Source: a virus
Lineage: Duplodnaviria; Caudoviricetes
Length of the DNA: 64,000 nt
Reading direction: 5' to 3' (one strand)
Virus record (IMG/VR): IMGVR_UViG_3300043252_000005
Location: 1,101-65,100 of that record
The notes beneath the pieces were generated by a model. It did no database searches, was not told the DNA's origin, and saw only the letters and a program-made list of their open reading frames with translations. Every line of letters begins with the position of its first letter. The stretch's first letter is position 1. Of the stretch, positions 1 through 64,000 are shown piece after piece. The translations under genes were made by a program, and so were the position numbers.

Positions 1-1131
1 TACCCGCACCATATATTCATCATCAACAACACGGTTACGAACTGCGGCGGCGGCGGGATGGATATTTCCTTGGTGGATGATCTTTATATCCAGCGCAATA
101 CCGTATCTGTAACTGCCGGAACCAACACGAATCAGGAAGCCGGCATCAGCCAGGCGACGCCGCGGCCGGCTGGCGCGTCCACGACGAGCAACACCATCGC
201 CGCATCTGGCTCGAAATCCTTCACGGTCACCGGCACGGTGTTCGGCTTCGTGACCGGCGATCCGGTCATCGCGTATGAGACGAGCAACGTCGCCAATTTC
301 ATGCTCGGCACCGTGACAAGCGCCAATAGCACGACGGCCGTCACGATGAACGTCACGTCGAGCGGCGGCAGCGGGACGATTACAGATTGGACGATCGCCA
401 TAACTGGCGCGCAGTACGTGGCCGGGCCGCTCGATGGCTTCCTCGGAAACTACACCTCGCATGGCGGTAGCACCGTGGACGTGCGCAACATCATTGCCAA
501 CAACATCAGCCACGACAATCTCGAGAGCTACACCGGCTCGCATACGGACGGCGAGGGGATCAAGGTCGATTGCCTGGGTATGGTCTGCGGTTTCGGCTAT
601 GAGCACGGCACGATCGTTACCGAGAACGTGCTCTACCATAATGGTGGTGCCGGGCTCAGTATCGGCCGGTCAGATTGGGTATGGTCGGTGAACAACTCGA
701 CCTATAACAATTTCATCGACCAGCAGAATACCGGCGGCCAACGTGGCGACATCAGCAACATCAACGGCTACCATTCGACCGTTCAAAACAACATCGCTGT
801 CAGCGTGCCGGGCAGCGGCGTTACGGCCAACAACAACGCGATCCAGGGCCAGAGTGTCACCGATCCATTCTATGTCGGAAACTTCGCATTCCTGACGAAT
901 GCCACGAGCAACACGTGTCCAGGCGGCGGCACAGGGCCGGGGGGCGCTACCGTCTGCTATTACTCGCCCGACGTGATTGCCCAGAGTAACAACAGCTATC
1001 CGGTTAACCCGCAGTACACGAACGCGGCCGGCGGCAACCTTACCCCTGTCGCGGCGTCGCCCGTGCGGAACGCCTGCACGTCGCCGTTCACGGCTTTCAC
1101 GGTTGCCATTGTAAATTGCGGGGCGCTCTAA
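1..1131 (+). CDS. Tail spike / right-handed beta-helix (pectin-lyase-like) protein, 5' truncated by window
   Basis: Frame is open from base 1 (YPHHIFIINNTVTNCGGGGM...); Asn/Gly/Thr-rich beta-helix repeats (NNIS, NVLYHNGG, NNSTYNN). Confidence 0.75.
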   Translation, partial: YPHHIFIINNTVTNCGGGGMDISLVDDLYIQRNTVSVTAGTNTNQEAGISQATPRPAGASTTSNTIAASGSKSFTVTGTVFGFVTGDPVIAYETSNVANFMLGTVTSANSTTAVTMNVTSSGGSGTITDWTIAITGAQYVAGPLDGFLGNYTSHGGSTVDVRNIIANNISHDNLESYTGSHTDGEGIKVDCLGMVCGFGYEHGTIVTENVLYHNGGAGLSIGRSDWVWSVNNSTYNNFIDQQNTGGQRGDISNINGYHSTVQNNIAVSVPGSGVTANNNAIQGQSVTDPFYVGNFAFLTNATSNTCPGGGTGPGGATVCYYSPDVIAQSNNSYPVNPQYTNAAGGNLTPVAASPVRNACTSPFTAFTVAIVNCGAL

Positions 1132-1164
1132 TCAGGTATCGATTTATTAGGGAATGTCCATATA

Positions 1165-1398
1165 ATGCCACGCGACCCGAACGAGCGGAGCACCTTCATG
1201 GATAGCGGTTGGAGTGTCGATCGGTTGACGGCAGACGCGCTTTCTCTGGCGGCGCTCTTGGGTGGCTGGATCGGCACAGCATTCGGCAATCTCGCGGCAT
1301 GGCTGCCGGCGATGGCGACTTTCCTGGCCTGCGTCTATTACGCAATCCAGGCTTACGAGAGCGAGACGGTCCAGCGGTTGCTCCGGAGGAAGCCGTGA
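1165..1398 (+). CDS. Putative holin
   Basis: 77 aa, hydrophobic core, basic C-terminus (RLLRRKP), GTGA overlap with endolysin. Confidence 0.6.
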   Translation: MPRDPNERSTFMDSGWSVDRLTADALSLAALLGGWIGTAFGNLAAWLPAMATFLACVYYAIQAYESETVQRLLRRKP

Positions 1399-1859
1399 CG
1401 GTCACGCTCGCCCAGGTCGTCGCGCAGACCGAGAGCCGCGGCAATCCATGGGCCGTGCGGTTCGAGCCAGCCGTCTATGCGCGATATCTGGCGGTCGACG
1501 ACCAGACGGCGACGGCGATTGGCGCACAGATCCGGGAGTTCGAGCAGATCCATGGATGCTCGCCGGACACGGCGCGGGTGCTCCTGAGCTCGAGTTGGGG
1601 CCGCTATCAGATCATGGGGTTCAATCTGGGCCAGCACGTGCTCCAGTTCGCGGCCGACCCGGACAGCCAGGATGCGAAGTTCATTGTCTTCTGCCAGCGC
1701 CTCGGCGTGACGGACGCGCAGATGGCGGATGCCTCGTGGCTGATCGACGACGCGGCCGGCATGGATTTCGCCACGCGTTATAACGGCCCGGCCAAACCTG
1801 CCAGCTATCTCGCAAGCCTGCGCGCCAGCTACGCCGCGCTGAACGCGCCTCCTGCGTGA
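1395..1859 (+). CDS. Endolysin, N-acetylmuramidase (DUF3380-like)
   Basis: GTG start overlapping holin stop; ES...RFEP and SWGRYQIMGFN motifs, FATRYNGP. Confidence 0.85.
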   Translation: MTVTLAQVVAQTESRGNPWAVRFEPAVYARYLAVDDQTATAIGAQIREFEQIHGCSPDTARVLLSSSWGRYQIMGFNLGQHVLQFAADPDSQDAKFIVFCQRLGVTDAQMADASWLIDDAAGMDFATRYNGPAKPASYLASLRASYAALNAPPA

Positions 1860-1868
1860 CCAGCCGCC

Positions 1869-2066
1869 ATGCGTTTCCTCCGGTGGATCGATGTGCAGGT
1901 CAATCGGGCATTCTGCTGGTCAAGGTTTTATTGGGAAGGACAGACGCTTTCGATGCATGCCGGGATGGCGATGCTGAACGGCCATAGGTGGGCCTGCCTA
2001 TTCTGCAAATTGCTCGACCTGTTCGACCAGGGCCACTGCGCACAAAGTTTGAAAGACGACGACTAG
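1869..2066 (+). CDS. Small conserved phage protein of lysis regions
   Basis: 65 aa with W-A-C-x-x-C-x-L-L-D...H-C pattern. Confidence 0.6.
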   Translation: MRFLRWIDVQVNRAFCWSRFYWEGQTLSMHAGMAMLNGHRWACLFCKLLDLFDQGHCAQSLKDDD

Positions 2067-2117
2067 CGGTATATCATCCGCCGAAATTCGACTTGACGCC
2101 GTTTTGGAGTTGAGCAC

Positions 2118-2489
2118 ATGGCTATCAACATCAGCATTCCGATGCCCAGCGCCTCGATGCTCACGCTGAGCGGCGCCAAGACCTATCTCGTGGCACTCGG
2201 CACCATCGCGTTCGCCGGCCTCTCCTACTGGAAGGGCACGATGGATCTCAATACCGCCGTGACCTACGCCCTCTCGGCCGGTGGCCTCGGCGCGCTGCGG
2301 CATGGATTGAGCACGGCCGGGGCGATGGCAGTCGAGAAGATCGTCGTGCAGGTTATCGCAGCGATCCAGGCGATGCCGCAGCCGGCCGCCCCGCCGGTGG
2401 TTGCCCCGCCGGATCCTGCTCCAGCGCCGGTCCCGGTCGTTACTGTCGTTGCTGTCCCAGCGGCTCCAGCCGCCCAGGTGCAGCCGTGA
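2118..2489 (+). CDS. Membrane protein, second holin-like candidate
   Basis: GAKTYLVA...LRHG pattern with two hydrophobic segments, Pro/Ala tail; GGAG SD. Confidence 0.55.
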   Translation: MAINISIPMPSASMLTLSGAKTYLVALGTIAFAGLSYWKGTMDLNTAVTYALSAGGLGALRHGLSTAGAMAVEKIVVQVIAAIQAMPQPAAPPVVAPPDPAPAPVPVVTVVAVPAAPAAQVQP

Positions 2490-2833
2490 AGGCCGCTCTC
2501 GCCGTTGCCGTGCTCGCCCTCTCGCTCGGCGGCTGCGGCGCGCTGTCGGCCGTGAATGCTCCGAGCCCGACGACCGCCGGCATGCCATCCTCGGCCGCAC
2601 AGAAGCTCGCCGAGTTCGCCGCCAGCGATGTTGCAGCAGCGCTCGCCGACGCCAAGGCGCAGACGCCGCCGGATGCGGTGGCGATCGCCTGCTGGAGTGA
2701 CGTGCTGGCCGTGCTGCCGTCGCTCAACGTCTCGACGCTCGGCGCCCCGATGCTCCTGCAGAAGGCGCGCGATGGCGTCACGGTCGGGCCGGCGGTCATG
2801 CGCGACTGCCAAGGCATGATTCCGTTCCCCTGA
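2486..2833 (+). CDS. Lipoprotein (o-spanin-like candidate)
   Basis: MKAALAVAVLALSLGG|C lipobox; GTGA overlap. Confidence 0.6.
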   Translation: MKAALAVAVLALSLGGCGALSAVNAPSPTTAGMPSSAAQKLAEFAASDVAAALADAKAQTPPDAVAIACWSDVLAVLPSLNVSTLGAPMLLQKARDGVTVGPAVMRDCQGMIPFP

Positions 2834-2846
2834 TTTGTGAGGCAGC

Positions 2847-3299
2847 ATGTCCGAAACCACCGTTACCAATCCCGTCGCGCCGGCGCCGGCCAGCGTCACT
2901 ATCACGCCAGCCGCCAGCGACTTCACATTCACGGCGCAGGGCCGGCATTTCTGGGTCGGGGTCATCGATCCTGGCCCGGTTCCCGCCGTCGAAGGCGGCC
3001 CATGGATTTGCTGGGGCGAAGAGGTCAACAACGTCTGGACGGTGGGCACGACTGCCGCGCTGATCGCCGCCAATCTGTCGGGCGTCTTTCCGGGAGCGAA
3101 CGGAACCGTGGCAGCCTTCTTCGTGAACCTCGCCAAGATCCTCGACAGCGCCTTCTCGTCGATCCTGCCGCCCATGGCGCCGCCGGTGCAGACGGATGCG
3201 CAGAAGATCACCGCGGCGTTCCAAGCTGGTTACATGGGGGCGACGGTCGCGGCCAATGGCACGGTGAGCTTCACGGCGTCGACAGCCATCCCCGACTGA
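2847..3299 (+). CDS. Hypothetical protein
   Basis: 150 aa ORF with GAGG SD and phage-like codon usage. Confidence 0.6.
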   Translation: MSETTVTNPVAPAPASVTITPAASDFTFTAQGRHFWVGVIDPGPVPAVEGGPWICWGEEVNNVWTVGTTAALIAANLSGVFPGANGTVAAFFVNLAKILDSAFSSILPPMAPPVQTDAQKITAAFQAGYMGATVAANGTVSFTASTAIPD

Positions 3300-3496
3300 T
3301 GGTCTACATCAAGCCCATGTCCGCGTTCTGCCGGAAGCATGGGTCGAAGCGCGTCGAGATGATCCCAACCAGGCGCGAGAAGGCGGCAGATGGCACCTAC
3401 GGCCTGCCGACCGGCTATTTCTGCCCGGAGTGCGACAAGCTGGAGAAGGCGAAGAAGTCGGGGCTCAAGTATCCCCGTCCAGTTAACCCTCGCTGA
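3299..3496 (+). CDS. Small basic zinc-ribbon protein
   Basis: TGATG coupling; CxxH...CPEC. Confidence 0.55.
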   Translation: MVYIKPMSAFCRKHGSKRVEMIPTRREKAADGTYGLPTGYFCPECDKLEKAKKSGLKYPRPVNPR

Positions 3497-4157
3497 TACT
3501 ATCCGTAGTGTTTGGCCGACCATGGAATTCCTGCGCAGCGTCCCAGCGCTCAGCGGTTTCACCTTCGGCGCTCACAGAACAGACAATGGAGGACCAAGAG
3601 AGCAGATCGATGGTGATGTCAACCATCAACCATTCGCTGGCGGGGTTCTCTCGATTAACGACCCTTACGGAGCCGTCCGGAAGACGCTTGAAAAACCAAC
3701 CTTCTCGCCAGTGAAAACCAGTCGTTGCCCTATCACACTCCGCTACGCGGTCTCGCCGATCCTGCTCTTTTTTCGCAGCGAAATAGGTTTCCCGCGCGTC
3801 TTGGTCCTCCGCGTGCTTTACTCTCGCTTTTTCAAGAGCCTGACGGCAAGCGGGGCGCTCACACCACATCTTATCGAGACAGGATGAATTAGCTCCCGGC
3901 TGTCCGCAGTTGGAACAAATCGCCGTGTCAGGCGGCTTTCTCTCGATTATGGCGACGAACGCATCCTTTGAGGGCCAACACTTTTCCCACTTGACCCGCG
4001 CGCGCTCGCCGCGAACACTCACATCGGCGAGCGAACAACCCCGGAGATCAAAGAGGCGTCGATTATCGTAAACGCCCTTGCAGGTATAGAAGTCGGGGGC
4101 GCCATAACCCCGAATGTGATTGGTGATAATCTGAATTGTTGGTCGAAATTTGGTCAT
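3483..4157 (-). CDS. Hypothetical protein (mosaic, Cys-containing)
   Basis: 224 aa ORF; CSNC...WCERPAC; last gene of leftward arm; lower GC. Confidence 0.55.
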   Translation of the reverse strand: MTKFRPTIQIITNHIRGYGAPDFYTCKGVYDNRRLFDLRGCSLADVSVRGERARVKWEKCWPSKDAFVAIIERKPPDTAICSNCGQPGANSSCLDKMWCERPACRQALEKARVKHAEDQDARETYFAAKKEQDRRDRVAECDRATTGFHWREGWFFKRLPDGSVRVVNRENPASEWLMVDITIDLLSWSSIVCSVSAEGETAERWDAAQEFHGRPNTTDSISEG

Positions 4158-4207
4158 AGGACGTTCCTAGATTTTATGGTCATGGTTGAAACTGGATAGG
4201 CGCGGGC

Positions 4208-4576
4208 TCAAGGTCTGAGCGACAGGTTCTCTGGCACGATGTAGAGCTTGTTGCCGCTCCGGCTACCGCGTTGGCCGGGACTGGCGATCTCGATTTGCCC
4301 GCTGTTCAGCAGCCGAAGCACCGCGGCGCGCGCGTATCGCGTGGCATCGGCGTGGCTCATCTCGAGATAGCCCATCGCCGCCGTCGTCAGATCGAGAAGC
4401 GTGAACGAAGGCCGCAGCAGCAGCCAAGAACGGACGAAGGCTTGCGGCGGGATCGGGCGGCTTGACGGCGGTTCTGGTTCGGCGCATTCTCGGCGTCGGA
4501 AGATTCCAACCGTCTTCCTCCCTGTCTCGCCCGGCGCCGTAATGGCTGCCGGGCTCTTTTTTGTCAGGACGGTCAT
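4208..4576 (-). CDS. Hypothetical protein, possible winged-helix
   Basis: ATGA-coupled to upstream gene. Confidence 0.55.
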   Translation of the reverse strand: MTVLTKKSPAAITAPGETGRKTVGIFRRRECAEPEPPSSRPIPPQAFVRSWLLLRPSFTLLDLTTAAMGYLEMSHADATRYARAAVLRLLNSGQIEIASPGQRGSRSGNKLYIVPENLSLRP

Positions 4577-4806
4577 TGGTGCTTGCCGAACCGGCAGCGC
4601 GTGCCGGCGACGTACATCCCTGGATATTGCTCAAGCGCCCTCTGTGCGATGAGTTGTGCACCCGGCCCGGCGCATTCCCACGCGCTCAGATCGTGGTCGT
4701 CTTCCGGCACCTGTAGCGCTTCCTGGCAGTATTCGCGGTCGCCTTCCACGTAGGGATGGCCGATGACGCAGAGGACGACGATCAGGGCTAGCATGTTCTG
4801 CTCCAT
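4573..4806 (-). CDS. Small secreted/membrane Cys protein (start 4806 or 4794)
   Basis: MLALIVVLCVIG...YC...C...TRC. Confidence 0.55.
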   Translation of the reverse strand: MEQNMLALIVVLCVIGHPYVEGDREYCQEALQVPEDDHDLSAWECAGPGAQLIAQRALEQYPGMYVAGTRCRFGKHQ

Positions 4807-4814
4807 GGGCCGGC

Positions 4815-4913
4815 TTACGGCTCGTCGTCCGGCGGCCACCTGTCCATATTGCCCCAATTCGCGGCGGCAATCCAGACGGCGAAAACCGAGACGATTACGA
4901 CGAAAAGTTCCAT
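4815..4913 (-). CDS. 32-aa single-TM peptide
   Basis: Hand translation MELFVVIVSVFAVWIAAANWGNMDRWPPDDEP; GAGGG SD. Confidence 0.45.
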   Translation of the reverse strand: MELFVVIVSVFAVWIAAANWGNMDRWPPDDEP

Positions 4914-4921
4914 GCTACCCC

Positions 4922-5203
4922 TCATGCGCAATCGCGAAGGATGTTCTGGATGGTGAGCGCATCGCGCGTTGGCTTCAGCGCGCCGACCGTGCTGTACGGG
5001 TCAATCTTCATCCCAGCCGGCTTTTCGTCATCAGGCCGCCTCTCCAGCGCGGCAGCATAAATGCCGCATGCCTGGGCGAGAGTGATCGAGCCATTCACTC
5101 GGCTCATGCCGCCACGATCTCGCGCCTTGGCGATAAGTGCGCGCAACTCGCCGATCGAGATATCGCCGCTGCGGGACTTTTCCTTAGCGTCTCTCCTGTT
5201 CAT
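4922..5203 (-). CDS. Hypothetical protein
   Basis: ATGA-coupled to ATPase stop. Confidence 0.55.
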   Translation of the reverse strand: MNRRDAKEKSRSGDISIGELRALIAKARDRGGMSRVNGSITLAQACGIYAAALERRPDDEKPAGMKIDPYSTVGALKPTRDALTIQNILRDCA

Positions 5204-6999
5204 GCCGACTTCTCCTGTTTCTCGATAGGCGAAACAACCCCGTCCCGCACCACATAGCTGCGCCCGTATCCCGCCGCCGCCAAGTCCGGAACCGTATCCT
5301 TCGGCCCGAGCGTCATGCCGACCAACGACGGGATGCCCTGCGCCTTAAGCAACCGGAAGAGCGCGCCGCGCCCATCTGCCGCACCCGGCGTCAGGATATC
5401 CGCCCCGTCGATGATCAGCAGGTCGCTGCCATCGATCTGCGCCAGCGCCACTTGCAGCGTCACCCGCACGCGATACTGTGCCGACTGGCCGAGATGCCGG
5501 TACGGCCGGCCGCCGTAGTAGATGCCGAGACCGGATTCATCTTCCATGATCTGAACCGGCTTCCATCCTGAGATCTCCGCGATTGGAGCGAGATGGGTTC
5601 GATTGAACATCATGAGGCATTCGTCAAGCGCATCGCGGCGCAGCCCCTTCGGATCGAGGATGGCCAGCAACCTTTCGTTCTTCTCGATCTCGCGGTGCTT
5701 CGCCGTCGCCTCGGAGCGCTGGCGTAGGAGGGCCAGGCCGAGCTCGGCTTTCGTCACATCATCGGCCGTCGTCGCTGCGAAGCTGCCGTCCGTCTGGCTT
5801 GCCTTCACGGGGTTCTTCGCCAGCCACTCCTTGGCATCGGCTGCCGCCTGCAGCGCAAGCTTGGCTCCGGCGAGCGCCCGGTCAGCCGTGCCGGCATCGA
5901 TCTGCGCCTTGGAGAGATCGCCGGATGCGGCCGCCCGCTTGTCGCGCCGATCCTTGATTTCGGATTGCGGCAGCGCAACGTCGGCCTTTTCGAGGATCTG
6001 CCCGTGCAGGTTCGATCCGACGCGCACCGGCTTGGAGCAGTGCGGGCAAGACAGCGCGTTGTGAGCATCGGTCGGGACCGGCAACGCATCGAGCGCCTGG
6101 CGGCAGCCGGCAACGCGCCGATCGGCCGCCGCGTACGCTTGGACGGCTTCCTCGTGCGCATTGTGCCGCGCGTCGTAGGCATCGGCCAGCGATTGCTTCG
6201 CCTGCCGCTCGGCATCGCTGGCGCCGGCGTTTCGCAGCGCGGCCGCGTGGCGCTCCTTTGCCTCCGTCACGCGCTGCTCGGCCTGCTCGATAGTCACCAG
6301 GTCCATGCGCGCGTCCCAGCCGGGCGGGAGCCAGCCGGCGGCGATCACCGATCCGTACCGCTTGGCCTTGGTGATCTGCTCCCACGCGCCTTTGGCCTTC
6401 TTGTTGGCTTCGACAAGCCGGGCGTGGGCCTCGTCCCATCCCTGGACTATCTCCGACAACACGGTGCCAAACTGGTCCATCTCGATGCCGTCAGCGCGTA
6501 GCTTCTCGGCGATCGCGGAATGCTTGGCACCGTCGTCGCGCATCAGCCGGGCGGCGGCGTTCTCGGAGAGCGGGATTTCGCGGAGGGCGCGGAAGATCGC
6601 GTCGCGCTTCGGCGTGGCCTTCAGCACACCGATCAACTGCGCCGCGCGCTCGGTCTGCGACATGTCGACGAGGCTGGTGAGGCCGGCAGCAAAGGCCGTG
6701 GCGCGGGGCGGATTGCCGGTGCTACTCACGGCGCCTTCGGGGAGTGCCACGCGGACGCTGCCGTCAGGGGCCCGGACCTCGACAAGGCCGCTCTCGGCCC
6801 CATCGTGGACTAGCTGCGCCATCTCCTTGCGCAACAGGTCCGGCATGATCTGCGAGCCGGTAACGGCGGCGGCCACGGCGCCGAGAGTGCTGCTCTTGCC
6901 GTTGTCGTTCTCGCCGGCCACGAGGGTGACGCCGGGGCCGATGTCGAGATCGGCGGTGCGGACGCGGCGGATGTTGCGGATTGAGGCTTGCATGGTCAA
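5200..6999 (-). CDS. Rad50/SbcC-like coiled-coil ABC ATPase (start TTG 6999 or ATG 6993)
   Basis: N-terminal Walker A GENDNGKS, long coiled coil with central CPHC, C-terminal LIIDGAD Walker B region. Confidence 0.85.
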   Translation of the reverse strand: MTMQASIRNIRRVRTADLDIGPGVTLVAGENDNGKSSTLGAVAAAVTGSQIMPDLLRKEMAQLVHDGAESGLVEVRAPDGSVRVALPEGAVSSTGNPPRATAFAAGLTSLVDMSQTERAAQLIGVLKATPKRDAIFRALREIPLSENAAARLMRDDGAKHSAIAEKLRADGIEMDQFGTVLSEIVQGWDEAHARLVEANKKAKGAWEQITKAKRYGSVIAAGWLPPGWDARMDLVTIEQAEQRVTEAKERHAAALRNAGASDAERQAKQSLADAYDARHNAHEEAVQAYAAADRRVAGCRQALDALPVPTDAHNALSCPHCSKPVRVGSNLHGQILEKADVALPQSEIKDRRDKRAAASGDLSKAQIDAGTADRALAGAKLALQAAADAKEWLAKNPVKASQTDGSFAATTADDVTKAELGLALLRQRSEATAKHREIEKNERLLAILDPKGLRRDALDECLMMFNRTHLAPIAEISGWKPVQIMEDESGLGIYYGGRPYRHLGQSAQYRVRVTLQVALAQIDGSDLLIIDGADILTPGAADGRGALFRLLKAQGIPSLVGMTLGPKDTVPDLAAAGYGRSYVVRDGVVSPIEKQEKSA

Positions 7000-7376
7000 T
7001 TCTTTCTCAGATTCATTTCGATTTCGCGCAGGAGCGAGAGCGCGGTATCGCGATTGGTTGGGCCATTGAGCGCATCAGCGATCCGCTTGAGGCTTATGGC
7101 GATAGACGCAAGCGCGGCGGCTCTGTCGAGCATCGCGATATCGAGTTCCAGTCGCCTTATCGTATCGAGATAGACATCGTCACAACGACATTCTGGAATT
7201 TTTGCCGGAATATCCGCAATATCGGTCGCCACCACAAAAAGATGTGGTGCAAAATAACCGCCCATATCGTGGATTTCGACCATTCCATCCGACATGACAG
7301 ACACAATCCGGTGCACCGGACCTCCGTTCTGCTCATGGGCAAATCGGACGATATCTCCTTTGGCTAGGTCGGCCAT
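6996..7376 (-). CDS. Hypothetical protein
   Basis: 126 aa ORF between RecT and ATPase, coupled; lower GC. Confidence 0.6.
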   Translation of the reverse strand: MADLAKGDIVRFAHEQNGGPVHRIVSVMSDGMVEIHDMGGYFAPHLFVVATDIADIPAKIPECRCDDVYLDTIRRLELDIAMLDRAAALASIAISLKRIADALNGPTNRDTALSLLREIEMNLRKN

Positions 7377-7378
7377 AA

Positions 7379-8425
7379 TCAGACATCCAGTTCAGTGCCG
7401 TTGTTGATGGGCCGATAGTCCTGGGCGATTTGCGCCTCGCGCAACCGCTCAAGCTCGGGCGCTGCCGGATTCTCGCTCTGTTGCTCGACCTGCGCCGGCT
7501 CGGCCTGCTTCGCGCCGCCGGGCGGGCGGCCGCGGCGCTTCTTCTGCTCGGCTTCGGCCGGCTGCGCTTCGGTGTCGGTGATCTCGCCGGTTTCGGGGTC
7601 GACCGTCTCGTGCGTCAGCTCGAGCGCCGGGCCGGAATGGTCGTCGATGCCGGGCCGGAACGACATCGTGTCGGCGCTGGCGGCAATCGCGTCGTCGCGG
7701 CGCAGCATGTCTTCGATCTCCGTCGACATCGGGAGGTATTTCGAGAGGCGCCTGATCGCGGACTTGCGAGCCATCTGACCGTACCAGCCGACCCACGGCC
7801 CGCTGTCCGCCGTCTTCGACGCCTTGCGGATTTCATCAATCTGCCAGCGCGGCAGCACCTCGCGCTGCACGGTTCCATCCTTCAGTCGGGCGATGGAATA
7901 GACCGCGATGATCGGCCCCGGATCGCCATCCATGAAAGGCTTGTGCTTGATGCTTTCCTCGTCGCCGAGCTCGTAATCGAACAGGTCATTTTTGTAGACC
8001 TCGTGCGCGACGATCGACATCAACTCGCCGGACTGGCGCATTTTCTTGATGATGCCGTACACCATCGGCATCCACTGGACGGCCTTGATCCATTTTTCCT
8101 GCACACCGCCGCCTTCGGTCGGAACCTTCACCTTCGTATTGAAGATCACCAGCGCGCCCTCGCGGCCATCCGGCAGCAATCCGTCCTGGGCGGCGCGCAT
8201 GCAGGCGCCGAAAAGGCTCTTGCGATCGGCCAGCAGGAGATCGGGATTTTGATTGATGGCCGTGATGGCGATGCGCTTGAACCTGTCGACGGGGATATGT
8301 TGAGGCAGCACCGTGCTGAACTCACGCCCCATTTGCTCAAGTTGGTAGCGCACGACATCGATCGGCTTTTGCGGCTGCATGGCTTGGCCGGGCGTGGCCA
8401 GCTTCGGGCGGGTGACTTCGGACAT
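7379..8425 (-). CDS. recT: RecT-family ssDNA annealing recombinase
   Basis: NPDLLLADRKSLFGACMRAAQDGLLPDGREGALV; MARKSAIRRLSKYLPMS. Confidence 0.92.
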   Translation of the reverse strand: MSEVTRPKLATPGQAMQPQKPIDVVRYQLEQMGREFSTVLPQHIPVDRFKRIAITAINQNPDLLLADRKSLFGACMRAAQDGLLPDGREGALVIFNTKVKVPTEGGGVQEKWIKAVQWMPMVYGIIKKMRQSGELMSIVAHEVYKNDLFDYELGDEESIKHKPFMDGDPGPIIAVYSIARLKDGTVQREVLPRWQIDEIRKASKTADSGPWVGWYGQMARKSAIRRLSKYLPMSTEIEDMLRRDDAIAASADTMSFRPGIDDHSGPALELTHETVDPETGEITDTEAQPAEAEQKKRRGRPPGGAKQAEPAQVEQQSENPAAPELERLREAQIAQDYRPINNGTELDV

Positions 8426-8426
8426 G

Positions 8427-8484
8427 TATGCAGATCCTTCATGAAATTATGCAAAAACGGGAGAGATTATGCAGAACCTATGCA
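8427..8484. promoter_or_regulatory. Four TATGCA direct repeats upstream of recT
   Basis: Copies start at 8427, 8448, 8468, 8479; two read CATAAT on the minus strand. Confidence 0.45.
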
Positions 8485-9083
8485 GCGGCGGCCTTCATCT
8501 CGTGCAAATGCCGGTAGATCCTGGCGCAGGCGCGGACATCGACCATCGCATCGTGCGCGCCGGCCAGATCCTCGCCGAAGAAATGCCGGATCGCCTCTTC
8601 CAGCTTCGGCGCCTTGTAGCCAGTGAAGCCGGCCGCGATCTGCTTTTCCGTCAGCGGGCATTTCGTGAGGGGTTTGGCGGCTTCCATCGTGCAGTACGAT
8701 TTGCCGCCCTCGATCGCCTCGATAAATTCCCGCGTCCAGTTCGAGCGCAGCATCGCAATTCGCATGATGCGCCGGTCGAAGCCGATATTATGCGCAACCG
8801 TTACGTCGGCGCGCTCCGTCAGCGCGTGATAGATCGAGACGACATGCGCTTCCGGCACGCCGCAGGCCATGGCGATATCCGTCGTGATGCCGGGGATCTT
8901 GGCGACATCATCGGGGATCGTCCATCCGTCCGGCCGCACGATCAGGTTCACTGCGGCGCGCTCCGTCCAATCGTCGTCGAGAAGGATGGCGGCAAATTGT
9001 ACGACGTGGGGCTGCGACGGCTCGTCGGAGGGCGCGCGGAAATTCGGAAGGCCAGTTGTCTCCGTATCGAACACGAGATGCAT
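8478..9083 (-). CDS. DnaQ-like (DEDDh) 3'-5' exonuclease
   Basis: VFDTETTG, AHNIGFD, AHDAMVDV motifs. Confidence 0.9.
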   Translation of the reverse strand: MHLVFDTETTGLPNFRAPSDEPSQPHVVQFAAILLDDDWTERAAVNLIVRPDGWTIPDDVAKIPGITTDIAMACGVPEAHVVSIYHALTERADVTVAHNIGFDRRIMRIAMLRSNWTREFIEAIEGGKSYCTMEAAKPLTKCPLTEKQIAAGFTGYKAPKLEEAIRHFFGEDLAGAHDAMVDVRACARIYRHLHEMKAAAA

Positions 9084-9902
9084 TTATTCCTCCGATGTGC
9101 CGCGACCATGCGGGCAGCAGGCGCCGTGCGCGCCGCAATATTTTGATGAGCAGAGGTTTGACCGCGGGTTCGGAATGAACACGCCGATATCGCCGGTCTG
9201 CGTGAAGGCCATATAGGCGCGCTCCATATCCTTCAGCGTCGCCCAGGCCAGCCGCTCGCAGGCGCCCGGATCATATTCGTGCGTGACCGGCGGCTCCTGT
9301 TCCTTGCGCAGCGTCATGCGGCGGATGAACCGCTCGCGGACCTTCGTGACCGGCTGTCCCGTCGTCCGCTGCAGCGCGCTGTAGCAACCGAACTGGCTGC
9401 CGTGATAGCTGGCGGTCTTACCGGTTTTTATGTCCTCAATACCGTCGCCGACCGTATAATCAGGCTGGCCGGAAAGCACGAAGCCGGGCGAGAATTCCGC
9501 CTCAAGCCGTGTCTCGACGGCGAGCGGCTGGACGATGGGCGCCACGTGCGTGCGGAAGCTGCGCATCTGCCGAAGCGACTGCTGCTGCGCCGTGTTGAGA
9601 TCGCCCGTCGTGCTGTCCCACATCACGCCGCCCTCGATCTCGTCGGCGAGCGACTGGAGCGTGCGCTGATCGGCCTCGTTGGCGTTGCCCAGCAGCCCGG
9701 TGGTCATTTTCTCGGTCATCGTGTAGGCCGCGCCGGCGTGGGTTGCCGTGCCGCTGGCGGCGCCGATGCCGGCCGGAAGCTGGCGGATGCGATAGCCGGC
9801 CGCTTCGAGCATTTCGCGGAAGACTTTCGTGGCGCAGCGGAGTTGGCAGTCGCCCCAATCAGGCGTGGCGCTAGATCTTATGCGGACTATATTTTCAGTC
9901 AT
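9084..9902 (-). CDS. PD-(D/E)XK nuclease, Cas4/AddB-like
   Basis: SGQPD...IEDIKTG...QFGCY; N-terminal Cys plus C-terminal CSSKYCGAHGAC; ATGA coupling fixes start at 9902. Confidence 0.8.
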   Translation of the reverse strand: MTENIVRIRSSATPDWGDCQLRCATKVFREMLEAAGYRIRQLPAGIGAASGTATHAGAAYTMTEKMTTGLLGNANEADQRTLQSLADEIEGGVMWDSTTGDLNTAQQQSLRQMRSFRTHVAPIVQPLAVETRLEAEFSPGFVLSGQPDYTVGDGIEDIKTGKTASYHGSQFGCYSALQRTTGQPVTKVRERFIRRMTLRKEQEPPVTHEYDPGACERLAWATLKDMERAYMAFTQTGDIGVFIPNPRSNLCSSKYCGAHGACCPHGRGTSEE

Positions 9903-10105
9903 AACAGATGAGTCCTCTTGTTGCTCTTTTTGTGGTTGTCGGTTTTCCACATTGGCCGAAGGTTCGAAAGAGCCCAACATATCTTTATGCTCGGATCGTC
10001 TATGCCAGAAAAAACAAAAGATGATTTTGGCACTTCGCTACGCAGCAGCCTGCTGGCGATAAGCGTGGCGCCTTTCGCCCGCAGGCGCTCGACGATATCG
10101 GTCAT
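9899..10105 (-). CDS. 68-aa chimeric protein ending in an HNH/EndoVII-like remnant
   Basis: MTDIVERLR leader then KICWALSNLRPMWKTDNHKKSNK; ATGA overlaps at both ends. Confidence 0.5.
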   Translation of the reverse strand: MTDIVERLRAKGATLIASRLLRSEVPKSSFVFSGIDDPSIKICWALSNLRPMWKTDNHKKSNKRTHLL

Positions 10106-10263
10106 GGGAATGTCCTCTTCAGCCATACACGGACAAAGCGATAAATCGACCAAAGCCAAAGCGCCGATAACACGGCTTTCGGAAATGGGCCGTTAGGGAA
10201 TAGGATCGCGTCTAGTCCGGCCGTGACCGCGAGCATGATTTGGGAAAATTGCCAGTCGGTCAT
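10102..10263 (-). CDS. Small membrane protein
   Basis: MTDWQFSQIMLAV...; ATGA coupling at both ends. Confidence 0.55.
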   Translation of the reverse strand: MTDWQFSQIMLAVTAGLDAILFPNGPFPKAVLSALWLWSIYRFVRVWLKRTFP

Positions 10264-10439
10264 GGCTTCACCTTCGGGATTATATGCAGCCTGTAGACGA
10301 TAGGCTCGCCTATCGCGGTTTTTATGGCCTCGTCCCGAGACGCGTGGCCCCATCCGATATCAAGGCCATGGGGGCATAAATAGGCATTCGCCCAGCATTC
10401 CCGCAAATCCTCACCTTTGACAAATATAACGTTGCTCAC
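10260..10439 (-). CDS. 59-aa hypothetical protein
   Basis: Hand translation MSNVIFVKGEDLRECW...KVKP; GTGA/ATGA coupling. Confidence 0.5.
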   Translation of the reverse strand: MSNVIFVKGEDLRECWANAYLCPHGLDIGWGHASRDEAIKTAIGEPIVYRLHIIPKVKP

Positions 10440-10531
10440 GGCCCAACCCTCCCATCCATCGCCGCCGCGATCAGCAGCCCCAACGCAAAAAGCGCGGACG
10501 AGACGATAAAGCGGTGCGCGGTGGCGCTCAT
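10436..10531 (-). CDS. 31-aa membrane peptide
   Basis: MSATAHRFIVSSALFALGLLIAAAMDGRVGP; shares start sequence with upstream gene. Confidence 0.45.
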   Translation of the reverse strand: MSATAHRFIVSSALFALGLLIAAAMDGRVGP

Positions 10532-10974
10532 GATTTAATCCTCCGCCCCACTAAGATCCTCGCCGTCTTCGCCATCGTCCTCTTCGACGGGCTCGGATAT
10601 CCTCGGCGCCGGCATCTCAATGAAGGCTACGACCGAGATCGCGAGGTCACGGATCGTCTGGAGATTTTCGGCGCTCTCGGCGAGCACGATGATAGAGCGC
10701 AGCGTCGCGTCGATCAGCGGAAGCGCGCGGAAGGCCATGGCGATTTGGCCCTCCGTCGTGTCGTCGATCTGGCCGGCAGGGTTGAGCAGCGCGACTTCTG
10801 TATGGCCCCATTTAATAGAGCGCGTGATGGCCCCGTCTGACGCGACGCATTCCCATTCGCCGCCGGGCGGGACGATGGCGCGAATTAATTCCGCGTCGAA
10901 ATGGTAGGGCCGGCGCGACTGCGCATCATAGAAAGCGCGTCTGATAGCGGAAGCGGTGGCGCTCATGATTTAAT
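10518..10974. repeat. 22-bp direct repeat GCGGTGGCGCTCATGATTTAAT at 10518-10539 and 10953-10974
   Basis: Exact match read from sequence; spans start codons of two adjacent genes. Confidence 0.85.
10535..10966 (-). CDS. Hypothetical protein with acidic tail; first gene of leftward arm
   Basis: 143 aa ORF with AGGG SD. Confidence 0.65.
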   Translation of the reverse strand: MSATASAIRRAFYDAQSRRPYHFDAELIRAIVPPGGEWECVASDGAITRSIKWGHTEVALLNPAGQIDDTTEGQIAMAFRALPLIDATLRSIIVLAESAENLQTIRDLAISVVAFIEMPAPRISEPVEEDDGEDGEDLSGAED

Positions 10975-11077
10975 TCCCTGCCGTTGTGATAGGCCGAATA
11001 TCGCCCCACAAATCGCTTGCGTCAACATCGAAATGTGCTACAAACGAAATTAATCGCGATGCCATGGGATACGCCCG

Positions 11078-11338
11078 ATGATATCACCAATTATCTTGAC
11101 CGGAAGACAGGTTGCCCGAGCGCGCAAGCTTTGCGAGTGGAGCCAGCAGGCGCTCGCCGATGCGTCACAGGTCGGCAAGGCGTCGATCAGCCGGGCGGAA
11201 GGGGCTTCTGATCTTCCGGCAGCGATCAGCATCACAAATATGCTTTGTCTTGTTGGCGCATTCGAGCGAGCGGGCGTAGAGTTCGCCCTTCGAGATCGGA
11301 CGATTGTGATCGTAGGCCGAACCATCCCTGTCGAATAG
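11078..11338 (+). CDS. XRE/Cro-like HTH regulator
   Basis: TGRQVARARKLCEWSQQALADASQVGKASISRAE...FERAGVEF; located at the divergence point. Confidence 0.85.
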   Translation: MISPIILTGRQVARARKLCEWSQQALADASQVGKASISRAEGASDLPAAISITNMLCLVGAFERAGVEFALRDRTIVIVGRTIPVE

Positions 11339-11350
11339 GAGCAACGCCAA

Positions 11351-12100
11351 ATGGCCATGAAGTTGAACGCCGAAAACGTCGCCGCCGGAGACGCATCCGC
11401 CGCCCGCAAGTCCAACCGCGCGCAGGCGATCCGCGACGCGTGCCGGGACATCGCGAACCTCGAAGCCGAGCGCGACGGCGTGAGCGAGCAGATCCGCGAG
11501 ATCCGGCAAAAAATCGTCAAGGGCGAACTGGGGATGAAGCTTGCCGACTTCGGCATGGCCTACCGCCTGTACAAGCTGGAAGACGACGACCGAGACGAGC
11601 TATTCGGCACGATCCGCGAGTGCTTCTCCGCGCTCGGCGTCGGGGAACAACTCGATTTCCTCAAGGCGGTCGATAAGGCTGCCGCACCTGGCGCCGGGCC
11701 GGTCGACGCCGATGGCTTCTCGACGGCGGCGCAGCAGCAGGTAGCCGAGGCCGAGGCGTATAACCTCGGCGAGAAGGCGGCGCGCGATGGGACGGGCCTC
11801 GAAAGCTGCCCGTACACGGCGGCGCAGAAGCGGCTCAAGGCCAGGTTCGAAGAAGGTTGGAGCGACGCCAAGGCCGGTTCGGACAAGGTGACGCCGATCG
11901 GCGAGGCGAAGCGCGGGCGCGGACGGCCGAAAGGCAGCGGAAAGGGCGCGGTCATGACCGTTGTCAGCGAAACGCTCGGCCCGAATATCGAAGAAGATTT
12001 CCTACCAGATGCTCCGACCGCAGGTTTCGACGACCTCCCGACCGAGCCGCCGGAGAGCGACGACAGCCCGCAGCCGGAGATGGCTGACACGGAATACTGA
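11351..12100 (+). CDS. gapR: GapR (DUF2312)-like DNA-binding protein fused to RMF-like motif and AT-hook
   Basis: IANLEAERDGVSEQIREI...LYKLEDDDRDE...SALG; AYNLGEKAARDG..ESCPY...FEEGWSDA; KRGRGRPKG. Confidence 0.7.
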   Translation: MAMKLNAENVAAGDASAARKSNRAQAIRDACRDIANLEAERDGVSEQIREIRQKIVKGELGMKLADFGMAYRLYKLEDDDRDELFGTIRECFSALGVGEQLDFLKAVDKAAAPGAGPVDADGFSTAAQQQVAEAEAYNLGEKAARDGTGLESCPYTAAQKRLKARFEEGWSDAKAGSDKVTPIGEAKRGRGRPKGSGKGAVMTVVSETLGPNIEEDFLPDAPTAGFDDLPTEPPESDDSPQPEMADTEY

Positions 12101-12204
12101 TCCGTCCGCAGGAGGCTGGTCCTGAGCTAGCCCGCTGCGTTTTTCGGCCCGTTCAGTCCGGCTTCGGGTGGATGAAAAGCCGGCATCCTTTCGGGGGATT
12201 TTCC

Positions 12205-12738
12205 GTGATAGTTTTGGCCCTTGATGTCGCGACAGCTTCAGGCGCCTGCTGGGACGGCCCGGACGGCGCCCCGCGCTTCTGCACCTTCCGCGCTCCGTCT
12301 CCCGTCCGCGGCGATGGCGGCTTCGATCTCAGCCGCACGTTTCTCGAGTTCGACCGCTGGCTGACTGGCCATATACAGCTTGTGCAGCCGGAGCGCATTG
12401 CGTTCGAGGCGCCAATGCAGGTTGCCGGGCCTGGTGCATCGAGCCGGCCCACGTCGCAGCAGGCGGTGCGGATGTTGCTCGGGCTGGCGGCGATCACAGA
12501 GCTTGTCGCGGCCAAGGCGGAAATCCCGATATACGAGCTCAATATTGCGACGGCCAAAAAGCTGTTCGCGGGCCACGGGCGGGCGGATAAGCAGCAGATG
12601 ATGGCGCGGTGTGCGCAGCTGGGGTGGACGGTGAAGACCGATCATGAGGCGGATGCGGCGGCTGTTTGGCTCGCGTTGAAGACGACTGAGCGGGGTTGGC
12701 AGCTTCCGCAGCTGGCGCTTTTTGGGCAGCGGCGATGA
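12205..12738 (+). CDS. RuvC-like Holliday junction resolvase
   Basis: VLALDVAT, IAFEAP, DHEADAAAVW acidic motifs; GTG start. Confidence 0.8.
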   Translation: MIVLALDVATASGACWDGPDGAPRFCTFRAPSPVRGDGGFDLSRTFLEFDRWLTGHIQLVQPERIAFEAPMQVAGPGASSRPTSQQAVRMLLGLAAITELVAAKAEIPIYELNIATAKKLFAGHGRADKQQMMARCAQLGWTVKTDHEADAAAVWLALKTTERGWQLPQLALFGQRR

Positions 12739-14057
12739 CAGTACAGATCATCGGCGGGGATAGCCGAGACGTGCTGAAGACGCTCGCTGATAACAGCATC
12801 GATAGCTGCTGTACCGATCCTCCCTATGCGCTTGTGTCGATCGTGAAGCGGTTCGGCAAGCCAGGATCAGCGGCGGCGGTTGACCGTGACGGGCTCTATA
12901 AGCGCGCCTCGGCGGGATTCATGGGCCAGCAATGGGACACGGGCGAGACCGCCTTCGCTCCCGAGTTCTGGGCGGAAGTCCTGCGCGTGCTCAAACCGGG
13001 CGCCCATCTTGTCGCATTCAGCGGGACGCGGACCTATCACCGAATGGCGGTGGCAATCGAGGATGCAGGCTTCGAAATCCGCGACATGGGGCAATGGCTC
13101 TATGGGTCTGGATTTCCGAAAAGCCATAACGTCGCGGTCGCGGTCGACAAAGCGTCTGGCGTGGCGCCTCGCGGCAAGGGCTTCAACATGAAGGGTGGCG
13201 GCGATCGGGCTCAAGAGTTCGAGACGAACGGCCGAGAATTCCTGCCGCCCTATAAGGCGGTAACGCCAGCGGCCGGGGCATGGGAAGGCTGGGGCACTGC
13301 GCTAAAGCCTGCCGTTGAGCCCATCTGCATCGCGCGCAAACCGCTCAGCGAAAAGACCGTCGCGGCCAATGTCCTGAAATGGGGCACGGGAGCACTCAAT
13401 ATCGACGGGTGCCGGATAGAATCGGCGGAGCAGTGGGGGGCGAGCGGCGATGCGGCGCCGGTGCCTTCAAATGGGATTCTGGGCGATGGCCTCAACAATT
13501 CAGGCCGCAGTGCAAGCAGCGCTCTCGGCCGCTGGCCGGCGAACGTCATCACAGACGGCTCTGACGAGGTGCTGGCAACTTTCCCGGATGCTCCCGGCCA
13601 GCAGCAAGCCGTTGGGCCGCAGCACGGCGCGAAAGCTAGCGTGAACTGCTACGGAGATTATGGTGCGAGGGAGCAATTCGATCCGCGCAACGATACCGGT
13701 TCGGCCGCCCGCTTTTTCTATACCGCGAAAGCTGACGCCGAGGATCGCTTCGGCTCCAAACATCCGACCGTAAAGCCGGTCGACCTGATGCGCTGGCTCT
13801 GCAGGCTCGTCACGCCGCCGGGCGGGACGGTGCTCGACCCGTTCGCGGGGAGCGGAACCACGGGCGCCGCTGCCATTGCCGAGGGATTCGACTGCATTCT
13901 GATCGAGCGCGAGGCCGCGTATCTCAAAGATATAGAGTTGCGCATCGCGCATGCCGAAGGGCGCGGAAGGCATTCTGCAGCCGTCAAAAATCGCAATAAG
14001 CCGATTGACCACGGCCCGCTATTTTCCGACGCGCTCAACCGAGGAGAGGGAAAATGA
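12735..14057 (+). CDS. N6-adenine/N4-cytosine DNA methyltransferase (beta class)
   Basis: DPPY, HPTVKP, VLDPFAGSGTT; no cognate endonuclease nearby. Confidence 0.93.
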   Translation: MTVQIIGGDSRDVLKTLADNSIDSCCTDPPYALVSIVKRFGKPGSAAAVDRDGLYKRASAGFMGQQWDTGETAFAPEFWAEVLRVLKPGAHLVAFSGTRTYHRMAVAIEDAGFEIRDMGQWLYGSGFPKSHNVAVAVDKASGVAPRGKGFNMKGGGDRAQEFETNGREFLPPYKAVTPAAGAWEGWGTALKPAVEPICIARKPLSEKTVAANVLKWGTGALNIDGCRIESAEQWGASGDAAPVPSNGILGDGLNNSGRSASSALGRWPANVITDGSDEVLATFPDAPGQQQAVGPQHGAKASVNCYGDYGAREQFDPRNDTGSAARFFYTAKADAEDRFGSKHPTVKPVDLMRWLCRLVTPPGGTVLDPFAGSGTTGAAAIAEGFDCILIEREAAYLKDIELRIAHAEGRGRHSAAVKNRNKPIDHGPLFSDALNRGEGK

Positions 14058-15163
14058 CCGAGAAAACGAGCCAGGAATATGGCGGCGAATTGATGCGGCT
14101 CCTGTCGCAGGCGCAGACTCTCGTCACCTGCATCGCCCTTGCGCGTGATCGGGAAATGAAAGACGCATACACGGCCGGCGAGCGCGACATGGCTGCGCGG
14201 ATCATCGAGGCGGCGATGGCGGCGAGCAAAGCGGGCGAGCCGGTGCCGGAGGTGCGCGGCGGCGTGACGGATGTGGATGATGAATTCGAGCTGGAGGATG
14301 TGCTTGAATCCTTCACAGTGGATGCGGAAATCGCTGATGCGCCCCCCGCCGAAGCCGTGACGGAGATGGAGCGCGCCTTCATCCAAACCGAGTGCGACAA
14401 GCCGCCTGCGGCGGTAGAGTCCGAATGGGTTGACGTGCTACCCGAGCGCCGTCCGGTGACAGCCGACGATATCCTTGAGACCTTCCCGCTCGTCGTTGCG
14501 CCTCCGGCCGGCCTCCCCGCGGGAATCAGGGCGTGCGAAGCGCAAGCCGAAGCCATGACCAAGATGGCGGAAGGCTATATCGGCGCCGCGGACGGCAACG
14601 ATGCGCCTCGATCACGCACTGAAGCAAATATCGCCGCTCGGCTCGCGCCCATTTGGACCGATGAAGAGGATGAAAAGTTACGTGATATGCCGAATTGGAA
14701 GCCCGGCAGCAAAGCGGAGGTGGAAGCGGCGATGCCTGGGCGCATCCACGGAGCCTGCTATACGCGTTGTCTGCAAGTTCTTAAATGCATCCCCCCGACC
14801 GTTGGGCAGATGAACATTTGGGCTGCTGAGCGCTTTGCTGCCTCTCACGCAGGCCACACCGCCAAGATCGAAGAAGCCGTAGCCGTCCGCGCGGCCGCAC
14901 AAACCCGCGTCACCGTTGACGACGTGATCAACACGCTGCGCCGAGCCGGCGACACGGCATATTGCTCCGACGCGCCGCTGTTCACGCTGTTCGAGGTGAA
15001 TCAATGCAGCCGGAACCGCGCCGAATTGCTGGCGAAGGCGAACAAGTACCGGGCGCGCGCATCGCTGGCGCCGTGGACCGATGATCAGGTCGCGTGGTTC
15101 CGGCCGCTGGCTGCGGCCCCGGCGAAAGCCAAGCCGCCGTTCACGCGGTACAATCGGCCGTGA
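14054..15163 (+). CDS. Hypothetical protein with Myb/SANT-like segment
   Basis: WTDEEDEKLRDM...MPGRIHGACYTR; ATGA coupling. Confidence 0.6.
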   Translation: MTEKTSQEYGGELMRLLSQAQTLVTCIALARDREMKDAYTAGERDMAARIIEAAMAASKAGEPVPEVRGGVTDVDDEFELEDVLESFTVDAEIADAPPAEAVTEMERAFIQTECDKPPAAVESEWVDVLPERRPVTADDILETFPLVVAPPAGLPAGIRACEAQAEAMTKMAEGYIGAADGNDAPRSRTEANIAARLAPIWTDEEDEKLRDMPNWKPGSKAEVEAAMPGRIHGACYTRCLQVLKCIPPTVGQMNIWAAERFAASHAGHTAKIEEAVAVRAAAQTRVTVDDVINTLRRAGDTAYCSDAPLFTLFEVNQCSRNRAELLAKANKYRARASLAPWTDDQVAWFRPLAAAPAKAKPPFTRYNRP

Positions 15164-15393
15164 CACCGCGCCGGCTCGCGTCTGACACCTATTCCGCGGT
15201 CCTGCTCGGCGGCCATCTGGTCACGATCACGGTGTCGCGTGATGCGGCCGGGCATCCGGTCGAGGTGCTGCTGACGACTGGCGGGAAGATCGGGCAGGCG
15301 ATGGATCAGATGCTTGTGGATCTCGGCGTTGCCATATCGCGCGCCATTCAGGACCGTGATCCGTCGACGGGCTTGCCCGTCTCTGAGAGTTGA
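15160..15393 (+). CDS. Stand-alone TSCPD-like (NrdJ C-terminal) domain protein
   Basis: VTITVSRDAAGHPVEVLL...KIGQ...LGVAISRAIQ; GTGA coupling. Confidence 0.55.
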   Translation: MTPRRLASDTYSAVLLGGHLVTITVSRDAAGHPVEVLLTTGGKIGQAMDQMLVDLGVAISRAIQDRDPSTGLPVSES

Positions 15394-15534
15394 GTTAGCT
15401 TTCTCGCGAGGTGCGGCTTACGAGGATAGCGCCCGGCCAGGCGCCCCTCGGACAGACGCTAATCGACCGCTCCCTGCCCGGATGGTATTGCGGCCGCATC
15501 TCGCTTATCTCGGCAGGACTTTGGCAGGGTCAGC

Positions 15535-16380
15535 ATGATCAACACGCCACAATGTTGCCCGGATGCAGCGACAGCGCGCCCGAAGCCGCTCGCGATCGAT
15601 CTATTCTGCGGGCTCGGCGGCTGGACGGAAGGATTGCTCGCCGAAGGCTGGGACGTAATCGGCTTCGACATCGAGCGCCACGTCTACGGCGATCACCGCT
15701 ACCCGGCGCAGCTCGTCGTTCAAGATGTGCTGACGCTTCATGGATCGCAGTTCCGCACGGCTGACCTCATCGTGGCGTCGCCGCCATGCCAGGCCTATTC
15801 GTGGCGCGCAATGCCGCGGAAAGCCGCAAAGGCAGCACCTCCGCCGAGCAACGAACTGTTCGACGCATGTTTCCGCATCCAACGCGAAGCCTGCGAGGCA
15901 GCCGGCCGGCATATCCCGATGATCGTCGAGAACGTGCGCGGCGCGCAGAAGTGGGTTGGCCGCGCTCGCTGGAATTACGGCAGCTTCTACCTTTGGGGCG
16001 ATGTGCCGGCGCTAATGCCGCGTCCCTGCAGCGATGGCGTCAAGGTCGGCGGCTTGGATTGGAAGCATCCCGACGATCCGCGGCACCGGACAGGGCAAGC
16101 GTTTAATCCAGCGGCGCAGGGCGCTGCAATACAAGAGGGACGGAAGGCTGTCGGATCTGGGCGTGCGTGGTTCGATGAAAGCCTGAATAGTCGCCGCCGG
16201 GCGGCGACCGGGATCAAGAATGGTGGCGGCTGGTTTGGTTCAGGTAATAACTCGTCACTAATGCGCCGCGCATCGAGCAAGTCGACATCGCGTAAATTCG
16301 CATCAGCGTTGATCGCCAAAATCCCCCTGCCGCTCAGCCGCCATATCGGGCGGTGCTTTTATCCGAAGGGCACGCCATGA
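15535..16380 (+). CDS. C5-cytosine DNA methyltransferase-like protein (short, atypical)
   Basis: DLFCGLGG (motif I), SPPCQ (IV), IVENV (VI). Confidence 0.85.
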   Translation: MINTPQCCPDAATARPKPLAIDLFCGLGGWTEGLLAEGWDVIGFDIERHVYGDHRYPAQLVVQDVLTLHGSQFRTADLIVASPPCQAYSWRAMPRKAAKAAPPPSNELFDACFRIQREACEAAGRHIPMIVENVRGAQKWVGRARWNYGSFYLWGDVPALMPRPCSDGVKVGGLDWKHPDDPRHRTGQAFNPAAQGAAIQEGRKAVGSGRAWFDESLNSRRRAATGIKNGGGWFGSGNNSSLMRRASSKSTSRKFASALIAKIPLPLSRHIGRCFYPKGTP

Positions 16381-16598
16381 CCGATCCCCGCCAGGACATC
16401 GGCATCGACCTCCCGAAGCTCGGATGGTCGATCTGCTATTTCGAGCGGGGGCGGATGTGGACTTTCGATTTGCGATGGAAAAGTCGGGCGCAGGCTGAGG
16501 AAGCTTTGCGAACGTCTCAGGCCGGAACGGTTCTGGTGCCGCTCTACGATTGGACCAGGCTGAACAGGTTCCTGACGCGATGGACGCCGAAATCGTGA
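16377..16598 (+). CDS. Hypothetical protein
   Basis: ATGA/GTGA coupling. Confidence 0.55.
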   Translation: MTDPRQDIGIDLPKLGWSICYFERGRMWTFDLRWKSRAQAEEALRTSQAGTVLVPLYDWTRLNRFLTRWTPKS

Positions 16599-16726
16599 GC
16601 GGCCCGGAGCAAGATCCCGAAACGTGCCCGAATTGCGATGGCGCAGGCTGGTTCGAGGATGACGACGGCGACGATATTCCGTGCCCGTTTTGCGACGGCA
16701 GCGGCGAGATGGAGGCGGAAGAATGA
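16595..16726 (+). CDS. 43-aa DnaJ-type zinc-finger miniprotein
   Basis: Hand translation: CPNCDGAG...CPFCDGSG; coupled to dnaB. Confidence 0.65.
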   Translation: MSGPEQDPETCPNCDGAGWFEDDDGDDIPCPFCDGSGEMEAEE

Positions 16727-18222
16727 TGGCACTCGACGAACCGCCGCCATTCGAAGACGAGCCATATTTCGAGCCGCCCTCACGGCCTATCGCGATGCCG
16801 CCGACGAAGCTCGCCAACCCCCTGCCACAGCCGCCGAGCTCCGTCGAAGCCGAGCAGGCGCTTCTCGGCGCCATCCTCGTCAACAACGCGATGTATCACC
16901 GCGTCGCCGATCGGCTGCAGGCTATCCATTTTGAATTCGGCGTCCACTCCCGCATTTACGAGACGATCGCGGGCATGATCGATGGCGGCAAAATCGCCGA
17001 TGTCGTCACCGTCTCGCGTTTCTTCACGGCCGATCCAGAATTGGTGCAGCACGGCGGCGCGCAGTACATCGCACGGCTGGCGGCCAGTGTCGTGACGATG
17101 GTGAATTCGAGATTCTATGCCGACCACATAATAGACACATGGCGCCGGCGCGAGATCATCGCGCGCGCCTGGCAGGCGATCAACAACGCGGCTGAACTGG
17201 ATACAGAACGCGACGCGCTGCGGATCGCCGAGGAATTGGGCGCAGGCATTGCGGCGCTCGCGGAGGAGGATGGCCGCGGCGAGAGTGTCATGAGCCTGCG
17301 GGAAGCCATGCAGGCGGCACAGCGCGCCACGGAGAGTGCTGTAAAGCGCGGCGGGGCCGGCGGGCTCCCCACCGGCATTGTGTCGCTCGATGATCGCTCT
17401 GGCGGCCTCTATCCGGGGCATCTGATCGTCATCGGCGGCCGCCCCGGCATGGGCAAGTCCGCACTCGCCCAGACGGTCGCATCGAACGTGGCCTATGCCG
17501 GCGGCACGGTTGGATTCTGGTCACTCGAGATGCAGCCGGAAGATATCGGCTGGCGCGAGATCGCCGGCCTTTCCGGCATGACGACGAAAGACCAGATGCG
17601 CGGCACGGCAGGGCTGGGTGGTATCGAGCGCCAGCAGCTCGCTATCGATGATGCGGGCGACCTGCCGCTCTACATCTTCCCGCGCGGCGGTATCGGGCTT
17701 GCCGAGGTGCAGCGCCAGGCGCGCAGCTTGCAGCGGCGCCGCGGCTTGGCACTCATCGTGATAGACCATCTTCAGATCATGCGGACGCGCGGCAAGAAGG
17801 AAGAGAACCGGCGGCTCGAGCTGGGCGCCATCAGCGGCGGTCTCAAGGCGCTCGCGAAGGAACTCGGTGTGCCGGTCATGTTGCTGTCCCAGCTTTCGCG
17901 CGCCGTCGAGATGCGAGACGACAAGCGGCCACAGCTTTCCGATCTGCGCGAGACCGGCGATATCGAACAGGATGCGGATTGCGTGTGGCTGCTGCATCGC
18001 GAAGAGGTGTATTTGAAACAAAACGCCCCGCAGCAGCGGCAGGCCGAGACGACGGATAATTTCGAGGAGCGGTGTCGCAATCATCAGGCGGCCCTCGTGC
18101 GATGCGCCGGCGTGGCGGATTTAAATCTGGCGAAGCTGCGGTTCGCTGACACGGTGACGATCAAGCTAAAATTCTCCGGCGCGCGGAGCCGGTTCGATGA
18201 CATTGGAGGGACTGCGTGGTGA
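16723..18222 (+). CDS. dnaB: Replicative DnaB helicase
   Basis: SVEAEQALLGAIL, GGRPGMGKS, IDHLQ, LSQLSRAVEMRDDKRPQLSDLRETGDIEQDAD. Confidence 0.97.
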   Translation: MMALDEPPPFEDEPYFEPPSRPIAMPPTKLANPLPQPPSSVEAEQALLGAILVNNAMYHRVADRLQAIHFEFGVHSRIYETIAGMIDGGKIADVVTVSRFFTADPELVQHGGAQYIARLAASVVTMVNSRFYADHIIDTWRRREIIARAWQAINNAAELDTERDALRIAEELGAGIAALAEEDGRGESVMSLREAMQAAQRATESAVKRGGAGGLPTGIVSLDDRSGGLYPGHLIVIGGRPGMGKSALAQTVASNVAYAGGTVGFWSLEMQPEDIGWREIAGLSGMTTKDQMRGTAGLGGIERQQLAIDDAGDLPLYIFPRGGIGLAEVQRQARSLQRRRGLALIVIDHLQIMRTRGKKEENRRLELGAISGGLKALAKELGVPVMLLSQLSRAVEMRDDKRPQLSDLRETGDIEQDADCVWLLHREEVYLKQNAPQQRQAETTDNFEERCRNHQAALVRCAGVADLNLAKLRFADTVTIKLKFSGARSRFDDIGGTAW

Positions 18223-19328
18223 GCGATTGCGAATTGCCGGCGCCGATTGTCGATGCGGAAATCAGCCTTATCGGCCTCCCGTTCATGATGGTCCACGTCC
18301 TCCGTTTGAAGAAATCGAAGGCGTGGTTGGCCTGTAAAAAGAAGCCGGCGCTCGCCTACTATCTCATGAATTTGTGGATGGCGGCGTGGTACGAAGAGCC
18401 CGCGGCATCGATCGAGGATGATGAAGATGCACTCGCTGACGCGGCCGGATGCACCGACAAGCAGTGGCGAGAGATGAAAGAGATACTGCTGCGCGGCTGG
18501 GTGAAGTGCTCTGACGGTCGCCTCTATCATCCGTTCCTGTGCGAACTCGCCGAGGAGGCTTGGCACGGTCGCAGATCGGAAGAGAAGAAAAAAGCCAAGG
18601 AACGCGAGAAAAAACGCGCCCAACGCATTCAACTTTCCCCGGGACAAAATCCGCCTGTCCCCGAAATGTCCCTATGGACAGGGCATGGGACAGAAACGGG
18701 ACGTCCCCATGGACAGAAAAATCCTGTCCCCGATTTGTCGGCACGTAAGGGAAGGGAAGAGAAGGTAAGGGAAGAAAGAGAGTCTAGTGATCATAGATCT
18801 CTCAGTAGCCCCAGCGAGGGCGCGCGCGAAATTGCCGAGGTGTTCGAGGAAGCCATCCGGAACCTCTGGCCGAACGATTGCACAATCCGGCCGGCTGTGA
18901 GCCTCTGGGCGACGGCGCAAACCTGGCTCGACCAGGGCATCGACGTGACCGAGGCGACGAACCTGATCCGCGACAAGCTGGGCGCGGCGCTCGATGGCGG
19001 CAAAACCGATCCGCCGCGCAGCTTGCAATTTCTGAAAAACTCGGCGCAGGATCTGATCGACCGAAAACGGGGAGCGCCGCAGCGTGTCAACGGCCACAGC
19101 CAGCCGAAGGAAACACCGGAGCACCTCGCCCACCTTCGCCGAATGTCGCACATTCGCCATGCCGGGATGTGGATCAAGCTCAAGCACTGGCCGCAGAACG
19201 GCAGCATGGGCACCGATCCCACGCAGCCGCAGTTCTGCGAGCTTGATCGGGACTTGCTCGATTTTGTGCTCGGCAAAGCGCCGCAGCCGCCGGACTTCGC
19301 GCCGATTGAACAGCTGCTCGACCTGTGA
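18216..19328 (+). CDS. Replication initiator, DUF1376/YdaU-like
   Basis: LWMAAWYEEPAASIEDDEDALA...GWVKCSDGRLYHP; internal iteron region; follows dnaB. Confidence 0.8.
   Translation: MVSDCELPAPIVDAEISLIGLPFMMVHVLRLKKSKAWLACKKKPALAYYLMNLWMAAWYEEPAASIEDDEDALADAAGCTDKQWREMKEILLRGWVKCSDGRLYHPFLCELAEEAWHGRRSEEKKKAKEREKKRAQRIQLSPGQNPPVPEMSLWTGHGTETGRPHGQKNPVPDLSARKGREEKVREERESSDHRSLSSPSEGAREIAEVFEEAIRNLWPNDCTIRPAVSLWATAQTWLDQGIDVTEATNLIRDKLGAALDGGKTDPPRSLQFLKNSAQDLIDRKRGAPQRVNGHSQPKETPEHLAHLRRMSHIRHAGMWIKLKHWPQNGSMGTDPTQPQFCELDRDLLDFVLGKAPQPPDFAPIEQLLDL
18635..18782. repeat. Probable replication origin: GGGACA/TGTCCC inverted iterons followed by purine tract
   Basis: gggacaaaatccgcctgtcccc, tgtccctatggacagggcatgggacag, ggacagaaaaatcctgtcccc, then aagggaagggaagagaaggtaagggaagaaagagag inside the initiator gene. 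Confidence 0.7.
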
Positions 19329-19370
19329 CGCGCCGCCGCACCGAAAAATAGTATTCCGCCACTTTGACGC

Positions 19371-19399
19371 TTGACGCCATGCAACCATGAAGCCATATT
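19371..19399 (+). promoter_or_regulatory. Sigma70-like promoter TTGACG-N17-CATATT
   Basis: 19371-19376 and 19394-19399, upstream of RHH gene. Confidence 0.45.
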
Positions 19400-19436
19400 C
19401 AAATTTAGACGCTATTCGATCACAGGGGATGCCGCT

Positions 19437-19610
19437 ATGCAATTGATCCAGGTTAAGTTGGATGAGCACACCGGCAAAACCCTGCGCATTCTCTCGATCC
19501 GAAAAGGCGTGACGCTGCGCCAGTATCTCGCCAAGCTTTTTCATGATGATTTCGTGAAGCACGGAATTTCCCCGTCAGCCGATCTTATGCAGGTCGTCGA
19601 CGCGAAGTGA
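19437..19610 (+). CDS. Ribbon-helix-helix-like regulator
   Basis: MQLIQVKLDEHTGKTLRILSIRKGVTLRQYLAKL. Confidence 0.6.
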   Translation: MQLIQVKLDEHTGKTLRILSIRKGVTLRQYLAKLFHDDFVKHGISPSADLMQVVDAK

Positions 19611-19615
19611 TCACC

Positions 19616-19933
19616 TCACACCTCGCCATTCGGCACCGGCGGCTTCTCCTCGGGTTCGACCAGCTTAGGCGTCGGCCGGGATGCAGCCTCCGTCAGCCGG
19701 TCGAGCGCCGCCAGGGATTCCGACTTTCCGGCAGATTTCTCGGCTGTGCGCCGGATGAGATCCTTCGGACCTCGCGCCGGGCCGATCGTCAATTCGGTCA
19801 ACACCCCCTTCATGTTCGTGAAAATCTGCTCAGTCGTCGTCATGGTCTTGCCGATGTCGGCGAGCATGCTCATGGCGGCGAGGTCGGACTGGTCGATGAA
19901 AACATCAAGCCTGATGCGGGAATATTGGGCCAT
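19616..19933 (-). CDS. Hypothetical protein
   Basis: 105 aa ORF with GAGGA SD. Confidence 0.6.
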   Translation of the reverse strand: MAQYSRIRLDVFIDQSDLAAMSMLADIGKTMTTTEQIFTNMKGVLTELTIGPARGPKDLIRRTAEKSAGKSESLAALDRLTEAASRPTPKLVEPEEKPPVPNGEV

Positions 19934-20136
19934 TTCATCCTCACAAATTAACCACGCCCCACCATCGTACTGATATGGGAGTATGTAAATAATTATTATC
20001 GCACATAGTGGATGGCGATTTGCACGCGCGGATGTGCGTATGAAATGGCAAAAAGACGAGCGTTTCTGCGGATTTCAGGCCGATTTTATATTCTCCCAAG
20101 CCCAAAATGCCGATTTCGTTGGGTTTCAGAAACGAG

Positions 20137-20169
20137 AAAGCCGCCCCGCTATTAAGCAAGGGCGGCTTT
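20137..20169. terminator. Bidirectional rho-independent terminator
   Basis: AAAGCCGCCC...GGGCGGCTTT hairpin, just past the end of the leftward operon. Confidence 0.8.
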
Positions 20170-20183
20170 GTTTTATCAGAGAA

Positions 20184-20432
20184 TTAAATGCGCGGTAGGC
20201 GATAGATTCCGACGAGGCCGATGGCGCGCAGTTCGGCCGAGGTGTGGCCCTCCTGGCGGGGTGGGCCTTTGAGAAACAAGTCGGCCGGCTGCTTACGAGC
20301 CAGGAACCGGCAGCGTTGATGCGCCACCGGAGCCTCGTAGTTCTCGATCCACTCCGCACCGGGCGGCAGCCGCTCGAGGAGGCCCCGCAGCTCGGACGCG
20401 TGCTCGGCGGAGAGATCGGCTTGCGGGGTCAT
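20184..20432 (-). CDS. Hypothetical protein
   Basis: ATGA coupling. Confidence 0.5.
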   Translation of the reverse strand: MTPQADLSAEHASELRGLLERLPPGAEWIENYEAPVAHQRCRFLARKQPADLFLKGPPRQEGHTSAELRAIGLVGIYRLPRI

Positions 20433-20641
20433 AACGGCCTCTCAGGGAGGTCCATCCAATGCGTCGGGCTTTCGGCGATCCGGACTTTTTCGTCGTCCTC
20501 TCCCCACGAAAAATCATCCTGTTCGACCGACCATTTGCTGTCGCAGGTCGTCCAGATTGCCCGGCACACGCCGCGGCTCGGCTGCCACAGCAGCACGCTC
20601 CGATCCTTCGGCGCGGTCTCGATCGGTTGCCACTTCTTCAT
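20429..20641 (-). CDS. DUF551-family protein
   Basis: WQPIETAPKD...PTHWMDLP. Confidence 0.85.
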   Translation of the reverse strand: MKKWQPIETAPKDRSVLLWQPSRGVCRAIWTTCDSKWSVEQDDFSWGEDDEKVRIAESPTHWMDLPERPL

Positions 20642-20916
20642 TCTCCCGCCTCCTGCGCTTCCTGTTCCGTCAGCAGATCATCCCATCGCCGCGCCAGCCG
20701 CTCCCGCTCCTGCTGCCAGCCCTCGAGCCAGGCTTGCTTCAGCCGCGGATCGTGCTCGATACACAACGCGGCCGGCAGCCCGTGGGACGCGATGCGCTTG
20801 CCTTCGAGCTCGGCATCGTCGACGAGCTTCCGGCGGATGGCGGCGATCCTGCGCAAACCATCGTCCAGCAGGCGCGACGTTGCCGGCTTGGTGTAGCTGT
20901 GGCGCTGGCGGATCAT
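20638..20916 (-). CDS. Hypothetical protein with RMF-like motif
   Basis: LEGKRIASHG...C...AWLEGWQQ; coupled. Confidence 0.6.
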   Translation of the reverse strand: MIRQRHSYTKPATSRLLDDGLRRIAAIRRKLVDDAELEGKRIASHGLPAALCIEHDPRLKQAWLEGWQQERERLARRWDDLLTEQEAQEAGE

Positions 20917-21044
20917 GGCGACACCGCGGGCGAAATCAGCCAGTAGACCGTGACGCCCATCGCGAGCCAGAGCGCCAGCGCCGGCAGGATTGCGTTGACG
21001 AGGCCGCGTGGAAAGCTGCGCTCGTCGTCGGTGTAGTCGTCCAT
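20913..21044 (-). CDS. 43-aa membrane peptide
   Basis: Hand translation MDDYTDDERSFPRGLVNAILPALALWLAMGVTVYWLISPAVSP; GGAG SD; ATGA coupling. Confidence 0.55.
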   Translation of the reverse strand: MDDYTDDERSFPRGLVNAILPALALWLAMGVTVYWLISPAVSP

Positions 21045-21057
21045 GGTTTTCTCCCTT

Positions 21058-21360
21058 TTAAAAACCGCCGAAGAAGTTTGAAACGATCACAACCACATAG
21101 ATTTTTGCGAGCGCCGAAATCAGGGCCAGCCGGCGAAGCCCGACCTCCTGCAGCGTCAACGCGACGTAGGCGAAGAAGCCGGCGAGCGCGACCTTCCACA
21201 GCCACCAGTATGAGCCCATCATGGCCATGACTGCCGCCACCAGCGGGTTGGCTTCGACGCCGGCGCCGGAGAGCAGCGCGCGGTTGGTGCTGATCACGTC
21301 CAAGATCTGCGCCACGGCGATCAGGATCAGGAGCGAGCGGGCGAGGTGGATGCGGATCAT
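21058..21360 (-). CDS. DUF5658-like membrane protein
   Basis: ILDVISTNRAL...GVEANPLV; three hydrophobic segments. Confidence 0.75.
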   Translation of the reverse strand: MIRIHLARSLLILIAVAQILDVISTNRALLSGAGVEANPLVAAVMAMMGSYWWLWKVALAGFFAYVALTLQEVGLRRLALISALAKIYVVVIVSNFFGGF

Positions 21361-21362
21361 GA

Positions 21363-21551
21363 TCAGCCAGCCCGGCCGAGCGCGTTTGTGAGGCCGTCGC
21401 CCATCGTGCGCCACTGAGGCTGCAGGATGTCCTGGCAGGCCAGCATATCCACGAGGATCGCTGCCCATGCGGCGGCTTTGTCGTCCTTGCCGCATTGCTT
21501 GTAAGCGATAGCCTTTGCGAGAGCGCGGTTGATTTCGCTGCGGTCGATCAT
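21363..21551 (-). CDS. Hypothetical protein
   Basis: MIDRSEINRALAKAIAYKQCGK; GGAGG SD. Confidence 0.6.
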   Translation of the reverse strand: MIDRSEINRALAKAIAYKQCGKDDKAAAWAAILVDMLACQDILQPQWRTMGDGLTNALGRAG

Positions 21552-21611
21552 TTCTACCTCCATCGTTTACCGACGCGCCGCCGAAACGGCGCAGGGGTAA
21601 GGGGCGTTAGA

Positions 21612-21755
21612 TCAGCGGCGACGCTGGTGCGGAAGCCGGCCTTTCTCGGCGGCTTCTACTCGCGCGGCATCGATAATCCGCAGGCAGTCTGTACGCATTT
21701 CGGCGGTCGAAGGTTCGCGACCGAGCTTCGCTTTGAGCGCTTCGTAAATCGTCAT
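21612..21755 (-). CDS. Small hypothetical protein
   Basis: MTIYEALKAKLGREPSTAEM; GGAG SD; first gene of leftward accessory operon. Confidence 0.6.
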   Translation of the reverse strand: MTIYEALKAKLGREPSTAEMRTDCLRIIDAARVEAAEKGRLPHQRRR

Positions 21756-21788
21756 CTCGGTTCTCCCTGGTTCGATTTCGATGGAACC

Positions 21789-21886
21789 AACATACGCAAA
21801 CAGCGCACTATGGTCAAGCGATAATCGGCGCATGGCTCAACCCATCAGCTATGCTATTGACGCACTCTACGCAAACAGCATATATA
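21789..21886. promoter_or_regulatory. Divergent promoters, each overlapped by a TACGCAAACAGC repeat
   Basis: Left: TTGACC(21812-17)-N17-TATGTT(21789-94); right: TTGACG(21857-62)-N18-TATATA(21881-86); 12-mer at 21793-21804 and 21868-21879. Confidence 0.7.
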
Positions 21887-21891
21887 GACGC

Positions 21892-22080
21892 ATGACCAGA
21901 CTTCGCGAATGGCGCCAAGCCAGAAACCTATCCCAGCCGCAGGCGGCCGAGCTGCTGCGCACGCCGCTGCCGACGCTGCGAAATTGGGAGCAGGGCCGGG
22001 CATCGCCGCCGGCTGTGCTCGAGGTCGCGCTCGATGCGCTGGATCAGGTTGACCGCCTCAACATCACGATTTCGGAGTAG
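21892..22080 (+). CDS. XRE HTH regulator, probably leaderless
   Basis: LREWRQARNLSQPQAAELL...TLRNWEQGRASP; ATG 5 nt after -10 box, no SD. Confidence 0.85.
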   Translation: MTRLREWRQARNLSQPQAAELLRTPLPTLRNWEQGRASPPAVLEVALDALDQVDRLNITISE

Positions 22081-22083
22081 AAA

Positions 22084-22812
22084 ATGCTCACCTTCCCAAA
22101 TCCCGCCATCAGCAAGCCCGCATTCATGGCGATCCTCCGCGAGCACCGCGAGGCCGATCGGATCATCCAGGGGGCCTATTGGCAATGCGATGACGAAGAT
22201 GGCGAGGAAGTATTCCGCGGCTGTGCGGTCGGCTGCAGTCTCGAAACCGTGCGCCGTTGCCTCGGCGAGAGCGATATCCAGCACAGCTATCACGTGCTCT
22301 ACGAGCGCTATCTCGGTGTGCCGGAAGTTTTGGCGCAGCTCGAGGATCGGATTTTCGAAGGGTTGCGAGGCGATACGGCGAAAGATTGGCCAATCAGGTT
22401 TGCGGAGGCCATCCCTGTCGGCGCCGATCTCTCGATGGTCTGGCCGCGCTTTGCGCTGTGGCTATTGAGCGAGGAAGTGCCCAAGCACACGAAGGCGCCG
22501 GGAAGCATCGCTGCGCTAGCGGATGTCGCCGCGCTATATCGCGAATGGTGCGGCGGCGCGAAACCTGCGAATGATCGATGGATCGATGTGCTCATGAAGG
22601 CCGCCGCCGCCTACGCCTACGCCGCCGACGCCGCCTACTCCGCCGCCTACGCCGCCGACGCCGCCTACGCCGCCGCCTACGCCGCCTACGCCGCCGCCGA
22701 CGCCGCCGCCGACGCCGCCGCCGACGCCTACGCCGCCTACGCCCGAGTGTCGTGCTACGAGCGGATGGCTGATAAGCTGGCCGAGATCATGGCCGCGTGT
22801 GAGGCGTCATGA
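22084..22812 (+). CDS. Phage protein with Ala/Tyr/Asp low-complexity tract
   Basis: GCAVGC motif; AAAYAYAADAAY... tract. Confidence 0.75.
   Translation: MLTFPNPAISKPAFMAILREHREADRIIQGAYWQCDDEDGEEVFRGCAVGCSLETVRRCLGESDIQHSYHVLYERYLGVPEVLAQLEDRIFEGLRGDTAKDWPIRFAEAIPVGADLSMVWPRFALWLLSEEVPKHTKAPGSIAALADVAALYREWCGGAKPANDRWIDVLMKAAAAYAYAADAAYSAAYAADAAYAAAYAAYAAADAAADAAADAYAAYARVSCYERMADKLAEIMAACEAS
22600..22743 (+). repeat. GCC/TAC/GAC codon microsatellite (48 codons)
   Basis: Only GCC, TAC, GAC and one TCC codon. Confidence 0.9.
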
Positions 22813-23321
22813 CCAACCCCACGCTCGCCGAGAAGCTGCCTACAGAACCGACTGATATCGTAACGGAGGTACTGAGGGCGATACATCGCGGTGTGCCGGA
22901 TTGGAAGATAGCCATCCTTGCGGAAGCGCCGGTCTTTCGCGAAATAAGAGAGCGACACCTCGCTGAGCGCGATCGGTGCGTTGCGGAGGCGCTGCAGAAC
23001 GCTGCCGAGAAGATCTATAGCGCGCAACTCGATCCCACCTATTCTGAGACCTTCCGGTCAGGGCTCGCGCACGCCGTTGCTCTTCTCGAAAAGGAATTTG
23101 ATATCGTCCCCGGCCAATACCGCACTCTCGCCTTGATGCTGGTGGAGGCGCGGGACAATGCGCTCGAGGAAGTGGCAAAACAATTGGTCGACCGCGCCCG
23201 TCACATTGCTTGCGGCAGCCAACAAATCACGGTCACAGCAAGCACGGCAGCGGGATTTTTGATCGAGGAAGCTTCGAAGATCCGCGCCCTGAAATCGCCT
23301 GGCCGGGAGGGACAAGCATGA
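22809..23321 (+). CDS. Hypothetical protein
   Basis: ATGA coupling at both ends. Confidence 0.6.
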   Translation: MTNPTLAEKLPTEPTDIVTEVLRAIHRGVPDWKIAILAEAPVFREIRERHLAERDRCVAEALQNAAEKIYSAQLDPTYSETFRSGLAHAVALLEKEFDIVPGQYRTLALMLVEARDNALEEVAKQLVDRARHIACGSQQITVTASTAAGFLIEEASKIRALKSPGREGQA

Positions 23322-23521
23322 GCACAGAACTAAATCGCGCCATTTCGCACGCGGTCAACTACCACGGCCTCGATGCGCGTCTCGGCATGGCGGATTGGAA
23401 AATCGCCGATCTTATCGAGGGCGAAGTGCAAAAATGGCTGGACGGGAAATCCGATGTCCAGATCATTGAGCGCATGACGCCGGAGGAACGCGCCCAGATC
23501 GGCAGGGAGGGAAAATCATGA
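23318..23521 (+). CDS. Hypothetical protein
   Basis: ATGA coupling; GGAGGG SD. Confidence 0.6.
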   Translation: MSTELNRAISHAVNYHGLDARLGMADWKIADLIEGEVQKWLDGKSDVQIIERMTPEERAQIGREGKS

Positions 23522-24180
23522 GCGTTCCCAAAAGTGCGGCCGAGATTGTGACCGAGGCAATGGATCGCATCGAGAAATGTCAACGGGTGAGGCAGGCCGT
23601 CGAATTCAAGCCATCATCCGGTAGCGGGCCGGCGACAATTCAGGTGGACGGCTGCGAGCCCGTCCCCATCGATCTGCCGCAGCAAGACCAACCCAAACTC
23701 TTCGGTCCGGGGTATAGCGGCCCCACTGTAGGAGAGGTCCGCGTAACATTGCGGCCGATCAGTCTGGAGCAGATCAAGGCGGAATTGATCCGTCGCGGAT
23801 GGAATCCAGACGAAACCGATCGCCGTCATGTGCTGTACTGGGTGTGCGCCGCATACGAAGCCGGCCAGCAGGCAGTGGTCGAGCCTCACGACGCTACCCT
23901 CGCGCTGATGCAGCAGTCCCTAGCCGGATACTCGCAGACTTGCGCGGAACTTCGGCAGCGCAACGACCGGCAAGCCGATGAATTGCGTGGCCTGGTCGCC
24001 AAAGCGATCGAACGCAGTGGGGTGATCACGCGTCTGACCGACGATCTCGCCGGCGCCCGCGCCGAGATCTCCCGCCTCCGCTCCAAGGCCGAGCCGCCGC
24101 CGAAGCCCGCGCGGCCGGCGAACATCGCGGCGCGGTGGGAAGGTGGGCCGGAAACGGGGATGCTGCGCGATGACCGATAA
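23518..24180 (+). CDS. Hypothetical coiled-coil protein
   Basis: 220 aa; coupled. Confidence 0.6.
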   Translation: MSVPKSAAEIVTEAMDRIEKCQRVRQAVEFKPSSGSGPATIQVDGCEPVPIDLPQQDQPKLFGPGYSGPTVGEVRVTLRPISLEQIKAELIRRGWNPDETDRRHVLYWVCAAYEAGQQAVVEPHDATLALMQQSLAGYSQTCAELRQRNDRQADELRGLVAKAIERSGVITRLTDDLAGARAEISRLRSKAEPPPKPARPANIAARWEGGPETGMLRDDR

Positions 24181-24349
24181 GGTTTTCCACCTCCGGCCGC
24201 ACCAGCCATCGGCCTACGACATCGCCCTGGCGATCGCGCTCAACGACAGCAAGCGGGCCACCGTCGCCCGTGACTGCTGGGCTGTCGCGGCTCTTGCCGG
24301 CTGGTTCGTCGCCGGCATGATACTCGTTGTGGCGTTGACAATTCGATAG
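24170..24349 (+). CDS. Small C-terminally anchored membrane protein
   Basis: MTDKVFHLRP...hydrophobic C-terminus. Confidence 0.5.
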   Translation: MTDKVFHLRPHQPSAYDIALAIALNDSKRATVARDCWAVAALAGWFVAGMILVVALTIR

Positions 24350-24358
24350 GAGGAATCG

Positions 24359-24655
24359 ATGACCAAAACCGGAATCGCTCTCGTGCTGCTGTGCGTCGCA
24401 ACCATCGCCAATTTCGTCCACCAAATCGGCATTGAGACGCTGGTCTATGCGCAGGGCAATCTGATTGAGAGCCAGCAGAAATTTGACGCAGCGCTGGATG
24501 GATGGGCGACGGTGCACCATGACCAGATGCACGCTGACCATCAGCTGCTCATGAAGATCGCGGACATTGTCGCGCCGAAGACAGGGGCGGCGCCGGCGAC
24601 ATTCGACGGCTACTCGATCGAGGCGTGCCCGGGCGGGAAGGATTGTCCGCGATGA
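24359..24655 (+). CDS. Signal-anchored small protein, paralogue of 32869-33198
   Basis: MTKTGIAL...TFDGYSIEACPGGKDCP; AGGAGG SD. Confidence 0.7.
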   Translation: MTKTGIALVLLCVATIANFVHQIGIETLVYAQGNLIESQQKFDAALDGWATVHHDQMHADHQLLMKIADIVAPKTGAAPATFDGYSIEACPGGKDCPR

Positions 24656-24765
24656 CCAACGGCCCGCGCGACGATCTCGAGCGCGTGTGGTGGTCTGTGC
24701 TGGCCGGCCTGGCCGGCTTCGGGGCGTTGTTCGCCATCGTCGTCGCCATCGCGATCTTCCGATAA
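24652..24765 (+). CDS. 37-aa membrane peptide
   Basis: Hand translation MTNGPRDDLERVWWSVLAGLAGFGALFAIVVAIAIFR; ATGA coupling. Confidence 0.5.
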   Translation: MTNGPRDDLERVWWSVLAGLAGFGALFAIVVAIAIFR

Positions 24766-24780
24766 CCGAAAGGGCGTCCC

Positions 24781-25104
24781 ATGAAACATTGGCAAATATT
24801 CCTCCTATCGACGGCTGCGGCAGCCGGCATCATGTGGGGCATCATGGCGCGCGGCCAGACGGTCGAGAGCGCGACAGCAACAACCCTCGCCCAAGCCTGC
24901 GCCGCCCTCGAAGACATGCACACCGCGCACTCGGCCTGGCACCCCGACCACGATGCCGTGCCCGACCACAAGCTGCGCCACCAGTACATGACCGACGCTT
25001 ACAAGGCCGGCAAGAAGCGCTGCGAGGCCGGCGACGAGGCGGACGCGGCTGTCGTGCAGGAATGGGCGACCACGGCCAAAGATCTGATGGTCGACAAGAA
25101 ATAG
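24781..25104 (+). CDS. Secreted His-rich small protein
   Basis: MKHWQIFLLSTAAAAGIMWGIMARG signal-like N-terminus. Confidence 0.6.
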   Translation: MKHWQIFLLSTAAAAGIMWGIMARGQTVESATATTLAQACAALEDMHTAHSAWHPDHDAVPDHKLRHQYMTDAYKAGKKRCEAGDEADAAVVQEWATTAKDLMVDKK

Positions 25105-25253
25105 CGGGGAACCTCCCGGATCTCGCGGCCAGGATCTCAAACCCTCCCCAGCGCGCAAGCGTGAACTCTGCCCCGTATCCCCCGTTTCCCAGTTTGGGGA
25201 TTGATAACCAGAGATGGCAGGGATGGCCGCATCAACCCCAACGGAGGAATTCC

Positions 25254-26081
25254 ATGCTCTCCACGATCCTCGGCGCGCTCTCGCTGATCTCGATGACCGT
25301 GCTGCCCGGCGCGACATATCAGACGTACAGCTACACCGCGCCCGACGCGCTGCCCGGCGTGGCATTTGTTGGCGGCTGGGCAACGCGCGCCGATGTCGGT
25401 CCCGATCAACTCTACTGGACGCGCGCCGGCGAAGTCGTGCCGCATCCGCTTGTCTGGTCAGTGCCGCCGGTATCGCAGCATGTGAACGATCCGACCGTGA
25501 TTGCCGGCCCTGGCGGGCGCCTCTGGATGTATTTCACGGAGTTGCCGAACGCTGATGCGACAGCGGACGAGATGGATCTGAAGAACAGCATCAGCCTCGC
25601 CGTCTCCGATGATGGCGGGGCGACCTGGGCGGAGGAAGGTGTCGTCGTGCCGGATGGATGGAGCCCGGCTGCGATCGAGAACAGCGACGGCGGTAAGGCG
25701 CTCCTCTGGCACACGAACAGCTCCGACCCGCAGGTGCAGATCGGGCTTATCGGTGACAATGGCGCGCTGCTGTTCTGGTTCACCCTGCCGGAAATCCACG
25801 CGGTCAACGTCTCGGTGGCGCAGCTCGGCGATGGCTCGTACCTGCTCGTCGGCAATGGCATCGGCCCGCTGCCGTTCTACGATATCGTGGCCTACCGCTC
25901 GACCGATCTCGTTCACTGGCGGCCATTCCAGGCGTCCGGCCCGATCCTCGTCAACGCCGGGAGTGCGCAGCTTTTGACGCCGGAGGTAAAATCCTTGGCG
26001 AATGGGCATATCTCGCTGACTTTCACCGAAGAAGTGAGCGCTCAGGAAACTGTCACGATGCGATGGGAAATCGCGCTATAA
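25254..26081 (+). CDS. Secreted beta-propeller glycoside-hydrolase-like protein (GH32/43-like or Asp-box)
   Basis: GGAGG SD; hydrophobic N-terminus; VNDPTVI, SDDGGATW Asp-box, YRSTDLVHW. Confidence 0.7.
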   Translation: MLSTILGALSLISMTVLPGATYQTYSYTAPDALPGVAFVGGWATRADVGPDQLYWTRAGEVVPHPLVWSVPPVSQHVNDPTVIAGPGGRLWMYFTELPNADATADEMDLKNSISLAVSDDGGATWAEEGVVVPDGWSPAAIENSDGGKALLWHTNSSDPQVQIGLIGDNGALLFWFTLPEIHAVNVSVAQLGDGSYLLVGNGIGPLPFYDIVAYRSTDLVHWRPFQASGPILVNAGSAQLLTPEVKSLANGHISLTFTEEVSAQETVTMRWEIAL

Positions 26082-26091
26082 TCGGCCCATT

Positions 26092-26622
26092 ATGACCGAA
26101 GAAGCTGCTCCCAAGCGACCGAAGCGCCCGACCGGCCGCCCGAATGGCAGGCCGCCGACGCACCGCCGCAAGCTGGATAGGGTCGGCATCGATTGGGTAT
26201 GCGACAGGCTGCTTGAGGGCTGGTCGCAACGCCGCATAGCCGATGAAGTCGGCATCGTCATTCCCACGCTGATCAAATGGGTACAGGCGGATCCTGCCCG
26301 CGCAACGCTGTGGCGCCAGGCGCGCACCGCTTCCGCCGAGATCTTCAGCGAAATGGCTGAGCAAGCCGTGTGTGCGATCCCGAAGGACGCTACGAAGTCC
26401 GAGATCATCAAGGGTGTCGAACTCGCCCGGCATTACCGCTGGCTGGCCGGCAAGCGCGATCAGGTGGGATTTGGGCCGCGGCAGACTGTCGTCGGCGACA
26501 AGGACAACCCCATCCAAGTCAGCAGCGCTATCGATATTTCCACGCTCACCGACAACCAGATCGACGCGCTTATTTCCCGGCTGCAGCGCCGCGGCAATGG
26601 CGATGACGGCGCCGGCGAATAG
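26092..26622 (+). CDS. terS: Terminase small subunit
   Basis: HTH (WSQRRIADEVGI), RWLAGKR...FG, GDKDNPIQV; precedes terL. Confidence 0.85.
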   Translation: MTEEAAPKRPKRPTGRPNGRPPTHRRKLDRVGIDWVCDRLLEGWSQRRIADEVGIVIPTLIKWVQADPARATLWRQARTASAEIFSEMAEQAVCAIPKDATKSEIIKGVELARHYRWLAGKRDQVGFGPRQTVVGDKDNPIQVSSAIDISTLTDNQIDALISRLQRRGNGDDGAGE

Positions 26623-26625
26623 CTG

Positions 26626-28218
26626 ATGGGCCGCCTGCGCCAAGACGAGGTTGATGCCCTTCAGGCGCTCCTGGCTGAGCAGGCACGGCGCCGCACCGAC
26701 GCCAACTACGCCGCCGATCTCGAAAATCGCCAGCAGCTCGCCCGCACGAAACTCTACCAGGCATACCCTGAGACCGGGCCGCTGCGCCGCGAGCTCTACG
26801 GCAAGCACCTGCAGCACTTCGCGGCGAGCGCCATTTTCGGCCAGATCGCCATCATGGGCGGCAACAGATCGGGAAAGACGTTCGGCAACTGCTATCAGAT
26901 CGCCTGCCATATGACCGGCTGGTATCCGTCGTGGTGGCACGGCCGGCGTTTCAGCCGTCCCGTGACCGTGTGGGCCGCCGGCGAAGATGGCAAGTCCGTG
27001 CGCGATTCCCTGCAGGAAACCTATCTCGGCCCGGTCGGCAGCTTCGGAACCGGCCTTATCCCCTACGACAAGCTCGAACGCTACGCGACCCGCAGCGGCA
27101 TCGCCGACGCTATCGACAGCTTCACCGTCAAGCACATCAACGGCGGCCTGTCCCGGCTGGTGTTCAAATCCTACGACCAGAAGCGCGAGGCGTTCCAGGC
27201 GGCCAAGGTCGACATCATCCAACTCGACGAAGAACCACCGATCGCGATCTACACTGAGGCGTTGACGCGGACGCTCTCGACCAACCCGAGCGAGCCTAAT
27301 GGGTTGGTGATAGCTGGCTTCACGCCGCTGAAAGGTCTCTCGGCTGTCGTGCTGTCGTTCCTGCCGGGCGGCGATCGGAAAGAGGGCGAGGTTACTGGCC
27401 CTGAGGGCAACCTCAAGACCGACAAGTACGTGACCTTCTGCGCCTGGGAAGACGCGCCGCATCTGAGCGATGACAGCAAGGCGAAGCTGATCGCCTCCTA
27501 TCAGCCGCACGAACGAGACGCGCGCACCAAGGGTGTGCCGGCGCTGGGATCTGGCGCTATCTATCCGATCCCTGAAGAGGAAATCATCTGCGATCCGATC
27601 CAAATCCCGAATTGGTGGCCGAGGGCCTACGGCATGGACGTGGGTTGGAACCGGACGGCGGTTATCTGGGGCGCAATGGATCCAGAGGCGGATATCCTCT
27701 ACCTCATCGACGAGCATTACCGCGGGCAGGCCGAGCCAGCCATCCACGCAGCTGCCATCAAGGCGCGCGGGCTCTGGATCAACGGTGTGATCGATCCGGC
27801 GGCACACGGGCGCTCGCAGCGCGACGGAGAATCGCTGGCCGGCATCTACAAGGAACTCGGCCTCACCAACCTCATCGCGGCCGACAACAAGGTGACCGGG
27901 CCAGAGGGCGGCATCTACGAGGTGTGGATGCGGCTATCGACTGGCCGCCTCCGCGTGTTCAAGACGCTGCAGAACTGGCGCGCGGAATATCGGATCTACC
28001 GGCGCGACGAGAAGGGCAAAATCGTCAAGGAGAACGACCATCTGCTCGATGCTACCCGATACCTGTGCATGTCCGGCGTGAAGCGCGCCAGCCTGCCGCC
28101 GCATGATAAGCGCTATCCGCAAACGGCGGCGGTGCAGCGCAGCGATTACGACCCCTTCGACGCCTTCCGCCGCGAGATCACGCCGCGGCAGCAGCGCTTT
28201 CCCGGAGATATGTCGTGA
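26626..28218 (+). CDS. terL: Terminase large subunit (P22-like)
   Basis: MGGNRSGKT Walker A, IIQLDEEP, GMDVGWN, KENDHLLDATRY. Confidence 0.96.
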   Translation: MGRLRQDEVDALQALLAEQARRRTDANYAADLENRQQLARTKLYQAYPETGPLRRELYGKHLQHFAASAIFGQIAIMGGNRSGKTFGNCYQIACHMTGWYPSWWHGRRFSRPVTVWAAGEDGKSVRDSLQETYLGPVGSFGTGLIPYDKLERYATRSGIADAIDSFTVKHINGGLSRLVFKSYDQKREAFQAAKVDIIQLDEEPPIAIYTEALTRTLSTNPSEPNGLVIAGFTPLKGLSAVVLSFLPGGDRKEGEVTGPEGNLKTDKYVTFCAWEDAPHLSDDSKAKLIASYQPHERDARTKGVPALGSGAIYPIPEEEIICDPIQIPNWWPRAYGMDVGWNRTAVIWGAMDPEADILYLIDEHYRGQAEPAIHAAAIKARGLWINGVIDPAAHGRSQRDGESLAGIYKELGLTNLIAADNKVTGPEGGIYEVWMRLSTGRLRVFKTLQNWRAEYRIYRRDEKGKIVKENDHLLDATRYLCMSGVKRASLPPHDKRYPQTAAVQRSDYDPFDAFRREITPRQQRFPGDMS

Positions 28219-28481
28219 GTGTCACCCGCCTCGAACCAACGATCCCCATGCTCTATGGCCATGACGTTGAGGGCGAATGGCGGATCGGCAAAGGGCGCGC
28301 CTTCGCGATGATCGATTATAGCGAAGACCAGCATCTCCTCTTCGTGATCGCCGACGACAAGACCGGACAGGTATGGATCATCGCCAACCCATTCGTGCGG
28401 GTCCGCGGCAACGAGAGTCTGGGTACGGTCTGCGAAAATCCGGAGCGGCATCCCCAATTGCCTCACTTGCCGAAACCGTGA
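28215..28481 (+). CDS. Conserved hypothetical protein
   Basis: GKGRAFAMIDY...WIIANPFVRV; GTGA coupling. Confidence 0.65.
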   Translation: MSVTRLEPTIPMLYGHDVEGEWRIGKGRAFAMIDYSEDQHLLFVIADDKTGQVWIIANPFVRVRGNESLGTVCENPERHPQLPHLPKP

Positions 28482-28514
28482 TATTCATTCCAGCGCATTA
28501 GCCTGGAGACATTC

Positions 28515-28727
28515 ATGGGCTCGCTGTTCTCGTCACCCTCCGCACCACCGCCGCCCCCGCCGCCGGCCGCACCGCCGATCTTCGCCAATCCCGTAGTGGC
28601 GCAGGCTGGCACGGCAGGCAGCGCACAGGCGCGCGCCGCGGCCGGTATGGGGAACGACAACACGATCGGGACCAGCCCGACAGGCGCCGGCCAGCCGTCG
28701 ACCGGCAAAGCGACATTGGGCACATAA
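28515..28727 (+). CDS. Small Pro/Ala-rich virion protein typical upstream of podovirus portals
   Basis: MGSLFSSPSAPPPPPP...KATLG. Confidence 0.65.
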   Translation: MGSLFSSPSAPPPPPPPAAPPIFANPVVAQAGTAGSAQARAAAGMGNDNTIGTSPTGAGQPSTGKATLGT

Positions 28728-28918
28728 TGAGCGAGTGCGTCCTTCATGGGCACTTGCCAGCGAAAGCGGCCGGCATCGGCACGTATGAAGGCGAGGAATT
28801 CACGGTCTGCACACGCTGCGGCGCGACACTCGACAGCAAAGGCAAGCCGATGACGCAAGAACTGGTCGAAGCCAATCGGGCGATCTCGGCCGCGTTTCAT
28901 AGGGCGACGCATCCATGA
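28727..28918 (+). CDS. Small zinc-ribbon protein
   Basis: CVLHGH...CTRCG; TAATG coupling. Confidence 0.55.
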   Translation: MSECVLHGHLPAKAAGIGTYEGEEFTVCTRCGATLDSKGKPMTQELVEANRAISAAFHRATHP

Positions 28919-29223
28919 GATGGACAAAGCGCAAGGGCTGGCACACGCCGCGCCAGACATTTCAGATGCGGCTGCTGATCGCTGGTTTCCGGCTGATGCA
29001 TCGCGCGGCCGAAACGAAGGCCATCGGGCGCACGCTTAGGGTACTCGCGGCGCACAGATGCCGCCACATCGGCGCCCGCATGCAGAGGCTCCGGCACATG
29101 AAGAGTTTCGACTTCCCTTTGGATTACGCGCTCTATCAGGGATGGACATGGGAACGGCGCAAGTCGCCGCCCGGCGCGCAGATCGAGCCGCCTGTTCGCT
29201 ATCATCCGGGAGCGCCCGAATAA
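28915..29223 (+). CDS. Arg-rich basic protein
   Basis: ATGA and TAATG coupling on either side. Confidence 0.55.
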   Translation: MRWTKRKGWHTPRQTFQMRLLIAGFRLMHRAAETKAIGRTLRVLAAHRCRHIGARMQRLRHMKSFDFPLDYALYQGWTWERRKSPPGAQIEPPVRYHPGAPE

Positions 29224-29549
29224 TGGGCTTCATCGCTGACGAACCGATCCACAGCAACGTCGACATAACCGCCGATGAAACCGGCAAGCGATCGGTCTAT
29301 TACACGACGGCATTCGGCATCAAGCTGCTACTCGGCGAGCACATCATCGGTGCGCGCTATACGCACAACGGCCAGGAATTCACGGTTGAACCCACGGGGG
29401 TCGTCAGCGTGCGCGAGATCATGGTGGGATTCACCGATGGCTGGCGCGAGGCGATGCGGGCGAGTGACGACGGGATGGCCGAGCCGCGGCGCCGGGTGAG
29501 CCAGGAAGAGGCAGCGATACCGCTCCATCTCCTCGGATTTCTCCACTGA
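29223..29549 (+). CDS. Hypothetical protein
   Basis: TAATG and TGATG coupling to portal. Confidence 0.6.
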   Translation: MGFIADEPIHSNVDITADETGKRSVYYTTAFGIKLLLGEHIIGARYTHNGQEFTVEPTGVVSVREIMVGFTDGWREAMRASDDGMAEPRRRVSQEEAAIPLHLLGFLH

Positions 29550-31444
29550 TGGCCAAACCTGACCCGCAAGCACCTTCCGAAGCGCCGCCGTGGGCGACGC
29601 AATCGCCGGCATTCCTCGCCCAGCAGCCGCCCGAGATCGAGGTGAAGGCGAAGGAGGGCGAGACGCCGGCCGAGGCGAAAAAGCGCAAGCGCCGTACCGA
29701 AACGATCCAGGCGCACGCCGAGCGGCGGATGAATTGGATGCGCACCATGCGTTGGGTCTGGTGGCGCCAGGCTGGCCTCATCGCGCAGTTCATCGTGCCG
29801 CATCGCTGGCATTTCTTCATTTACGCGAACCGCACCTACCGCGACGGCATCGTCAATCAGGCGATCATCGACAGCAGCGCTACGGATGCGCTCCAGATCT
29901 GCGCCTCCGGCCTCTGGTCCGGTATCACCAACCCCTCGAAGGAGTGGTTCAAGCTTGAGATCGCGCTGCCGTGGCGGAAGCCCACCCAGCAGGAAAAGCT
30001 GTGGCTGAAGGATACGACCGAACGCCTGTTCGCGGCGCTGGCGCAGACCAATTTCTATTCGACCGCAGCGCAGTTGTTCGAGGATATGACAGCGTTTGGC
30101 ACTGCGCCGATGATCATCTACGAGAACGATGAGACCGTCTTCACGTTCTATCTGCCGTGCCCAGGCGAGTTTTTCGTGCAGGTCGGTAGCACGTACACGG
30201 TCGATGTGCTCTATCGCGAATACACGAACACCGTAGCCCAACTGGTGCAGGAGTTCGGCATCGAGCGCATGCCCAGCGTGATCAAAAAGGAATGGATGCG
30301 CGGCGGCGCCTCGATGGACAAAGAGTTCGTCGTTTGCCACGCGATCGAGCCGAACAACGAGTTGATGGAAGACAAGACCGGCGAGAAGTTCTGGCCGGCG
30401 CCGAAGGCCATGCCGTATCGTGAAATCTACTGGATTCGTGCGGCTGGCACTGATGGCGTGATCAGCGTGACCGGCGACCACGAAAAGCCGTTTGTCTGCG
30501 GGCGCTGGAGTAAGGTTTCGAACGATGCCTATGCGCCATCCTGCCCTGGCATGACGGCGCTCGGCGATACGCAGCAGCTGCAGCTCGAGACGCGGCGAAA
30601 GGCGGAATTCATCGAGAAGGGCGTCCGGCCGCCGATGGGCGCCGATGTGAGCCTAGAGAATAAGCCGCTATCGATCACGCCCGGTGGCACGACTTTCATG
30701 GACACGAGTTCCGGCAACATCAAGCGCTACTTCCCGCTCTATGAGCCTGTCCCGCAATGGCTGGCCGGGCTCACCGCCGACATCAAGGAAGTGATCGAGC
30801 GGATCAAGCGGACATTCAAAAACTACGTGTTCAACGCCATCACGGACATGGAAGGCGTCCAGCCGCGGAACGAGCTCGAACTCACCAAGCGCGAGAACGA
30901 ACGCTTGCAGCAGCTCGGGCCGCCGATCAATCTCATCATCGAGGAATTCGCCGGGCCGGCGATCCGCCGCTGCGAAGCGATCATGCGGCGGAAGGGCATG
31001 CTCGAACCGATGCCGCGGTCGCTCCAGGGCGTGCCGCTCAAGATCAAGTACACCGGCATCCTCGAAATCGCCCAGCAGCAGGCGCAGCAGGTAGCGCTTG
31101 AGAACTTCCTGCAGAAGATGGGCGAGGCGAGCCTTGCCGCGATCGAGGCGAAGCTGCCGAGCCCACTGCGCAAGGTGAACCTGGACAAGATCGCCGATCA
31201 CTATGCCGATCTGTGCGGCATCCCGCCCGACGTGATGCGGACGGATGAGGAGGTTGCGCAATTGGATCAGGCCGCGCACCAGGCTATGCAGCAGGCAATG
31301 GCGCCGCAGCAAGCCGAGACAGCGGTGAACGCGGCGCAGACGATGGCGCAGACGCCTACGGGGCCAGGGACGCTTCTGCATGCCATCACAGGTGGCAAGC
31401 TCGGCGGCGGCGCAGCGGCGCCGGCAACGGGGCCTGGGCAGTGA
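29549..31444 (+). CDS. Portal (T7/BPP-1-type head-tail connector)
   Basis: ALQICASGLWSGITNPSKEWF, FGTA, RWSKV...Y...PGMTALGD, ELTKRENERLQQLGP. Confidence 0.93.
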   Translation: MAKPDPQAPSEAPPWATQSPAFLAQQPPEIEVKAKEGETPAEAKKRKRRTETIQAHAERRMNWMRTMRWVWWRQAGLIAQFIVPHRWHFFIYANRTYRDGIVNQAIIDSSATDALQICASGLWSGITNPSKEWFKLEIALPWRKPTQQEKLWLKDTTERLFAALAQTNFYSTAAQLFEDMTAFGTAPMIIYENDETVFTFYLPCPGEFFVQVGSTYTVDVLYREYTNTVAQLVQEFGIERMPSVIKKEWMRGGASMDKEFVVCHAIEPNNELMEDKTGEKFWPAPKAMPYREIYWIRAAGTDGVISVTGDHEKPFVCGRWSKVSNDAYAPSCPGMTALGDTQQLQLETRRKAEFIEKGVRPPMGADVSLENKPLSITPGGTTFMDTSSGNIKRYFPLYEPVPQWLAGLTADIKEVIERIKRTFKNYVFNAITDMEGVQPRNELELTKRENERLQQLGPPINLIIEEFAGPAIRRCEAIMRRKGMLEPMPRSLQGVPLKIKYTGILEIAQQQAQQVALENFLQKMGEASLAAIEAKLPSPLRKVNLDKIADHYADLCGIPPDVMRTDEEVAQLDQAAHQAMQQAMAPQQAETAVNAAQTMAQTPTGPGTLLHAITGGKLGGGAAAPATGPGQ

Positions 31445-31617
31445 CGGCGGTTGGCGTAGAGATCCACGTCACTGCGCTGAAGCCGCGCGGCTACCTCTGG
31501 GAGGTGATCGACCGCGGCGGCATCGACCGGCTGCCGTCCTGCGAGTCCGGCCTCGCATTGACGGAAGAGGCGGCCAAAGCCGAAGCCGCGGCAATCGTAA
31601 AGGGACGCAAGCCATGA
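31441..31617 (+). CDS. 58-aa hypothetical protein
   Basis: Hand translation MTAVGVEIHVTALKPRGYLWEV...; GTGA/ATGA coupling. Confidence 0.55.
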   Translation: MTAVGVEIHVTALKPRGYLWEVIDRGGIDRLPSCESGLALTEEAAKAEAAAIVKGRKP

Positions 31618-32102
31618 TCACCGAAAAGCCCTGGCGCATCCCGCCGACCGCGACATCCGGCGAGCGCGAGGTGCTAGCGCTCCTGCATCAATGCCTCGGC
31701 CGCGCGCCGCACTGCTGCCGGTCGATCGCCGGGCACGCCGATCACAAGCAGGAATTCTCGAAGCTGATGGTTGACCTGCAGGCGATCGAGCATTGCATGC
31801 GCGAGATGGCGAAGCACCGCGACGATCTGCGCTGGCTCACTATCTGCCCGCATCTGGCCGAGGTGCAGCGGCGCGCGCAGAAATGGCTCGTCCCATTCAC
31901 TGTCAGCGGCAAGAAGCTGTTCACGATCCTGGCCGATAAGCTGGAGCAGCTTCATGCGCAGGTGCGGCGCCTAGAATTAATCCGGCCGCCGAAGCTCGGC
32001 TTCATCGATCTGCCTGATCAGCCGTTCACGCGGACGCAGGGGCGGCCGATGCAGGTCAAGCAGCCGGGTCTCATCCTTCCGCCGAAGTTGCGCGCCGTAT
32101 GA
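31614..32102 (+). CDS. Hypothetical protein
   Basis: ATGA coupling on both sides. Confidence 0.6.
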   Translation: MITEKPWRIPPTATSGEREVLALLHQCLGRAPHCCRSIAGHADHKQEFSKLMVDLQAIEHCMREMAKHRDDLRWLTICPHLAEVQRRAQKWLVPFTVSGKKLFTILADKLEQLHAQVRRLELIRPPKLGFIDLPDQPFTRTQGRPMQVKQPGLILPPKLRAV

Positions 32103-32512
32103 TCCAGGAAGACGATTTCGTCCCGGCCTTCGTCGAGGAATCGCTAGACGACCAGCGCGAGCGCGAGAAGCTGGCGAAGGAACTGGCCGACGAGCGCCGG
32201 CGCGAGGATCAAAAGTGGTGGCAGGCCGCGCTCAGCACGAAGGTCGGCCGCCGCTGCATCTGGGAACGGCTGGTAGCTGCCGGCACGTTCCGCCGCGGCA
32301 ATGAGCATTTCGCGATGGCTCCAGGGGGGATGCCGGCCGACCGCGCGACGGACTATCACATGGGCGCGCACGACTACGGCCGGCAATGGTGGGAGTGGCT
32401 GCTTGCGGTGGAGACGGAACTGGCGATCCTGATGCGCTGCGAAAATGACGCTCAATTCAAGCGGCTGCGCGACGATCGCATGCCAGACGAAGGGCCGCCG
32501 CGCCCCGCCTGA
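32099..32512 (+). CDS. Bbp19-like head-module protein
   Basis: LSTKVGRRCIW...TDYHMG..DYGRQW; lies between portal and scaffold. Confidence 0.7.
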   Translation: MIQEDDFVPAFVEESLDDQREREKLAKELADERRREDQKWWQAALSTKVGRRCIWERLVAAGTFRRGNEHFAMAPGGMPADRATDYHMGAHDYGRQWWEWLLAVETELAILMRCENDAQFKRLRDDRMPDEGPPRPA

Positions 32513-32872
32513 TCACTGCTCCGTCATCCCCTCGATATCCATCGCCTCGGCCATCGCCCGCTCGCCCATGCGCTTCTGCGCCTCGGACGCCTTGTGCGCC
32601 TCGAAGAATGGCCAGCGGTGCTCAACGATATCCCGCAGATCCAGCGTGAAATCTGTCGTGATGTCGGCCGCCTGCTCCAGCGTGTCCGCCTTGAGGCTGA
32701 TCAGCATGCCGATTGTGACCATCATCGCCCGGATGCGCGCAGCGTCGCCGTACTTCATCAGAACCAGGCCGAGTTCGGCGCACAGGGCATCGAATTCCGC
32801 TTTGTGCTCATCGTATCCGTTCGGCTGCGGCTGCGCCATCTCGGCGAGGCGACGGCGTTTGCTCTCGTTCAT
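32513..32872 (-). CDS. Hypothetical protein (inverted cassette)
   Basis: MNESKRRRLAE...; ATGA coupling. Confidence 0.6.
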   Translation of the reverse strand: MNESKRRRLAEMAQPQPNGYDEHKAEFDALCAELGLVLMKYGDAARIRAMMVTIGMLISLKADTLEQAADITTDFTLDLRDIVEHRWPFFEAHKASEAQKRMGERAMAEAMDIEGMTEQ

Positions 32873-33198
32873 TGCGGGCAATCCTTCCCGCCGGGGCATG
32901 CCTCAATCGCGTAGCCGTCGAATGTCGGAGCGGATGACCGGCCGACGAGATCGCACGCAATGATGCCTTTGCCTAAATCCTGGCAGCGCTCACCAAATGT
33001 CGCCGGCGCGGTTCCTGGCTCCGGCGCCACTGCGTCGGCAATCGCCATCAGCAGCTTGTGCTGGGCGCCAACAAGATTATCGAGCGCGAAGACGAGTTTC
33101 TGCTCGGCAACGATATCCTGCTGCATCGTGATCTGATGGAGCGCCATTGCGCCCGTAAGGACGGACAGCAGCGCAAGCGCGATTCCGGTTTTCGTCAT
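32869..33198 (-). CDS. Signal-anchored small protein, paralogue of 24359-24655
   Basis: MTKTGIAL...TFDGYAIEACPGGKDCP. Confidence 0.7.
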   Translation of the reverse strand: MTKTGIALALLSVLTGAMALHQITMQQDIVAEQKLVFALDNLVGAQHKLLMAIADAVAPEPGTAPATFGERCQDLGKGIIACDLVGRSSAPTFDGYAIEACPGGKDCPQ

Positions 33199-33380
33199 CT
33201 GGCCGTTCCCTTCCGTCTGTCATCATCCTCGAATTGCCGGATCAGCCGAGCCCAAAGGATCTGGCTGATGGAGACGCCGGCTGATTTCGCCTCGGCAGAT
33301 ATCCGGCTGAAAACCGGATCTGGCAGGCGAACAGTGATCGGCGTCCGAATGTCTCGCTTCTCGGTCAATGCACTCTCCAC
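33195..33380 (-). CDS. Arc/ribbon-helix-helix regulator (start GTG 33380 or TTG 33368)
   Basis: PITVRLPDPVFSRISAEAKSAGVSISQIL. Confidence 0.75.
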   Translation of the reverse strand: MESALTEKRDIRTPITVRLPDPVFSRISAEAKSAGVSISQILWARLIRQFEDDDRRKGTAR

Positions 33381-33394
33381 CGCAGCGGAACCGA

Positions 33395-33423
33395 ATTATA
33401 ACGCATTGCTAAAGCACTTTCGA
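33395..33423 (-). promoter_or_regulatory. Promoter for inverted cassette, TCGAAA-N17-TATAAT
   Basis: Perfect -10 at 33395-33400 on minus strand. Confidence 0.55.
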
Positions 33424-33469
33424 GAGAAAGTCACCCGCATGTAGCGTATTTCCAAGGCAATTCCCCCGA

Positions 33470-34333
33470 TTGGCGGATGCCGCATTGACCGAAGAAGCGA
33501 TCAGCACAAGCGCCCCAGCCGCACCGGCCGCCCCAGTGGAGAGCGCGCCTGTTGCAGCTGCTCCCGCCATCGAAGCCCCTGCTGTTGTAGCCGAAGCCGC
33601 TCCCGTTGCGCCTGAGGCGCCGGTTGTTGTTGATCCGGCCGCAGCCGAGGCACCGGCCGCCGAAGCCGTCAAGCATCACAGCGAGACGAAAAGCCTGCTG
33701 TCCGAAGGCCAATTCGACGACGGCGCGAAGAAGCCTGACGCCGAGGCCAAGCCCGAGGGCGACAAGCCGGCCGAGCCTGCGGCGGATGCCTGGCAGCCGA
33801 TCGCATATGAACTCGCCGTGCCGGAAGATATCAAGCTCGATCCGGACGGTATGGAACGCCTCCAGGGCACCTTCAACAAGCTGCGCCTCTCGTCCGATCA
33901 GGCGAAGGATGCGGTCGCCGCCTATTACGACGAGGTTCGCAAGCTCCAGGCTTCTGAAAGCCAGCGTCACAACGACGCGTTTCAGAGCTACCGCAAGGAG
34001 CAGCAGGCGAAGATTATCGCGGACCCGGTGCTGGGCACGAAGGAAGGCTTGCAGACGATCTTCCGCATGCGCGATGCGCTGGTGCCGGAGAGCGATAAGG
34101 CCGACTTCGATGCGATGCTGAACGTCACGGGCGCCGGCGACCATATAGCAACCGCGCGATTGTTTTATCGCGTCAACGAATACGTCGAGCGCCGCATTGC
34201 TGAAGCGCTCCGTCCCTATCAGGAAGCGGCCCCGGCCGCCCCAGGTGCCAAAGCGCCTCCAGGCAACGGGCTCGATCCCAGCTTGCGCGGCATGCGGCGA
34301 GTTCACAGCATGACGACCCCAGGCGCCCGCTAG
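33470..34333 (+). CDS. Capsid scaffolding protein
   Basis: Ala/Pro/Glu-rich N-terminus, YELAVPEDIKLD, NVTGAGDH...RLF; immediately before MCP; TTG start uncertain. Confidence 0.8.
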   Translation: MADAALTEEAISTSAPAAPAAPVESAPVAAAPAIEAPAVVAEAAPVAPEAPVVVDPAAAEAPAAEAVKHHSETKSLLSEGQFDDGAKKPDAEAKPEGDKPAEPAADAWQPIAYELAVPEDIKLDPDGMERLQGTFNKLRLSSDQAKDAVAAYYDEVRKLQASESQRHNDAFQSYRKEQQAKIIADPVLGTKEGLQTIFRMRDALVPESDKADFDAMLNVTGAGDHIATARLFYRVNEYVERRIAEALRPYQEAAPAAPGAKAPPGNGLDPSLRGMRRVHSMTTPGAR

Positions 34334-34361
34334 CCGGGCATGATGTAGAGGAGCACGCACC

Positions 34362-35426
34362 TTGTCCGGAACTGGCGCTTGGCCGACCATCGTCGATTTC
34401 GCGAACCGCACCGATAAAGACGGTACGACCAGCGATATCGCGGAGCTGCTTTCGCAGTGCAACTACATCTACGACGATATGCCGATCAAGCCGGCGTCGG
34501 AGATGGAGGGGCATAAGTTCACCTTCCGCACGTCGGTCCCTTCGGGCTACTGGCTGCCGTTCAATAGCGGCGCTCCTTCCCAGAAGTCGACCACGGCGCG
34601 CTCCGAGATTGGCCTCGGCCGCCTCGCGGATTTGAGCCAGGTTGACAAGGGCCTCGCCCGCATCTCCGGCGATTGGGAAGGCTACCGCGCCACTGAGGAC
34701 GAAGCGTTCCTCATGGGCATGGGCCAGACGATCAGCGGCACGCTCTTCTACGGCAACACGTGGTTCAATCCCGCGCAGTTCATGGGGTTGGCCGGCTTCT
34801 TCAACACGCTGAACACCTCGGCGCAGAACTCGAACAACATCATCGACGGCGGCGGCACTGGCTCGTCCAACGCATCGCTGTGGCTGATCGATTGGGGCGA
34901 GAAGGAAGTCTACGGGCTTGCCCCGCGCGACTCGAAGGCCGGTATCGTCGTCGACAATTACGGCGAGACGTGGCCGGGCCAGGACGCTTTCGGCAACCGC
35001 TTCCCGGCCTACAGCACGTGGTTCGAAATCATCACGGCGATCTGTCCGGAAGATTGGCGCCGCATCGTGCGCTACTGCAACCTCGATGTGACGAGCGCCG
35101 GCCTCGCCGGGCCGACTGCCGCTGACCTGTTCATCGGCATGAACACGATGGTGCAGAAGCTTCCGACCACGCCGCCCGGTGTCACCGGCAACAACAAGTC
35201 GGACGCGCTGCGCAATCCGGGCCAGAACTCCCGCGCGGTCTTCTACTGCGATCGTACCATTCGCCACTTCCTCGATGTCCAGGCACAGCGGCAGCGTAAC
35301 GTGCTGCTGACGAAGGATGACTACGACGGCAAGAGCGTGGAGACGTATCGCAACATCCCGATCAAGACGGTTGACCAGCTCCTCAATACCGAGAGCCGCG
35401 TCACTACCGCCTCCGGCCCGGTCTAA
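34362..35426 (+). CDS. Major capsid protein (Bbp17-like, HK97 fold)
   Basis: GAGGAG SD before TTG; IAELLSQ, GTLFYGN, WRRIVRYCNLDV, YRNIPIKTVDQLLNTE. Confidence 0.9.
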   Translation: MSGTGAWPTIVDFANRTDKDGTTSDIAELLSQCNYIYDDMPIKPASEMEGHKFTFRTSVPSGYWLPFNSGAPSQKSTTARSEIGLGRLADLSQVDKGLARISGDWEGYRATEDEAFLMGMGQTISGTLFYGNTWFNPAQFMGLAGFFNTLNTSAQNSNNIIDGGGTGSSNASLWLIDWGEKEVYGLAPRDSKAGIVVDNYGETWPGQDAFGNRFPAYSTWFEIITAICPEDWRRIVRYCNLDVTSAGLAGPTAADLFIGMNTMVQKLPTTPPGVTGNNKSDALRNPGQNSRAVFYCDRTIRHFLDVQAQRQRNVLLTKDDYDGKSVETYRNIPIKTVDQLLNTESRVTTASGPV

Positions 35427-35439
35427 GGAGCGCCAGGAA

Positions 35440-35976
35440 ATGCTGCAGGACGCAAAGGCGATCTTCAACTACCAGGCCAACCCGCTTTCGCTGGTGGGCG
35501 CTGGCGCCGCTACGATCGCCGCTCCGAACGTGTACGACGCGCTCGGGACCGGCGTCGGCACGCCGCCGCAGGTCATCATCGGCAACGTCGCCGTTTTCGG
35601 TTCCGACCTTGGCGTCGGGCACCGCAAGATGGAGATCCAGGCCAACATCGGCACGGCTTTCGCGAGCGCTGCCGCATCGACGCTCGAGATGGTGTTCCAG
35701 ATCGCGCAGGACACCGGGGCCGGTGGCGGCTATCTGCCGGGCGCCTGGCAGACGGTGGCAAGCACCGGTGAGCAGGCGGTCGCCAATCTCACCGCCGGCA
35801 CGCCGCTGCGCATGGAATGGCCCGTCGCGTTCCCGGCCGGCTTCTCGCCGCGCTTCGCCCGTGTTGCCTTCCTCACGACGGCGGCGGTTACGGCCGGCAC
35901 GATCGCGGCAGCCTTCGTGACGATGGTCCGCGACGACTACAGCGAGAAATATGCAGCTTCGAATTATACCGTTTGA
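35440..35976 (+). CDS. Bbp16-like capsid cement/decoration protein
   Basis: Follows MCP; beta-sandwich-like sequence, PRFARVAF...GTIAAAFV. Confidence 0.7.
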   Translation: MLQDAKAIFNYQANPLSLVGAGAATIAAPNVYDALGTGVGTPPQVIIGNVAVFGSDLGVGHRKMEIQANIGTAFASAAASTLEMVFQIAQDTGAGGGYLPGAWQTVASTGEQAVANLTAGTPLRMEWPVAFPAGFSPRFARVAFLTTAAVTAGTIAAAFVTMVRDDYSEKYAASNYTV

Positions 35977-35991
35977 GTAAGGACTTAGCCG

Positions 35992-36945
35992 ATGCCATGG
36001 CCGAAAGGCGTGCCGCGCGGCCCGCGTAAAGCGAAGGGACAAAGCATGACGAGCGATCCGCTTGACGACATGATGGCCGGCAATGGCGACACGCTTGGGC
36101 TTGAAGCCGAAGCGCCGAAGACCGCCGCCAGCCAGGAAGAGATCGCTCGCGTGCTGGCCGACCCGACCGTCACTGATATCATCCGCCAGTCGATCGACGC
36201 TGCGGTGCGCGCGCAGCTTGCCTTGGCCGTACCGGCGGTTCCGCCGCAGGGCGCCGACCTTTCCCTCTTCGCCGAGTTCAGCCGGACGATCACCGAGCTC
36301 GTCAACCAGGGCACGCCGCACAGCGAGAAAAAGGTTCCGCCCGAAGTCATGGAGCGGCGCGAGGCCGGGCGCAAGCAGATGCTCACGCTCATCAGCGAGC
36401 GCAACGCCGCAATCCGCGCCAATCCAGGCGATGACGCGCAGTGGCCGTTCTATCGTGTGATGGACTTCACGTTCATCCATGAAAGCTGGCTCACGCCGAT
36501 GACCCTCGACCAGGTGTCGAAGCGCATGCTGCCGACCGAGTTCTTCTTCGATGGCGTGCCGAACCGCGCGCTGATGCCGCTCAATGCCCATGCGAAGGCG
36601 ATCCATCGCGCGTTCATGCAGTGGACCGGTGGCAATGGCGTGCCGAACGCTCCGGCGCTGGAAGAGATCGCCATCACGCCGAACGGCATGTATTTCAAGG
36701 GCCAGATGCCGCAGACCATGCGCAAGCACAATTACAAGGTCGGCGAGATCCACAACGCCCATTTCGAGGAAGATCCGGACGTAATGGAGTTTCGGCAGCA
36801 GACCGGTACTGTCGGCCCGCTCGATCCGACCGCAAGCCATGTCCGCATCCTTGGCACCCTGGCGCAGCCGGCCGTGCAAAGCAGTAGCGGCGAGACTCCG
36901 CAGATGCGCGCCATGCGCCTCAGCGTTCCCGGCGGGACCGCGTAA
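35992..36945 (+). CDS. Conserved head-module hypothetical protein
   Basis: 317 aa ORF; basic N-terminus (start may be 36046). Confidence 0.7.
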   Translation: MPWPKGVPRGPRKAKGQSMTSDPLDDMMAGNGDTLGLEAEAPKTAASQEEIARVLADPTVTDIIRQSIDAAVRAQLALAVPAVPPQGADLSLFAEFSRTITELVNQGTPHSEKKVPPEVMERREAGRKQMLTLISERNAAIRANPGDDAQWPFYRVMDFTFIHESWLTPMTLDQVSKRMLPTEFFFDGVPNRALMPLNAHAKAIHRAFMQWTGGNGVPNAPALEEIAITPNGMYFKGQMPQTMRKHNYKVGEIHNAHFEEDPDVMEFRQQTGTVGPLDPTASHVRILGTLAQPAVQSSSGETPQMRAMRLSVPGGTA

Positions 36946-36954
36946 GGGTATCGC

Positions 36955-37842
36955 ATGGGCATCCCGCTCCCCCTTGGCGTCAATGGCGACGTTCCGCCCC
37001 CGGTAGGGGATCTGGCGAACGAAGTCATGGCCTATGTGCTGAGCGGTATCGGCCCGAGTCCGGCTGTCGATATCTACGGCGCGTTCAACGCGGTGGCCTA
37101 TGCGTCGGTGGTTGACGCGCTGACGACCACGGCCGGCTCCAGCGCGTTCACGGTTACGACGGGCGCCAACATCGCGGTCGGCTCGGCTGTCGACAGTGTG
37201 AATGTCCCGCCCGGCACGACGGTCGCGACGCTGGCGGTGAACGCCGGCACCTTCGCCTTCCCGATCATCGGCCTCGAATGCAGCTACCAAGCCGGGATTG
37301 CGCTGGTCACCAACCTGCCACAGACGGCGAACATCGTCGGCGCCACGATCACCGGCCCCGGCTGGCCGAGCGGCACGACGATCCTCTCCATTCAGCAGCC
37401 GTTTATCGCCGGCCCCGGCCCGCATCGGACGGAGGGTATCGCGGTCACATCTGCCGCGCCGCTCGTCAGTTCGCTGCCGCCCGGCAATCCTCTCGGCGGC
37501 AACGGACGCAATCGCTGCCTCTTCGCCCTCACGGCGTCCGGCGTCGCGACTGGCACGGATGCCGCAGCGATCTTCACAGGCGCCGGCATCAAGTTCGTCG
37601 GCACGGTGCAGCTGGAGCGTTCCTTCGACGGCGGCAACACCTGGGTCGTCGCCAACATCGGCGGCGGCGGCACGCTGGCGCAATACAATGCCGGGACGCC
37701 CGTCAGCTTCATTGCCGGCGAGTGCGAGCGCGGCGTGGCGTTCCGCTGGAACTGCATCGCATGGACTTCCGGCACCATCAACGTCCGGCTGAGCACGACG
37801 GGCCAGGCGGCCACGACGCTCGCCCTCAACGCATCGGTTTGA
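36955..37842 (+). CDS. Virion structural protein
   Basis: GTVQLERSFDGGNTW; Gly/Thr/Ala-rich. Confidence 0.7.
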   Translation: MGIPLPLGVNGDVPPPVGDLANEVMAYVLSGIGPSPAVDIYGAFNAVAYASVVDALTTTAGSSAFTVTTGANIAVGSAVDSVNVPPGTTVATLAVNAGTFAFPIIGLECSYQAGIALVTNLPQTANIVGATITGPGWPSGTTILSIQQPFIAGPGPHRTEGIAVTSAAPLVSSLPPGNPLGGNGRNRCLFALTASGVATGTDAAAIFTGAGIKFVGTVQLERSFDGGNTWVVANIGGGGTLAQYNAGTPVSFIAGECERGVAFRWNCIAWTSGTINVRLSTTGQAATTLALNASV

Positions 37843-37855
37843 CATGGGGAACGCG

Positions 37856-38356
37856 ATGAAGAAGTACGGTCTGCACCTCGCCATCCCGCTCCTGCTGTCG
37901 CTCAGCTGCATCGCGGCCGGCATCGCCTTGGCGCAGGCGCCCGGCGTGCCCAATCCCTACGCCATCGCGTCGCCGACCGGTGCCGAACAGGTCAACGTCG
38001 ACAACACCGGGCCGTATATCGCGACGGTGACTGTCACGGAGCTGCGCGACGCGGCCGGCTATGTCAAGCTAGTGCCGACGACGGGCACGACGTACACGCC
38101 GGCCACCAACATCTCCGTCATTCAGGCATCGCCGGCCGGCACGCTGGCCGCGTGGACGGTGAAGACGCCGGCCAGCCCGGTCGATGGGCAGCGCCTGCAG
38201 ATCTTCAGCACGCAGATCATCACGTCGATGACGGTCTCGGCATCGGCCGGGCAGACCGTGAACGGGGGCGCTGTCTCGGCGTCCTTCGCTGCTGCGAATG
38301 GCAATGTCGAGTTTATCTACTCGGCGTCGAACACGACTTGGGATCGAATTCAGTAA
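37856..38356 (+). CDS. Signal-peptide-bearing virion accessory protein
   Basis: MKKYGLHLAIPLLLSLSCIAAGIALA|QAPG; fibre-type beta domain PAGTLAA..VKTPASPVDGQ. Confidence 0.7.
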   Translation: MKKYGLHLAIPLLLSLSCIAAGIALAQAPGVPNPYAIASPTGAEQVNVDNTGPYIATVTVTELRDAAGYVKLVPTTGTTYTPATNISVIQASPAGTLAAWTVKTPASPVDGQRLQIFSTQIITSMTVSASAGQTVNGGAVSASFAAANGNVEFIYSASNTTWDRIQ

Positions 38357-38363
38357 GGAGTGC

Positions 38364-38864
38364 ATGGGTATGAAGAAGCTCTTTCTCTCGGCGCTCCTGG
38401 CCGCTACGGTCCTTGGCGCCGGTTATGCTGTGGCGCAGAACGCGCCCGGCAACGTGACGATCACCGCCCCGAAAGTCCTGACGGTCGGCCCGACCGATCT
38501 CTTTCAGGATGTCGTCGGCGGCATTCCGCAGGTCGGCAACCAGTATGCGACCGCGGGGCAGATCGCGGGCGTTCCGTCCTATGTCTACGCCGTGCCGCTG
38601 ACGGCATTCAGCCTCACGTTCGGCAACAGCCAGGCGTGGTACATCCTCAATCCGGCCGGCACGCTGGCGACGGGCACGATCACGTTTGCGCCGGCGCCGG
38701 CCGATGGGCAGCGGGAGTGCACCGTCTCGAGTCAGACGCAGACGGCGATCACCTTCACGGCGAATACCGGGCAGACGGTTGTCGGTGCTCCGACTTCGAT
38801 GGTCGCTGGCACGCCGGTCTGCTTCAGCTACGTCGCCTCCGTCGCAACGTGGTTCAAGGCGTGA
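38364..38864 (+). CDS. Signal-peptide-bearing virion accessory protein, paralogue of preceding gene (start 38364 or 38370)
   Basis: MKKLFLSALLAATVLGAGYAVA|QNAPG; PAGTLAT..ITFAPAPADGQ. Confidence 0.7.
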   Translation: MGMKKLFLSALLAATVLGAGYAVAQNAPGNVTITAPKVLTVGPTDLFQDVVGGIPQVGNQYATAGQIAGVPSYVYAVPLTAFSLTFGNSQAWYILNPAGTLATGTITFAPAPADGQRECTVSSQTQTAITFTANTGQTVVGAPTSMVAGTPVCFSYVASVATWFKA

Positions 38865-38867
38865 GAA

Positions 38868-39053
38868 ATGCCGCCCGTCAGCCAGGCGCAGCGCAGATTG
38901 ATGTGGGCTGCTGCGTCTAAGCCGGGCGGCGTCGGTGGCGTGCCGCAGTCAGTCGGCAAGGAGTTCGCGAAGGCCGATCCGGGCGGCAAGCTCCCGGCGC
39001 GCAAAAGCGGCGATCGGATGAAGGCGGTTCACGCGCGGACGAAGAAGGGTTAG
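38868..39053 (+). CDS. Small basic phage protein
   Basis: MPPVSQAQRRLMWAAA...PQSVGKEF. Confidence 0.7.
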   Translation: MPPVSQAQRRLMWAAASKPGGVGGVPQSVGKEFAKADPGGKLPARKSGDRMKAVHARTKKG

Positions 39054-39057
39054 GACC

Positions 39058-39285
39058 GTGGCGAAGAAGCGTTGGGTGCAAAATGCGACCGAGAATTCCC
39101 ACGGCCAATTCCGTGCGAAGGCTGAGGCCGCCGGCATGTCTACCGCTGCCTACGCCAAGAAGGAAGAGAATGCGCCGGGGCGCCTCGGCAAACAGGCACG
39201 CCTCGCCGAAAACCTGATGGCGCTCCCGCACAAGCACAAGGGCCGCGGCGACCGCATGCGCAGCGTCTACGCAAGGAGCAAATGA
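39058..39285 (+). CDS. Small basic phage protein
   Basis: KRWVQNA...GKQARLAENL. Confidence 0.7.
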   Translation: MAKKRWVQNATENSHGQFRAKAEAAGMSTAAYAKKEENAPGRLGKQARLAENLMALPHKHKGRGDRMRSVYARSK

Positions 39286-39683
39286 TGTCCGCGAAAGAGC
39301 GCATGTCGAAGGTCTACGCCGATAAGGCGGTCAAGAAGGAGCCTCCAAAGGAGGAGCCCAAATCCGAGAAGACCGAAAAGCCGGCCGAGGGCAAGAAGGA
39401 AGGCGGCGGTGCCGAGGCCGCGCCCAGCACCGCCAAGGAAGATATCGGCGCCAAGCATGGCGAGGCGCGCACGGCGATGCACAAGCGCCATTCGGCCGAA
39501 CGCCGCGACGCGCACGGCAATCACAAAGAGGTGATGGACCGGATGCATGCGCGCCACGAAAAGGAGCATCAGCAGCTCGCTCAGCAGCAGCAGGAAGAGA
39601 TGGCCGCGCAGGAAGCTGCGGGCGCCGCTCTGGCCGGTGGCGCTGGCGGCGGTGCGGCGGCGCCGGCTGGGGAGCCTGCGTGA
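39282..39683 (+). CDS. Lys/Glu/His-rich disordered protein
   Basis: ATGA coupling; AAGGAG SD. Confidence 0.65.
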   Translation: MMSAKERMSKVYADKAVKKEPPKEEPKSEKTEKPAEGKKEGGGAEAAPSTAKEDIGAKHGEARTAMHKRHSAERRDAHGNHKEVMDRMHARHEKEHQQLAQQQQEEMAAQEAAGAALAGGAGGGAAAPAGEPA

Positions 39684-40033
39684 TGTTTCAGAAGTTGGTC
39701 GACCTCGCTTACGACGATGAAGACGAATACGAGATGGCGAAAGCCTGCTCTGGTCCGATTCTGGCCGATCAGCCGAAATATCCCCGGGGCCTTCAGATCA
39801 CGCTGACGGACAAGGAATTCAAGAAGCTGGCCGAGGCCGGCGACGATTTCGACATGGACGACGCCATGATCGGCGGCGAGGTGCACGGCTTCTTCATGGC
39901 GCGGATCACCGGCGTGAACATGAACGAGACCGAAGGCGGCTCGAAATGCTCGATCACGCTGCAGATCCAGCAACTCGGCATCGAGAGCGAAGACGCTGAG
40001 GACCGCGAAGCGATGAAAGGGGCGAAGAAATGA
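39680..40033 (+). CDS. Acidic virion protein (possible capsid staple type)
   Basis: YPRGLQITLTDKEFKKL...SITLQIQQLGI. Confidence 0.55.
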   Translation: MMFQKLVDLAYDDEDEYEMAKACSGPILADQPKYPRGLQITLTDKEFKKLAEAGDDFDMDDAMIGGEVHGFFMARITGVNMNETEGGSKCSITLQIQQLGIESEDAEDREAMKGAKK

Positions 40034-40407
40034 TCCGCGACGACTCCTATCCGGCCGGTCTCGGCGCCAGTGGCGAGTACAAGGACGGTATGTGGCATCG
40101 GAAGGGCACCGAAAACCCTTTCGAGCAGCCCGAGCCGCTTACGCCGGTCCAGCAGGCGCAGGCCGATATCGAAGTGCTGAAATCGGCCATGACGATGATG
40201 GCTGGGCGCATGGCGACGCTTGCATCCGCCGTCGCCTCGCTGACGCCGGCCGCGCCAGTCACCGCGGCACCCGAACCGGCGCCAGTCGCCGCACCGCAGG
40301 AGCCTGTGGCTCCCGAAGCACCTTCGCCGCCAGCGCCCGAAGCGGTCACCGCTGCGGCCCCCGCTGCGCCGGCCGAGCCCGTAGCACCTGCCCCGCTGGC
40401 CATCTGA
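40030..40407 (+). CDS. Hypothetical protein with Pro/Ala tail
   Basis: ATGA coupling. Confidence 0.6.
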   Translation: MIRDDSYPAGLGASGEYKDGMWHRKGTENPFEQPEPLTPVQQAQADIEVLKSAMTMMAGRMATLASAVASLTPAAPVTAAPEPAPVAAPQEPVAPEAPSPPAPEAVTAAAPAAPAEPVAPAPLAI

Positions 40408-40440
40408 AGCAGGGTACATTTCCACGATCGGAGCGGTCGT

Positions 40441-43086
40441 ATGCGTAAGGCTTTGATGGTGATAGCGGCGGTCTTCATGGCCGCCGTTTCGTTCGTAGGG
40501 CTGCCGGCGGCGGCTCTCGCGCAAGGCTCTGTCGGCCAGGTCGGCGCGATTGTTCCGGGCGATCCTGCCATCTGGGCGCAGAACGGCTACGTCATGGACG
40601 GCGGCCCGGCGAGCGGCACCGGCCAGGGGAACGGCATCGGCCAGTTCCTCATGCAGTCGCGCGGCGGCAGCGTCGCTCCTTCCTCGGCAAATGGCTTCGG
40701 CCTCGGCCCGTTCCAGGCCAACGGCTCGGGCCAGTTCAACTCCCATGATTGCCGCTATGCCGGCACGCCGCAGTCGCCGGCCGGCTCCTATTTCCTCTGC
40801 TTCGATCCCGACACGACGGTCGGCAGCTTCTCGGGCGGCCTGCTCTCCTACGGTTCGATCGGCGTAGCGCCGCAGCTACCGCTCGCCTTCGATGTCAATG
40901 GCGTGCTCTACCAGTTTCCGTTCAGCGGAGCGGGTAGCGGCAATGTCATCGGTTCCGGCCCGACGACGGTTGGCGGCGCCGCATGCTTCGGCAACACGCT
41001 CGGCACGCTGATCGGAGCCTGCGCCAACCCGTTCGGCAACGTCATCGCAAGCGGCTCGGTATCGAGCGGCCAGTGCGCCGTCTTCACCGGCACCGGCTAT
41101 AACGTGCTCGGCGGCACGTGTGGATCAGGCGGCGGCGGTAATGTCACCGGCAGCGGGCCGACGACGGTCGGGCAGCCGTCCTGTTTTGGTAACGTGCTCG
41201 GCACGTCGATTAGCGCGTGCGGTAGCGGCATCATCGGCAACGTCTTTGCAAGTGGCGCATCGATAAGCGGCGACTGCCTCGTGTCGAACGGCTCCGGGCC
41301 GCCGGCCTATAATGTCGTCTTCGGTGCCTGCGGCTCCGGCGGCGGCGGTAATGTCACGGCAAGCGGCACGGCTGTCAGCGGCAATTGCCTGGTGTCCGAT
41401 GGCTCTGGGCCGCCGGCCTACAATGTCACATTCGGCACGTGCGGCAGCGGCGCCACCGGCGGCCCGTGGCAAGTCGAGACGACGAACGGCGTCAGCGTTG
41501 CGGCATTCACCTCGTTCCTGAACCTGCCGCAGAACCCGAGCTTTGCCACGTCGCCGACCGGCAACCCGACCGGCGGCACGCTGCTCAGCACCATTTCGAC
41601 GCTGAATGTGCAAGGCACGACGGCGAACGCCAGCAACCGCGAATTCCTGGTAGGCTTCGGCCTCACCAGCACTCTCGGCAATGGTGTCGCCAACAACAAC
41701 GGCGACAAAGTGACGCTCTACCTGGGCGCGGTCGGCAACAGCGGCACGGGAGATCTCTGGGCGTTCAATCCGCTGCTGACGCAATCGGCCGGCTCCGGCA
41801 CCTATAACGCCCAGGTCAACGAGACGGATCTCAACAACTTCAACGCCGATCGCGGTGGCACGGATGGCCCGAGCGGCTACCCTTCGCATGTCGCTGTCGG
41901 CATGTCCGTCTCTGGTGCCTCCGATTTCCACGGCTACACCAACACGGCCGGCATCGCGATCGACTCTTTTGGCGGGCCATCCGTCAACGTGCCGCTCTGG
42001 GCGCATGGGATTTCGTTCAATGGCTTCTACAAGTGGAACGCGATTGCCGACTACGCTCAAGCGCCAACTTTTCTGGCGCTTTTCGGTGGTCATTCTTACG
42101 GTATCGATTGTTCTCAGGCTTCTATCACGTCGGGGTGCCTGAAGCTTCAGAACGGCATCAACGGCGGCATCATCGGCCAGGAGAGTTCGTTCCCGGCCAA
42201 TGCGAAATTGCTGCGCTACGACGGCACGAACATTTACTTCGCCGAGACGGGTGTCGGCGGCGTCTTCATTGCCGCACCGCTGACGCCATCGTCAGCGAAT
42301 ACCTATGCGATCGGCGGCCCGTCGACACGTTTTGCGACGATGTACGCTAATGCATTCGATGCATCCGTGAACATGTTCGTTAACGGCACGCAGGTCGCGA
42401 CCGCCTCCGGCATCGCCGGACAGTGCGCGCAGTTCACATCGGCGCAGATGATCGTCGCAACCGGCTCGGCCTGCGGCTCGGGCGGCGGCGGTTCCGTCAC
42501 CTCTGTCTCGGCCGGCACCAACATGACGGTGAGCCCGACGACAGGCGCCGTCGTCGTGAACTTGTCGGCCACGCCGAACGGCCTCACGAGCCTCGGAGTC
42601 GGCACGTCGACAGTCACATCCACGATCACGGATAACGGCACGCTCGGCGTCTCCGGTGCCGCGTCGTTCTCGAGTGCCGTCGATCTGGCTGGCTCCGTCG
42701 AGATGAACGGCCTGATCAGCGGGACGCCGGCAAACGGCCTCTGCCTCACGAGCGCGTTCCAGGTTGTCGCGTGCGCGGTGCCGGGCGGCGGCGTGACATC
42801 GGTCACATCCGGCAATGGCGACATCTCCGTCAGCCCGACGACTGGTGCTGTGGTCATCACGCTCAATCCCACGCCGATCCTGACCGCCTTGACGGTGGGC
42901 ACTGTCACGAACATCGCGACGATCACGGACAACGGCACAATGGCTGTCTCGGGAGCTGCGGCGTTCAATAGCTCATCATCGTTCGCCGGCTCCGTCCAAA
43001 TGACCGGTTTGACCGGCGGCACGCCGACGAAGTATGCTTGCTTCGACAGCACAGGGTTGCTCGTCGCCTCTACTTCAGCTTGCTAA
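40441..43086 (+). CDS. Fibre-like protein with signal peptide and paired-Cys repeat modules (881 aa)
   Basis: MRKALMVIAAVFMAAVSFVGLPAAALA|QGS; repeated GNVxxSG...C-x(9-17)-C-GSGG; duplicated C-terminal ~95-aa unit. Confidence 0.75.
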   Translation: MRKALMVIAAVFMAAVSFVGLPAAALAQGSVGQVGAIVPGDPAIWAQNGYVMDGGPASGTGQGNGIGQFLMQSRGGSVAPSSANGFGLGPFQANGSGQFNSHDCRYAGTPQSPAGSYFLCFDPDTTVGSFSGGLLSYGSIGVAPQLPLAFDVNGVLYQFPFSGAGSGNVIGSGPTTVGGAACFGNTLGTLIGACANPFGNVIASGSVSSGQCAVFTGTGYNVLGGTCGSGGGGNVTGSGPTTVGQPSCFGNVLGTSISACGSGIIGNVFASGASISGDCLVSNGSGPPAYNVVFGACGSGGGGNVTASGTAVSGNCLVSDGSGPPAYNVTFGTCGSGATGGPWQVETTNGVSVAAFTSFLNLPQNPSFATSPTGNPTGGTLLSTISTLNVQGTTANASNREFLVGFGLTSTLGNGVANNNGDKVTLYLGAVGNSGTGDLWAFNPLLTQSAGSGTYNAQVNETDLNNFNADRGGTDGPSGYPSHVAVGMSVSGASDFHGYTNTAGIAIDSFGGPSVNVPLWAHGISFNGFYKWNAIADYAQAPTFLALFGGHSYGIDCSQASITSGCLKLQNGINGGIIGQESSFPANAKLLRYDGTNIYFAETGVGGVFIAAPLTPSSANTYAIGGPSTRFATMYANAFDASVNMFVNGTQVATASGIAGQCAQFTSAQMIVATGSACGSGGGGSVTSVSAGTNMTVSPTTGAVVVNLSATPNGLTSLGVGTSTVTSTITDNGTLGVSGAASFSSAVDLAGSVEMNGLISGTPANGLCLTSAFQVVACAVPGGGVTSVTSGNGDISVSPTTGAVVITLNPTPILTALTVGTVTNIATITDNGTMAVSGAAAFNSSSSFAGSVQMTGLTGGTPTKYACFDSTGLLVASTSAC

Positions 43087-43097
43087 GGATCAACCAC

Positions 43098-43355
43098 ATG
43101 CGGATCATCATCGGAATTGGCCTGCTGCTCATCCCGTGCGCCGCGCTCGCGCAAAGTGCTGCCCCAGCGGCGGCCGATTATAATTCCCAAGCGCTCAGCC
43201 AGCGTTACATGCAGGAACTCAACAACAGCATTCAGTGGCAGGCGCGCGCGCTCGCCGACGAGGATCAGTTGAAGGCGCTGCAGAAGCAGATCGACGACGA
43301 GAAGAAGGCGCCCGCGCCGGCTACTGCGCCTCCGGCTGCCGATCCGCCGAAGTAG
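43098..43355 (+). CDS. Signal-peptide-bearing short coiled-coil protein (possible fibre chaperone)
   Basis: MRIIIGIGLLLIPCAALA|QSAAP; AAGGA SD. Confidence 0.65.
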   Translation: MRIIIGIGLLLIPCAALAQSAAPAAADYNSQALSQRYMQELNNSIQWQARALADEDQLKALQKQIDDEKKAPAPATAPPAADPPK

Positions 43356-43364
43356 GATATTTTC

Positions 43365-43961
43365 ATGGGGAACAGCCCGACCGGACCCGCGGATATCGTC
43401 AATCGAGCAATCGTGTTGATGGGCGGGTTCAATTCCAATGTTCCTCTGACCGGCGTGCCGCCGATCTTCGACGGCACGCCACTCGGTCTCGCAGCTGGCG
43501 CTGCCTACGGCGGTGTCGTGCAGACGGTCGGCAAGGCGTGTGGATGGGACTTCGCGCGCAACGTCGCGGTGCTCGTGCTCAGCGGCAACAGCCCGCCTTA
43601 TGGCTGGTTCGCAGAATACCTCTATCCGACGAACGGCATCGAAGTCCGGCAGGTTCTCCAGTCCGTCGCGGCACAGGTCGCGTCCGATCCAAACAACCCG
43701 GCGCCGCAACTCTGGCAGACCGCTAACAACGTCGTGGCCGGCGCCACGCGCAAGGTCATCTGGTGCAATCTCGTGAACGCGCTGGCGGTCATCTCCGGTC
43801 AGCCAATTGAATCGGCATGGGATGCGGGATTTACCGAGGAAGTCGTGCGCCTTCTGGCCTCCGACCTCGCGATGGCGGTCGCTGGCAGGCCGGAGACGGG
43901 CCAACTCGAATATGAACGATCGAACAATGCCGCCCAGATCTTCCACGGGCGGGAGGGTTGA
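43365..43961 (+). CDS. Tail adaptor (T7 gp11-like) paralogue 1
   Basis: PADIVNRAI, WDFAR, EYLYPTN, WDAGFTEEV. Confidence 0.75.
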   Translation: MGNSPTGPADIVNRAIVLMGGFNSNVPLTGVPPIFDGTPLGLAAGAAYGGVVQTVGKACGWDFARNVAVLVLSGNSPPYGWFAEYLYPTNGIEVRQVLQSVAAQVASDPNNPAPQLWQTANNVVAGATRKVIWCNLVNALAVISGQPIESAWDAGFTEEVVRLLASDLAMAVAGRPETGQLEYERSNNAAQIFHGREG

Positions 43962-43964
43962 TCC

Positions 43965-44531
43965 GTGGCCAACGTGCTCGTCCATCCGGAAGACTTCGTC
44001 AACGCAGCCCTCGGTCGCATCGGCTACAAGCTGCGGATCGGCTCGTTCTTCGACGGCAGCGAAGCGAGCAAACTGGCGCTCGACATCTACGGCCAGACGC
44101 GCGACCAACTGCTTCGCCTGAAGGATTACGATTTCGCGCAAAAGATTGCCGCCGCTGTCGTGGCGCCGGGCGCGGTGCCAACGCCGATCTGGCAGTTTCA
44201 ATACCTCTATCCGACAGACTGCGTGCGGCTGCGCGACATGTACGCGCCCGGCTATGACACGAACGATCCGCTGCCGAACCGCTGGACGCGCGACACGGCG
44301 CTGATCGGCGGCGTCATGACGGAGATCATCTTCGCCAATATCTCGCCGGCCATGCTGGTCTACACCGAACAGGTGACGGACCCGAGCCTCTGGGATGAGG
44401 GCTTCGGCGAGACGATGATTGCATCGTTGGCCCGGCGGCTCGCGCCGGCCCTCGCGTCGTTGGACGTGGCGAAGCTCGAGGCGCAGGATGAAGCGACGAT
44501 GATCCAGGCGACCGGGGATATTGTCGGATGA
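43965..44531 (+). CDS. Tail adaptor paralogue 2
   Basis: PEDFVNAAL, YDFAQ, QYLYPTDC, WDEGFGETM. Confidence 0.8.
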   Translation: MANVLVHPEDFVNAALGRIGYKLRIGSFFDGSEASKLALDIYGQTRDQLLRLKDYDFAQKIAAAVVAPGAVPTPIWQFQYLYPTDCVRLRDMYAPGYDTNDPLPNRWTRDTALIGGVMTEIIFANISPAMLVYTEQVTDPSLWDEGFGETMIASLARRLAPALASLDVAKLEAQDEATMIQATGDIVG

Positions 44532-45151
44532 CGATCCTCACCTCGATCCAAAGCCCGGAAGACGCGATCAACGCGGCCCTTATCCGCATCGGCTTCACGC
44601 GCCGCATCGATCAGATCTATGAAGGCACGCCGGCCGCGCGCGCCGCGGTGCTGATCTACGGCCAGACGCGCGACGATATCCTGCGGACAGGCGACTATCG
44701 ATTTGCCGTGCGGCAGGCGGCGTTGGTCAAGTTGAAGGCGGCCCCAGCTGGCGGCTACAGCCCAATGACGCCATGGAGCGCCGCGCAGTACCCCGCCGTG
44801 CCATGGATCTATTCCTATGCCTATCCGATCGATTGCTTGCGCCTGCTGTCGCTGCGCACTGCGCCGATGATTGTGCCGGTGTCGAGCCCGCGCGCCGTCA
44901 CATGGTCAATCGACAATGACAACAGCTACACGCCGCCGCAGAAAGTTATCCTCACGAACCTCGGCGGCGCGCTGGCAACATACACGGCGCGTGTCACGGA
45001 TTTGGCGCTGTGGGACGCCGCGGCCGTGGAAGCTTTGATCGATGCTTTGGCGACGAACCTCGCGCCGGCCCTTGCCAATCTGGATTCGCAGAAGATCGAG
45101 GAAGCCGCCGAAGCCCGCGCGGCGAACACGGCCGAGCATCTGGAAGGATGA
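44528..45151 (+). CDS. Tail adaptor paralogue 3
   Basis: PEDAINAAL, YRFAV, SYAYPIDC, WDAAAVEAL. Confidence 0.8.
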   Translation: MTILTSIQSPEDAINAALIRIGFTRRIDQIYEGTPAARAAVLIYGQTRDDILRTGDYRFAVRQAALVKLKAAPAGGYSPMTPWSAAQYPAVPWIYSYAYPIDCLRLLSLRTAPMIVPVSSPRAVTWSIDNDNSYTPPQKVILTNLGGALATYTARVTDLALWDAAAVEALIDALATNLAPALANLDSQKIEEAAEARAANTAEHLEG

Positions 45152-45154
45152 GCC

Positions 45155-46126
45155 ATGACCAGCCCGGCCGATCTCGCGAATAGGGCTCTTGACGCCGCCG
45201 GCGCTGATTTCACGATCGGCGATATCGAAGAAGGCGGCAAGGTCGCGGAGATCATCCGCCGCGTCTATGTGCCGGCCCGGCAGCAGCTTCTCCGCACGGC
45301 GCGCTGGCCCTTCGCGCGGCGCCAGGCCGACCTCGCCCTTCTCGCCGATCGCTTCAGCCAGACGCCGGACCTGCCGAACCAAGTCATCTGGCCGTGGCGC
45401 TTCGAGTACCAATACCCGATCGACTGCCTGCAAATCCGCTTCGTGCCGGCTGACGAATGCCGGCCGGTCGAGATTTCGGCACCCCCGAACGCCACGCCGG
45501 GCGGCAATTTCGTGAACGTGAACGTCGGCGCAAACTACGTGCTGCCAGGCGTCAACACGATCGGCTCGCGCACGCAGCACCACACGCAGCTGCGCCAGGG
45601 GCGTTTCCTCGTCGCGGTCGATCCGAACTATCCGGGCCTCGTCGGCGCCATCACGGACAATAGCCAGAACCCGTCATTCGGCAGTGTCCAAGGTGTCGGG
45701 CCGACCGGGCGCACCGTGATCCTAACCAATGTGCGACGCGCGCAGGCGGTCTATACGATGGATGTCGAGTATCCGGACGAGTGGGATGTGTCGTTTCAGG
45801 AGGCGTTTGTCGCCTACCTGACCAACCTCATCGCGCTCCCGGTTGCCATCGCGCTCGATAAGGACAAAAAGTTCGGCCTCGAGATGGAGGCGCGGGCAAT
45901 GGCGAAAGCGAAGGGTCTCATCGGGCAGGCGCGCGTGGCGGCGGCGAACGAAGGACAGACGACCACTGACAGCACGCCCGATTGGATACATGGCCGCTTC
46001 CGCGGCGGCATCCCATTCGGCGCTGGCGGCTTCGGCGATGGTTTCGGCTTTTCGGGCAGTGGAAGCGGCGGTATCTACAGCGAGGAATGCGGGCCGACAG
46101 TCTTCGGGAACGGGAGCACCTGGTAA
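45155..46126 (+). CDS. Tail adaptor paralogue 4 (with insertions and Gly-rich tail)
   Basis: PADLANRAL, WPFAR, EYQYPIDC, WDVSFQEAF. Confidence 0.85.
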   Translation: MTSPADLANRALDAAGADFTIGDIEEGGKVAEIIRRVYVPARQQLLRTARWPFARRQADLALLADRFSQTPDLPNQVIWPWRFEYQYPIDCLQIRFVPADECRPVEISAPPNATPGGNFVNVNVGANYVLPGVNTIGSRTQHHTQLRQGRFLVAVDPNYPGLVGAITDNSQNPSFGSVQGVGPTGRTVILTNVRRAQAVYTMDVEYPDEWDVSFQEAFVAYLTNLIALPVAIALDKDKKFGLEMEARAMAKAKGLIGQARVAAANEGQTTTDSTPDWIHGRFRGGIPFGAGGFGDGFGFSGSGSGGIYSEECGPTVFGNGSTW

Positions 46127-49100
46127 GTGGCGATCCCCTTCGGCCGCTGGAACTTCGCCGCCGGTGAATTGGCGCCGGGCCTCTGGGGTCATATCGATTT
46201 CGCGAAGTACCAGATCGGTCTCTCGACCTGCCGCAATGCCTTCATATCGTACCGTGGCGGGGCATATAGCCGCGCCGGAACGCACTTCGTCGGCTACTCG
46301 AAGCAGACTCAAGTCGGCACGCTGCCGCCGCGGCTGATCACATTCCAGTTCAATATCAACCAAGGCATCTGCATCGAGGCCGGGCACCATTATTTCCGCT
46401 TCATCATCGACGGCGCTTTCGTGCTGGAGCCAGAGATCACGATCACGAATATCACGCAGTCGAGCCCGGCCGTCGTCACCGCGGCGAACAGCTACACGAA
46501 CGGCGATTGGGTGTTTCTCGACGATATCACCGGCATGACGGAGTTGAACGGCCGGACAGCCATCATCGGCAATGTCACGCCGATGCATTTTTCTCTCTTC
46601 GACGTGTTCAGCCAGCCGATCGATACGACGAGTTTCCCGGTCTATGCCGGCGGCGGCGCAGCGGCGCGCCTCTACACGCTGGCGACGCCATGGGCCGAGC
46701 AGGATTTGCAATGGCTGAAATGGACGCAGAGCGCCGACGTGATGAGTATCTGCTGCTGGAACCAGCAGACGAACATCGGGCCGGGCGGCGATGTCTCCTA
46801 TCCGGCCTACGACCTGAAGCGCATCACGGACACGAATTGGACGCTCACGCGGTTCTCGGCCACAACTTCGGTGCAGCCGCCGAACGGCCAAGTCATCACG
46901 GCCAGCAATGTGAACACCAGCGCGCAGGCTCCCCCGACCGAATATTCTGCCGTCGTGACCACCGTCAACCAGCTTACCGGCGAGGAAAGCCAGGCATCCG
47001 AGGTCCTGACATTCTATGGCTCCGTGGACATTTCCACGGTCGCCGGCTCCATCAAGATCACCTGGGCGCCGCAGCCGGGCCAAGTCTATTACAACGTCTA
47101 TTTTGCCCAAGCCGCGGTACTGACGCACGTGCCGCCAGGCTCGCTCTATGGCTACACCGGCACGGCTTTCGGCAACGAATTCGTGAACACCAATATCCAG
47201 CCGGATTTCAATCAGGTGCCCCCGCTGCATCTAGATCCGTTCGAGCCGGGCCAGATTTTGTTCGTCATCGTGACGAATGGCGGATCGAGCCTGACCAGCG
47301 TCACGGCGACGATCACGACTTCGACCGGATTGGGCTTCGCTGGATATCCGATCATCGTCGGCGGTGTGCTGACAGCATACATCGTGACCAACGGCGGCAA
47401 GTTCTATGAGCCTGGCGACGCGATCGTTTTCAATGGCGCGGCGTTCGCCACCGGCGCCATCAGCTTTTCGGTCAACCCGTCGAACGGCGACACGATCACG
47501 CTGAACGGCGTCGTATGGACTTTCGTCACCAGCGGCGCCGCCGGCAGCCAGACGAATATCCAGGCGACCTTGAGCCTTACCATGGCGCAGATCGCGAACG
47601 ATTTGAACGCGTCCGTCAATCCGAGCCTCGCGGTCGCGTCCTACATCGCCGAGCCGATCGGCAACGCCACGAATATCACGATCACCTATGACACAGCAGG
47701 GCCGGCGGGCAACAGCTACACGCTGGCGGCATCGGCCGGCACGCCATCCGGGCCAACCTTGACCGGCGGCGGTGGGGCTGGCTCGCTCGCAGGCACGATC
47801 GATATCGGCCCGCAGACGGGCACCTACCCCAGCGCCGTCCAGTATTTCCAACAGCGTCGGTTCTACGCCGCGACGCCGAACCAGCCAGATACCTATTTCG
47901 CGAGCCAGCCGGGCGCGTTCAACAATTTCGATTTTCGCATCCCGACGATCGACAGCGACGCGATTACCGGCAGCCCGTGGAGCGTGCAGGTGAACGGCAT
48001 CCAATGGATGGAGCCGATGCCGGGCGGCCTCGTCGTGCTCACCGGCCAGCAGGCTTGGCAGATCGGCGGCGCGGGTTCGAGCCCGCTCCAGCCGCAGGCG
48101 ATCACGCCGGCGAACCAGCAGGCCGAGGCGCAAGCTTTCAACGGCTGCAGCGCGTACATGCCGCCGATCCGCAAGGATTACGATATCGTCTATCTCCAGG
48201 CGCTCGGCTCCATCTTCCGCGACCTGTCGTACAACATCTATGCCGGCATCTATACCGGGGTCGATATCACCTATCTCTCGAGCCATCTCTTCACCGGCCT
48301 GCAAATGCGCGAGGCGGCATGGTGCGAGGAGCCGTATAAGATCATCTGGGTAACCCGGCAGGACGGCATCCGCCTGTCGTTCACCTTTTTCAAAGAGCAG
48401 GAGGTTTTGGCATGGGCACGCCACGACACTCAGGGCCTCACATGGTCTGTGACCTCCGTCATCGAGCCGCCGGTGGATGCGCTCTATCTGGCGACACAGC
48501 GCGCGATCAACTCGCAAAACAGCTTCATGATCGAACGCGAAGACAACCGGACCTGGGACGGCGTCGAAACCTGCTGGTGCGTCGATGCTGGATTGTCGTT
48601 GTCGCAACCCACACCAGCAGCAAATCTGACGATCGTGCCGATCGACGGGCTTGGATCGATTACCGCGATCACGAATTTTGACGGCGGCAACAGCTACTCG
48701 CCTGGCACGACGCTTTCGGTGCTAGACCCGACCGGCGCCGGGGCAACATTTACGCTGACGGTCGTCAACGGTGTGATACAGCCGCCCGTCATCGTTACCG
48801 GCGGCCAGTTATATACGAACCCGAAGCTGATCTTTAACGATCCGCAGGGCATCGGCGCCTACGCGACAGGCACCGCCGTCATCAGCAACGCGACAACGCT
48901 GATCGCCGACGCCGCGGTATTCTCGCCGGCCTCAATCGGGCAAGTCGTGCGCGGCGCCTCCGGCATCGCCGTCATCGAGACGTTCCTCGATAGCAAGCAC
49001 GTGATTGCCAACGTCACGCAGCCGTTCCAGACGACGCAGGATAATTCGAATTTCGTCGTCGTGCAGAACGGCCAGTGGACGATGACGCAGCCGGTGGACG

Positions 49101-49681
49101 AGGTGTTTGCGCCGCACCTCACCGGCGCCACGATTACCGGCATCGCGGATGGCCAAGTCATTCCGCCAACCGTCGTCGGGCCGGGCGGCTTGATCACGCT
49201 TGCCAGTTCTGCCAGCCAAATCACCGTTGGCCTGCCGTTTCAGGTGCAGATCCAGACGCTACGGCCGGAAGGTGGGCAACCCACGACGCAAGGGATGCGC
49301 AAGAAGATCGGTGCCGTGACGGCGCGCGTCGAGAACAGCCTCGGTTTCGAGATCGGTGTCAACCAGCCGGACGGCTCCGCGCAGTCGCCTTCGCAGATCG
49401 TTGCGAACTGGACCGGCATGACGCCCGTGCCGGCGCCTGGCAAGCCGATCGGGCTGCCGCCCTATCAGTCGAACATCGTGCCGCTATTCACGGACGATGT
49501 GCGTGTGCCGCAGGCGAGCGGCTGGGACAAGCACGGCCAGGTCGCCTTGCAGCAGAATCAGCCGCTCCCGCTCCAATTGCTCGCTGTCGTGACCGAGTTC
49601 CTTGAGGGCGATCTGCCCGACGCCGCCGTATCGCCGCGGCCGCCCGGCGCGCAGGCCGGCAAGCAGGGCTGGACGGTCTGA
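46127..49681 (+). CDS. Tail nozzle (tubular protein B, T7 gp12 / P22 gp10-like)
   Basis: NFAAGELAP...CRNAFISYRGGAYSRAG, YPSAVQYFQQR, AWARHDT; E1-FCCH-like and beta-sandwich insertions. Confidence 0.9.
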   Translation: MAIPFGRWNFAAGELAPGLWGHIDFAKYQIGLSTCRNAFISYRGGAYSRAGTHFVGYSKQTQVGTLPPRLITFQFNINQGICIEAGHHYFRFIIDGAFVLEPEITITNITQSSPAVVTAANSYTNGDWVFLDDITGMTELNGRTAIIGNVTPMHFSLFDVFSQPIDTTSFPVYAGGGAAARLYTLATPWAEQDLQWLKWTQSADVMSICCWNQQTNIGPGGDVSYPAYDLKRITDTNWTLTRFSATTSVQPPNGQVITASNVNTSAQAPPTEYSAVVTTVNQLTGEESQASEVLTFYGSVDISTVAGSIKITWAPQPGQVYYNVYFAQAAVLTHVPPGSLYGYTGTAFGNEFVNTNIQPDFNQVPPLHLDPFEPGQILFVIVTNGGSSLTSVTATITTSTGLGFAGYPIIVGGVLTAYIVTNGGKFYEPGDAIVFNGAAFATGAISFSVNPSNGDTITLNGVVWTFVTSGAAGSQTNIQATLSLTMAQIANDLNASVNPSLAVASYIAEPIGNATNITITYDTAGPAGNSYTLAASAGTPSGPTLTGGGGAGSLAGTIDIGPQTGTYPSAVQYFQQRRFYAATPNQPDTYFASQPGAFNNFDFRIPTIDSDAITGSPWSVQVNGIQWMEPMPGGLVVLTGQQAWQIGGAGSSPLQPQAITPANQQAEAQAFNGCSAYMPPIRKDYDIVYLQALGSIFRDLSYNIYAGIYTGVDITYLSSHLFTGLQMREAAWCEEPYKIIWVTRQDGIRLSFTFFKEQEVLAWARHDTQGLTWSVTSVIEPPVDALYLATQRAINSQNSFMIEREDNRTWDGVETCWCVDAGLSLSQPTPAANLTIVPIDGLGSITAITNFDGGNSYSPGTTLSVLDPTGAGATFTLTVVNGVIQPPVIVTGGQLYTNPKLIFNDPQGIGAYATGTAVISNATTLIADAAVFSPASIGQVVRGASGIAVIETFLDSKHVIANVTQPFQTTQDNSNFVVVQNGQWTMTQPVDEVFAPHLTGATITGIADGQVIPPTVVGPGGLITLASSASQITVGLPFQVQIQTLRPEGGQPTTQGMRKKIGAVTARVENSLGFEIGVNQPDGSAQSPSQIVANWTGMTPVPAPGKPIGLPPYQSNIVPLFTDDVRVPQASGWDKHGQVALQQNQPLPLQLLAVVTEFLEGDLPDAAVSPRPPGAQAGKQGWTV

Positions 49682-50163
49682 TGGACGGCTCCGGCTGGCT
49701 CCCAGCCCCTTCCGGCCGCATTGTGACCGTCGAAGCGAGGATTGCCCATATCCGCATGCTGGTGCCGGCGCTGCGCGATGCCGACCGGGCCGAGATCGAG
49801 GCCCAAGGGCAGACGCCCCGCCATCTGCTGTTCCGCCTCTGGCGCTGGTCGGTGATCCGGCGCACGGTCTTCGTCGATGGTGAGATCGCTGCGATGTGGG
49901 GATGCGAGGGCTCGCTGCTTGGCCGCGTCGCTGCGGCTTGGCTCTATACGACGCCGGCAGCCGCCCGCGTGCCGATCGGCTTCCTGAAAGCGGCGCAAAG
50001 TGGTATCCATCAGATGAGACAGCACTTCCCGGTGCTGATCAGCGATGTCGATGCCAGCTACGAAAGGTCGATCCGGTTCATGCAGCTTCTCGGCTTCCAT
50101 GTCGGCGAATCCTTTGAGCTTCCGAGCGGCGCGCTGTTCCGCCGGCTGACGTTGGGGGAATGA
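49681..50163 (+). CDS. GNAT-like protein (T7 gp13-like position)
   Basis: LRDADRAEIEA...IAAMWG...RSIRFMQLLGF. Confidence 0.75.
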   Translation: MDGSGWLPAPSGRIVTVEARIAHIRMLVPALRDADRAEIEAQGQTPRHLLFRLWRWSVIRRTVFVDGEIAAMWGCEGSLLGRVAAAWLYTTPAAARVPIGFLKAAQSGIHQMRQHFPVLISDVDASYERSIRFMQLLGFHVGESFELPSGALFRRLTLGE

Positions 50164-50741
50164 TGCCGCACTTTCACAAGATCGGCACCGGCTGCAACGT
50201 TGCCCCGCTCGTCGCCCAAATAGGCGAGCACCCGGAACTCTGGAACCAGCACAATGTGCGCAAGGTGTCGGCCGGGTCGCCGCATGCCGAGATGGACGAC
50301 ATATGGCTGCGCTACAATCGATATGAGCGGTTCTGCGGCGATCGGTCGACGTTCAACGACGAGCACGTACCCGTCTGGTATCCGGCGGCGCGCGTGCTGA
50401 CCGCGGCGCGGCCGATCCTCTTCGGCATCATGGCCGCAGTCCAGGGCGAGATGCTATGCGGCGTCTTCATCACGCGCATCCCGCCGGGCGGCAAGATCCT
50501 GCGGCATATCGACCGCGGATGGCACGCCGAGGCGACGGACAAATTCTACGTGGCACTCAAGAGCCCGGCCGGCTCAGCCTTCCATTGCGATCACGATGGT
50601 GAAGCAGAGAGCATCTACCCGGAAATCGGCGATATCCATATGTTCGACAATCGCAAGCTGCATTGGGTCACCAACGATAGTGACCACGAGAAAATGACGC
50701 TGATCGTCGCCATAAAAACTGAAATGTTCGGGAGGGTTTGA
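50160..50741 (+). CDS. 2OG-Fe(II) oxygenase, aspartyl/asparaginyl beta-hydroxylase-like
   Basis: ITRIPPGGKILRHID, FDNRKLHWVTN...TLIV. Confidence 0.88.
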   Translation: MMPHFHKIGTGCNVAPLVAQIGEHPELWNQHNVRKVSAGSPHAEMDDIWLRYNRYERFCGDRSTFNDEHVPVWYPAARVLTAARPILFGIMAAVQGEMLCGVFITRIPPGGKILRHIDRGWHAEATDKFYVALKSPAGSAFHCDHDGEAESIYPEIGDIHMFDNRKLHWVTNDSDHEKMTLIVAIKTEMFGRV

Positions 50742-50743
50742 GC

Positions 50744-51100
50744 ATGGGCATTCCCGACGCGCTCGACTTCAATATCCCGCAGCCGCGGGTGACGGACATG
50801 ATCACGGCAGACGGCATCCTGATCAAACAGATCGAAATCGACGCGATCCATACCGTCGTCCCGCAGCACAGCCACGTCTACGACCACACGAGCGTCATTC
50901 TTGGCAGCGTGCGCGTCTGGTGCGACGGCGAGCTGCTTGGGGACTTCACCGGCCCGAAGATGCTGCTCATCAAAGCCGGCACGAAGCACACCTTCCTGAC
51001 GCTGACGCCGTTCGTCACGATCCTCTGCATTCACAATGCCCTCCATCCCGACGTGGCTGCCGTGCTGGAAGAGCATCATCTGGTCCAGGGGGAGCCGTAA
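50744..51100 (+). CDS. Cupin-domain protein
   Basis: PQHSHVYDHTS...IKAGTKHTF...CIH; GGAGGG SD. Confidence 0.8.
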   Translation: MGIPDALDFNIPQPRVTDMITADGILIKQIEIDAIHTVVPQHSHVYDHTSVILGSVRVWCDGELLGDFTGPKMLLIKAGTKHTFLTLTPFVTILCIHNALHPDVAAVLEEHHLVQGEP

Positions 51101-51101
51101 A

Positions 51102-51644
51102 ATGCCGATTGGCTATGTTGCGGCCGCTGGCGCGGTCATCTCGGCGGCGGGTGCGATCGCCAACGGCATATCGCAATCGAATATGTCGTCCTATCAGGCC
51201 AAAGTCGCACGAAACAACGCGCTGATCGAGCAGCAGAACGCGAACTATGCCGAGCAGGGCGGCAATGTCCAGGCGTTCAATCTCGCACTGGGAAACCGCG
51301 GCCAAGGCGGCAGGCTAAAGGCCAATCAGGCGGCTGCCGGGATCGATGTGAACAGCGGCTCGGCCGTAGCTGCGCAGGCATCGCAGCGCGAGGTGGGGCT
51401 ATCCAACGCGCAGCAGACCGTGGCGAATGCGAACCGGCAGGCTTATGGCTACCGCGCGCAGGCAATGGGATATCAGGCGCAGTCGACCGCGGATAGGACG
51501 GCTTCGGAAAACGAATTGATCGGCGGCTTTCTCAGCGCCGGCGGAAGTGCTGCGGGAGCCGCCGGGGATCTATCTGGCGGCGCTCCGACCTGGAATTATA
51601 ATCTGCCGGCCGATCAGTCATCCGGGACCATGATCGGGATATAA
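51102..51644 (+). CDS. Internal virion (ejection) protein, gp14-like
   Basis: Hydrophobic Gly/Ala N-terminus, Q/A/N-rich helix, AAAGIDVNSGS. Confidence 0.8.
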   Translation: MPIGYVAAAGAVISAAGAIANGISQSNMSSYQAKVARNNALIEQQNANYAEQGGNVQAFNLALGNRGQGGRLKANQAAAGIDVNSGSAVAAQASQREVGLSNAQQTVANANRQAYGYRAQAMGYQAQSTADRTASENELIGGFLSAGGSAAGAAGDLSGGAPTWNYNLPADQSSGTMIGI

Positions 51645-53906
51645 ATGGCAACCAACCCGGATATTTTTGCACCATCGGTCGAGCCGCAGACACAGGCGCC
51701 CAACGACACGATCCATGTCGATGCGCCGTCCGCCGCGTTCGGCGCTCCGATCGCACAAGGGTTGGAAAAGCTCGGCCAGGGGGTCCATCAGGCTGGCGAA
51801 TTCTGGGGGCAGGTACAGACCGACCACCAGCTTAACGGCGCTTATCAGCAGGGCGAGCAGATCCTTGCGAATTACAAGAAGCTGCAAGGCCAGGATGCGC
51901 TCAATGCGCAGGCGGCGACGAAGCAGCAGCTCGAAGACGTGTTTGCGAAGGGCGGCGCCGGGCTGACAACGGCACGGCAGAGGCTTCAATTCGACAACAC
52001 GAGCCGCGCATATCTGGACCGGTTCCTTGCGCCGCAGATCGATAACCACGCTGATCAGCAGGGGCAGGGCGTCGCGATCAATACGTTCACTGATGGAGCG
52101 AAGCGGGCGTTTGGCCAGGTCGGCGCGGTCGCGGACAATCCTGCGCTCGTCGAAGAGCAGGTAACGCATGCGGCTGACTATCTGGTGAACGCCGCGCACG
52201 CGCGCTATGGCGCCAACGCGCCTGACGAGATCATCGATCAGGCTGTGGCGCAGGCGAAGCAGGGCGTCTACAAGGCACAGGTTGAAGCGCTCGCCGTCAA
52301 AAACCCGGCGCTGGCGCAAAAGGTGCTTGATTCGCACAAGGACGATCTCGGTGAGGCATACGCGCCGCTGGCCGAACATCTTCAGTCGCGAGCCGATTAC
52401 GATACCGGCGTGCAGGCTGGCCAGAAAGCGATTGCCGCAACTGGCCAGAGCTTCCTGAACGGCGCCCCGGGCACGCAACAGCCGGCCGCTGGCGGTGCTC
52501 CCGTCGTGAAGGTGAGCGCCAGCGCCGCGCCGACGCCACAGGCGAACGCGCTGCTCGATGTGATCGCTGGCCCGGAAAGCGGCGGCCAGTACAATGTGCT
52601 CTACGGCGGCGGCACGTTCAGCGACCTATCGCAATTTCCGCATTGGCAGGGCGCGCAGGGACCGGCAGGAACGACGCATGCGGCCGGCGGTTTCCAGTTC
52701 GAGCCGGCGACATGGAATGAGGCGCAGCAGGCAACCGGAGTTCCAGATTTCTCGCCGCAGTCGCAGCAGAAGGCCGCATGGTGGCTAGCTTCGAATACCT
52801 ATCAGAAGGGGACCGGTCGCGACCTGCAAGCCGATCTCGCCCAGGGCAAAACGGATCTCATCGCCCCAGCGCTTCAATCGCAATGGCCGTCGATCAATCA
52901 GAATTCGATCGCGCGCCTGAATTCTGATCTGCAGACGGTCTCAGCCGGCGCCGGCAGTCTCCCGTCCGCGGCGTTCAAGGCGAGCGCCTATGACAAGCTG
53001 ATGCAGGACCCGGCGCTGCGCGACAATCCGCGCGCATTCCAGCATGCGCTTTCCTATGTGAACGAGCAGGCGTCAGCCGCCTCCATCGCCAGCATGGAGA
53101 ATGAGAAAGCGCGCAAGGAAGCAGCCGAGGCATCCGGCAACGCCATCGTGACCGATGCGCTCAACGGCAAGGTCGACGGCATAGCGGGCCGCATCGCCAA
53201 CGATCCGAACCTCGATTGGCAAAGCAAGATCCACCTCACGCAGTCGATCGAGGCCATGACGGCGCGCGATGCCGGCCGGGACACGAAGACCTATGGGCCG
53301 CAATTCTGGAATGCCTATCAGCGCATCCATCTGCCGGACGGCGACCCGCAGAAGATCACGAGTCCGACGCAGCTCTACGCTTCCGGGCCGAACGGCGATC
53401 TCACCATGTCCGGCATCGACAAGCTGTCCGAGGAAATCCAGGCCAAGAAGACACCGGAGGGCGAGGCCGAGGCGACCATGCGGCGCTCGTTCCTCACCAA
53501 CGCGCGATCGATGATCAGCGGTGCCAATGAGCATTTCGGCGTGACCGATCCGAAGGGGGATGAACTCTTTCTCAAATTCCAGGCGCAATTCTGGCCGTCC
53601 TACCAGAAGGCGCGCGAGGCCGGCGAGAGCCCTGAAAACCTGCTCAATCCGGACAGCCCGAAATATCTGGGGCCGAAGCCGGGCTCGCCGTTCATCCGAC
53701 CGCCGGACCAGTGGGCTGCCGACACGAGCCTTGCCAACGCGGGCAGCGCGAACCAGAATGCGCCGAAGGTGGATTTGTCCACACCCGAAGGCATCGGCGC
53801 CGCCGTGCAGAACAAGCAGCTCGACTACTGGCACGCTCGCGATTTGCTCGAGAAGATGGGTAAGCGGTCACGTGACCAAATCGACCCGATCCCGATTGCG
53901 CACTGA
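51645..53906 (+). CDS. Internal virion (ejection) protein, gp15-like, with lambda-lysozyme-like muramidase domain (~52540-52900)
   Basis: LLDVIAGPES...YNVLYGG...AAGGFQF...TW...DFSPQSQQKAAW. Confidence 0.8.
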   Translation: MATNPDIFAPSVEPQTQAPNDTIHVDAPSAAFGAPIAQGLEKLGQGVHQAGEFWGQVQTDHQLNGAYQQGEQILANYKKLQGQDALNAQAATKQQLEDVFAKGGAGLTTARQRLQFDNTSRAYLDRFLAPQIDNHADQQGQGVAINTFTDGAKRAFGQVGAVADNPALVEEQVTHAADYLVNAAHARYGANAPDEIIDQAVAQAKQGVYKAQVEALAVKNPALAQKVLDSHKDDLGEAYAPLAEHLQSRADYDTGVQAGQKAIAATGQSFLNGAPGTQQPAAGGAPVVKVSASAAPTPQANALLDVIAGPESGGQYNVLYGGGTFSDLSQFPHWQGAQGPAGTTHAAGGFQFEPATWNEAQQATGVPDFSPQSQQKAAWWLASNTYQKGTGRDLQADLAQGKTDLIAPALQSQWPSINQNSIARLNSDLQTVSAGAGSLPSAAFKASAYDKLMQDPALRDNPRAFQHALSYVNEQASAASIASMENEKARKEAAEASGNAIVTDALNGKVDGIAGRIANDPNLDWQSKIHLTQSIEAMTARDAGRDTKTYGPQFWNAYQRIHLPDGDPQKITSPTQLYASGPNGDLTMSGIDKLSEEIQAKKTPEGEAEATMRRSFLTNARSMISGANEHFGVTDPKGDELFLKFQAQFWPSYQKAREAGESPENLLNPDSPKYLGPKPGSPFIRPPDQWAADTSLANAGSANQNAPKVDLSTPEGIGAAVQNKQLDYWHARDLLEKMGKRSRDQIDPIPIAH

Positions 53907-56900
53907 TGGCTGACGAACAGACGATCGAAGATCTGATCGGACCACCGCCGGGCCCGCGTCCGCAAGCTGCGGCACCTGGGCAGCCGGGCCAGGAACAGAC
54001 GATCGAAGATATCATTGGCCCTGCGCCCGGGCCGCGCCCGGCCTATCAGCCGCCAGCCACGATCTACGACCGCATCTTCCATGATCCGCAGAATCCCTAC
54101 GGCAAGCTGCTCGGCGATTTCGGGATGGGCTTCTCGGAAGGCTATGGCACTGGGCCGCTCGGCGTCGGCGAGGAAACCGAGAAGTGGATGCGCGACAACG
54201 GTGTGTGGCAGGACGAGCAGAAGAAGCAGGAGGATATCAAGAACGCCTGGTCGAAGGGACAGATCTGGCCGCTGATACCGGGGCTCGGCCACCAGATCCT
54301 CTATGAAGGCATCCAGCGGCCGGCGCAGGCGTTCCAGTTTGTCCAGCGCGGCTTTCAGGGCGTCGTCAGCGGCCTATCTGCGGCCGGCGGCGGTGTCGCG
54401 GAACAGACCGGCATTCCGCAGGTTGTGAGCCGGGCCGGTGGCCAGGAATACCAGCCGGGCCAGCTCGGCGCCGAAGTGGCGCAGGGCGTGCAATCCGAAT
54501 TCATGGCGCCAGGCGCGCTCCATGCTGCACCGGCCGAGATTTCTGCCGAAGCGCCGGAAGCTGCGGCCGCGCGCACCGAAGCAGTGTCCCGGCTCAATCC
54601 TCAGCAGCCGGCCACGGTCGCCGGCACGATCCGCGATGCCAAGTCGATGGGCATCATCGGCACGCTGAAGAATGACGAGGGCGTATGGAAGGGAACCGTT
54701 GACGCACCATATCCGGCGCCGGCTCCGCTGGCGGCACGCGCCGCGGATGCTGAAGCAGGCATACCGTCGCCACCATCGGAACCGATCGAGCCGCCGGCCG
54801 AACCGCCCGATATCCACGCCGTAGCGCGGCAACTGGCGCCCGATACGTTCAGCGAGTATGACCCTCTGGCCACGCGCAAGGCGACATTCCAGCGTTGGCT
54901 CGGCGAGATGCAGCGCGATCAGATCGATGAAGCGACCGGGCCGTATCGTGAGCAGATCGCCGATCTCGAAGCCAAGATGCAGGACGCAACACCGCGGCTC
55001 ACGAAGAAGTATCAGGCGCGGATCGACGATTTGAACGACCAATTGGACGACGCGCGGCAAGGGGCACTTGCCGACACGCCTGATATGGCCAAGATTCGCG
55101 AACAGCTTCAACGGGTCGATTACCGGATGCGCGACCTGGCGCCTGAGGTATCGGACGCCTATCGGCGGGCACAGGAGCAGATCGGGCCTGCGGCCGAGGA
55201 AGCTGAAACTCCAGTCGGCGCCGAACCGCCGCCGGCAGAACCGGAAGCGCCGGCCGCCCAGGTCATCCCGGCCGCTGCCGAGCAAGGCGAGCCTGTCGTT
55301 ACAGCCGAAGAAGTAATTCCCCATCCCAATATCGCGGCCGAGATGGAATCAAATAAAGATTTGCGCAGGTCTTGGGCTGGTCTCGATGCTGCCGATCGGC
55401 GCCGTGTCAATGAGATTGAATCGCATCTTCCGAAAAATATCCTTGCCGACAATGAAGAGCACATGCGTCTCGCTGACGAACAGGAAGCCCTATTCGAGAA
55501 AGGGCGCAGTCAGCTCCGCGAGAAAGTATCGGCTATTGGTCAGGAAGCGCCAGCAGCCGCGCCGCGCGCCTCGGCGCTCAACATCGCCGACGACGTGTCG
55601 CAAAAGTTGGTGCAAGCCGGACGCCCGCAGGAAGAGGCCGACGCGGCTGCACAGATTGTCGCCGCCCATTACGAGGCGCGGGCCGATCGGTTCGGGGGCG
55701 CCAAGGGTTCGCCCGACGAGATGTATCAGCGCGACGCGGCGCAGATCAAAGGCGGCGAGATCGGCGGCCGGGCTGGCGGCGCATCGGGCAAGGCACAGGT
55801 CAAGAACGGCCGGACGATCATCACGCTTTTCCGCAAGGCCGACGCTTCCACCTTCCTGCATGAGACGGGGCACCATTGGCTCGAAGAGTTGATGAGTGAC
55901 GCCAAGGATGAGCAGGCGCCCCAAGCTGTGAAGGATGATGCGGCAGCCGTGCGCAAATGGGCCGGCGCCGACCAGACAGGGACGCTCACAACCCGCCAGC
56001 ACGAGAAATTCGCCAGGGCATTCGAGCGCTATTTCCTCGAAGGGCGTGCGCCATCGTCACGGCTGGCTGGTGTCTTCGAACAGTTCAAGGGTTGGCTCGG
56101 CCAGATCTATGGCGCAGCATCCAAGATGCGCGAGGCGATCACGCCCGATATCCGCGACGTGTTCGACCGGCTGCTGACGAAGCCGTCCGAGCGCGCCGTG
56201 ACCGCGCCGGAGCCGGCCAAGGAATTCGCCGATATCCACGAAGCGGATGCGGCCCACACGCCGCCGGCACGCGCTGCCGAAGCGGCCGACACGATCGAGC
56301 AAGAGATAGATCAACTGGCAGCGCAGCGCGCGCCGCAGATCGCGGAGGCGATCCATGGACCAGAAACCGCCCGACCCGACACCGGAGAGCCCGGAGCCGG
56401 AAACGCCGGAGCAGCAGGCGTTGCAGGAGAGCCAACGCCGGCTGGTAGCACTCCAGGCGGCGGCAGAGAACCCGAACCTGTCGGCGCAGGAGAAGGCACT
56501 GGCGGCCAACCTGCTGCGCAGCCAGGGCGCGGCACTACAACTCAGGCAGAAGGCGCTGCAGCACCGACAAGGCAGCCAGTTGCCACCGGCAGAACAGTCG
56601 GAGCAACCGCAGGAGAAGCCGGAGAGCGGCCTGTCGGGCCTCACTCCAAACTAGTGGATGCGCCGGGCCGGTACGTCGACAAGGCCGGCAACATCCGGCT
56701 CGAAAACCTCAACACGCCGGAGGACCTGAACCGCTATTTCCGTGAGATGGCGGAGCAGAACGACGACTTCATGGCGGCGCGGCGTGGCGTGGTGTCCGAT
56801 GCGCAGGCGATGGACGCGGCTGACGCCATGGGCCTCAAGGCGTCCGACCTCAGTATCCAACGGCTTCGGCAGGAATTCTCGGCCGAACGGATTTACGCGA

Positions 56901-59086
56901 CCCGGCAGCTTTTCATTCAGGCCGGAGCCGACGTGTCGAATGCGGCGAAGCTGGCGGCGCAGGGTGATCTTGGCAGCCTGGCGGCCTACGCCGAAGCCCG
57001 CTCCCGCCTTCGGATGGTGCAAGAATATCTCTCGGCGATAACGGCCGAAGCCGGCCGCGGCCTGCGCGCCTTCCGCAATGTCGGCGAAGGCTTCGGAAAG
57101 GCGAAGGATCTGGCGGCGCTCGTCGGCGATTTTCAGGAGACGAAGACCCTCTTTCAGATGCAGGAAGAGGCGAAGCGGATCAGCGAGTTAGACACGCCGG
57201 CCAAGGTCAACAAGGTCATCCGCGATGCGGACAAGCCGAGCCTCGGCGGCATGCTGCTTGAGAGCTTCGTCAACGGCCTCATATCGAACCCGATCACGCA
57301 CACGACATACGCGGTCGGCAACGCGACGCTGGCGCTATGGAAGACGATCCCGGAGACGATGGTTGCTGCGGGCCTGGGGCGCATTAAGGAGATCCTGACG
57401 GGCGCCCCGATCGAGGAACGCGTGCGGCTGCAGGAGACGGGCGCCCAGGTCTATGCGTTGATGAAGGGCCAGCGCGACGGCTTCCGCGCGGCGTGGCAAT
57501 CGATGAAGTCCGGCCAGACGGCGGAACTGCCGCAAGAAATCATGGACCGGATGACCGGCCCGCAGCGCTCGAAATACGACGACGCTATCGCGGACGGCGC
57601 CAGCCACGATCAGGCGCTCAAGATCGCCGGTAGCATGTCGGACATCAAGACGCCGTTCACGCAGACGAAGCAGATCCCCGGCGTCGTCGGTGCGATCGTC
57701 CGCGCGCCCGGCGAACGCATGGTGGCGCCGATCCATTCCTATTTCCGCACAATGAACTACGAGCGCGGCATCGCGGCGCTGGCTGTGCGGCAGGCATTCA
57801 AGGAAGGGGCCGAGGGCGACAGGTTCAATATGCGCGTCGCCGATCTCACGCAGAACCCGACGCCGGCCATGATGGAAGCGGCTAGGGCGCAGGCGACGGA
57901 ACTGACGCTGATGGGGCACGGTGGCGAGCTCACGCGGCGTTTCGGCGCTCTGACGAAGTGGGAACCGAATATCCCGCTGCTGGGCAAGACGAAGCCGATC
58001 GCGTTCATCGACCCTTTCGTCACGATCTCGTCGAACATCATCAGCCAGTCGCTCGTGGAGCGGTCGCCGCTCGGCCTTCTGTCCGGCAAGATCCGCGAAG
58101 ATCTGTCGGGCCGGAATGGCACCGTGGCGCAGACGGAGGCCGCATCGAGGATGCTGTGCGGTACGGCCCTTGCGATGGTTGGCGGCGGCTTGGCGGCGGA
58201 GGGGATCATTACCGGTTCCGGGCCGTCCGATCCGCACAAGGCCATGCTCTGGCGTGCCCAGTACGGCCAGCCGCATAGCATCCGCATCGGCAACATGTCC
58301 TACGACCTGTCGCATCTCGGCGTGCTCGGCTTCGGGCTCGGCATCGCGGCCGATGCCTATCACTCATTCCACGAGATGGAGAAGGGCAACACGATCGAGG
58401 CGGCGCAGAACCTCGCGCACAGCTTCGCCCAGAATTTCCTTGACCAGTCGTTCATGAAGGGCGTCTCCGACCTGATGAAGGCGCTCGACGACAACGACCG
58501 GTACGGCGAGAGCTATGCGCGCAATCTGGTCGCGTCCGGTCTGCCGTTCTCGTCGGCGCTCGGCCAGGCGGCGCACATGGTCGATCCGTTCCAGCGTCAG
58601 GCGCGTACAATCCTCGACGCGGTGAAGGCCAAGATCCCGTGGGAATCGGAGACGCTGCAGCCGCGTATCGACATCTGGGGCCAGCCGATCCCGAACAAGG
58701 AATTCGTCGGCCTCTATGCGACGCGGCTGGCAAACGATCCAGTGAATAAGGCGATCCTCGAATTGCCGGGCGCGGCACCCGGGTTGCCGGAGCGGAAAAT
58801 TACTGGCATCGAACTGAACGACCGGCAATACACGCAATATTGCCAGATCGCCGGCCAGATCGCGCACAACATGCTCGCCGCCCGCGTCGCTAATCCGATG
58901 TGGTCGCAGATGCCGGTGCTGATCCGGCACGACATCGTGAAAACGGCGATCGAGGGCAGCCGGGCCATGGCGCGGGCGCGGCTCAAGATCGGTTCCATCG
59001 GCTCTGACAATGACATCATCGCGAAGGCGCTCGGCAACAAGCGGGCGCAGATGGACGCCGAACCGGTGAACCCTGACGACTTCTGA
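53906..59086 (+). CDS. Large ejection protein, gp16-like / polyvalent type (1726 aa), with HExxH domain
   Basis: ADASTFLHETGH, HEKFARAFERY..EG.AP; position after gp15-like gene. Confidence 0.8.
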   Translation: MADEQTIEDLIGPPPGPRPQAAAPGQPGQEQTIEDIIGPAPGPRPAYQPPATIYDRIFHDPQNPYGKLLGDFGMGFSEGYGTGPLGVGEETEKWMRDNGVWQDEQKKQEDIKNAWSKGQIWPLIPGLGHQILYEGIQRPAQAFQFVQRGFQGVVSGLSAAGGGVAEQTGIPQVVSRAGGQEYQPGQLGAEVAQGVQSEFMAPGALHAAPAEISAEAPEAAAARTEAVSRLNPQQPATVAGTIRDAKSMGIIGTLKNDEGVWKGTVDAPYPAPAPLAARAADAEAGIPSPPSEPIEPPAEPPDIHAVARQLAPDTFSEYDPLATRKATFQRWLGEMQRDQIDEATGPYREQIADLEAKMQDATPRLTKKYQARIDDLNDQLDDARQGALADTPDMAKIREQLQRVDYRMRDLAPEVSDAYRRAQEQIGPAAEEAETPVGAEPPPAEPEAPAAQVIPAAAEQGEPVVTAEEVIPHPNIAAEMESNKDLRRSWAGLDAADRRRVNEIESHLPKNILADNEEHMRLADEQEALFEKGRSQLREKVSAIGQEAPAAAPRASALNIADDVSQKLVQAGRPQEEADAAAQIVAAHYEARADRFGGAKGSPDEMYQRDAAQIKGGEIGGRAGGASGKAQVKNGRTIITLFRKADASTFLHETGHHWLEELMSDAKDEQAPQAVKDDAAAVRKWAGADQTGTLTTRQHEKFARAFERYFLEGRAPSSRLAGVFEQFKGWLGQIYGAASKMREAITPDIRDVFDRLLTKPSERAVTAPEPAKEFADIHEADAAHTPPARAAEAADTIEQEIDQLAAQRAPQIAEAIHGPETARPDTGEPGAGNAGAAGVAGEPTPAGSTPGGGREPEPVGAGEGTGGQPAAQPGRGTTTQAEGAAAPTRQPVATGRTVGATAGEAGERPVGPHSKLVDAPGRYVDKAGNIRLENLNTPEDLNRYFREMAEQNDDFMAARRGVVSDAQAMDAADAMGLKASDLSIQRLRQEFSAERIYATRQLFIQAGADVSNAAKLAAQGDLGSLAAYAEARSRLRMVQEYLSAITAEAGRGLRAFRNVGEGFGKAKDLAALVGDFQETKTLFQMQEEAKRISELDTPAKVNKVIRDADKPSLGGMLLESFVNGLISNPITHTTYAVGNATLALWKTIPETMVAAGLGRIKEILTGAPIEERVRLQETGAQVYALMKGQRDGFRAAWQSMKSGQTAELPQEIMDRMTGPQRSKYDDAIADGASHDQALKIAGSMSDIKTPFTQTKQIPGVVGAIVRAPGERMVAPIHSYFRTMNYERGIAALAVRQAFKEGAEGDRFNMRVADLTQNPTPAMMEAARAQATELTLMGHGGELTRRFGALTKWEPNIPLLGKTKPIAFIDPFVTISSNIISQSLVERSPLGLLSGKIREDLSGRNGTVAQTEAASRMLCGTALAMVGGGLAAEGIITGSGPSDPHKAMLWRAQYGQPHSIRIGNMSYDLSHLGVLGFGLGIAADAYHSFHEMEKGNTIEAAQNLAHSFAQNFLDQSFMKGVSDLMKALDDNDRYGESYARNLVASGLPFSSALGQAAHMVDPFQRQARTILDAVKAKIPWESETLQPRIDIWGQPIPNKEFVGLYATRLANDPVNKAILELPGAAPGLPERKITGIELNDRQYTQYCQIAGQIAHNMLAARVANPMWSQMPVLIRHDIVKTAIEGSRAMARARLKIGSIGSDNDIIAKALGNKRAQMDAEPVNPDDF
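56355..56654 (+). CDS. Candidate overprinted gene nested in +1 frame of the ejection protein (99 aa)
   Basis: GGAGG SD 6 nt before ATG; G/C-ending codons in this frame while host frame switches to GGA/GCA/CCA/AGA. Confidence 0.6.
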   Translation: MDQKPPDPTPESPEPETPEQQALQESQRRLVALQAAAENPNLSAQEKALAANLLRSQGAALQLRQKALQHRQGSQLPPAEQSEQPQEKPESGLSGLTPN

Positions 59087-59152
59087 CCGGGCGAGACAGA
59101 CCCCCGCATGTTGTGATATCTTGCGCGCGCCTTCCTATCGGGAGCACGATCG

Positions 59153-59311
59153 ATGGTCGCCGCAGCACATTCGCCACGCCAGGCCGTAAAGCCGGCACCG
59201 CAGCGCACGCCGCACGCCAAGCCAGTCCAGCGCAGCTACGAAAAGCCGTCCCTCGCCAAGCATTCCCTGGGTGTCGCTGGCCCGAAGCACGAGGCCAAGC
59301 AGGAGCCGTAG
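59153..59311 (+). CDS. 52-aa basic Pro/Lys/His-rich peptide
   Basis: Hand translation MVAAAHSPRQAVKPAPQR...KQEP; GGAG SD. Confidence 0.5.
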   Translation: MVAAAHSPRQAVKPAPQRTPHAKPVQRSYEKPSLAKHSLGVAGPKHEAKQEP

Positions 59312-59313
59312 CC

Positions 59314-61749
59314 TTGAAGCACATTCTCGCTGCGGCGGCGCTTCTGGCGCTCTGCATCTTCGGCCACGCGGAAGCCCAGGCGCCGGGCTCTGGCGGCAAC
59401 GTCAACGCATCCGGCACCGTCACGAATGGGCAATGCGCCGTTTTCACGGGCGTCAGCTACAACGTGCTGGGCGGCTCCTGCGGAAGCGGCGGCTCTGGTG
59501 TCTCGAGCTTCAATACGCGGACGGGGGCCGTTGTTCCGACCAGCGGCGACTATTCGTTCTCCCTCATCTCGGGCACGGCGACGCTCGGTCAGCTCGCGGC
59601 AGAAGCCGCCAACACGGTTGTGGGGAACGGCACCGGTTCGACCGCAGCCCCAACCGCCGTCGCCGTCCCATCCTGCTCGACGGCGACCAGCGCGCTTCAG
59701 TGGACGAGCGGCACCGGATTCGGCTGCGCCACGATCGCAGGCGGCGTCACGTCGTTCAATACGCGCACTGGCGCGATCGTCCCGGCGAGCGGAGACTACA
59801 GCTTCTCGCTGATCTCCGGCAGTCTGGCGCTGGCCCAACTCCCATCCGAGGCCGCCAACACGCTGCTCGGCGCACTGACCGCGACGACGCCCAGCGCTCT
59901 TGCCGTACCGTCGTGCTCGACCGCGAACAACTTTCTGCAATGGACTAGCGGGACTGGGTTCGGCTGTGCCACATCCAGCGGCGGCGTCGCGATCTCCGGT
60001 ACGCCGGCTGCAACCAATCTGGCACAGTTTACAAATTCGACGACGGTCAAGGGCGTGTCGCAGGGCGTCTTCAATGTCCGGCTCATGTACGGCGCGGTGC
60101 CGGATGGAAGTACGGATAATTCTACAGCTATAACAAATGCGTTCACGGCGAGTAATGCCTATACAAACGGTACACCGACTGTCTATTTTGATTGTGATAC
60201 TGGCGCGACAACTTGTGTTTATAACTATACCGGCAGCGGAAACAGCCCAATCGCGCCGACTATCGCGACGACTATCAAATGCGCGCAAGGCGTTACTATT
60301 AACTATCTTGGAACAGCGCATGCGGCCGATATCGGTAACCAAAGTCTTTCGGCTGCTTATCCTAATAGATATACGATTGATGGGTGCCGCTGGACCGGGG
60401 GAGCTTCCTATACGGCTGGCTTTTATTTTTACACTTACAACATTGAAACTTGGGTTACTAATAACGAATTTTTCCAGTTTGGAAATCAGACAGCGTATTC
60501 TTTGGTATATAATGGAAATAGTTGGTCCCCTACCATCATGGGGAACACCTGGGTAGATCATGATGGTGTATCAAGAAACATGCTTGACGCGCACACGGCC
60601 ACCAATACAAACATAAATTTTACAAATAATCGAACGGAATGTTTTACATCTGGGGGCGGAGCTTGTTCGAACTCCACTTACGGTGTAGGGGTTTGGCTAT
60701 TTACTGGACAAATTATTAACAATGTTATCGCATTTCATGGGCCAGAAATAAGAATATCATCCTGCCAAACTTGCGGCGGCGGTGCGGGGATATATATCCA
60801 AAATAATCAGCTTGAAGACGCAAGCGCACTCTGGCCTACGCCAGGCATCACTTTCGGCGACCCTGGAACTACCGGAGTCAATATAGACGGCGGGAACGTC
60901 GTATTTATCGATCATAATATCTTCACTGGAATATCGAAGGCATCCGCTGTCCCATGGATCGGTCCAGAAACGGCATCAAGCGGAAATTTCACCCTCCAAA
61001 ATCTAAATCTTACCAATAACAACTTCGCAATTTCCCCCGGTACTGGTGCTGTATACGTCAATGTTGGTGGTGTAGGTGGGGCATATTCTTTAAACAATTG
61101 GCACGGTGCCGTACTAATAAATCAATCAACTTCGCCTACTGTTTTCAATGCGGGGGCCACATCTGTACGCTATGGGCCAAGTTCATTCATAGGAAATGGC
61201 GGCGCATTGGCCAATTCTCCAGTAGCATTCGACTCCAGTGGAGTAAACATTGTTCGTTCATCTTTCCATAACGCGTCTTCAATTCTTACATGCCCCGATG
61301 TAAGCGGTTCCGGAACGGCGCAATCCTGTGTGACGACGCCGGAATTCGACAGCACCGGCACCAAGTTCACCCCCGCTGCCGGCGACATGATCCTCTACAA
61401 GACAACAACCACGGTCACGGGCGACGACACGATCAATGTCAATGCAACAAGCGCAGTCCATGTCCGAAAGTTCGGCGGAACGACGACGCTTGCGGCCGGC
61501 GATATCGTGGCGGGCGTCTACTATCCGCTGGTGTTCGACGGAACGTTTTGGGACATGCAGCAAAGTAATCTTGTTATGGCTGGATATACAGTAGCTACCC
61601 TACCTTCTACAGTAGCAACCGGGCAGGTCACTGGCGCTCAGGCTTATGTCACTGACGCTGTAGCCTGTACTTTCCTCGCGACCCTCACTGGCGGCGGCTC
61701 TACCGTTTGCCCGGTCTTCTATAACGGAACCGCATGGGTCGGGGCATGA
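59314..61749 (+). CDS. Tail spike/fibre with signal peptide and beta-helix domain
   Basis: AGGAG SD before TTG; MKHILAAAALLALCIFGHAEA|QAPG; two ~80-aa repeats; YGAVPDGSTDNSTAI pectate-lyase-3-type motif. Confidence 0.8.
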   Translation: MKHILAAAALLALCIFGHAEAQAPGSGGNVNASGTVTNGQCAVFTGVSYNVLGGSCGSGGSGVSSFNTRTGAVVPTSGDYSFSLISGTATLGQLAAEAANTVVGNGTGSTAAPTAVAVPSCSTATSALQWTSGTGFGCATIAGGVTSFNTRTGAIVPASGDYSFSLISGSLALAQLPSEAANTLLGALTATTPSALAVPSCSTANNFLQWTSGTGFGCATSSGGVAISGTPAATNLAQFTNSTTVKGVSQGVFNVRLMYGAVPDGSTDNSTAITNAFTASNAYTNGTPTVYFDCDTGATTCVYNYTGSGNSPIAPTIATTIKCAQGVTINYLGTAHAADIGNQSLSAAYPNRYTIDGCRWTGGASYTAGFYFYTYNIETWVTNNEFFQFGNQTAYSLVYNGNSWSPTIMGNTWVDHDGVSRNMLDAHTATNTNINFTNNRTECFTSGGGACSNSTYGVGVWLFTGQIINNVIAFHGPEIRISSCQTCGGGAGIYIQNNQLEDASALWPTPGITFGDPGTTGVNIDGGNVVFIDHNIFTGISKASAVPWIGPETASSGNFTLQNLNLTNNNFAISPGTGAVYVNVGGVGGAYSLNNWHGAVLINQSTSPTVFNAGATSVRYGPSSFIGNGGALANSPVAFDSSGVNIVRSSFHNASSILTCPDVSGSGTAQSCVTTPEFDSTGTKFTPAAGDMILYKTTTTVTGDDTINVNATSAVHVRKFGGTTTLAAGDIVAGVYYPLVFDGTFWDMQQSNLVMAGYTVATLPSTVATGQVTGAQAYVTDAVACTFLATLTGGGSTVCPVFYNGTAWVGA

Positions 61750-61874
61750 TGCGCGCCCTTCTCGCCCTGCTTATGCTGTTGCCGCACGCGGCGCTCGCCT
61801 TGTCCACGCTGACCGGCGGCGGCGCTGTGATCGTCAGCGTCTTGTGCAATGGCACAGTCTGGATCGTGCAATGA
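61746..61874 (+). CDS. 42-aa minigene: signal peptide plus copy of upstream spike C-terminal module
   Basis: Hand translation MMRALLALLMLLPHAALA|LSTLTGGGAVIVSVLCNGTVWIVQ; ATGA coupling at both ends. Confidence 0.6.
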   Translation: MMRALLALLMLLPHAALALSTLTGGGAVIVSVLCNGTVWIVQ

Positions 61875-62563
61875 TCGCTGGACCCCTCTTCATCCCGAAC
61901 CCGATTCGGACACTTCTCGCCGCCGCCATCACCATTCCGCTGCTCAGTTGCCAGGATCAGATCACCGCGACGCCGGGCGGCGGCCAGCCGAACGCGTTCC
62001 AGCTTGAGGCGATCTTCAATCGCGTGACGGTGGTGGGCAGCGCCGGGGACAGCGTGCAGCTTACGCAGGCAACGACGGGCGCATCGCAACTCGTCATCAA
62101 CGCTGGCGGCCAGTCGCTCGACATCTACGGCAACGGCACTGACACGCTCGATACGCACGGGCCGGGCGCGCCGGAAACGCTGGCGGCCGGGTCCTGGGTT
62201 TGGTTCTACTGCCTGACGCCGGGCCAATGGCAATCGACATCGCCGGGCAGTGGTGGCGGCGGTGGCGGCATTACGGCCCCGGTCATCTTCCCCGGCCGCG
62301 TCGTCATGGCCAGCGGCACAATCGTCATGACCAATGCGGACTATTACCTTGGCGTCGACAAGACGATTGCAGCGCCGACGACGGTCACGCTTCCCGCCGC
62401 TCCATCGCCGTTTCAGCAAGTCGTGATCGACGACGTGAAGGGCGACGCGGCGACGAACAACATCACGATCCAGGCAGGCGTTTCGACGGTCTACACGATA
62501 GATGTCGGTGGCCAGAACGTGGCGCTGATGTGGAATGGACTGTCGTGGCGGACGGTGGGCTAA
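61871..62563 (+). CDS. Virion structural / fibre-associated protein
   Basis: ITATPGGGQ...NRVTVV..AGDSV; VTLPAAP..QQVVIDD.KGDAATNNITI. Confidence 0.7.
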   Translation: MIAGPLFIPNPIRTLLAAAITIPLLSCQDQITATPGGGQPNAFQLEAIFNRVTVVGSAGDSVQLTQATTGASQLVINAGGQSLDIYGNGTDTLDTHGPGAPETLAAGSWVWFYCLTPGQWQSTSPGSGGGGGGITAPVIFPGRVVMASGTIVMTNADYYLGVDKTIAAPTTVTLPAAPSPFQQVVIDDVKGDAATNNITIQAGVSTVYTIDVGGQNVALMWNGLSWRTVG

Positions 62564-62576
62564 GGAGATGCAGCAC

Positions 62577-64000
62577 ATGAAGAACCTTCTCGCCCCTCTC
62601 TTTCTTGTCGCGGCGCTGCTCGCCTCGCACGCATGGGGCGCGGTGCCGAACGCCGTCAATGGGCCGACGACGACGACGATCGGGCACTGCGCGCAGTTCG
62701 CCAACACGACGGGCAACCAGCTACAGGACGCAGCGTGCGCCGGCGCCGGGGTCACGACGTTCAATGGCCGTGCCGGCACCGTTGTGCCAACGAGTGGCGA
62801 CTATACTGTGGGCCAGGTAACCGGAGCGGCGCCGAGCGCTTCTCCGGCTTTCACCGGCACCGTAACAGGGCCTGTCGGCACGTGGACGGCCGGCGGCCTC
62901 AGCGGTGTGGCCATCGCTGGCTCGACTGGCTCGTTCTCGTCCGTCATGGACACAGCGTTCAGCGCGGCCGGGCTCGTGCTCAATAATTCGAGCGGCCTCT
63001 TCAGCACGCTTCCGGTCGTGAACGGCGATTGCGTCGTCGGCACGGCTGGACAGTGGGCCGCCGGCGCGTGCAGCAGCGGCGGCACGGTCAGCCTCACTGC
63101 CGGCAACACCGGGATCGTTCTGTCGCCTTCGACGATCACCGGGACCGGCACTATTTCGATCGGCGCGCCGACGCTTACGACGATGGGCGGCATCGAGGCG
63201 GTAAACGCCGTCTCGCATAAGTGGATCAACGCCATTTCGACCGGCGGCGTCCCGCTCCTGACACAGCCGGCCTGCGCCGATCTCTCGACCGCGGCGGCGA
63301 GCTGCTCGACGGACACGACGAACGCTAACAACATCACGAGCGGCGCGTTGGCCGTGGCGAACGGGGGCACGGGCGCCACGGCGGCTGGCGCCACGGCGGC
63401 CAACAACATCGGGGCATTGGCCGAAGGCAGCAACCTTTCGGATCTCTCGAGCGCCGCGACCGCGCGCACGAACCTCGGCTTGGGCGCGCTGGCTACGCAG
63501 AGCGCCGTGACGCTGGGACAGCTTCCGAGTCTTCCAGCATATGACACGTATTGCAACGACACATCATCGACTGCATCCCCGGTAAGCTGTATTCGGGGTG
63601 TTCTGCATTCCCTTGATCCTATCTTCGGCGCTCTCGGAAACGGTTCGACCGACGACACGACAAGCCTGCAATCGTGGCTCACGGCCTGCCAGACATCGGG
63701 CTTGATCTGTTTCGTCGATGCGCCGTCATCCTGCTACAAGACGACGGCAGCGCTTTCGATCACGAACGGCGTCATCATCGACGGTGCCGGGCGCAGCACA
63801 TCGATCATTTGCCCGTCTGTCGCGACGCAGGACACGATCGACATCAATACGAATGCGCCTGTCATCCTGCGGAATTTCGGTATCACGACGACGCCGACTG
63901 CGACCGCCGGGCAGTGCATCAACGTCACGGGGCCGGGCGCCAATTCGCGATCGGTGCTGTACGACCTGACGCTTTCGGGTTGCTGGGTCGGTGTGAATTC
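62577..64000 (+). CDS. Tail spike/fibre with signal peptide, 3' truncated by window
   Basis: Not in ORF track (no stop); MKNLLAPLFLVAALLASHAWG|A; NLSDLSSAATARTNLGLG; FGALGNGSTDDTTSLQ. Confidence 0.8.
   Translation, partial: MKNLLAPLFLVAALLASHAWGAVPNAVNGPTTTTIGHCAQFANTTGNQLQDAACAGAGVTTFNGRAGTVVPTSGDYTVGQVTGAAPSASPAFTGTVTGPVGTWTAGGLSGVAIAGSTGSFSSVMDTAFSAAGLVLNNSSGLFSTLPVVNGDCVVGTAGQWAAGACSSGGTVSLTAGNTGIVLSPSTITGTGTISIGAPTLTTMGGIEAVNAVSHKWINAISTGGVPLLTQPACADLSTAAASCSTDTTNANNITSGALAVANGGTGATAAGATAANNIGALAEGSNLSDLSSAATARTNLGLGALATQSAVTLGQLPSLPAYDTYCNDTSSTASPVSCIRGVLHSLDPIFGALGNGSTDDTTSLQSWLTACQTSGLICFVDAPSSCYKTTAALSITNGVIIDGAGRSTSIICPSVATQDTIDINTNAPVILRNFGITTTPTATAGQCINVTGPGANSRSVLYDLTLSGCWVGVN

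Follow-up and report, generated by a model that had tools for sequence, protein, structure and literature searches.

Tandem paralogues of a dodecameric tail adaptor point to a possible stacked multi-ring tail in an uncultured podovirus clade

Most short-tailed phages carry one gene for the adaptor that links the portal to the nozzle, and, to our knowledge, a longer tail made of stacked adaptor rings has so far been seen only in gut crAss-like phages. The adaptor of T7, gp11 (tail tubular protein A; 6R21, 7BOX, 7EY7), is encoded by a single gene and forms a single ring. The Carin-1 connector (gp37 in PQ119497; 8CK1 chain E) and the LME-1 adaptor (9EFK) also come from one gene and build one ring each, which is dodecameric in the solved virions (PMC13730344, PMC12407071). 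In crAss001, four paralogous ring proteins form five stacked dodecameric rings, which lengthen the podovirus tail, and three such ring genes are found in many crassviruses (PMC10172136). In Pa223, two coaxial rings are made of one adaptor and are joined via its C-terminal 14 residues (bioRxiv 10.1101/2025.06.11.659172). The Pa223 adaptor (gp63; 9NWI) shows that adaptor-fold rings can stack outside crassviruses; the C-terminal residues of each ring point upward, to the portal or to the next ring.

We analyzed a window of 64,000 nucleotides, taken from an uncultured virus record of 65.1 kb. Four consecutive open reading frames in the window, P0001 to P0004 (43365-46126), are all intact, lie on the plus strand and are located directly upstream of the nozzle gene (Table 1). 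From P0001 to the nozzle gene, neighbors are separated by 0-3 nt or overlap by 4 nt, and the stop codon of P0004 abuts the nozzle start codon (46126/46127). The pairwise identity among the four copies is 28-39%. In BLASTP, copies 2 and 3 matched at E=6e-35, copies 1 and 2 at E=9e-16, and copies 3 and 4 at E=6e-11, so that, judged by these alignments, the similarity is far beyond chance. Together with a tail family shared by all four proteins (see below), this result confirms the initial annotation of the locus as four tandem, intact and tightly packed paralogues. The motifs listed in that annotation are also real. The four-way alignment has these invariant columns: P8, D10, N13 and A15; F63 and A64; Y85, Y87 and P88; I132 and N135; and W152 and D153. 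P0001 has NG in place of DC in the YxYPxDC motif and carries a C-terminal motif, ..FExxGExR.., which is conserved throughout its orthologous clade. A profile search of the whole record returned exactly these four copies and no further ones.

Table 1. Positions of the adaptor array, of parts of P0004 and of associated genes in the window
Feature	Position	Strand	Length	Remark
Portal protein (PF12236, T7 gp8 family)	29549..31444	+		Presumed binding partner for the adaptor tail
881-aa protein upstream of the array	40441..43086	+	881 aa	Possible fibre or spike, weak assignment
P0001, "first"-clade adaptor paralogue	43365..43961	+	198 aa	Without C-terminal tail
P0002, "mid"-clade adaptor paralogue	43965..44531	+	188 aa	GTG start; with P0003, makes up the two mid-type copies of this lineage
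P0003, "mid"-clade adaptor paralogue	44528..45151	+	207 aa	ATGA overlap
P0004, "last"-clade adaptor paralogue	45155..46126	+	323 aa	Orthologue of canonical single-copy adaptor
P0004 beta-dock insertion	45449..45694	+		About residues 99-180; conserved in last clade; low pLDDT in monomer model
P0004 C-terminal tail	45941..46123	+		About residues 263-323
Nozzle (tail tubular protein B type)	46127..49681	+	1184 aa	

All four copies matched the PHROG tail family phrog_394 (E=2e-8 to 8e-27). A joint profile of the four copies and profiles of the orthologous clades matched the Carin-1 connector 8CK1_E at E=1e-21, 5e-17 and 7e-23, and a profile match to the LME-1 adaptor 9EFK was also obtained (E=2e-8). 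In Pfam, no relevant match was found at E≤1 for any of the four proteins, and the gathering score of tail tubular protein A was not reached. The fold was compared using AlphaFold2 models of P0003 (pLDDT 84) and P0004 (pLDDT 72.6), and P0001 and P0002 were placed by profile only. The P0003 model shows a helix bundle and a beta-dock. In Foldseek searches, 8CK1_E was matched by the P0003 model at E=8e-11 and by the P0004 model at E=2e-12, and VIA alignment of the models to this chain gave Z=16.6 with an rmsd of 3.0 over 170 residues. The same models gave Z=12.0 with 9EFK, 8.1-8.6 with T7 gp11, 7.6 with the crAss001 ring protein (7QOJ) and 6.5 with the Pa223 adaptor. These results support, by sequence profile for all four copies and by predicted fold for P0003 and P0004, the assignment of the array to the podovirus dodecameric adaptor family (T7 gp11 / Carin-1 connector type). 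The gp11-like identity originally proposed is thus borne out, and the Foldseek comparison suggested with it indicates that the P0003 and P0004 models have an adaptor fold in common with 8CK1_E, T7 gp11 and the crAss001 ring protein.

By both sequence profile and fold, the closest solved relatives are the Carin-1 connector and the LME-1 adaptor. The proteins of the array share with them the helix bundle with a beta-dock, an N-terminal D-x-x-N-x-A-L helix and a W-x-x-x-Y-x-Y-P motif, and the position of the gene directly upstream of the nozzle gene, which is also seen in the loci related to the window. T7 gp11 resembles them in fold class, in gene order and in connecting the portal with the nozzle. 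Unlike these single-gene systems, the locus described here has four adaptor genes, three of which encode tail-less proteins, and P0004 differs from the Carin-1 and LME-1 adaptors by an insertion of about 80 residues in the beta-dock and by a Gly-rich extension. In having several paralogous adaptor-fold genes, the locus resembles crAss001, in which rings R1-R5 are formed by gp43, gp40, gp35 and gp34. The likeness in fold to 7QOJ extends over 161 residues (Foldseek E about 1e-2). On the other hand, crAss001 chains were not among the PDB matches of the family profile at E≤10, which means that there is no detectable sequence similarity. The virus also belongs to another lineage, as marked by its PF12236 portal, its PF20911 capsid protein and its T7/Carin-1 gene order. 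Moreover, the paralogues described here are strictly tandem and 28-39% identical, whereas those of crassviruses are scattered and 15-31% identical.

To place the array among its relatives, we compared it with tandem arrays found in about 50 related IMG/VR loci, all of them on contigs of uncultured phages. Most complete arrays contain three genes; four are present in the window and in loci L005 and L009, and five in L031. In the tree, the copies form three orthologous clades, first, mid and last, with SH-aLRT values of 98, 99 and 100, and every copy beyond the triplet is placed in the mid clade. Support is low (30) for the basal branching that separates the three clades from each other and from the closest single-copy lineage. 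All of the 80 best sister loci (80/80) have one adaptor copy. The tree indicates that the triplet is the ancestral state and that the fourth gene of the window is a lineage-specific re-duplication of mid. The initial count of four paralogues is therefore correct for the window but not for the ancestral set, which comprised three. Three conserved paralogues with a recent extra duplicate are the same evolutionary pattern as that of crAss001, and the tree and the single-copy sister loci indicate that the multiplication of the adaptor arose independently inside the Carin-1-like family. In cultured phages, a nucleotide search of phage records gave no match for the array and tblastn gave none for P0004, while the matches of P0003 in phage records were all single-copy adaptors, with 25-39% identity. 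A search for prophage relatives in bacterial and archaeal genomes found none except one short MAG contig. The gene at 11351-12100 had no Pfam match at E≤0.001, which gives a GapR-like identity, and with it an alphaproteobacterial host, no support. No fused or multi-domain longer forms of the mid paralogue were found, which is weak evidence.

All three clades are under purifying selection. For unsaturated close orthologue pairs, dN/dS was 0.007-0.18 in each clade, and the comparison of the window with L005 gave 0.22, 0.13, 0.16 and 0.17 for copies 1-4. The median of about 0.4 for distant pairs reflects saturated dS and was set aside. Relaxed selection, which would have counted against the earlier reading of the locus, was thus not seen. 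Because the triplet is conserved in about 50 loci and dN/dS is low, the array is no recent accident. These data also bear on the explanation that the copies are redundant or alternative adaptors, one per virion or condition, or decaying duplicates. Nothing specific speaks for it beyond the fact that tandem duplicates can be transient. However, the fixed gene order of the three clades is kept across these loci and no fewer than 160 protein clusters, every clade has a dN/dS well below 1, all frames are intact, and an alternative adaptor would need the putative portal hook that is missing from the short copies. We consider this explanation very improbable.

Although the four copies were treated alike in the initial annotation, counts of the residues past the core showed that they are not equivalent. 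The first clade has 20-22 such residues, the mid clade about 21 and the last clade 76-87, compared with 39-65 in single-copy adaptors, including Carin-1. The long tail is found only in P0004 and the last clade, and contains an AR..NEG..DW..R motif and a Gly-rich linker; its terminal peptide is conserved, with an aromatic last residue. The motif is common to P0004, the single-copy adaptors and the Carin-1 connector, and in a profile-to-profile alignment the last-clade tail matches that of the single-copy adaptors. In A4 and T7, the C-terminal embracing tail of the adaptor slots between portal subunits (PMC12002296). By homology and analogy, the P0004 tail would be a portal hook, as in canonical adaptors. 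The first and mid copies end directly past the helix bundle, and the lack of the long C-terminal tail by which known adaptors attach upward counts against a stack.

This asymmetry bears on a second explanation, namely that only P0004 forms an axial adaptor ring and that the first and mid copies are virion or assembly components located elsewhere, for example in a collar or fibre-hub layer at the periphery of the adaptor, as a plug, or as a factor that acts transiently in assembly. Such an arrangement would agree with the retention of the putative portal-hooking tail by P0004 alone and with the position of its gene, the only one of the four that adjoins the nozzle gene, an arrangement shared with Carin-1 and the single-copy relatives. 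In A1002, DEV and GP4, the adaptor is surrounded by accessory collar proteins, but these are jelly-roll proteins and not adaptor paralogues (PMC13730344). Furthermore, the short copies keep the whole core, with a full helix bundle and beta-dock and the invariant N-terminal helix motif of ring-forming adaptors, and the solved cases of multiple adaptor-fold rings, crAss001 and Pa223, are axial stacks only. We regard this arrangement as unlikely, though worth keeping in view.

The reading that we prefer, with a probability of roughly 0.55, is that the paralogues form stacked coaxial rings in which P0004 lies closest to the portal and the number of mid rings sets the length of the barrel. Each paralogue would form a separate coaxial dodecameric ring, and the channel between portal and nozzle would be lengthened. 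P0004 is probably the portal-proximal ring because it keeps the long, putatively portal-hooking tail; the remaining rings would come from the tail-less first and mid paralogues, with the hexameric nozzle at the end of the stack. Re-duplication of mid, giving three, four or five genes, would change barrel length in one-ring steps of about 4.6 nm, if the rings scale as in crAss001. This is the best available explanation because the copies are anciently diverged, conserved and selected, their number is three, four or five in relatives, and crAss001 and Pa223 offer precedents. The multi-ring tail of the initial annotation thus stands as the best available reading, with the stacking itself as the part that we infer: in crAss001 stacking was solved, whereas the array described here is known from genes, and its stacking is argued from copy-number variation and precedent. 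Pa223 differs in that one gene provides two rings in two conformations, whereas the putative rings of the array would be made of diverged paralogues, one of them long-tailed. A complex prediction for the four paralogues, one chain each and with P0004 as partner, had a score of 0.01 against a mark of 0.32 and returned no contacts; this outcome speaks neither for nor against stacking and does not separate an axial from a lateral arrangement.

The copy numbers of three, four and five are a misfit with one 12-mer ring, and this result weighs against a third explanation, in which the paralogues co-assemble as a single heteromeric 12-subunit ring, specialized for the 12-to-6 symmetry change, fibre docking and portal binding. 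The 12-fold adaptor of T7-like tails carries a hexameric nozzle and six fibres, and each nozzle subunit touches a pair of adaptor subunits (PMC12002296). Paralogues could hard-wire such an alternation, and tight translational coupling suits a fixed stoichiometry. However, three, four and five genes lead to 4-fold, 3-fold or impossible tilings of 12, none of which fits a 6-fold nozzle, and the portal hook would be present on only one third or one quarter of the subunits. No heteromeric ring was found among the solved tails compared. A ring of this kind is, in our estimate, improbable.

The locus points to a multi-ring solution of the crAss kind that would have arisen independently, by convergence, inside the T7/Carin-1-type adaptor family. 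The clade spans at least 160 protein clusters, and gene number shifts between close relatives. If the rings stack, duplication of the adaptor would be a general and easily evolvable route to longer tails in short-tailed phages, and the number of adaptor genes could be used in metagenomes to predict the tail length of podoviruses in a simple way. The difference between a tailed "anchor" and tail-less "spacer" paralogues would offer a concrete handle on how ring order is specified. Tentatively, we propose that a multi-ring barrel has evolved independently in a widespread uncultured clade of podoviruses that have genomes of about 62-66 kb and no relation to crassviruses. In this barrel, one portal-hooking ring would be combined with recurrently duplicated tail-less spacers (three, four or five genes in all). 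These spacers might serve as a modular ruler, by which the length of the tail, and possibly also its cargo space or fibre tiers, would be matched to the envelope of the host.

For separate fibre docking tiers, which had been suggested along with the stack, there are hints in the enlarged beta-dock of P0004, a candidate docking surface, and in the fibre-like gene just upstream of the array. The N-terminal ~200 amino acids of this 881-aa protein are conserved in relatives and the remainder is variable, which weakly suggests a fibre or spike. It had no sequence match in PHROG, Pfam or PDB, and its Atlas look-alikes lean weakly to fibre families, all with scores <0.9. In the multi-copy clade, an additional gene block of about 8 kb separates the capsid gene from the array; it is absent from single-copy relatives, and its proteins had no family matches. 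The open reading frames inserted among array members in L013 and L033 gave no Pfam match. The order of the genes in the window, first, mid, mid, last and nozzle, would suggest a ring order opposite to the one based on the tail.

The region at 43365-46126, directly upstream of the nozzle gene, holds four tandem paralogues, P0001 to P0004 (copies 1-4), as the initial annotation had proposed, and every motif listed there falls within the 24 invariant columns of a four-way alignment covering the whole cores. By BLASTP, P0002 and P0003 were 39% identical (E=6e-35), P0001 and P0002 28% (E=9e-16), and P0003 and P0004 32% (E=6e-11). The genes follow one another with 3 nt, a 4-nt overlap and 3 nt between them, and the nozzle start codon abuts the P0004 stop codon. 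All four copies matched a single PHROG family, phrog_394 "tail protein", and none matched a relevant Pfam model. A profile of the four proteins searched against the PDB retrieved the Carin-1 "connector protein" (8CK1 chain E, E=1e-21) and the LME-1 adaptor (9EFK, E=2e-8), as did the profile of each orthologous clade alone. Both of these proteins are dodecameric and lie between the portal and the hexameric nozzle in solved virions (PMC13730344; PMC12407071).

AF2 models were obtained for two of the four copies, P0003 and P0004, from alignments of 47 and 38 orthologues. Mean pLDDT was 84 for P0003 and 72.6 for P0004, in which residues 101-146, 163-171 and 265-310 were of low confidence. Both are predicted to be helix bundles interrupted by a beta domain. 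The top Foldseek match for both was 8CK1_E (E=8e-11 and 2e-12), followed by the adaptors of LME-1, PhiM1, HRP29, A4, T7 (gp11), KP32 (TTPA), SU10, GP4 and Pa223; crAss001 barrel chains were also listed. A second-look alignment of P0003 with the Carin-1 connector gave a Z score of 16.6 and an rmsd of 3.0 Å over 170 residues, and the Z scores were 12.0 for the LME-1 adaptor, 8.4-8.6 for T7 gp11, 7.6 for the crAss001 ring (7QOJ_F) and 6.5 for the Pa223 adaptor. These profile, Foldseek and Z-score matches bear out the label "gp11-like adaptor" in fold and profile, and the closest relatives are, judged from profiles and predicted models, Carin-1-like connectors rather than T7 gp11. Profile, fold and position in the operon all place the array in the adaptor family.

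An IMG/VR scan with the four-protein alignment as query returned 60 loci, whose six-frame ORFs were then searched with a profile. Tandem arrays were present in about 50 of these loci, and complete arrays mostly contained three genes; four were found in the window and in the related loci L005 and L009, five in L031, and one in each of the distant loci L055-L064. In a maximum-likelihood tree of 127 distinct proteins, the paralogues fell into three orthologous clades tracking gene position, called first, mid and last (SH-aLRT 98, 99 and 100), with far fewer label changes than in shuffles. P0001 was placed in the first clade, P0002 and P0003 in the mid clade, and P0004 in the last. All extra copies fell within the mid clade, with at least two origins, one in the window/L005/L009 lineage and one in L031, where two copies are sisters (support 96). 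Because extra copies sit only in the mid clade, the tree points to a triplet as the ancestral state of the multi-copy phage clade and to the window's fourth gene as a re-duplicated middle paralogue. Scanning again with single-copy adaptors as queries yielded 510 relatives, and the best 80 loci each had exactly one copy within ±5 kb. The tblastn matches of P0003 in phage records were single-copy adaptors of epsilon15-like, Pelagibacter and other podoviruses; there was no close cultured phage, the best portal identity being about 30%. The multiplication appears, from these sequences, to have occurred inside the Carin-1-like adaptor family, after the split from many single-copy lineages. By itself, the "first" type accounted for 160 clusters at E<=1e-10 in a large protein collection, and their longest contigs were repeatedly 62-66 kb. 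Bacterial and archaeal genomes yielded no prophage copy, and the search for fused, longer forms of the mid paralogue was also negative, which is weak evidence.

To characterize selection, dN/dS was calculated by the Nei-Gojobori method for highly identical pairs whose dS was not saturated. The values were 0.07-0.17 in the first clade, 0.025-0.18 in the mid clade and 0.007-0.17 in the last. Between the window and L005, its nearest relative, dN/dS was 0.22 for copy 1, for which dS is near saturation, and 0.13, 0.16 and 0.17 for copies 2, 3 and 4. Relaxed selection in the extra copies, which the initial annotation had named as evidence against its proposal, was seen in none of the four. The idea that the copies are redundant or decaying is contradicted by both conservation and dN/dS and is very hard to credit. 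That purifying selection has maintained three paralogues, in a constant order, throughout a large clade implies that each of them fills a necessary role of its own.

The paralogues differ from one another at the C-terminus. The number of residues past the conserved core (profile column 176) was 20-22 in the first clade, 20-41 (median 21) in the mid clade and 76-87 in the last, versus 39-65 in single-copy relatives including the Carin-1 connector. Three of the window's genes, P0001-P0003, therefore lack the long tail that is common to the family's solved members and to all single-copy relatives examined. In a profile-profile comparison, the last clade aligned with the single-copy adaptors right through this tail (probability 100%, E=2e-43), with the consensus AR(I/A)xDxNE..D..DW(I)..R; the Carin-1 C-terminus carries the same signature (ARDQNEG...W.R). 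This alignment identifies P0004 as the orthologue of the canonical adaptor, and tail homology predicts that, of the paralogues, P0004 alone carries the known portal hook. P0004 also has a beta-dock insertion of ~80 residues, conserved in the last clade and of low confidence in the monomer model, in which N118, P131, P148, D156, N158 and Y159 are nearly invariant, and a Gly-rich linker followed by a conserved terminal peptide (consensus WDS..F.DGSAY). A conserved C-terminal motif of its own (..FE..GE.R..) marks the first clade, in which NG stands in place of DC in YxYPxDC.

The most likely and best-supported reading is that the paralogues form a stack of coaxial rings, because the family's known members assemble into 12-fold rings that lie on the tail axis, because gene number varies between 3, 4 and 5 among relatives and a change by whole rings keeps the stoichiometry, and because two solved precedents (crAss001 and Pa223) show stacking of adaptor-fold rings. 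The interpretation in the initial annotation is thus supported in part: a multi-ring tail is favored by fold, conservation, selection, copy number and precedent, while its architecture is something we infer. A single heteromeric ring made of all paralogues is decidedly improbable: five subunit types cannot tile one 12-subunit ring, with three or four types, the ring meeting the 6-fold nozzle would itself be 4- or 3-fold, and both the variation in gene number (3/4/5) and the hook on a single paralogue argue against it. Placement of the short paralogues off-axis, as a collar, fibre hub, plug or assembly factor, would fit their lack of a portal hook; however, adaptor-fold proteins offer no precedent for it, and the collars described in A1002, DEV and GP4 consist of jelly-roll proteins (PMC13730344), which makes it unlikely. 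In a coaxial stack, the asymmetry in C-terminal tails suggests that the P0004 ring would adjoin the portal and that the first and mid rings, which have no tail, would fill the stretch from there to the nozzle. Such an order, which also fits the ancestral adaptor gene still adjoining the nozzle gene (the portal-proximal ring gene of crAss001 likewise adjoins its muzzle gene), is tentative, and gene order alone would suggest the reverse. With one ring per gene and ~4.6 nm per ring as in crAss001, the barrel would measure roughly 18 nm.

In crAss001, four paralogous ring proteins form five stacked dodecamers spanning 23 nm, about 4.6 nm each, and the gene of the portal-proximal ring, gp43, adjoins the muzzle gene gp44; many crassviruses have three such ring genes, one pair being a recent duplicate, and multiple ring genes are named as a defining feature of the group (PMC10172136). 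The evolutionary pattern of several paralogues plus a recent duplicate is the same in the window's array, and the barrel may work in a like manner. However, the array lies outside the crAss ring family: crAss ring proteins showed no sequence similarity to it in the family profile search of the PDB, and the window's portal, capsid and gene order follow the T7/epsilon15/Carin-1 pattern. Pa223 builds two coaxial rings from a single adaptor, whose C-terminal 14 residues point up to the portal or the ring above (bioRxiv 10.1101/2025.06.11.659172), whereas the window's putative rings come from paralogues. Apart from crAss, literature searches found no description of a podovirus with paralogous adaptor rings, Pa223 being a single-gene double ring. 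The genomic evidence is solid and the parallel with crassviruses striking, and the architecture is what we infer from them.

The parent record is a 65.1-kb IMG/VR genome rated complete by CheckV, nearly all of which is covered by the window, and the podovirus structural operon occupies the right half on the plus strand. Synteny around the array is kept across the multi-copy clade. The ~8 kb of genes between the capsid gene and the array are absent from single-copy relatives, in which the adaptor starts ~0.8-1 kb past the capsid gene. Because a 117-aa protein inside this block matches PF21628, at least part of the block may serve capsid decoration rather than the tail.

Features of the window, with positions counted from its start
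Feature	Position	Strand	Remarks
RecT-like annealing protein and exonuclease	7379-8425 and 9084-9980	-	
DNA methyltransferase	12696-14057	+	
DnaB-like helicase	16681-18222	+	
Large terminase	26626-28218	+	
Portal, T7-gp8-type	29549-31444	+	PF12236, E=3e-101
Protease/scaffold-like gene	33470-34333	+	
Major capsid protein, epsilon15-gp7-type	34362-35426	+	PF20911
Block of genes without assignment	between capsid gene and 881-aa gene	+	
117-aa protein	39680-40033	+	PF21628 "Gp10-like major coat protein-like", E=1e-7
881-aa protein	40441-43086	+	
85-aa ORF	43098-43355	+	
P0001	43365-43961	+	198 aa, first clade
P0002	43965-44531	+	188 aa, mid clade
P0003	44528-45151	+	207 aa, mid clade
P0004	45155-46126	+	323 aa, last clade
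Nozzle	46127-49681	+	1184 aa; phrog_376, E=1e-130
Internal virion (ejection) proteins	after nozzle	+	include 753-aa peptidase/lysozyme-like and 1726-aa proteins
193-aa protein	50160-50741	+	PF05118, E=3e-6
878-aa gene	59113-61749		

Conservation of the 881-aa protein among relatives is confined to its N-terminal ~200 residues (29-58% identity), with a variable remainder, as is typical of fibres and spikes anchored to the virion by the N-terminus. Searches of PHROG, Pfam and the PDB gave no match for this protein, and the look-alikes in the Atlas among fibre families, all scoring <0.9, are weak leads. The apparent gap between its gene and P0001 contains the 85-aa ORF, which combines a hydrophobic N-terminal leader ending in LLIPCAALA (signal-peptide/lipobox-like) with a charged, coiled-coil-like part; it had no Pfam match and might be a spanin-like or exclusion lipoprotein. 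The nozzle is longer than that of Carin-1 (830 aa), with additional domains at its N-terminus; one of them, a small beta-barrel at residues 114-179, resembles E1_FCCH (28.8 bits, just below the 29.5 cut-off).

Among the relatives, a sub-lineage has a first-clade paralogue that is about 301-318 aa long rather than about 189 aa (L048:2010-2924; proteins P0043, P0050, P0051, P0057, P0097, P0099, P0101 and P0119) and has thus gained an extra domain of ~110 residues. In a few relatives, additional genes spanning 0.9-1.5 kb separate the first paralogue from the mid one (L013:8577-9444, L014:1751-2700 and L033:3041-4541). The L033 insert consists of 333-aa and 162-aa ORFs, and the inserted ORFs of L013 and L033 had no Pfam match.

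Elsewhere in the window, no phage RNA or DNA polymerase was found among ten early-region ORFs scanned, and the early genes recognized are listed in the table. The 193-aa protein, encoded among the internal-virion genes, matches an Asp/Arg beta-hydroxylase (27.6 bits, cut-off 22.6), a type of enzyme that is unusual within a podovirus ejection-protein cluster. At 60001-62000, GC content falls to 0.515, versus ~0.63 elsewhere; this stretch spans the 3' part of the 878-aa gene and the sequence beyond, and may represent a receptor-binding module gained by horizontal transfer.
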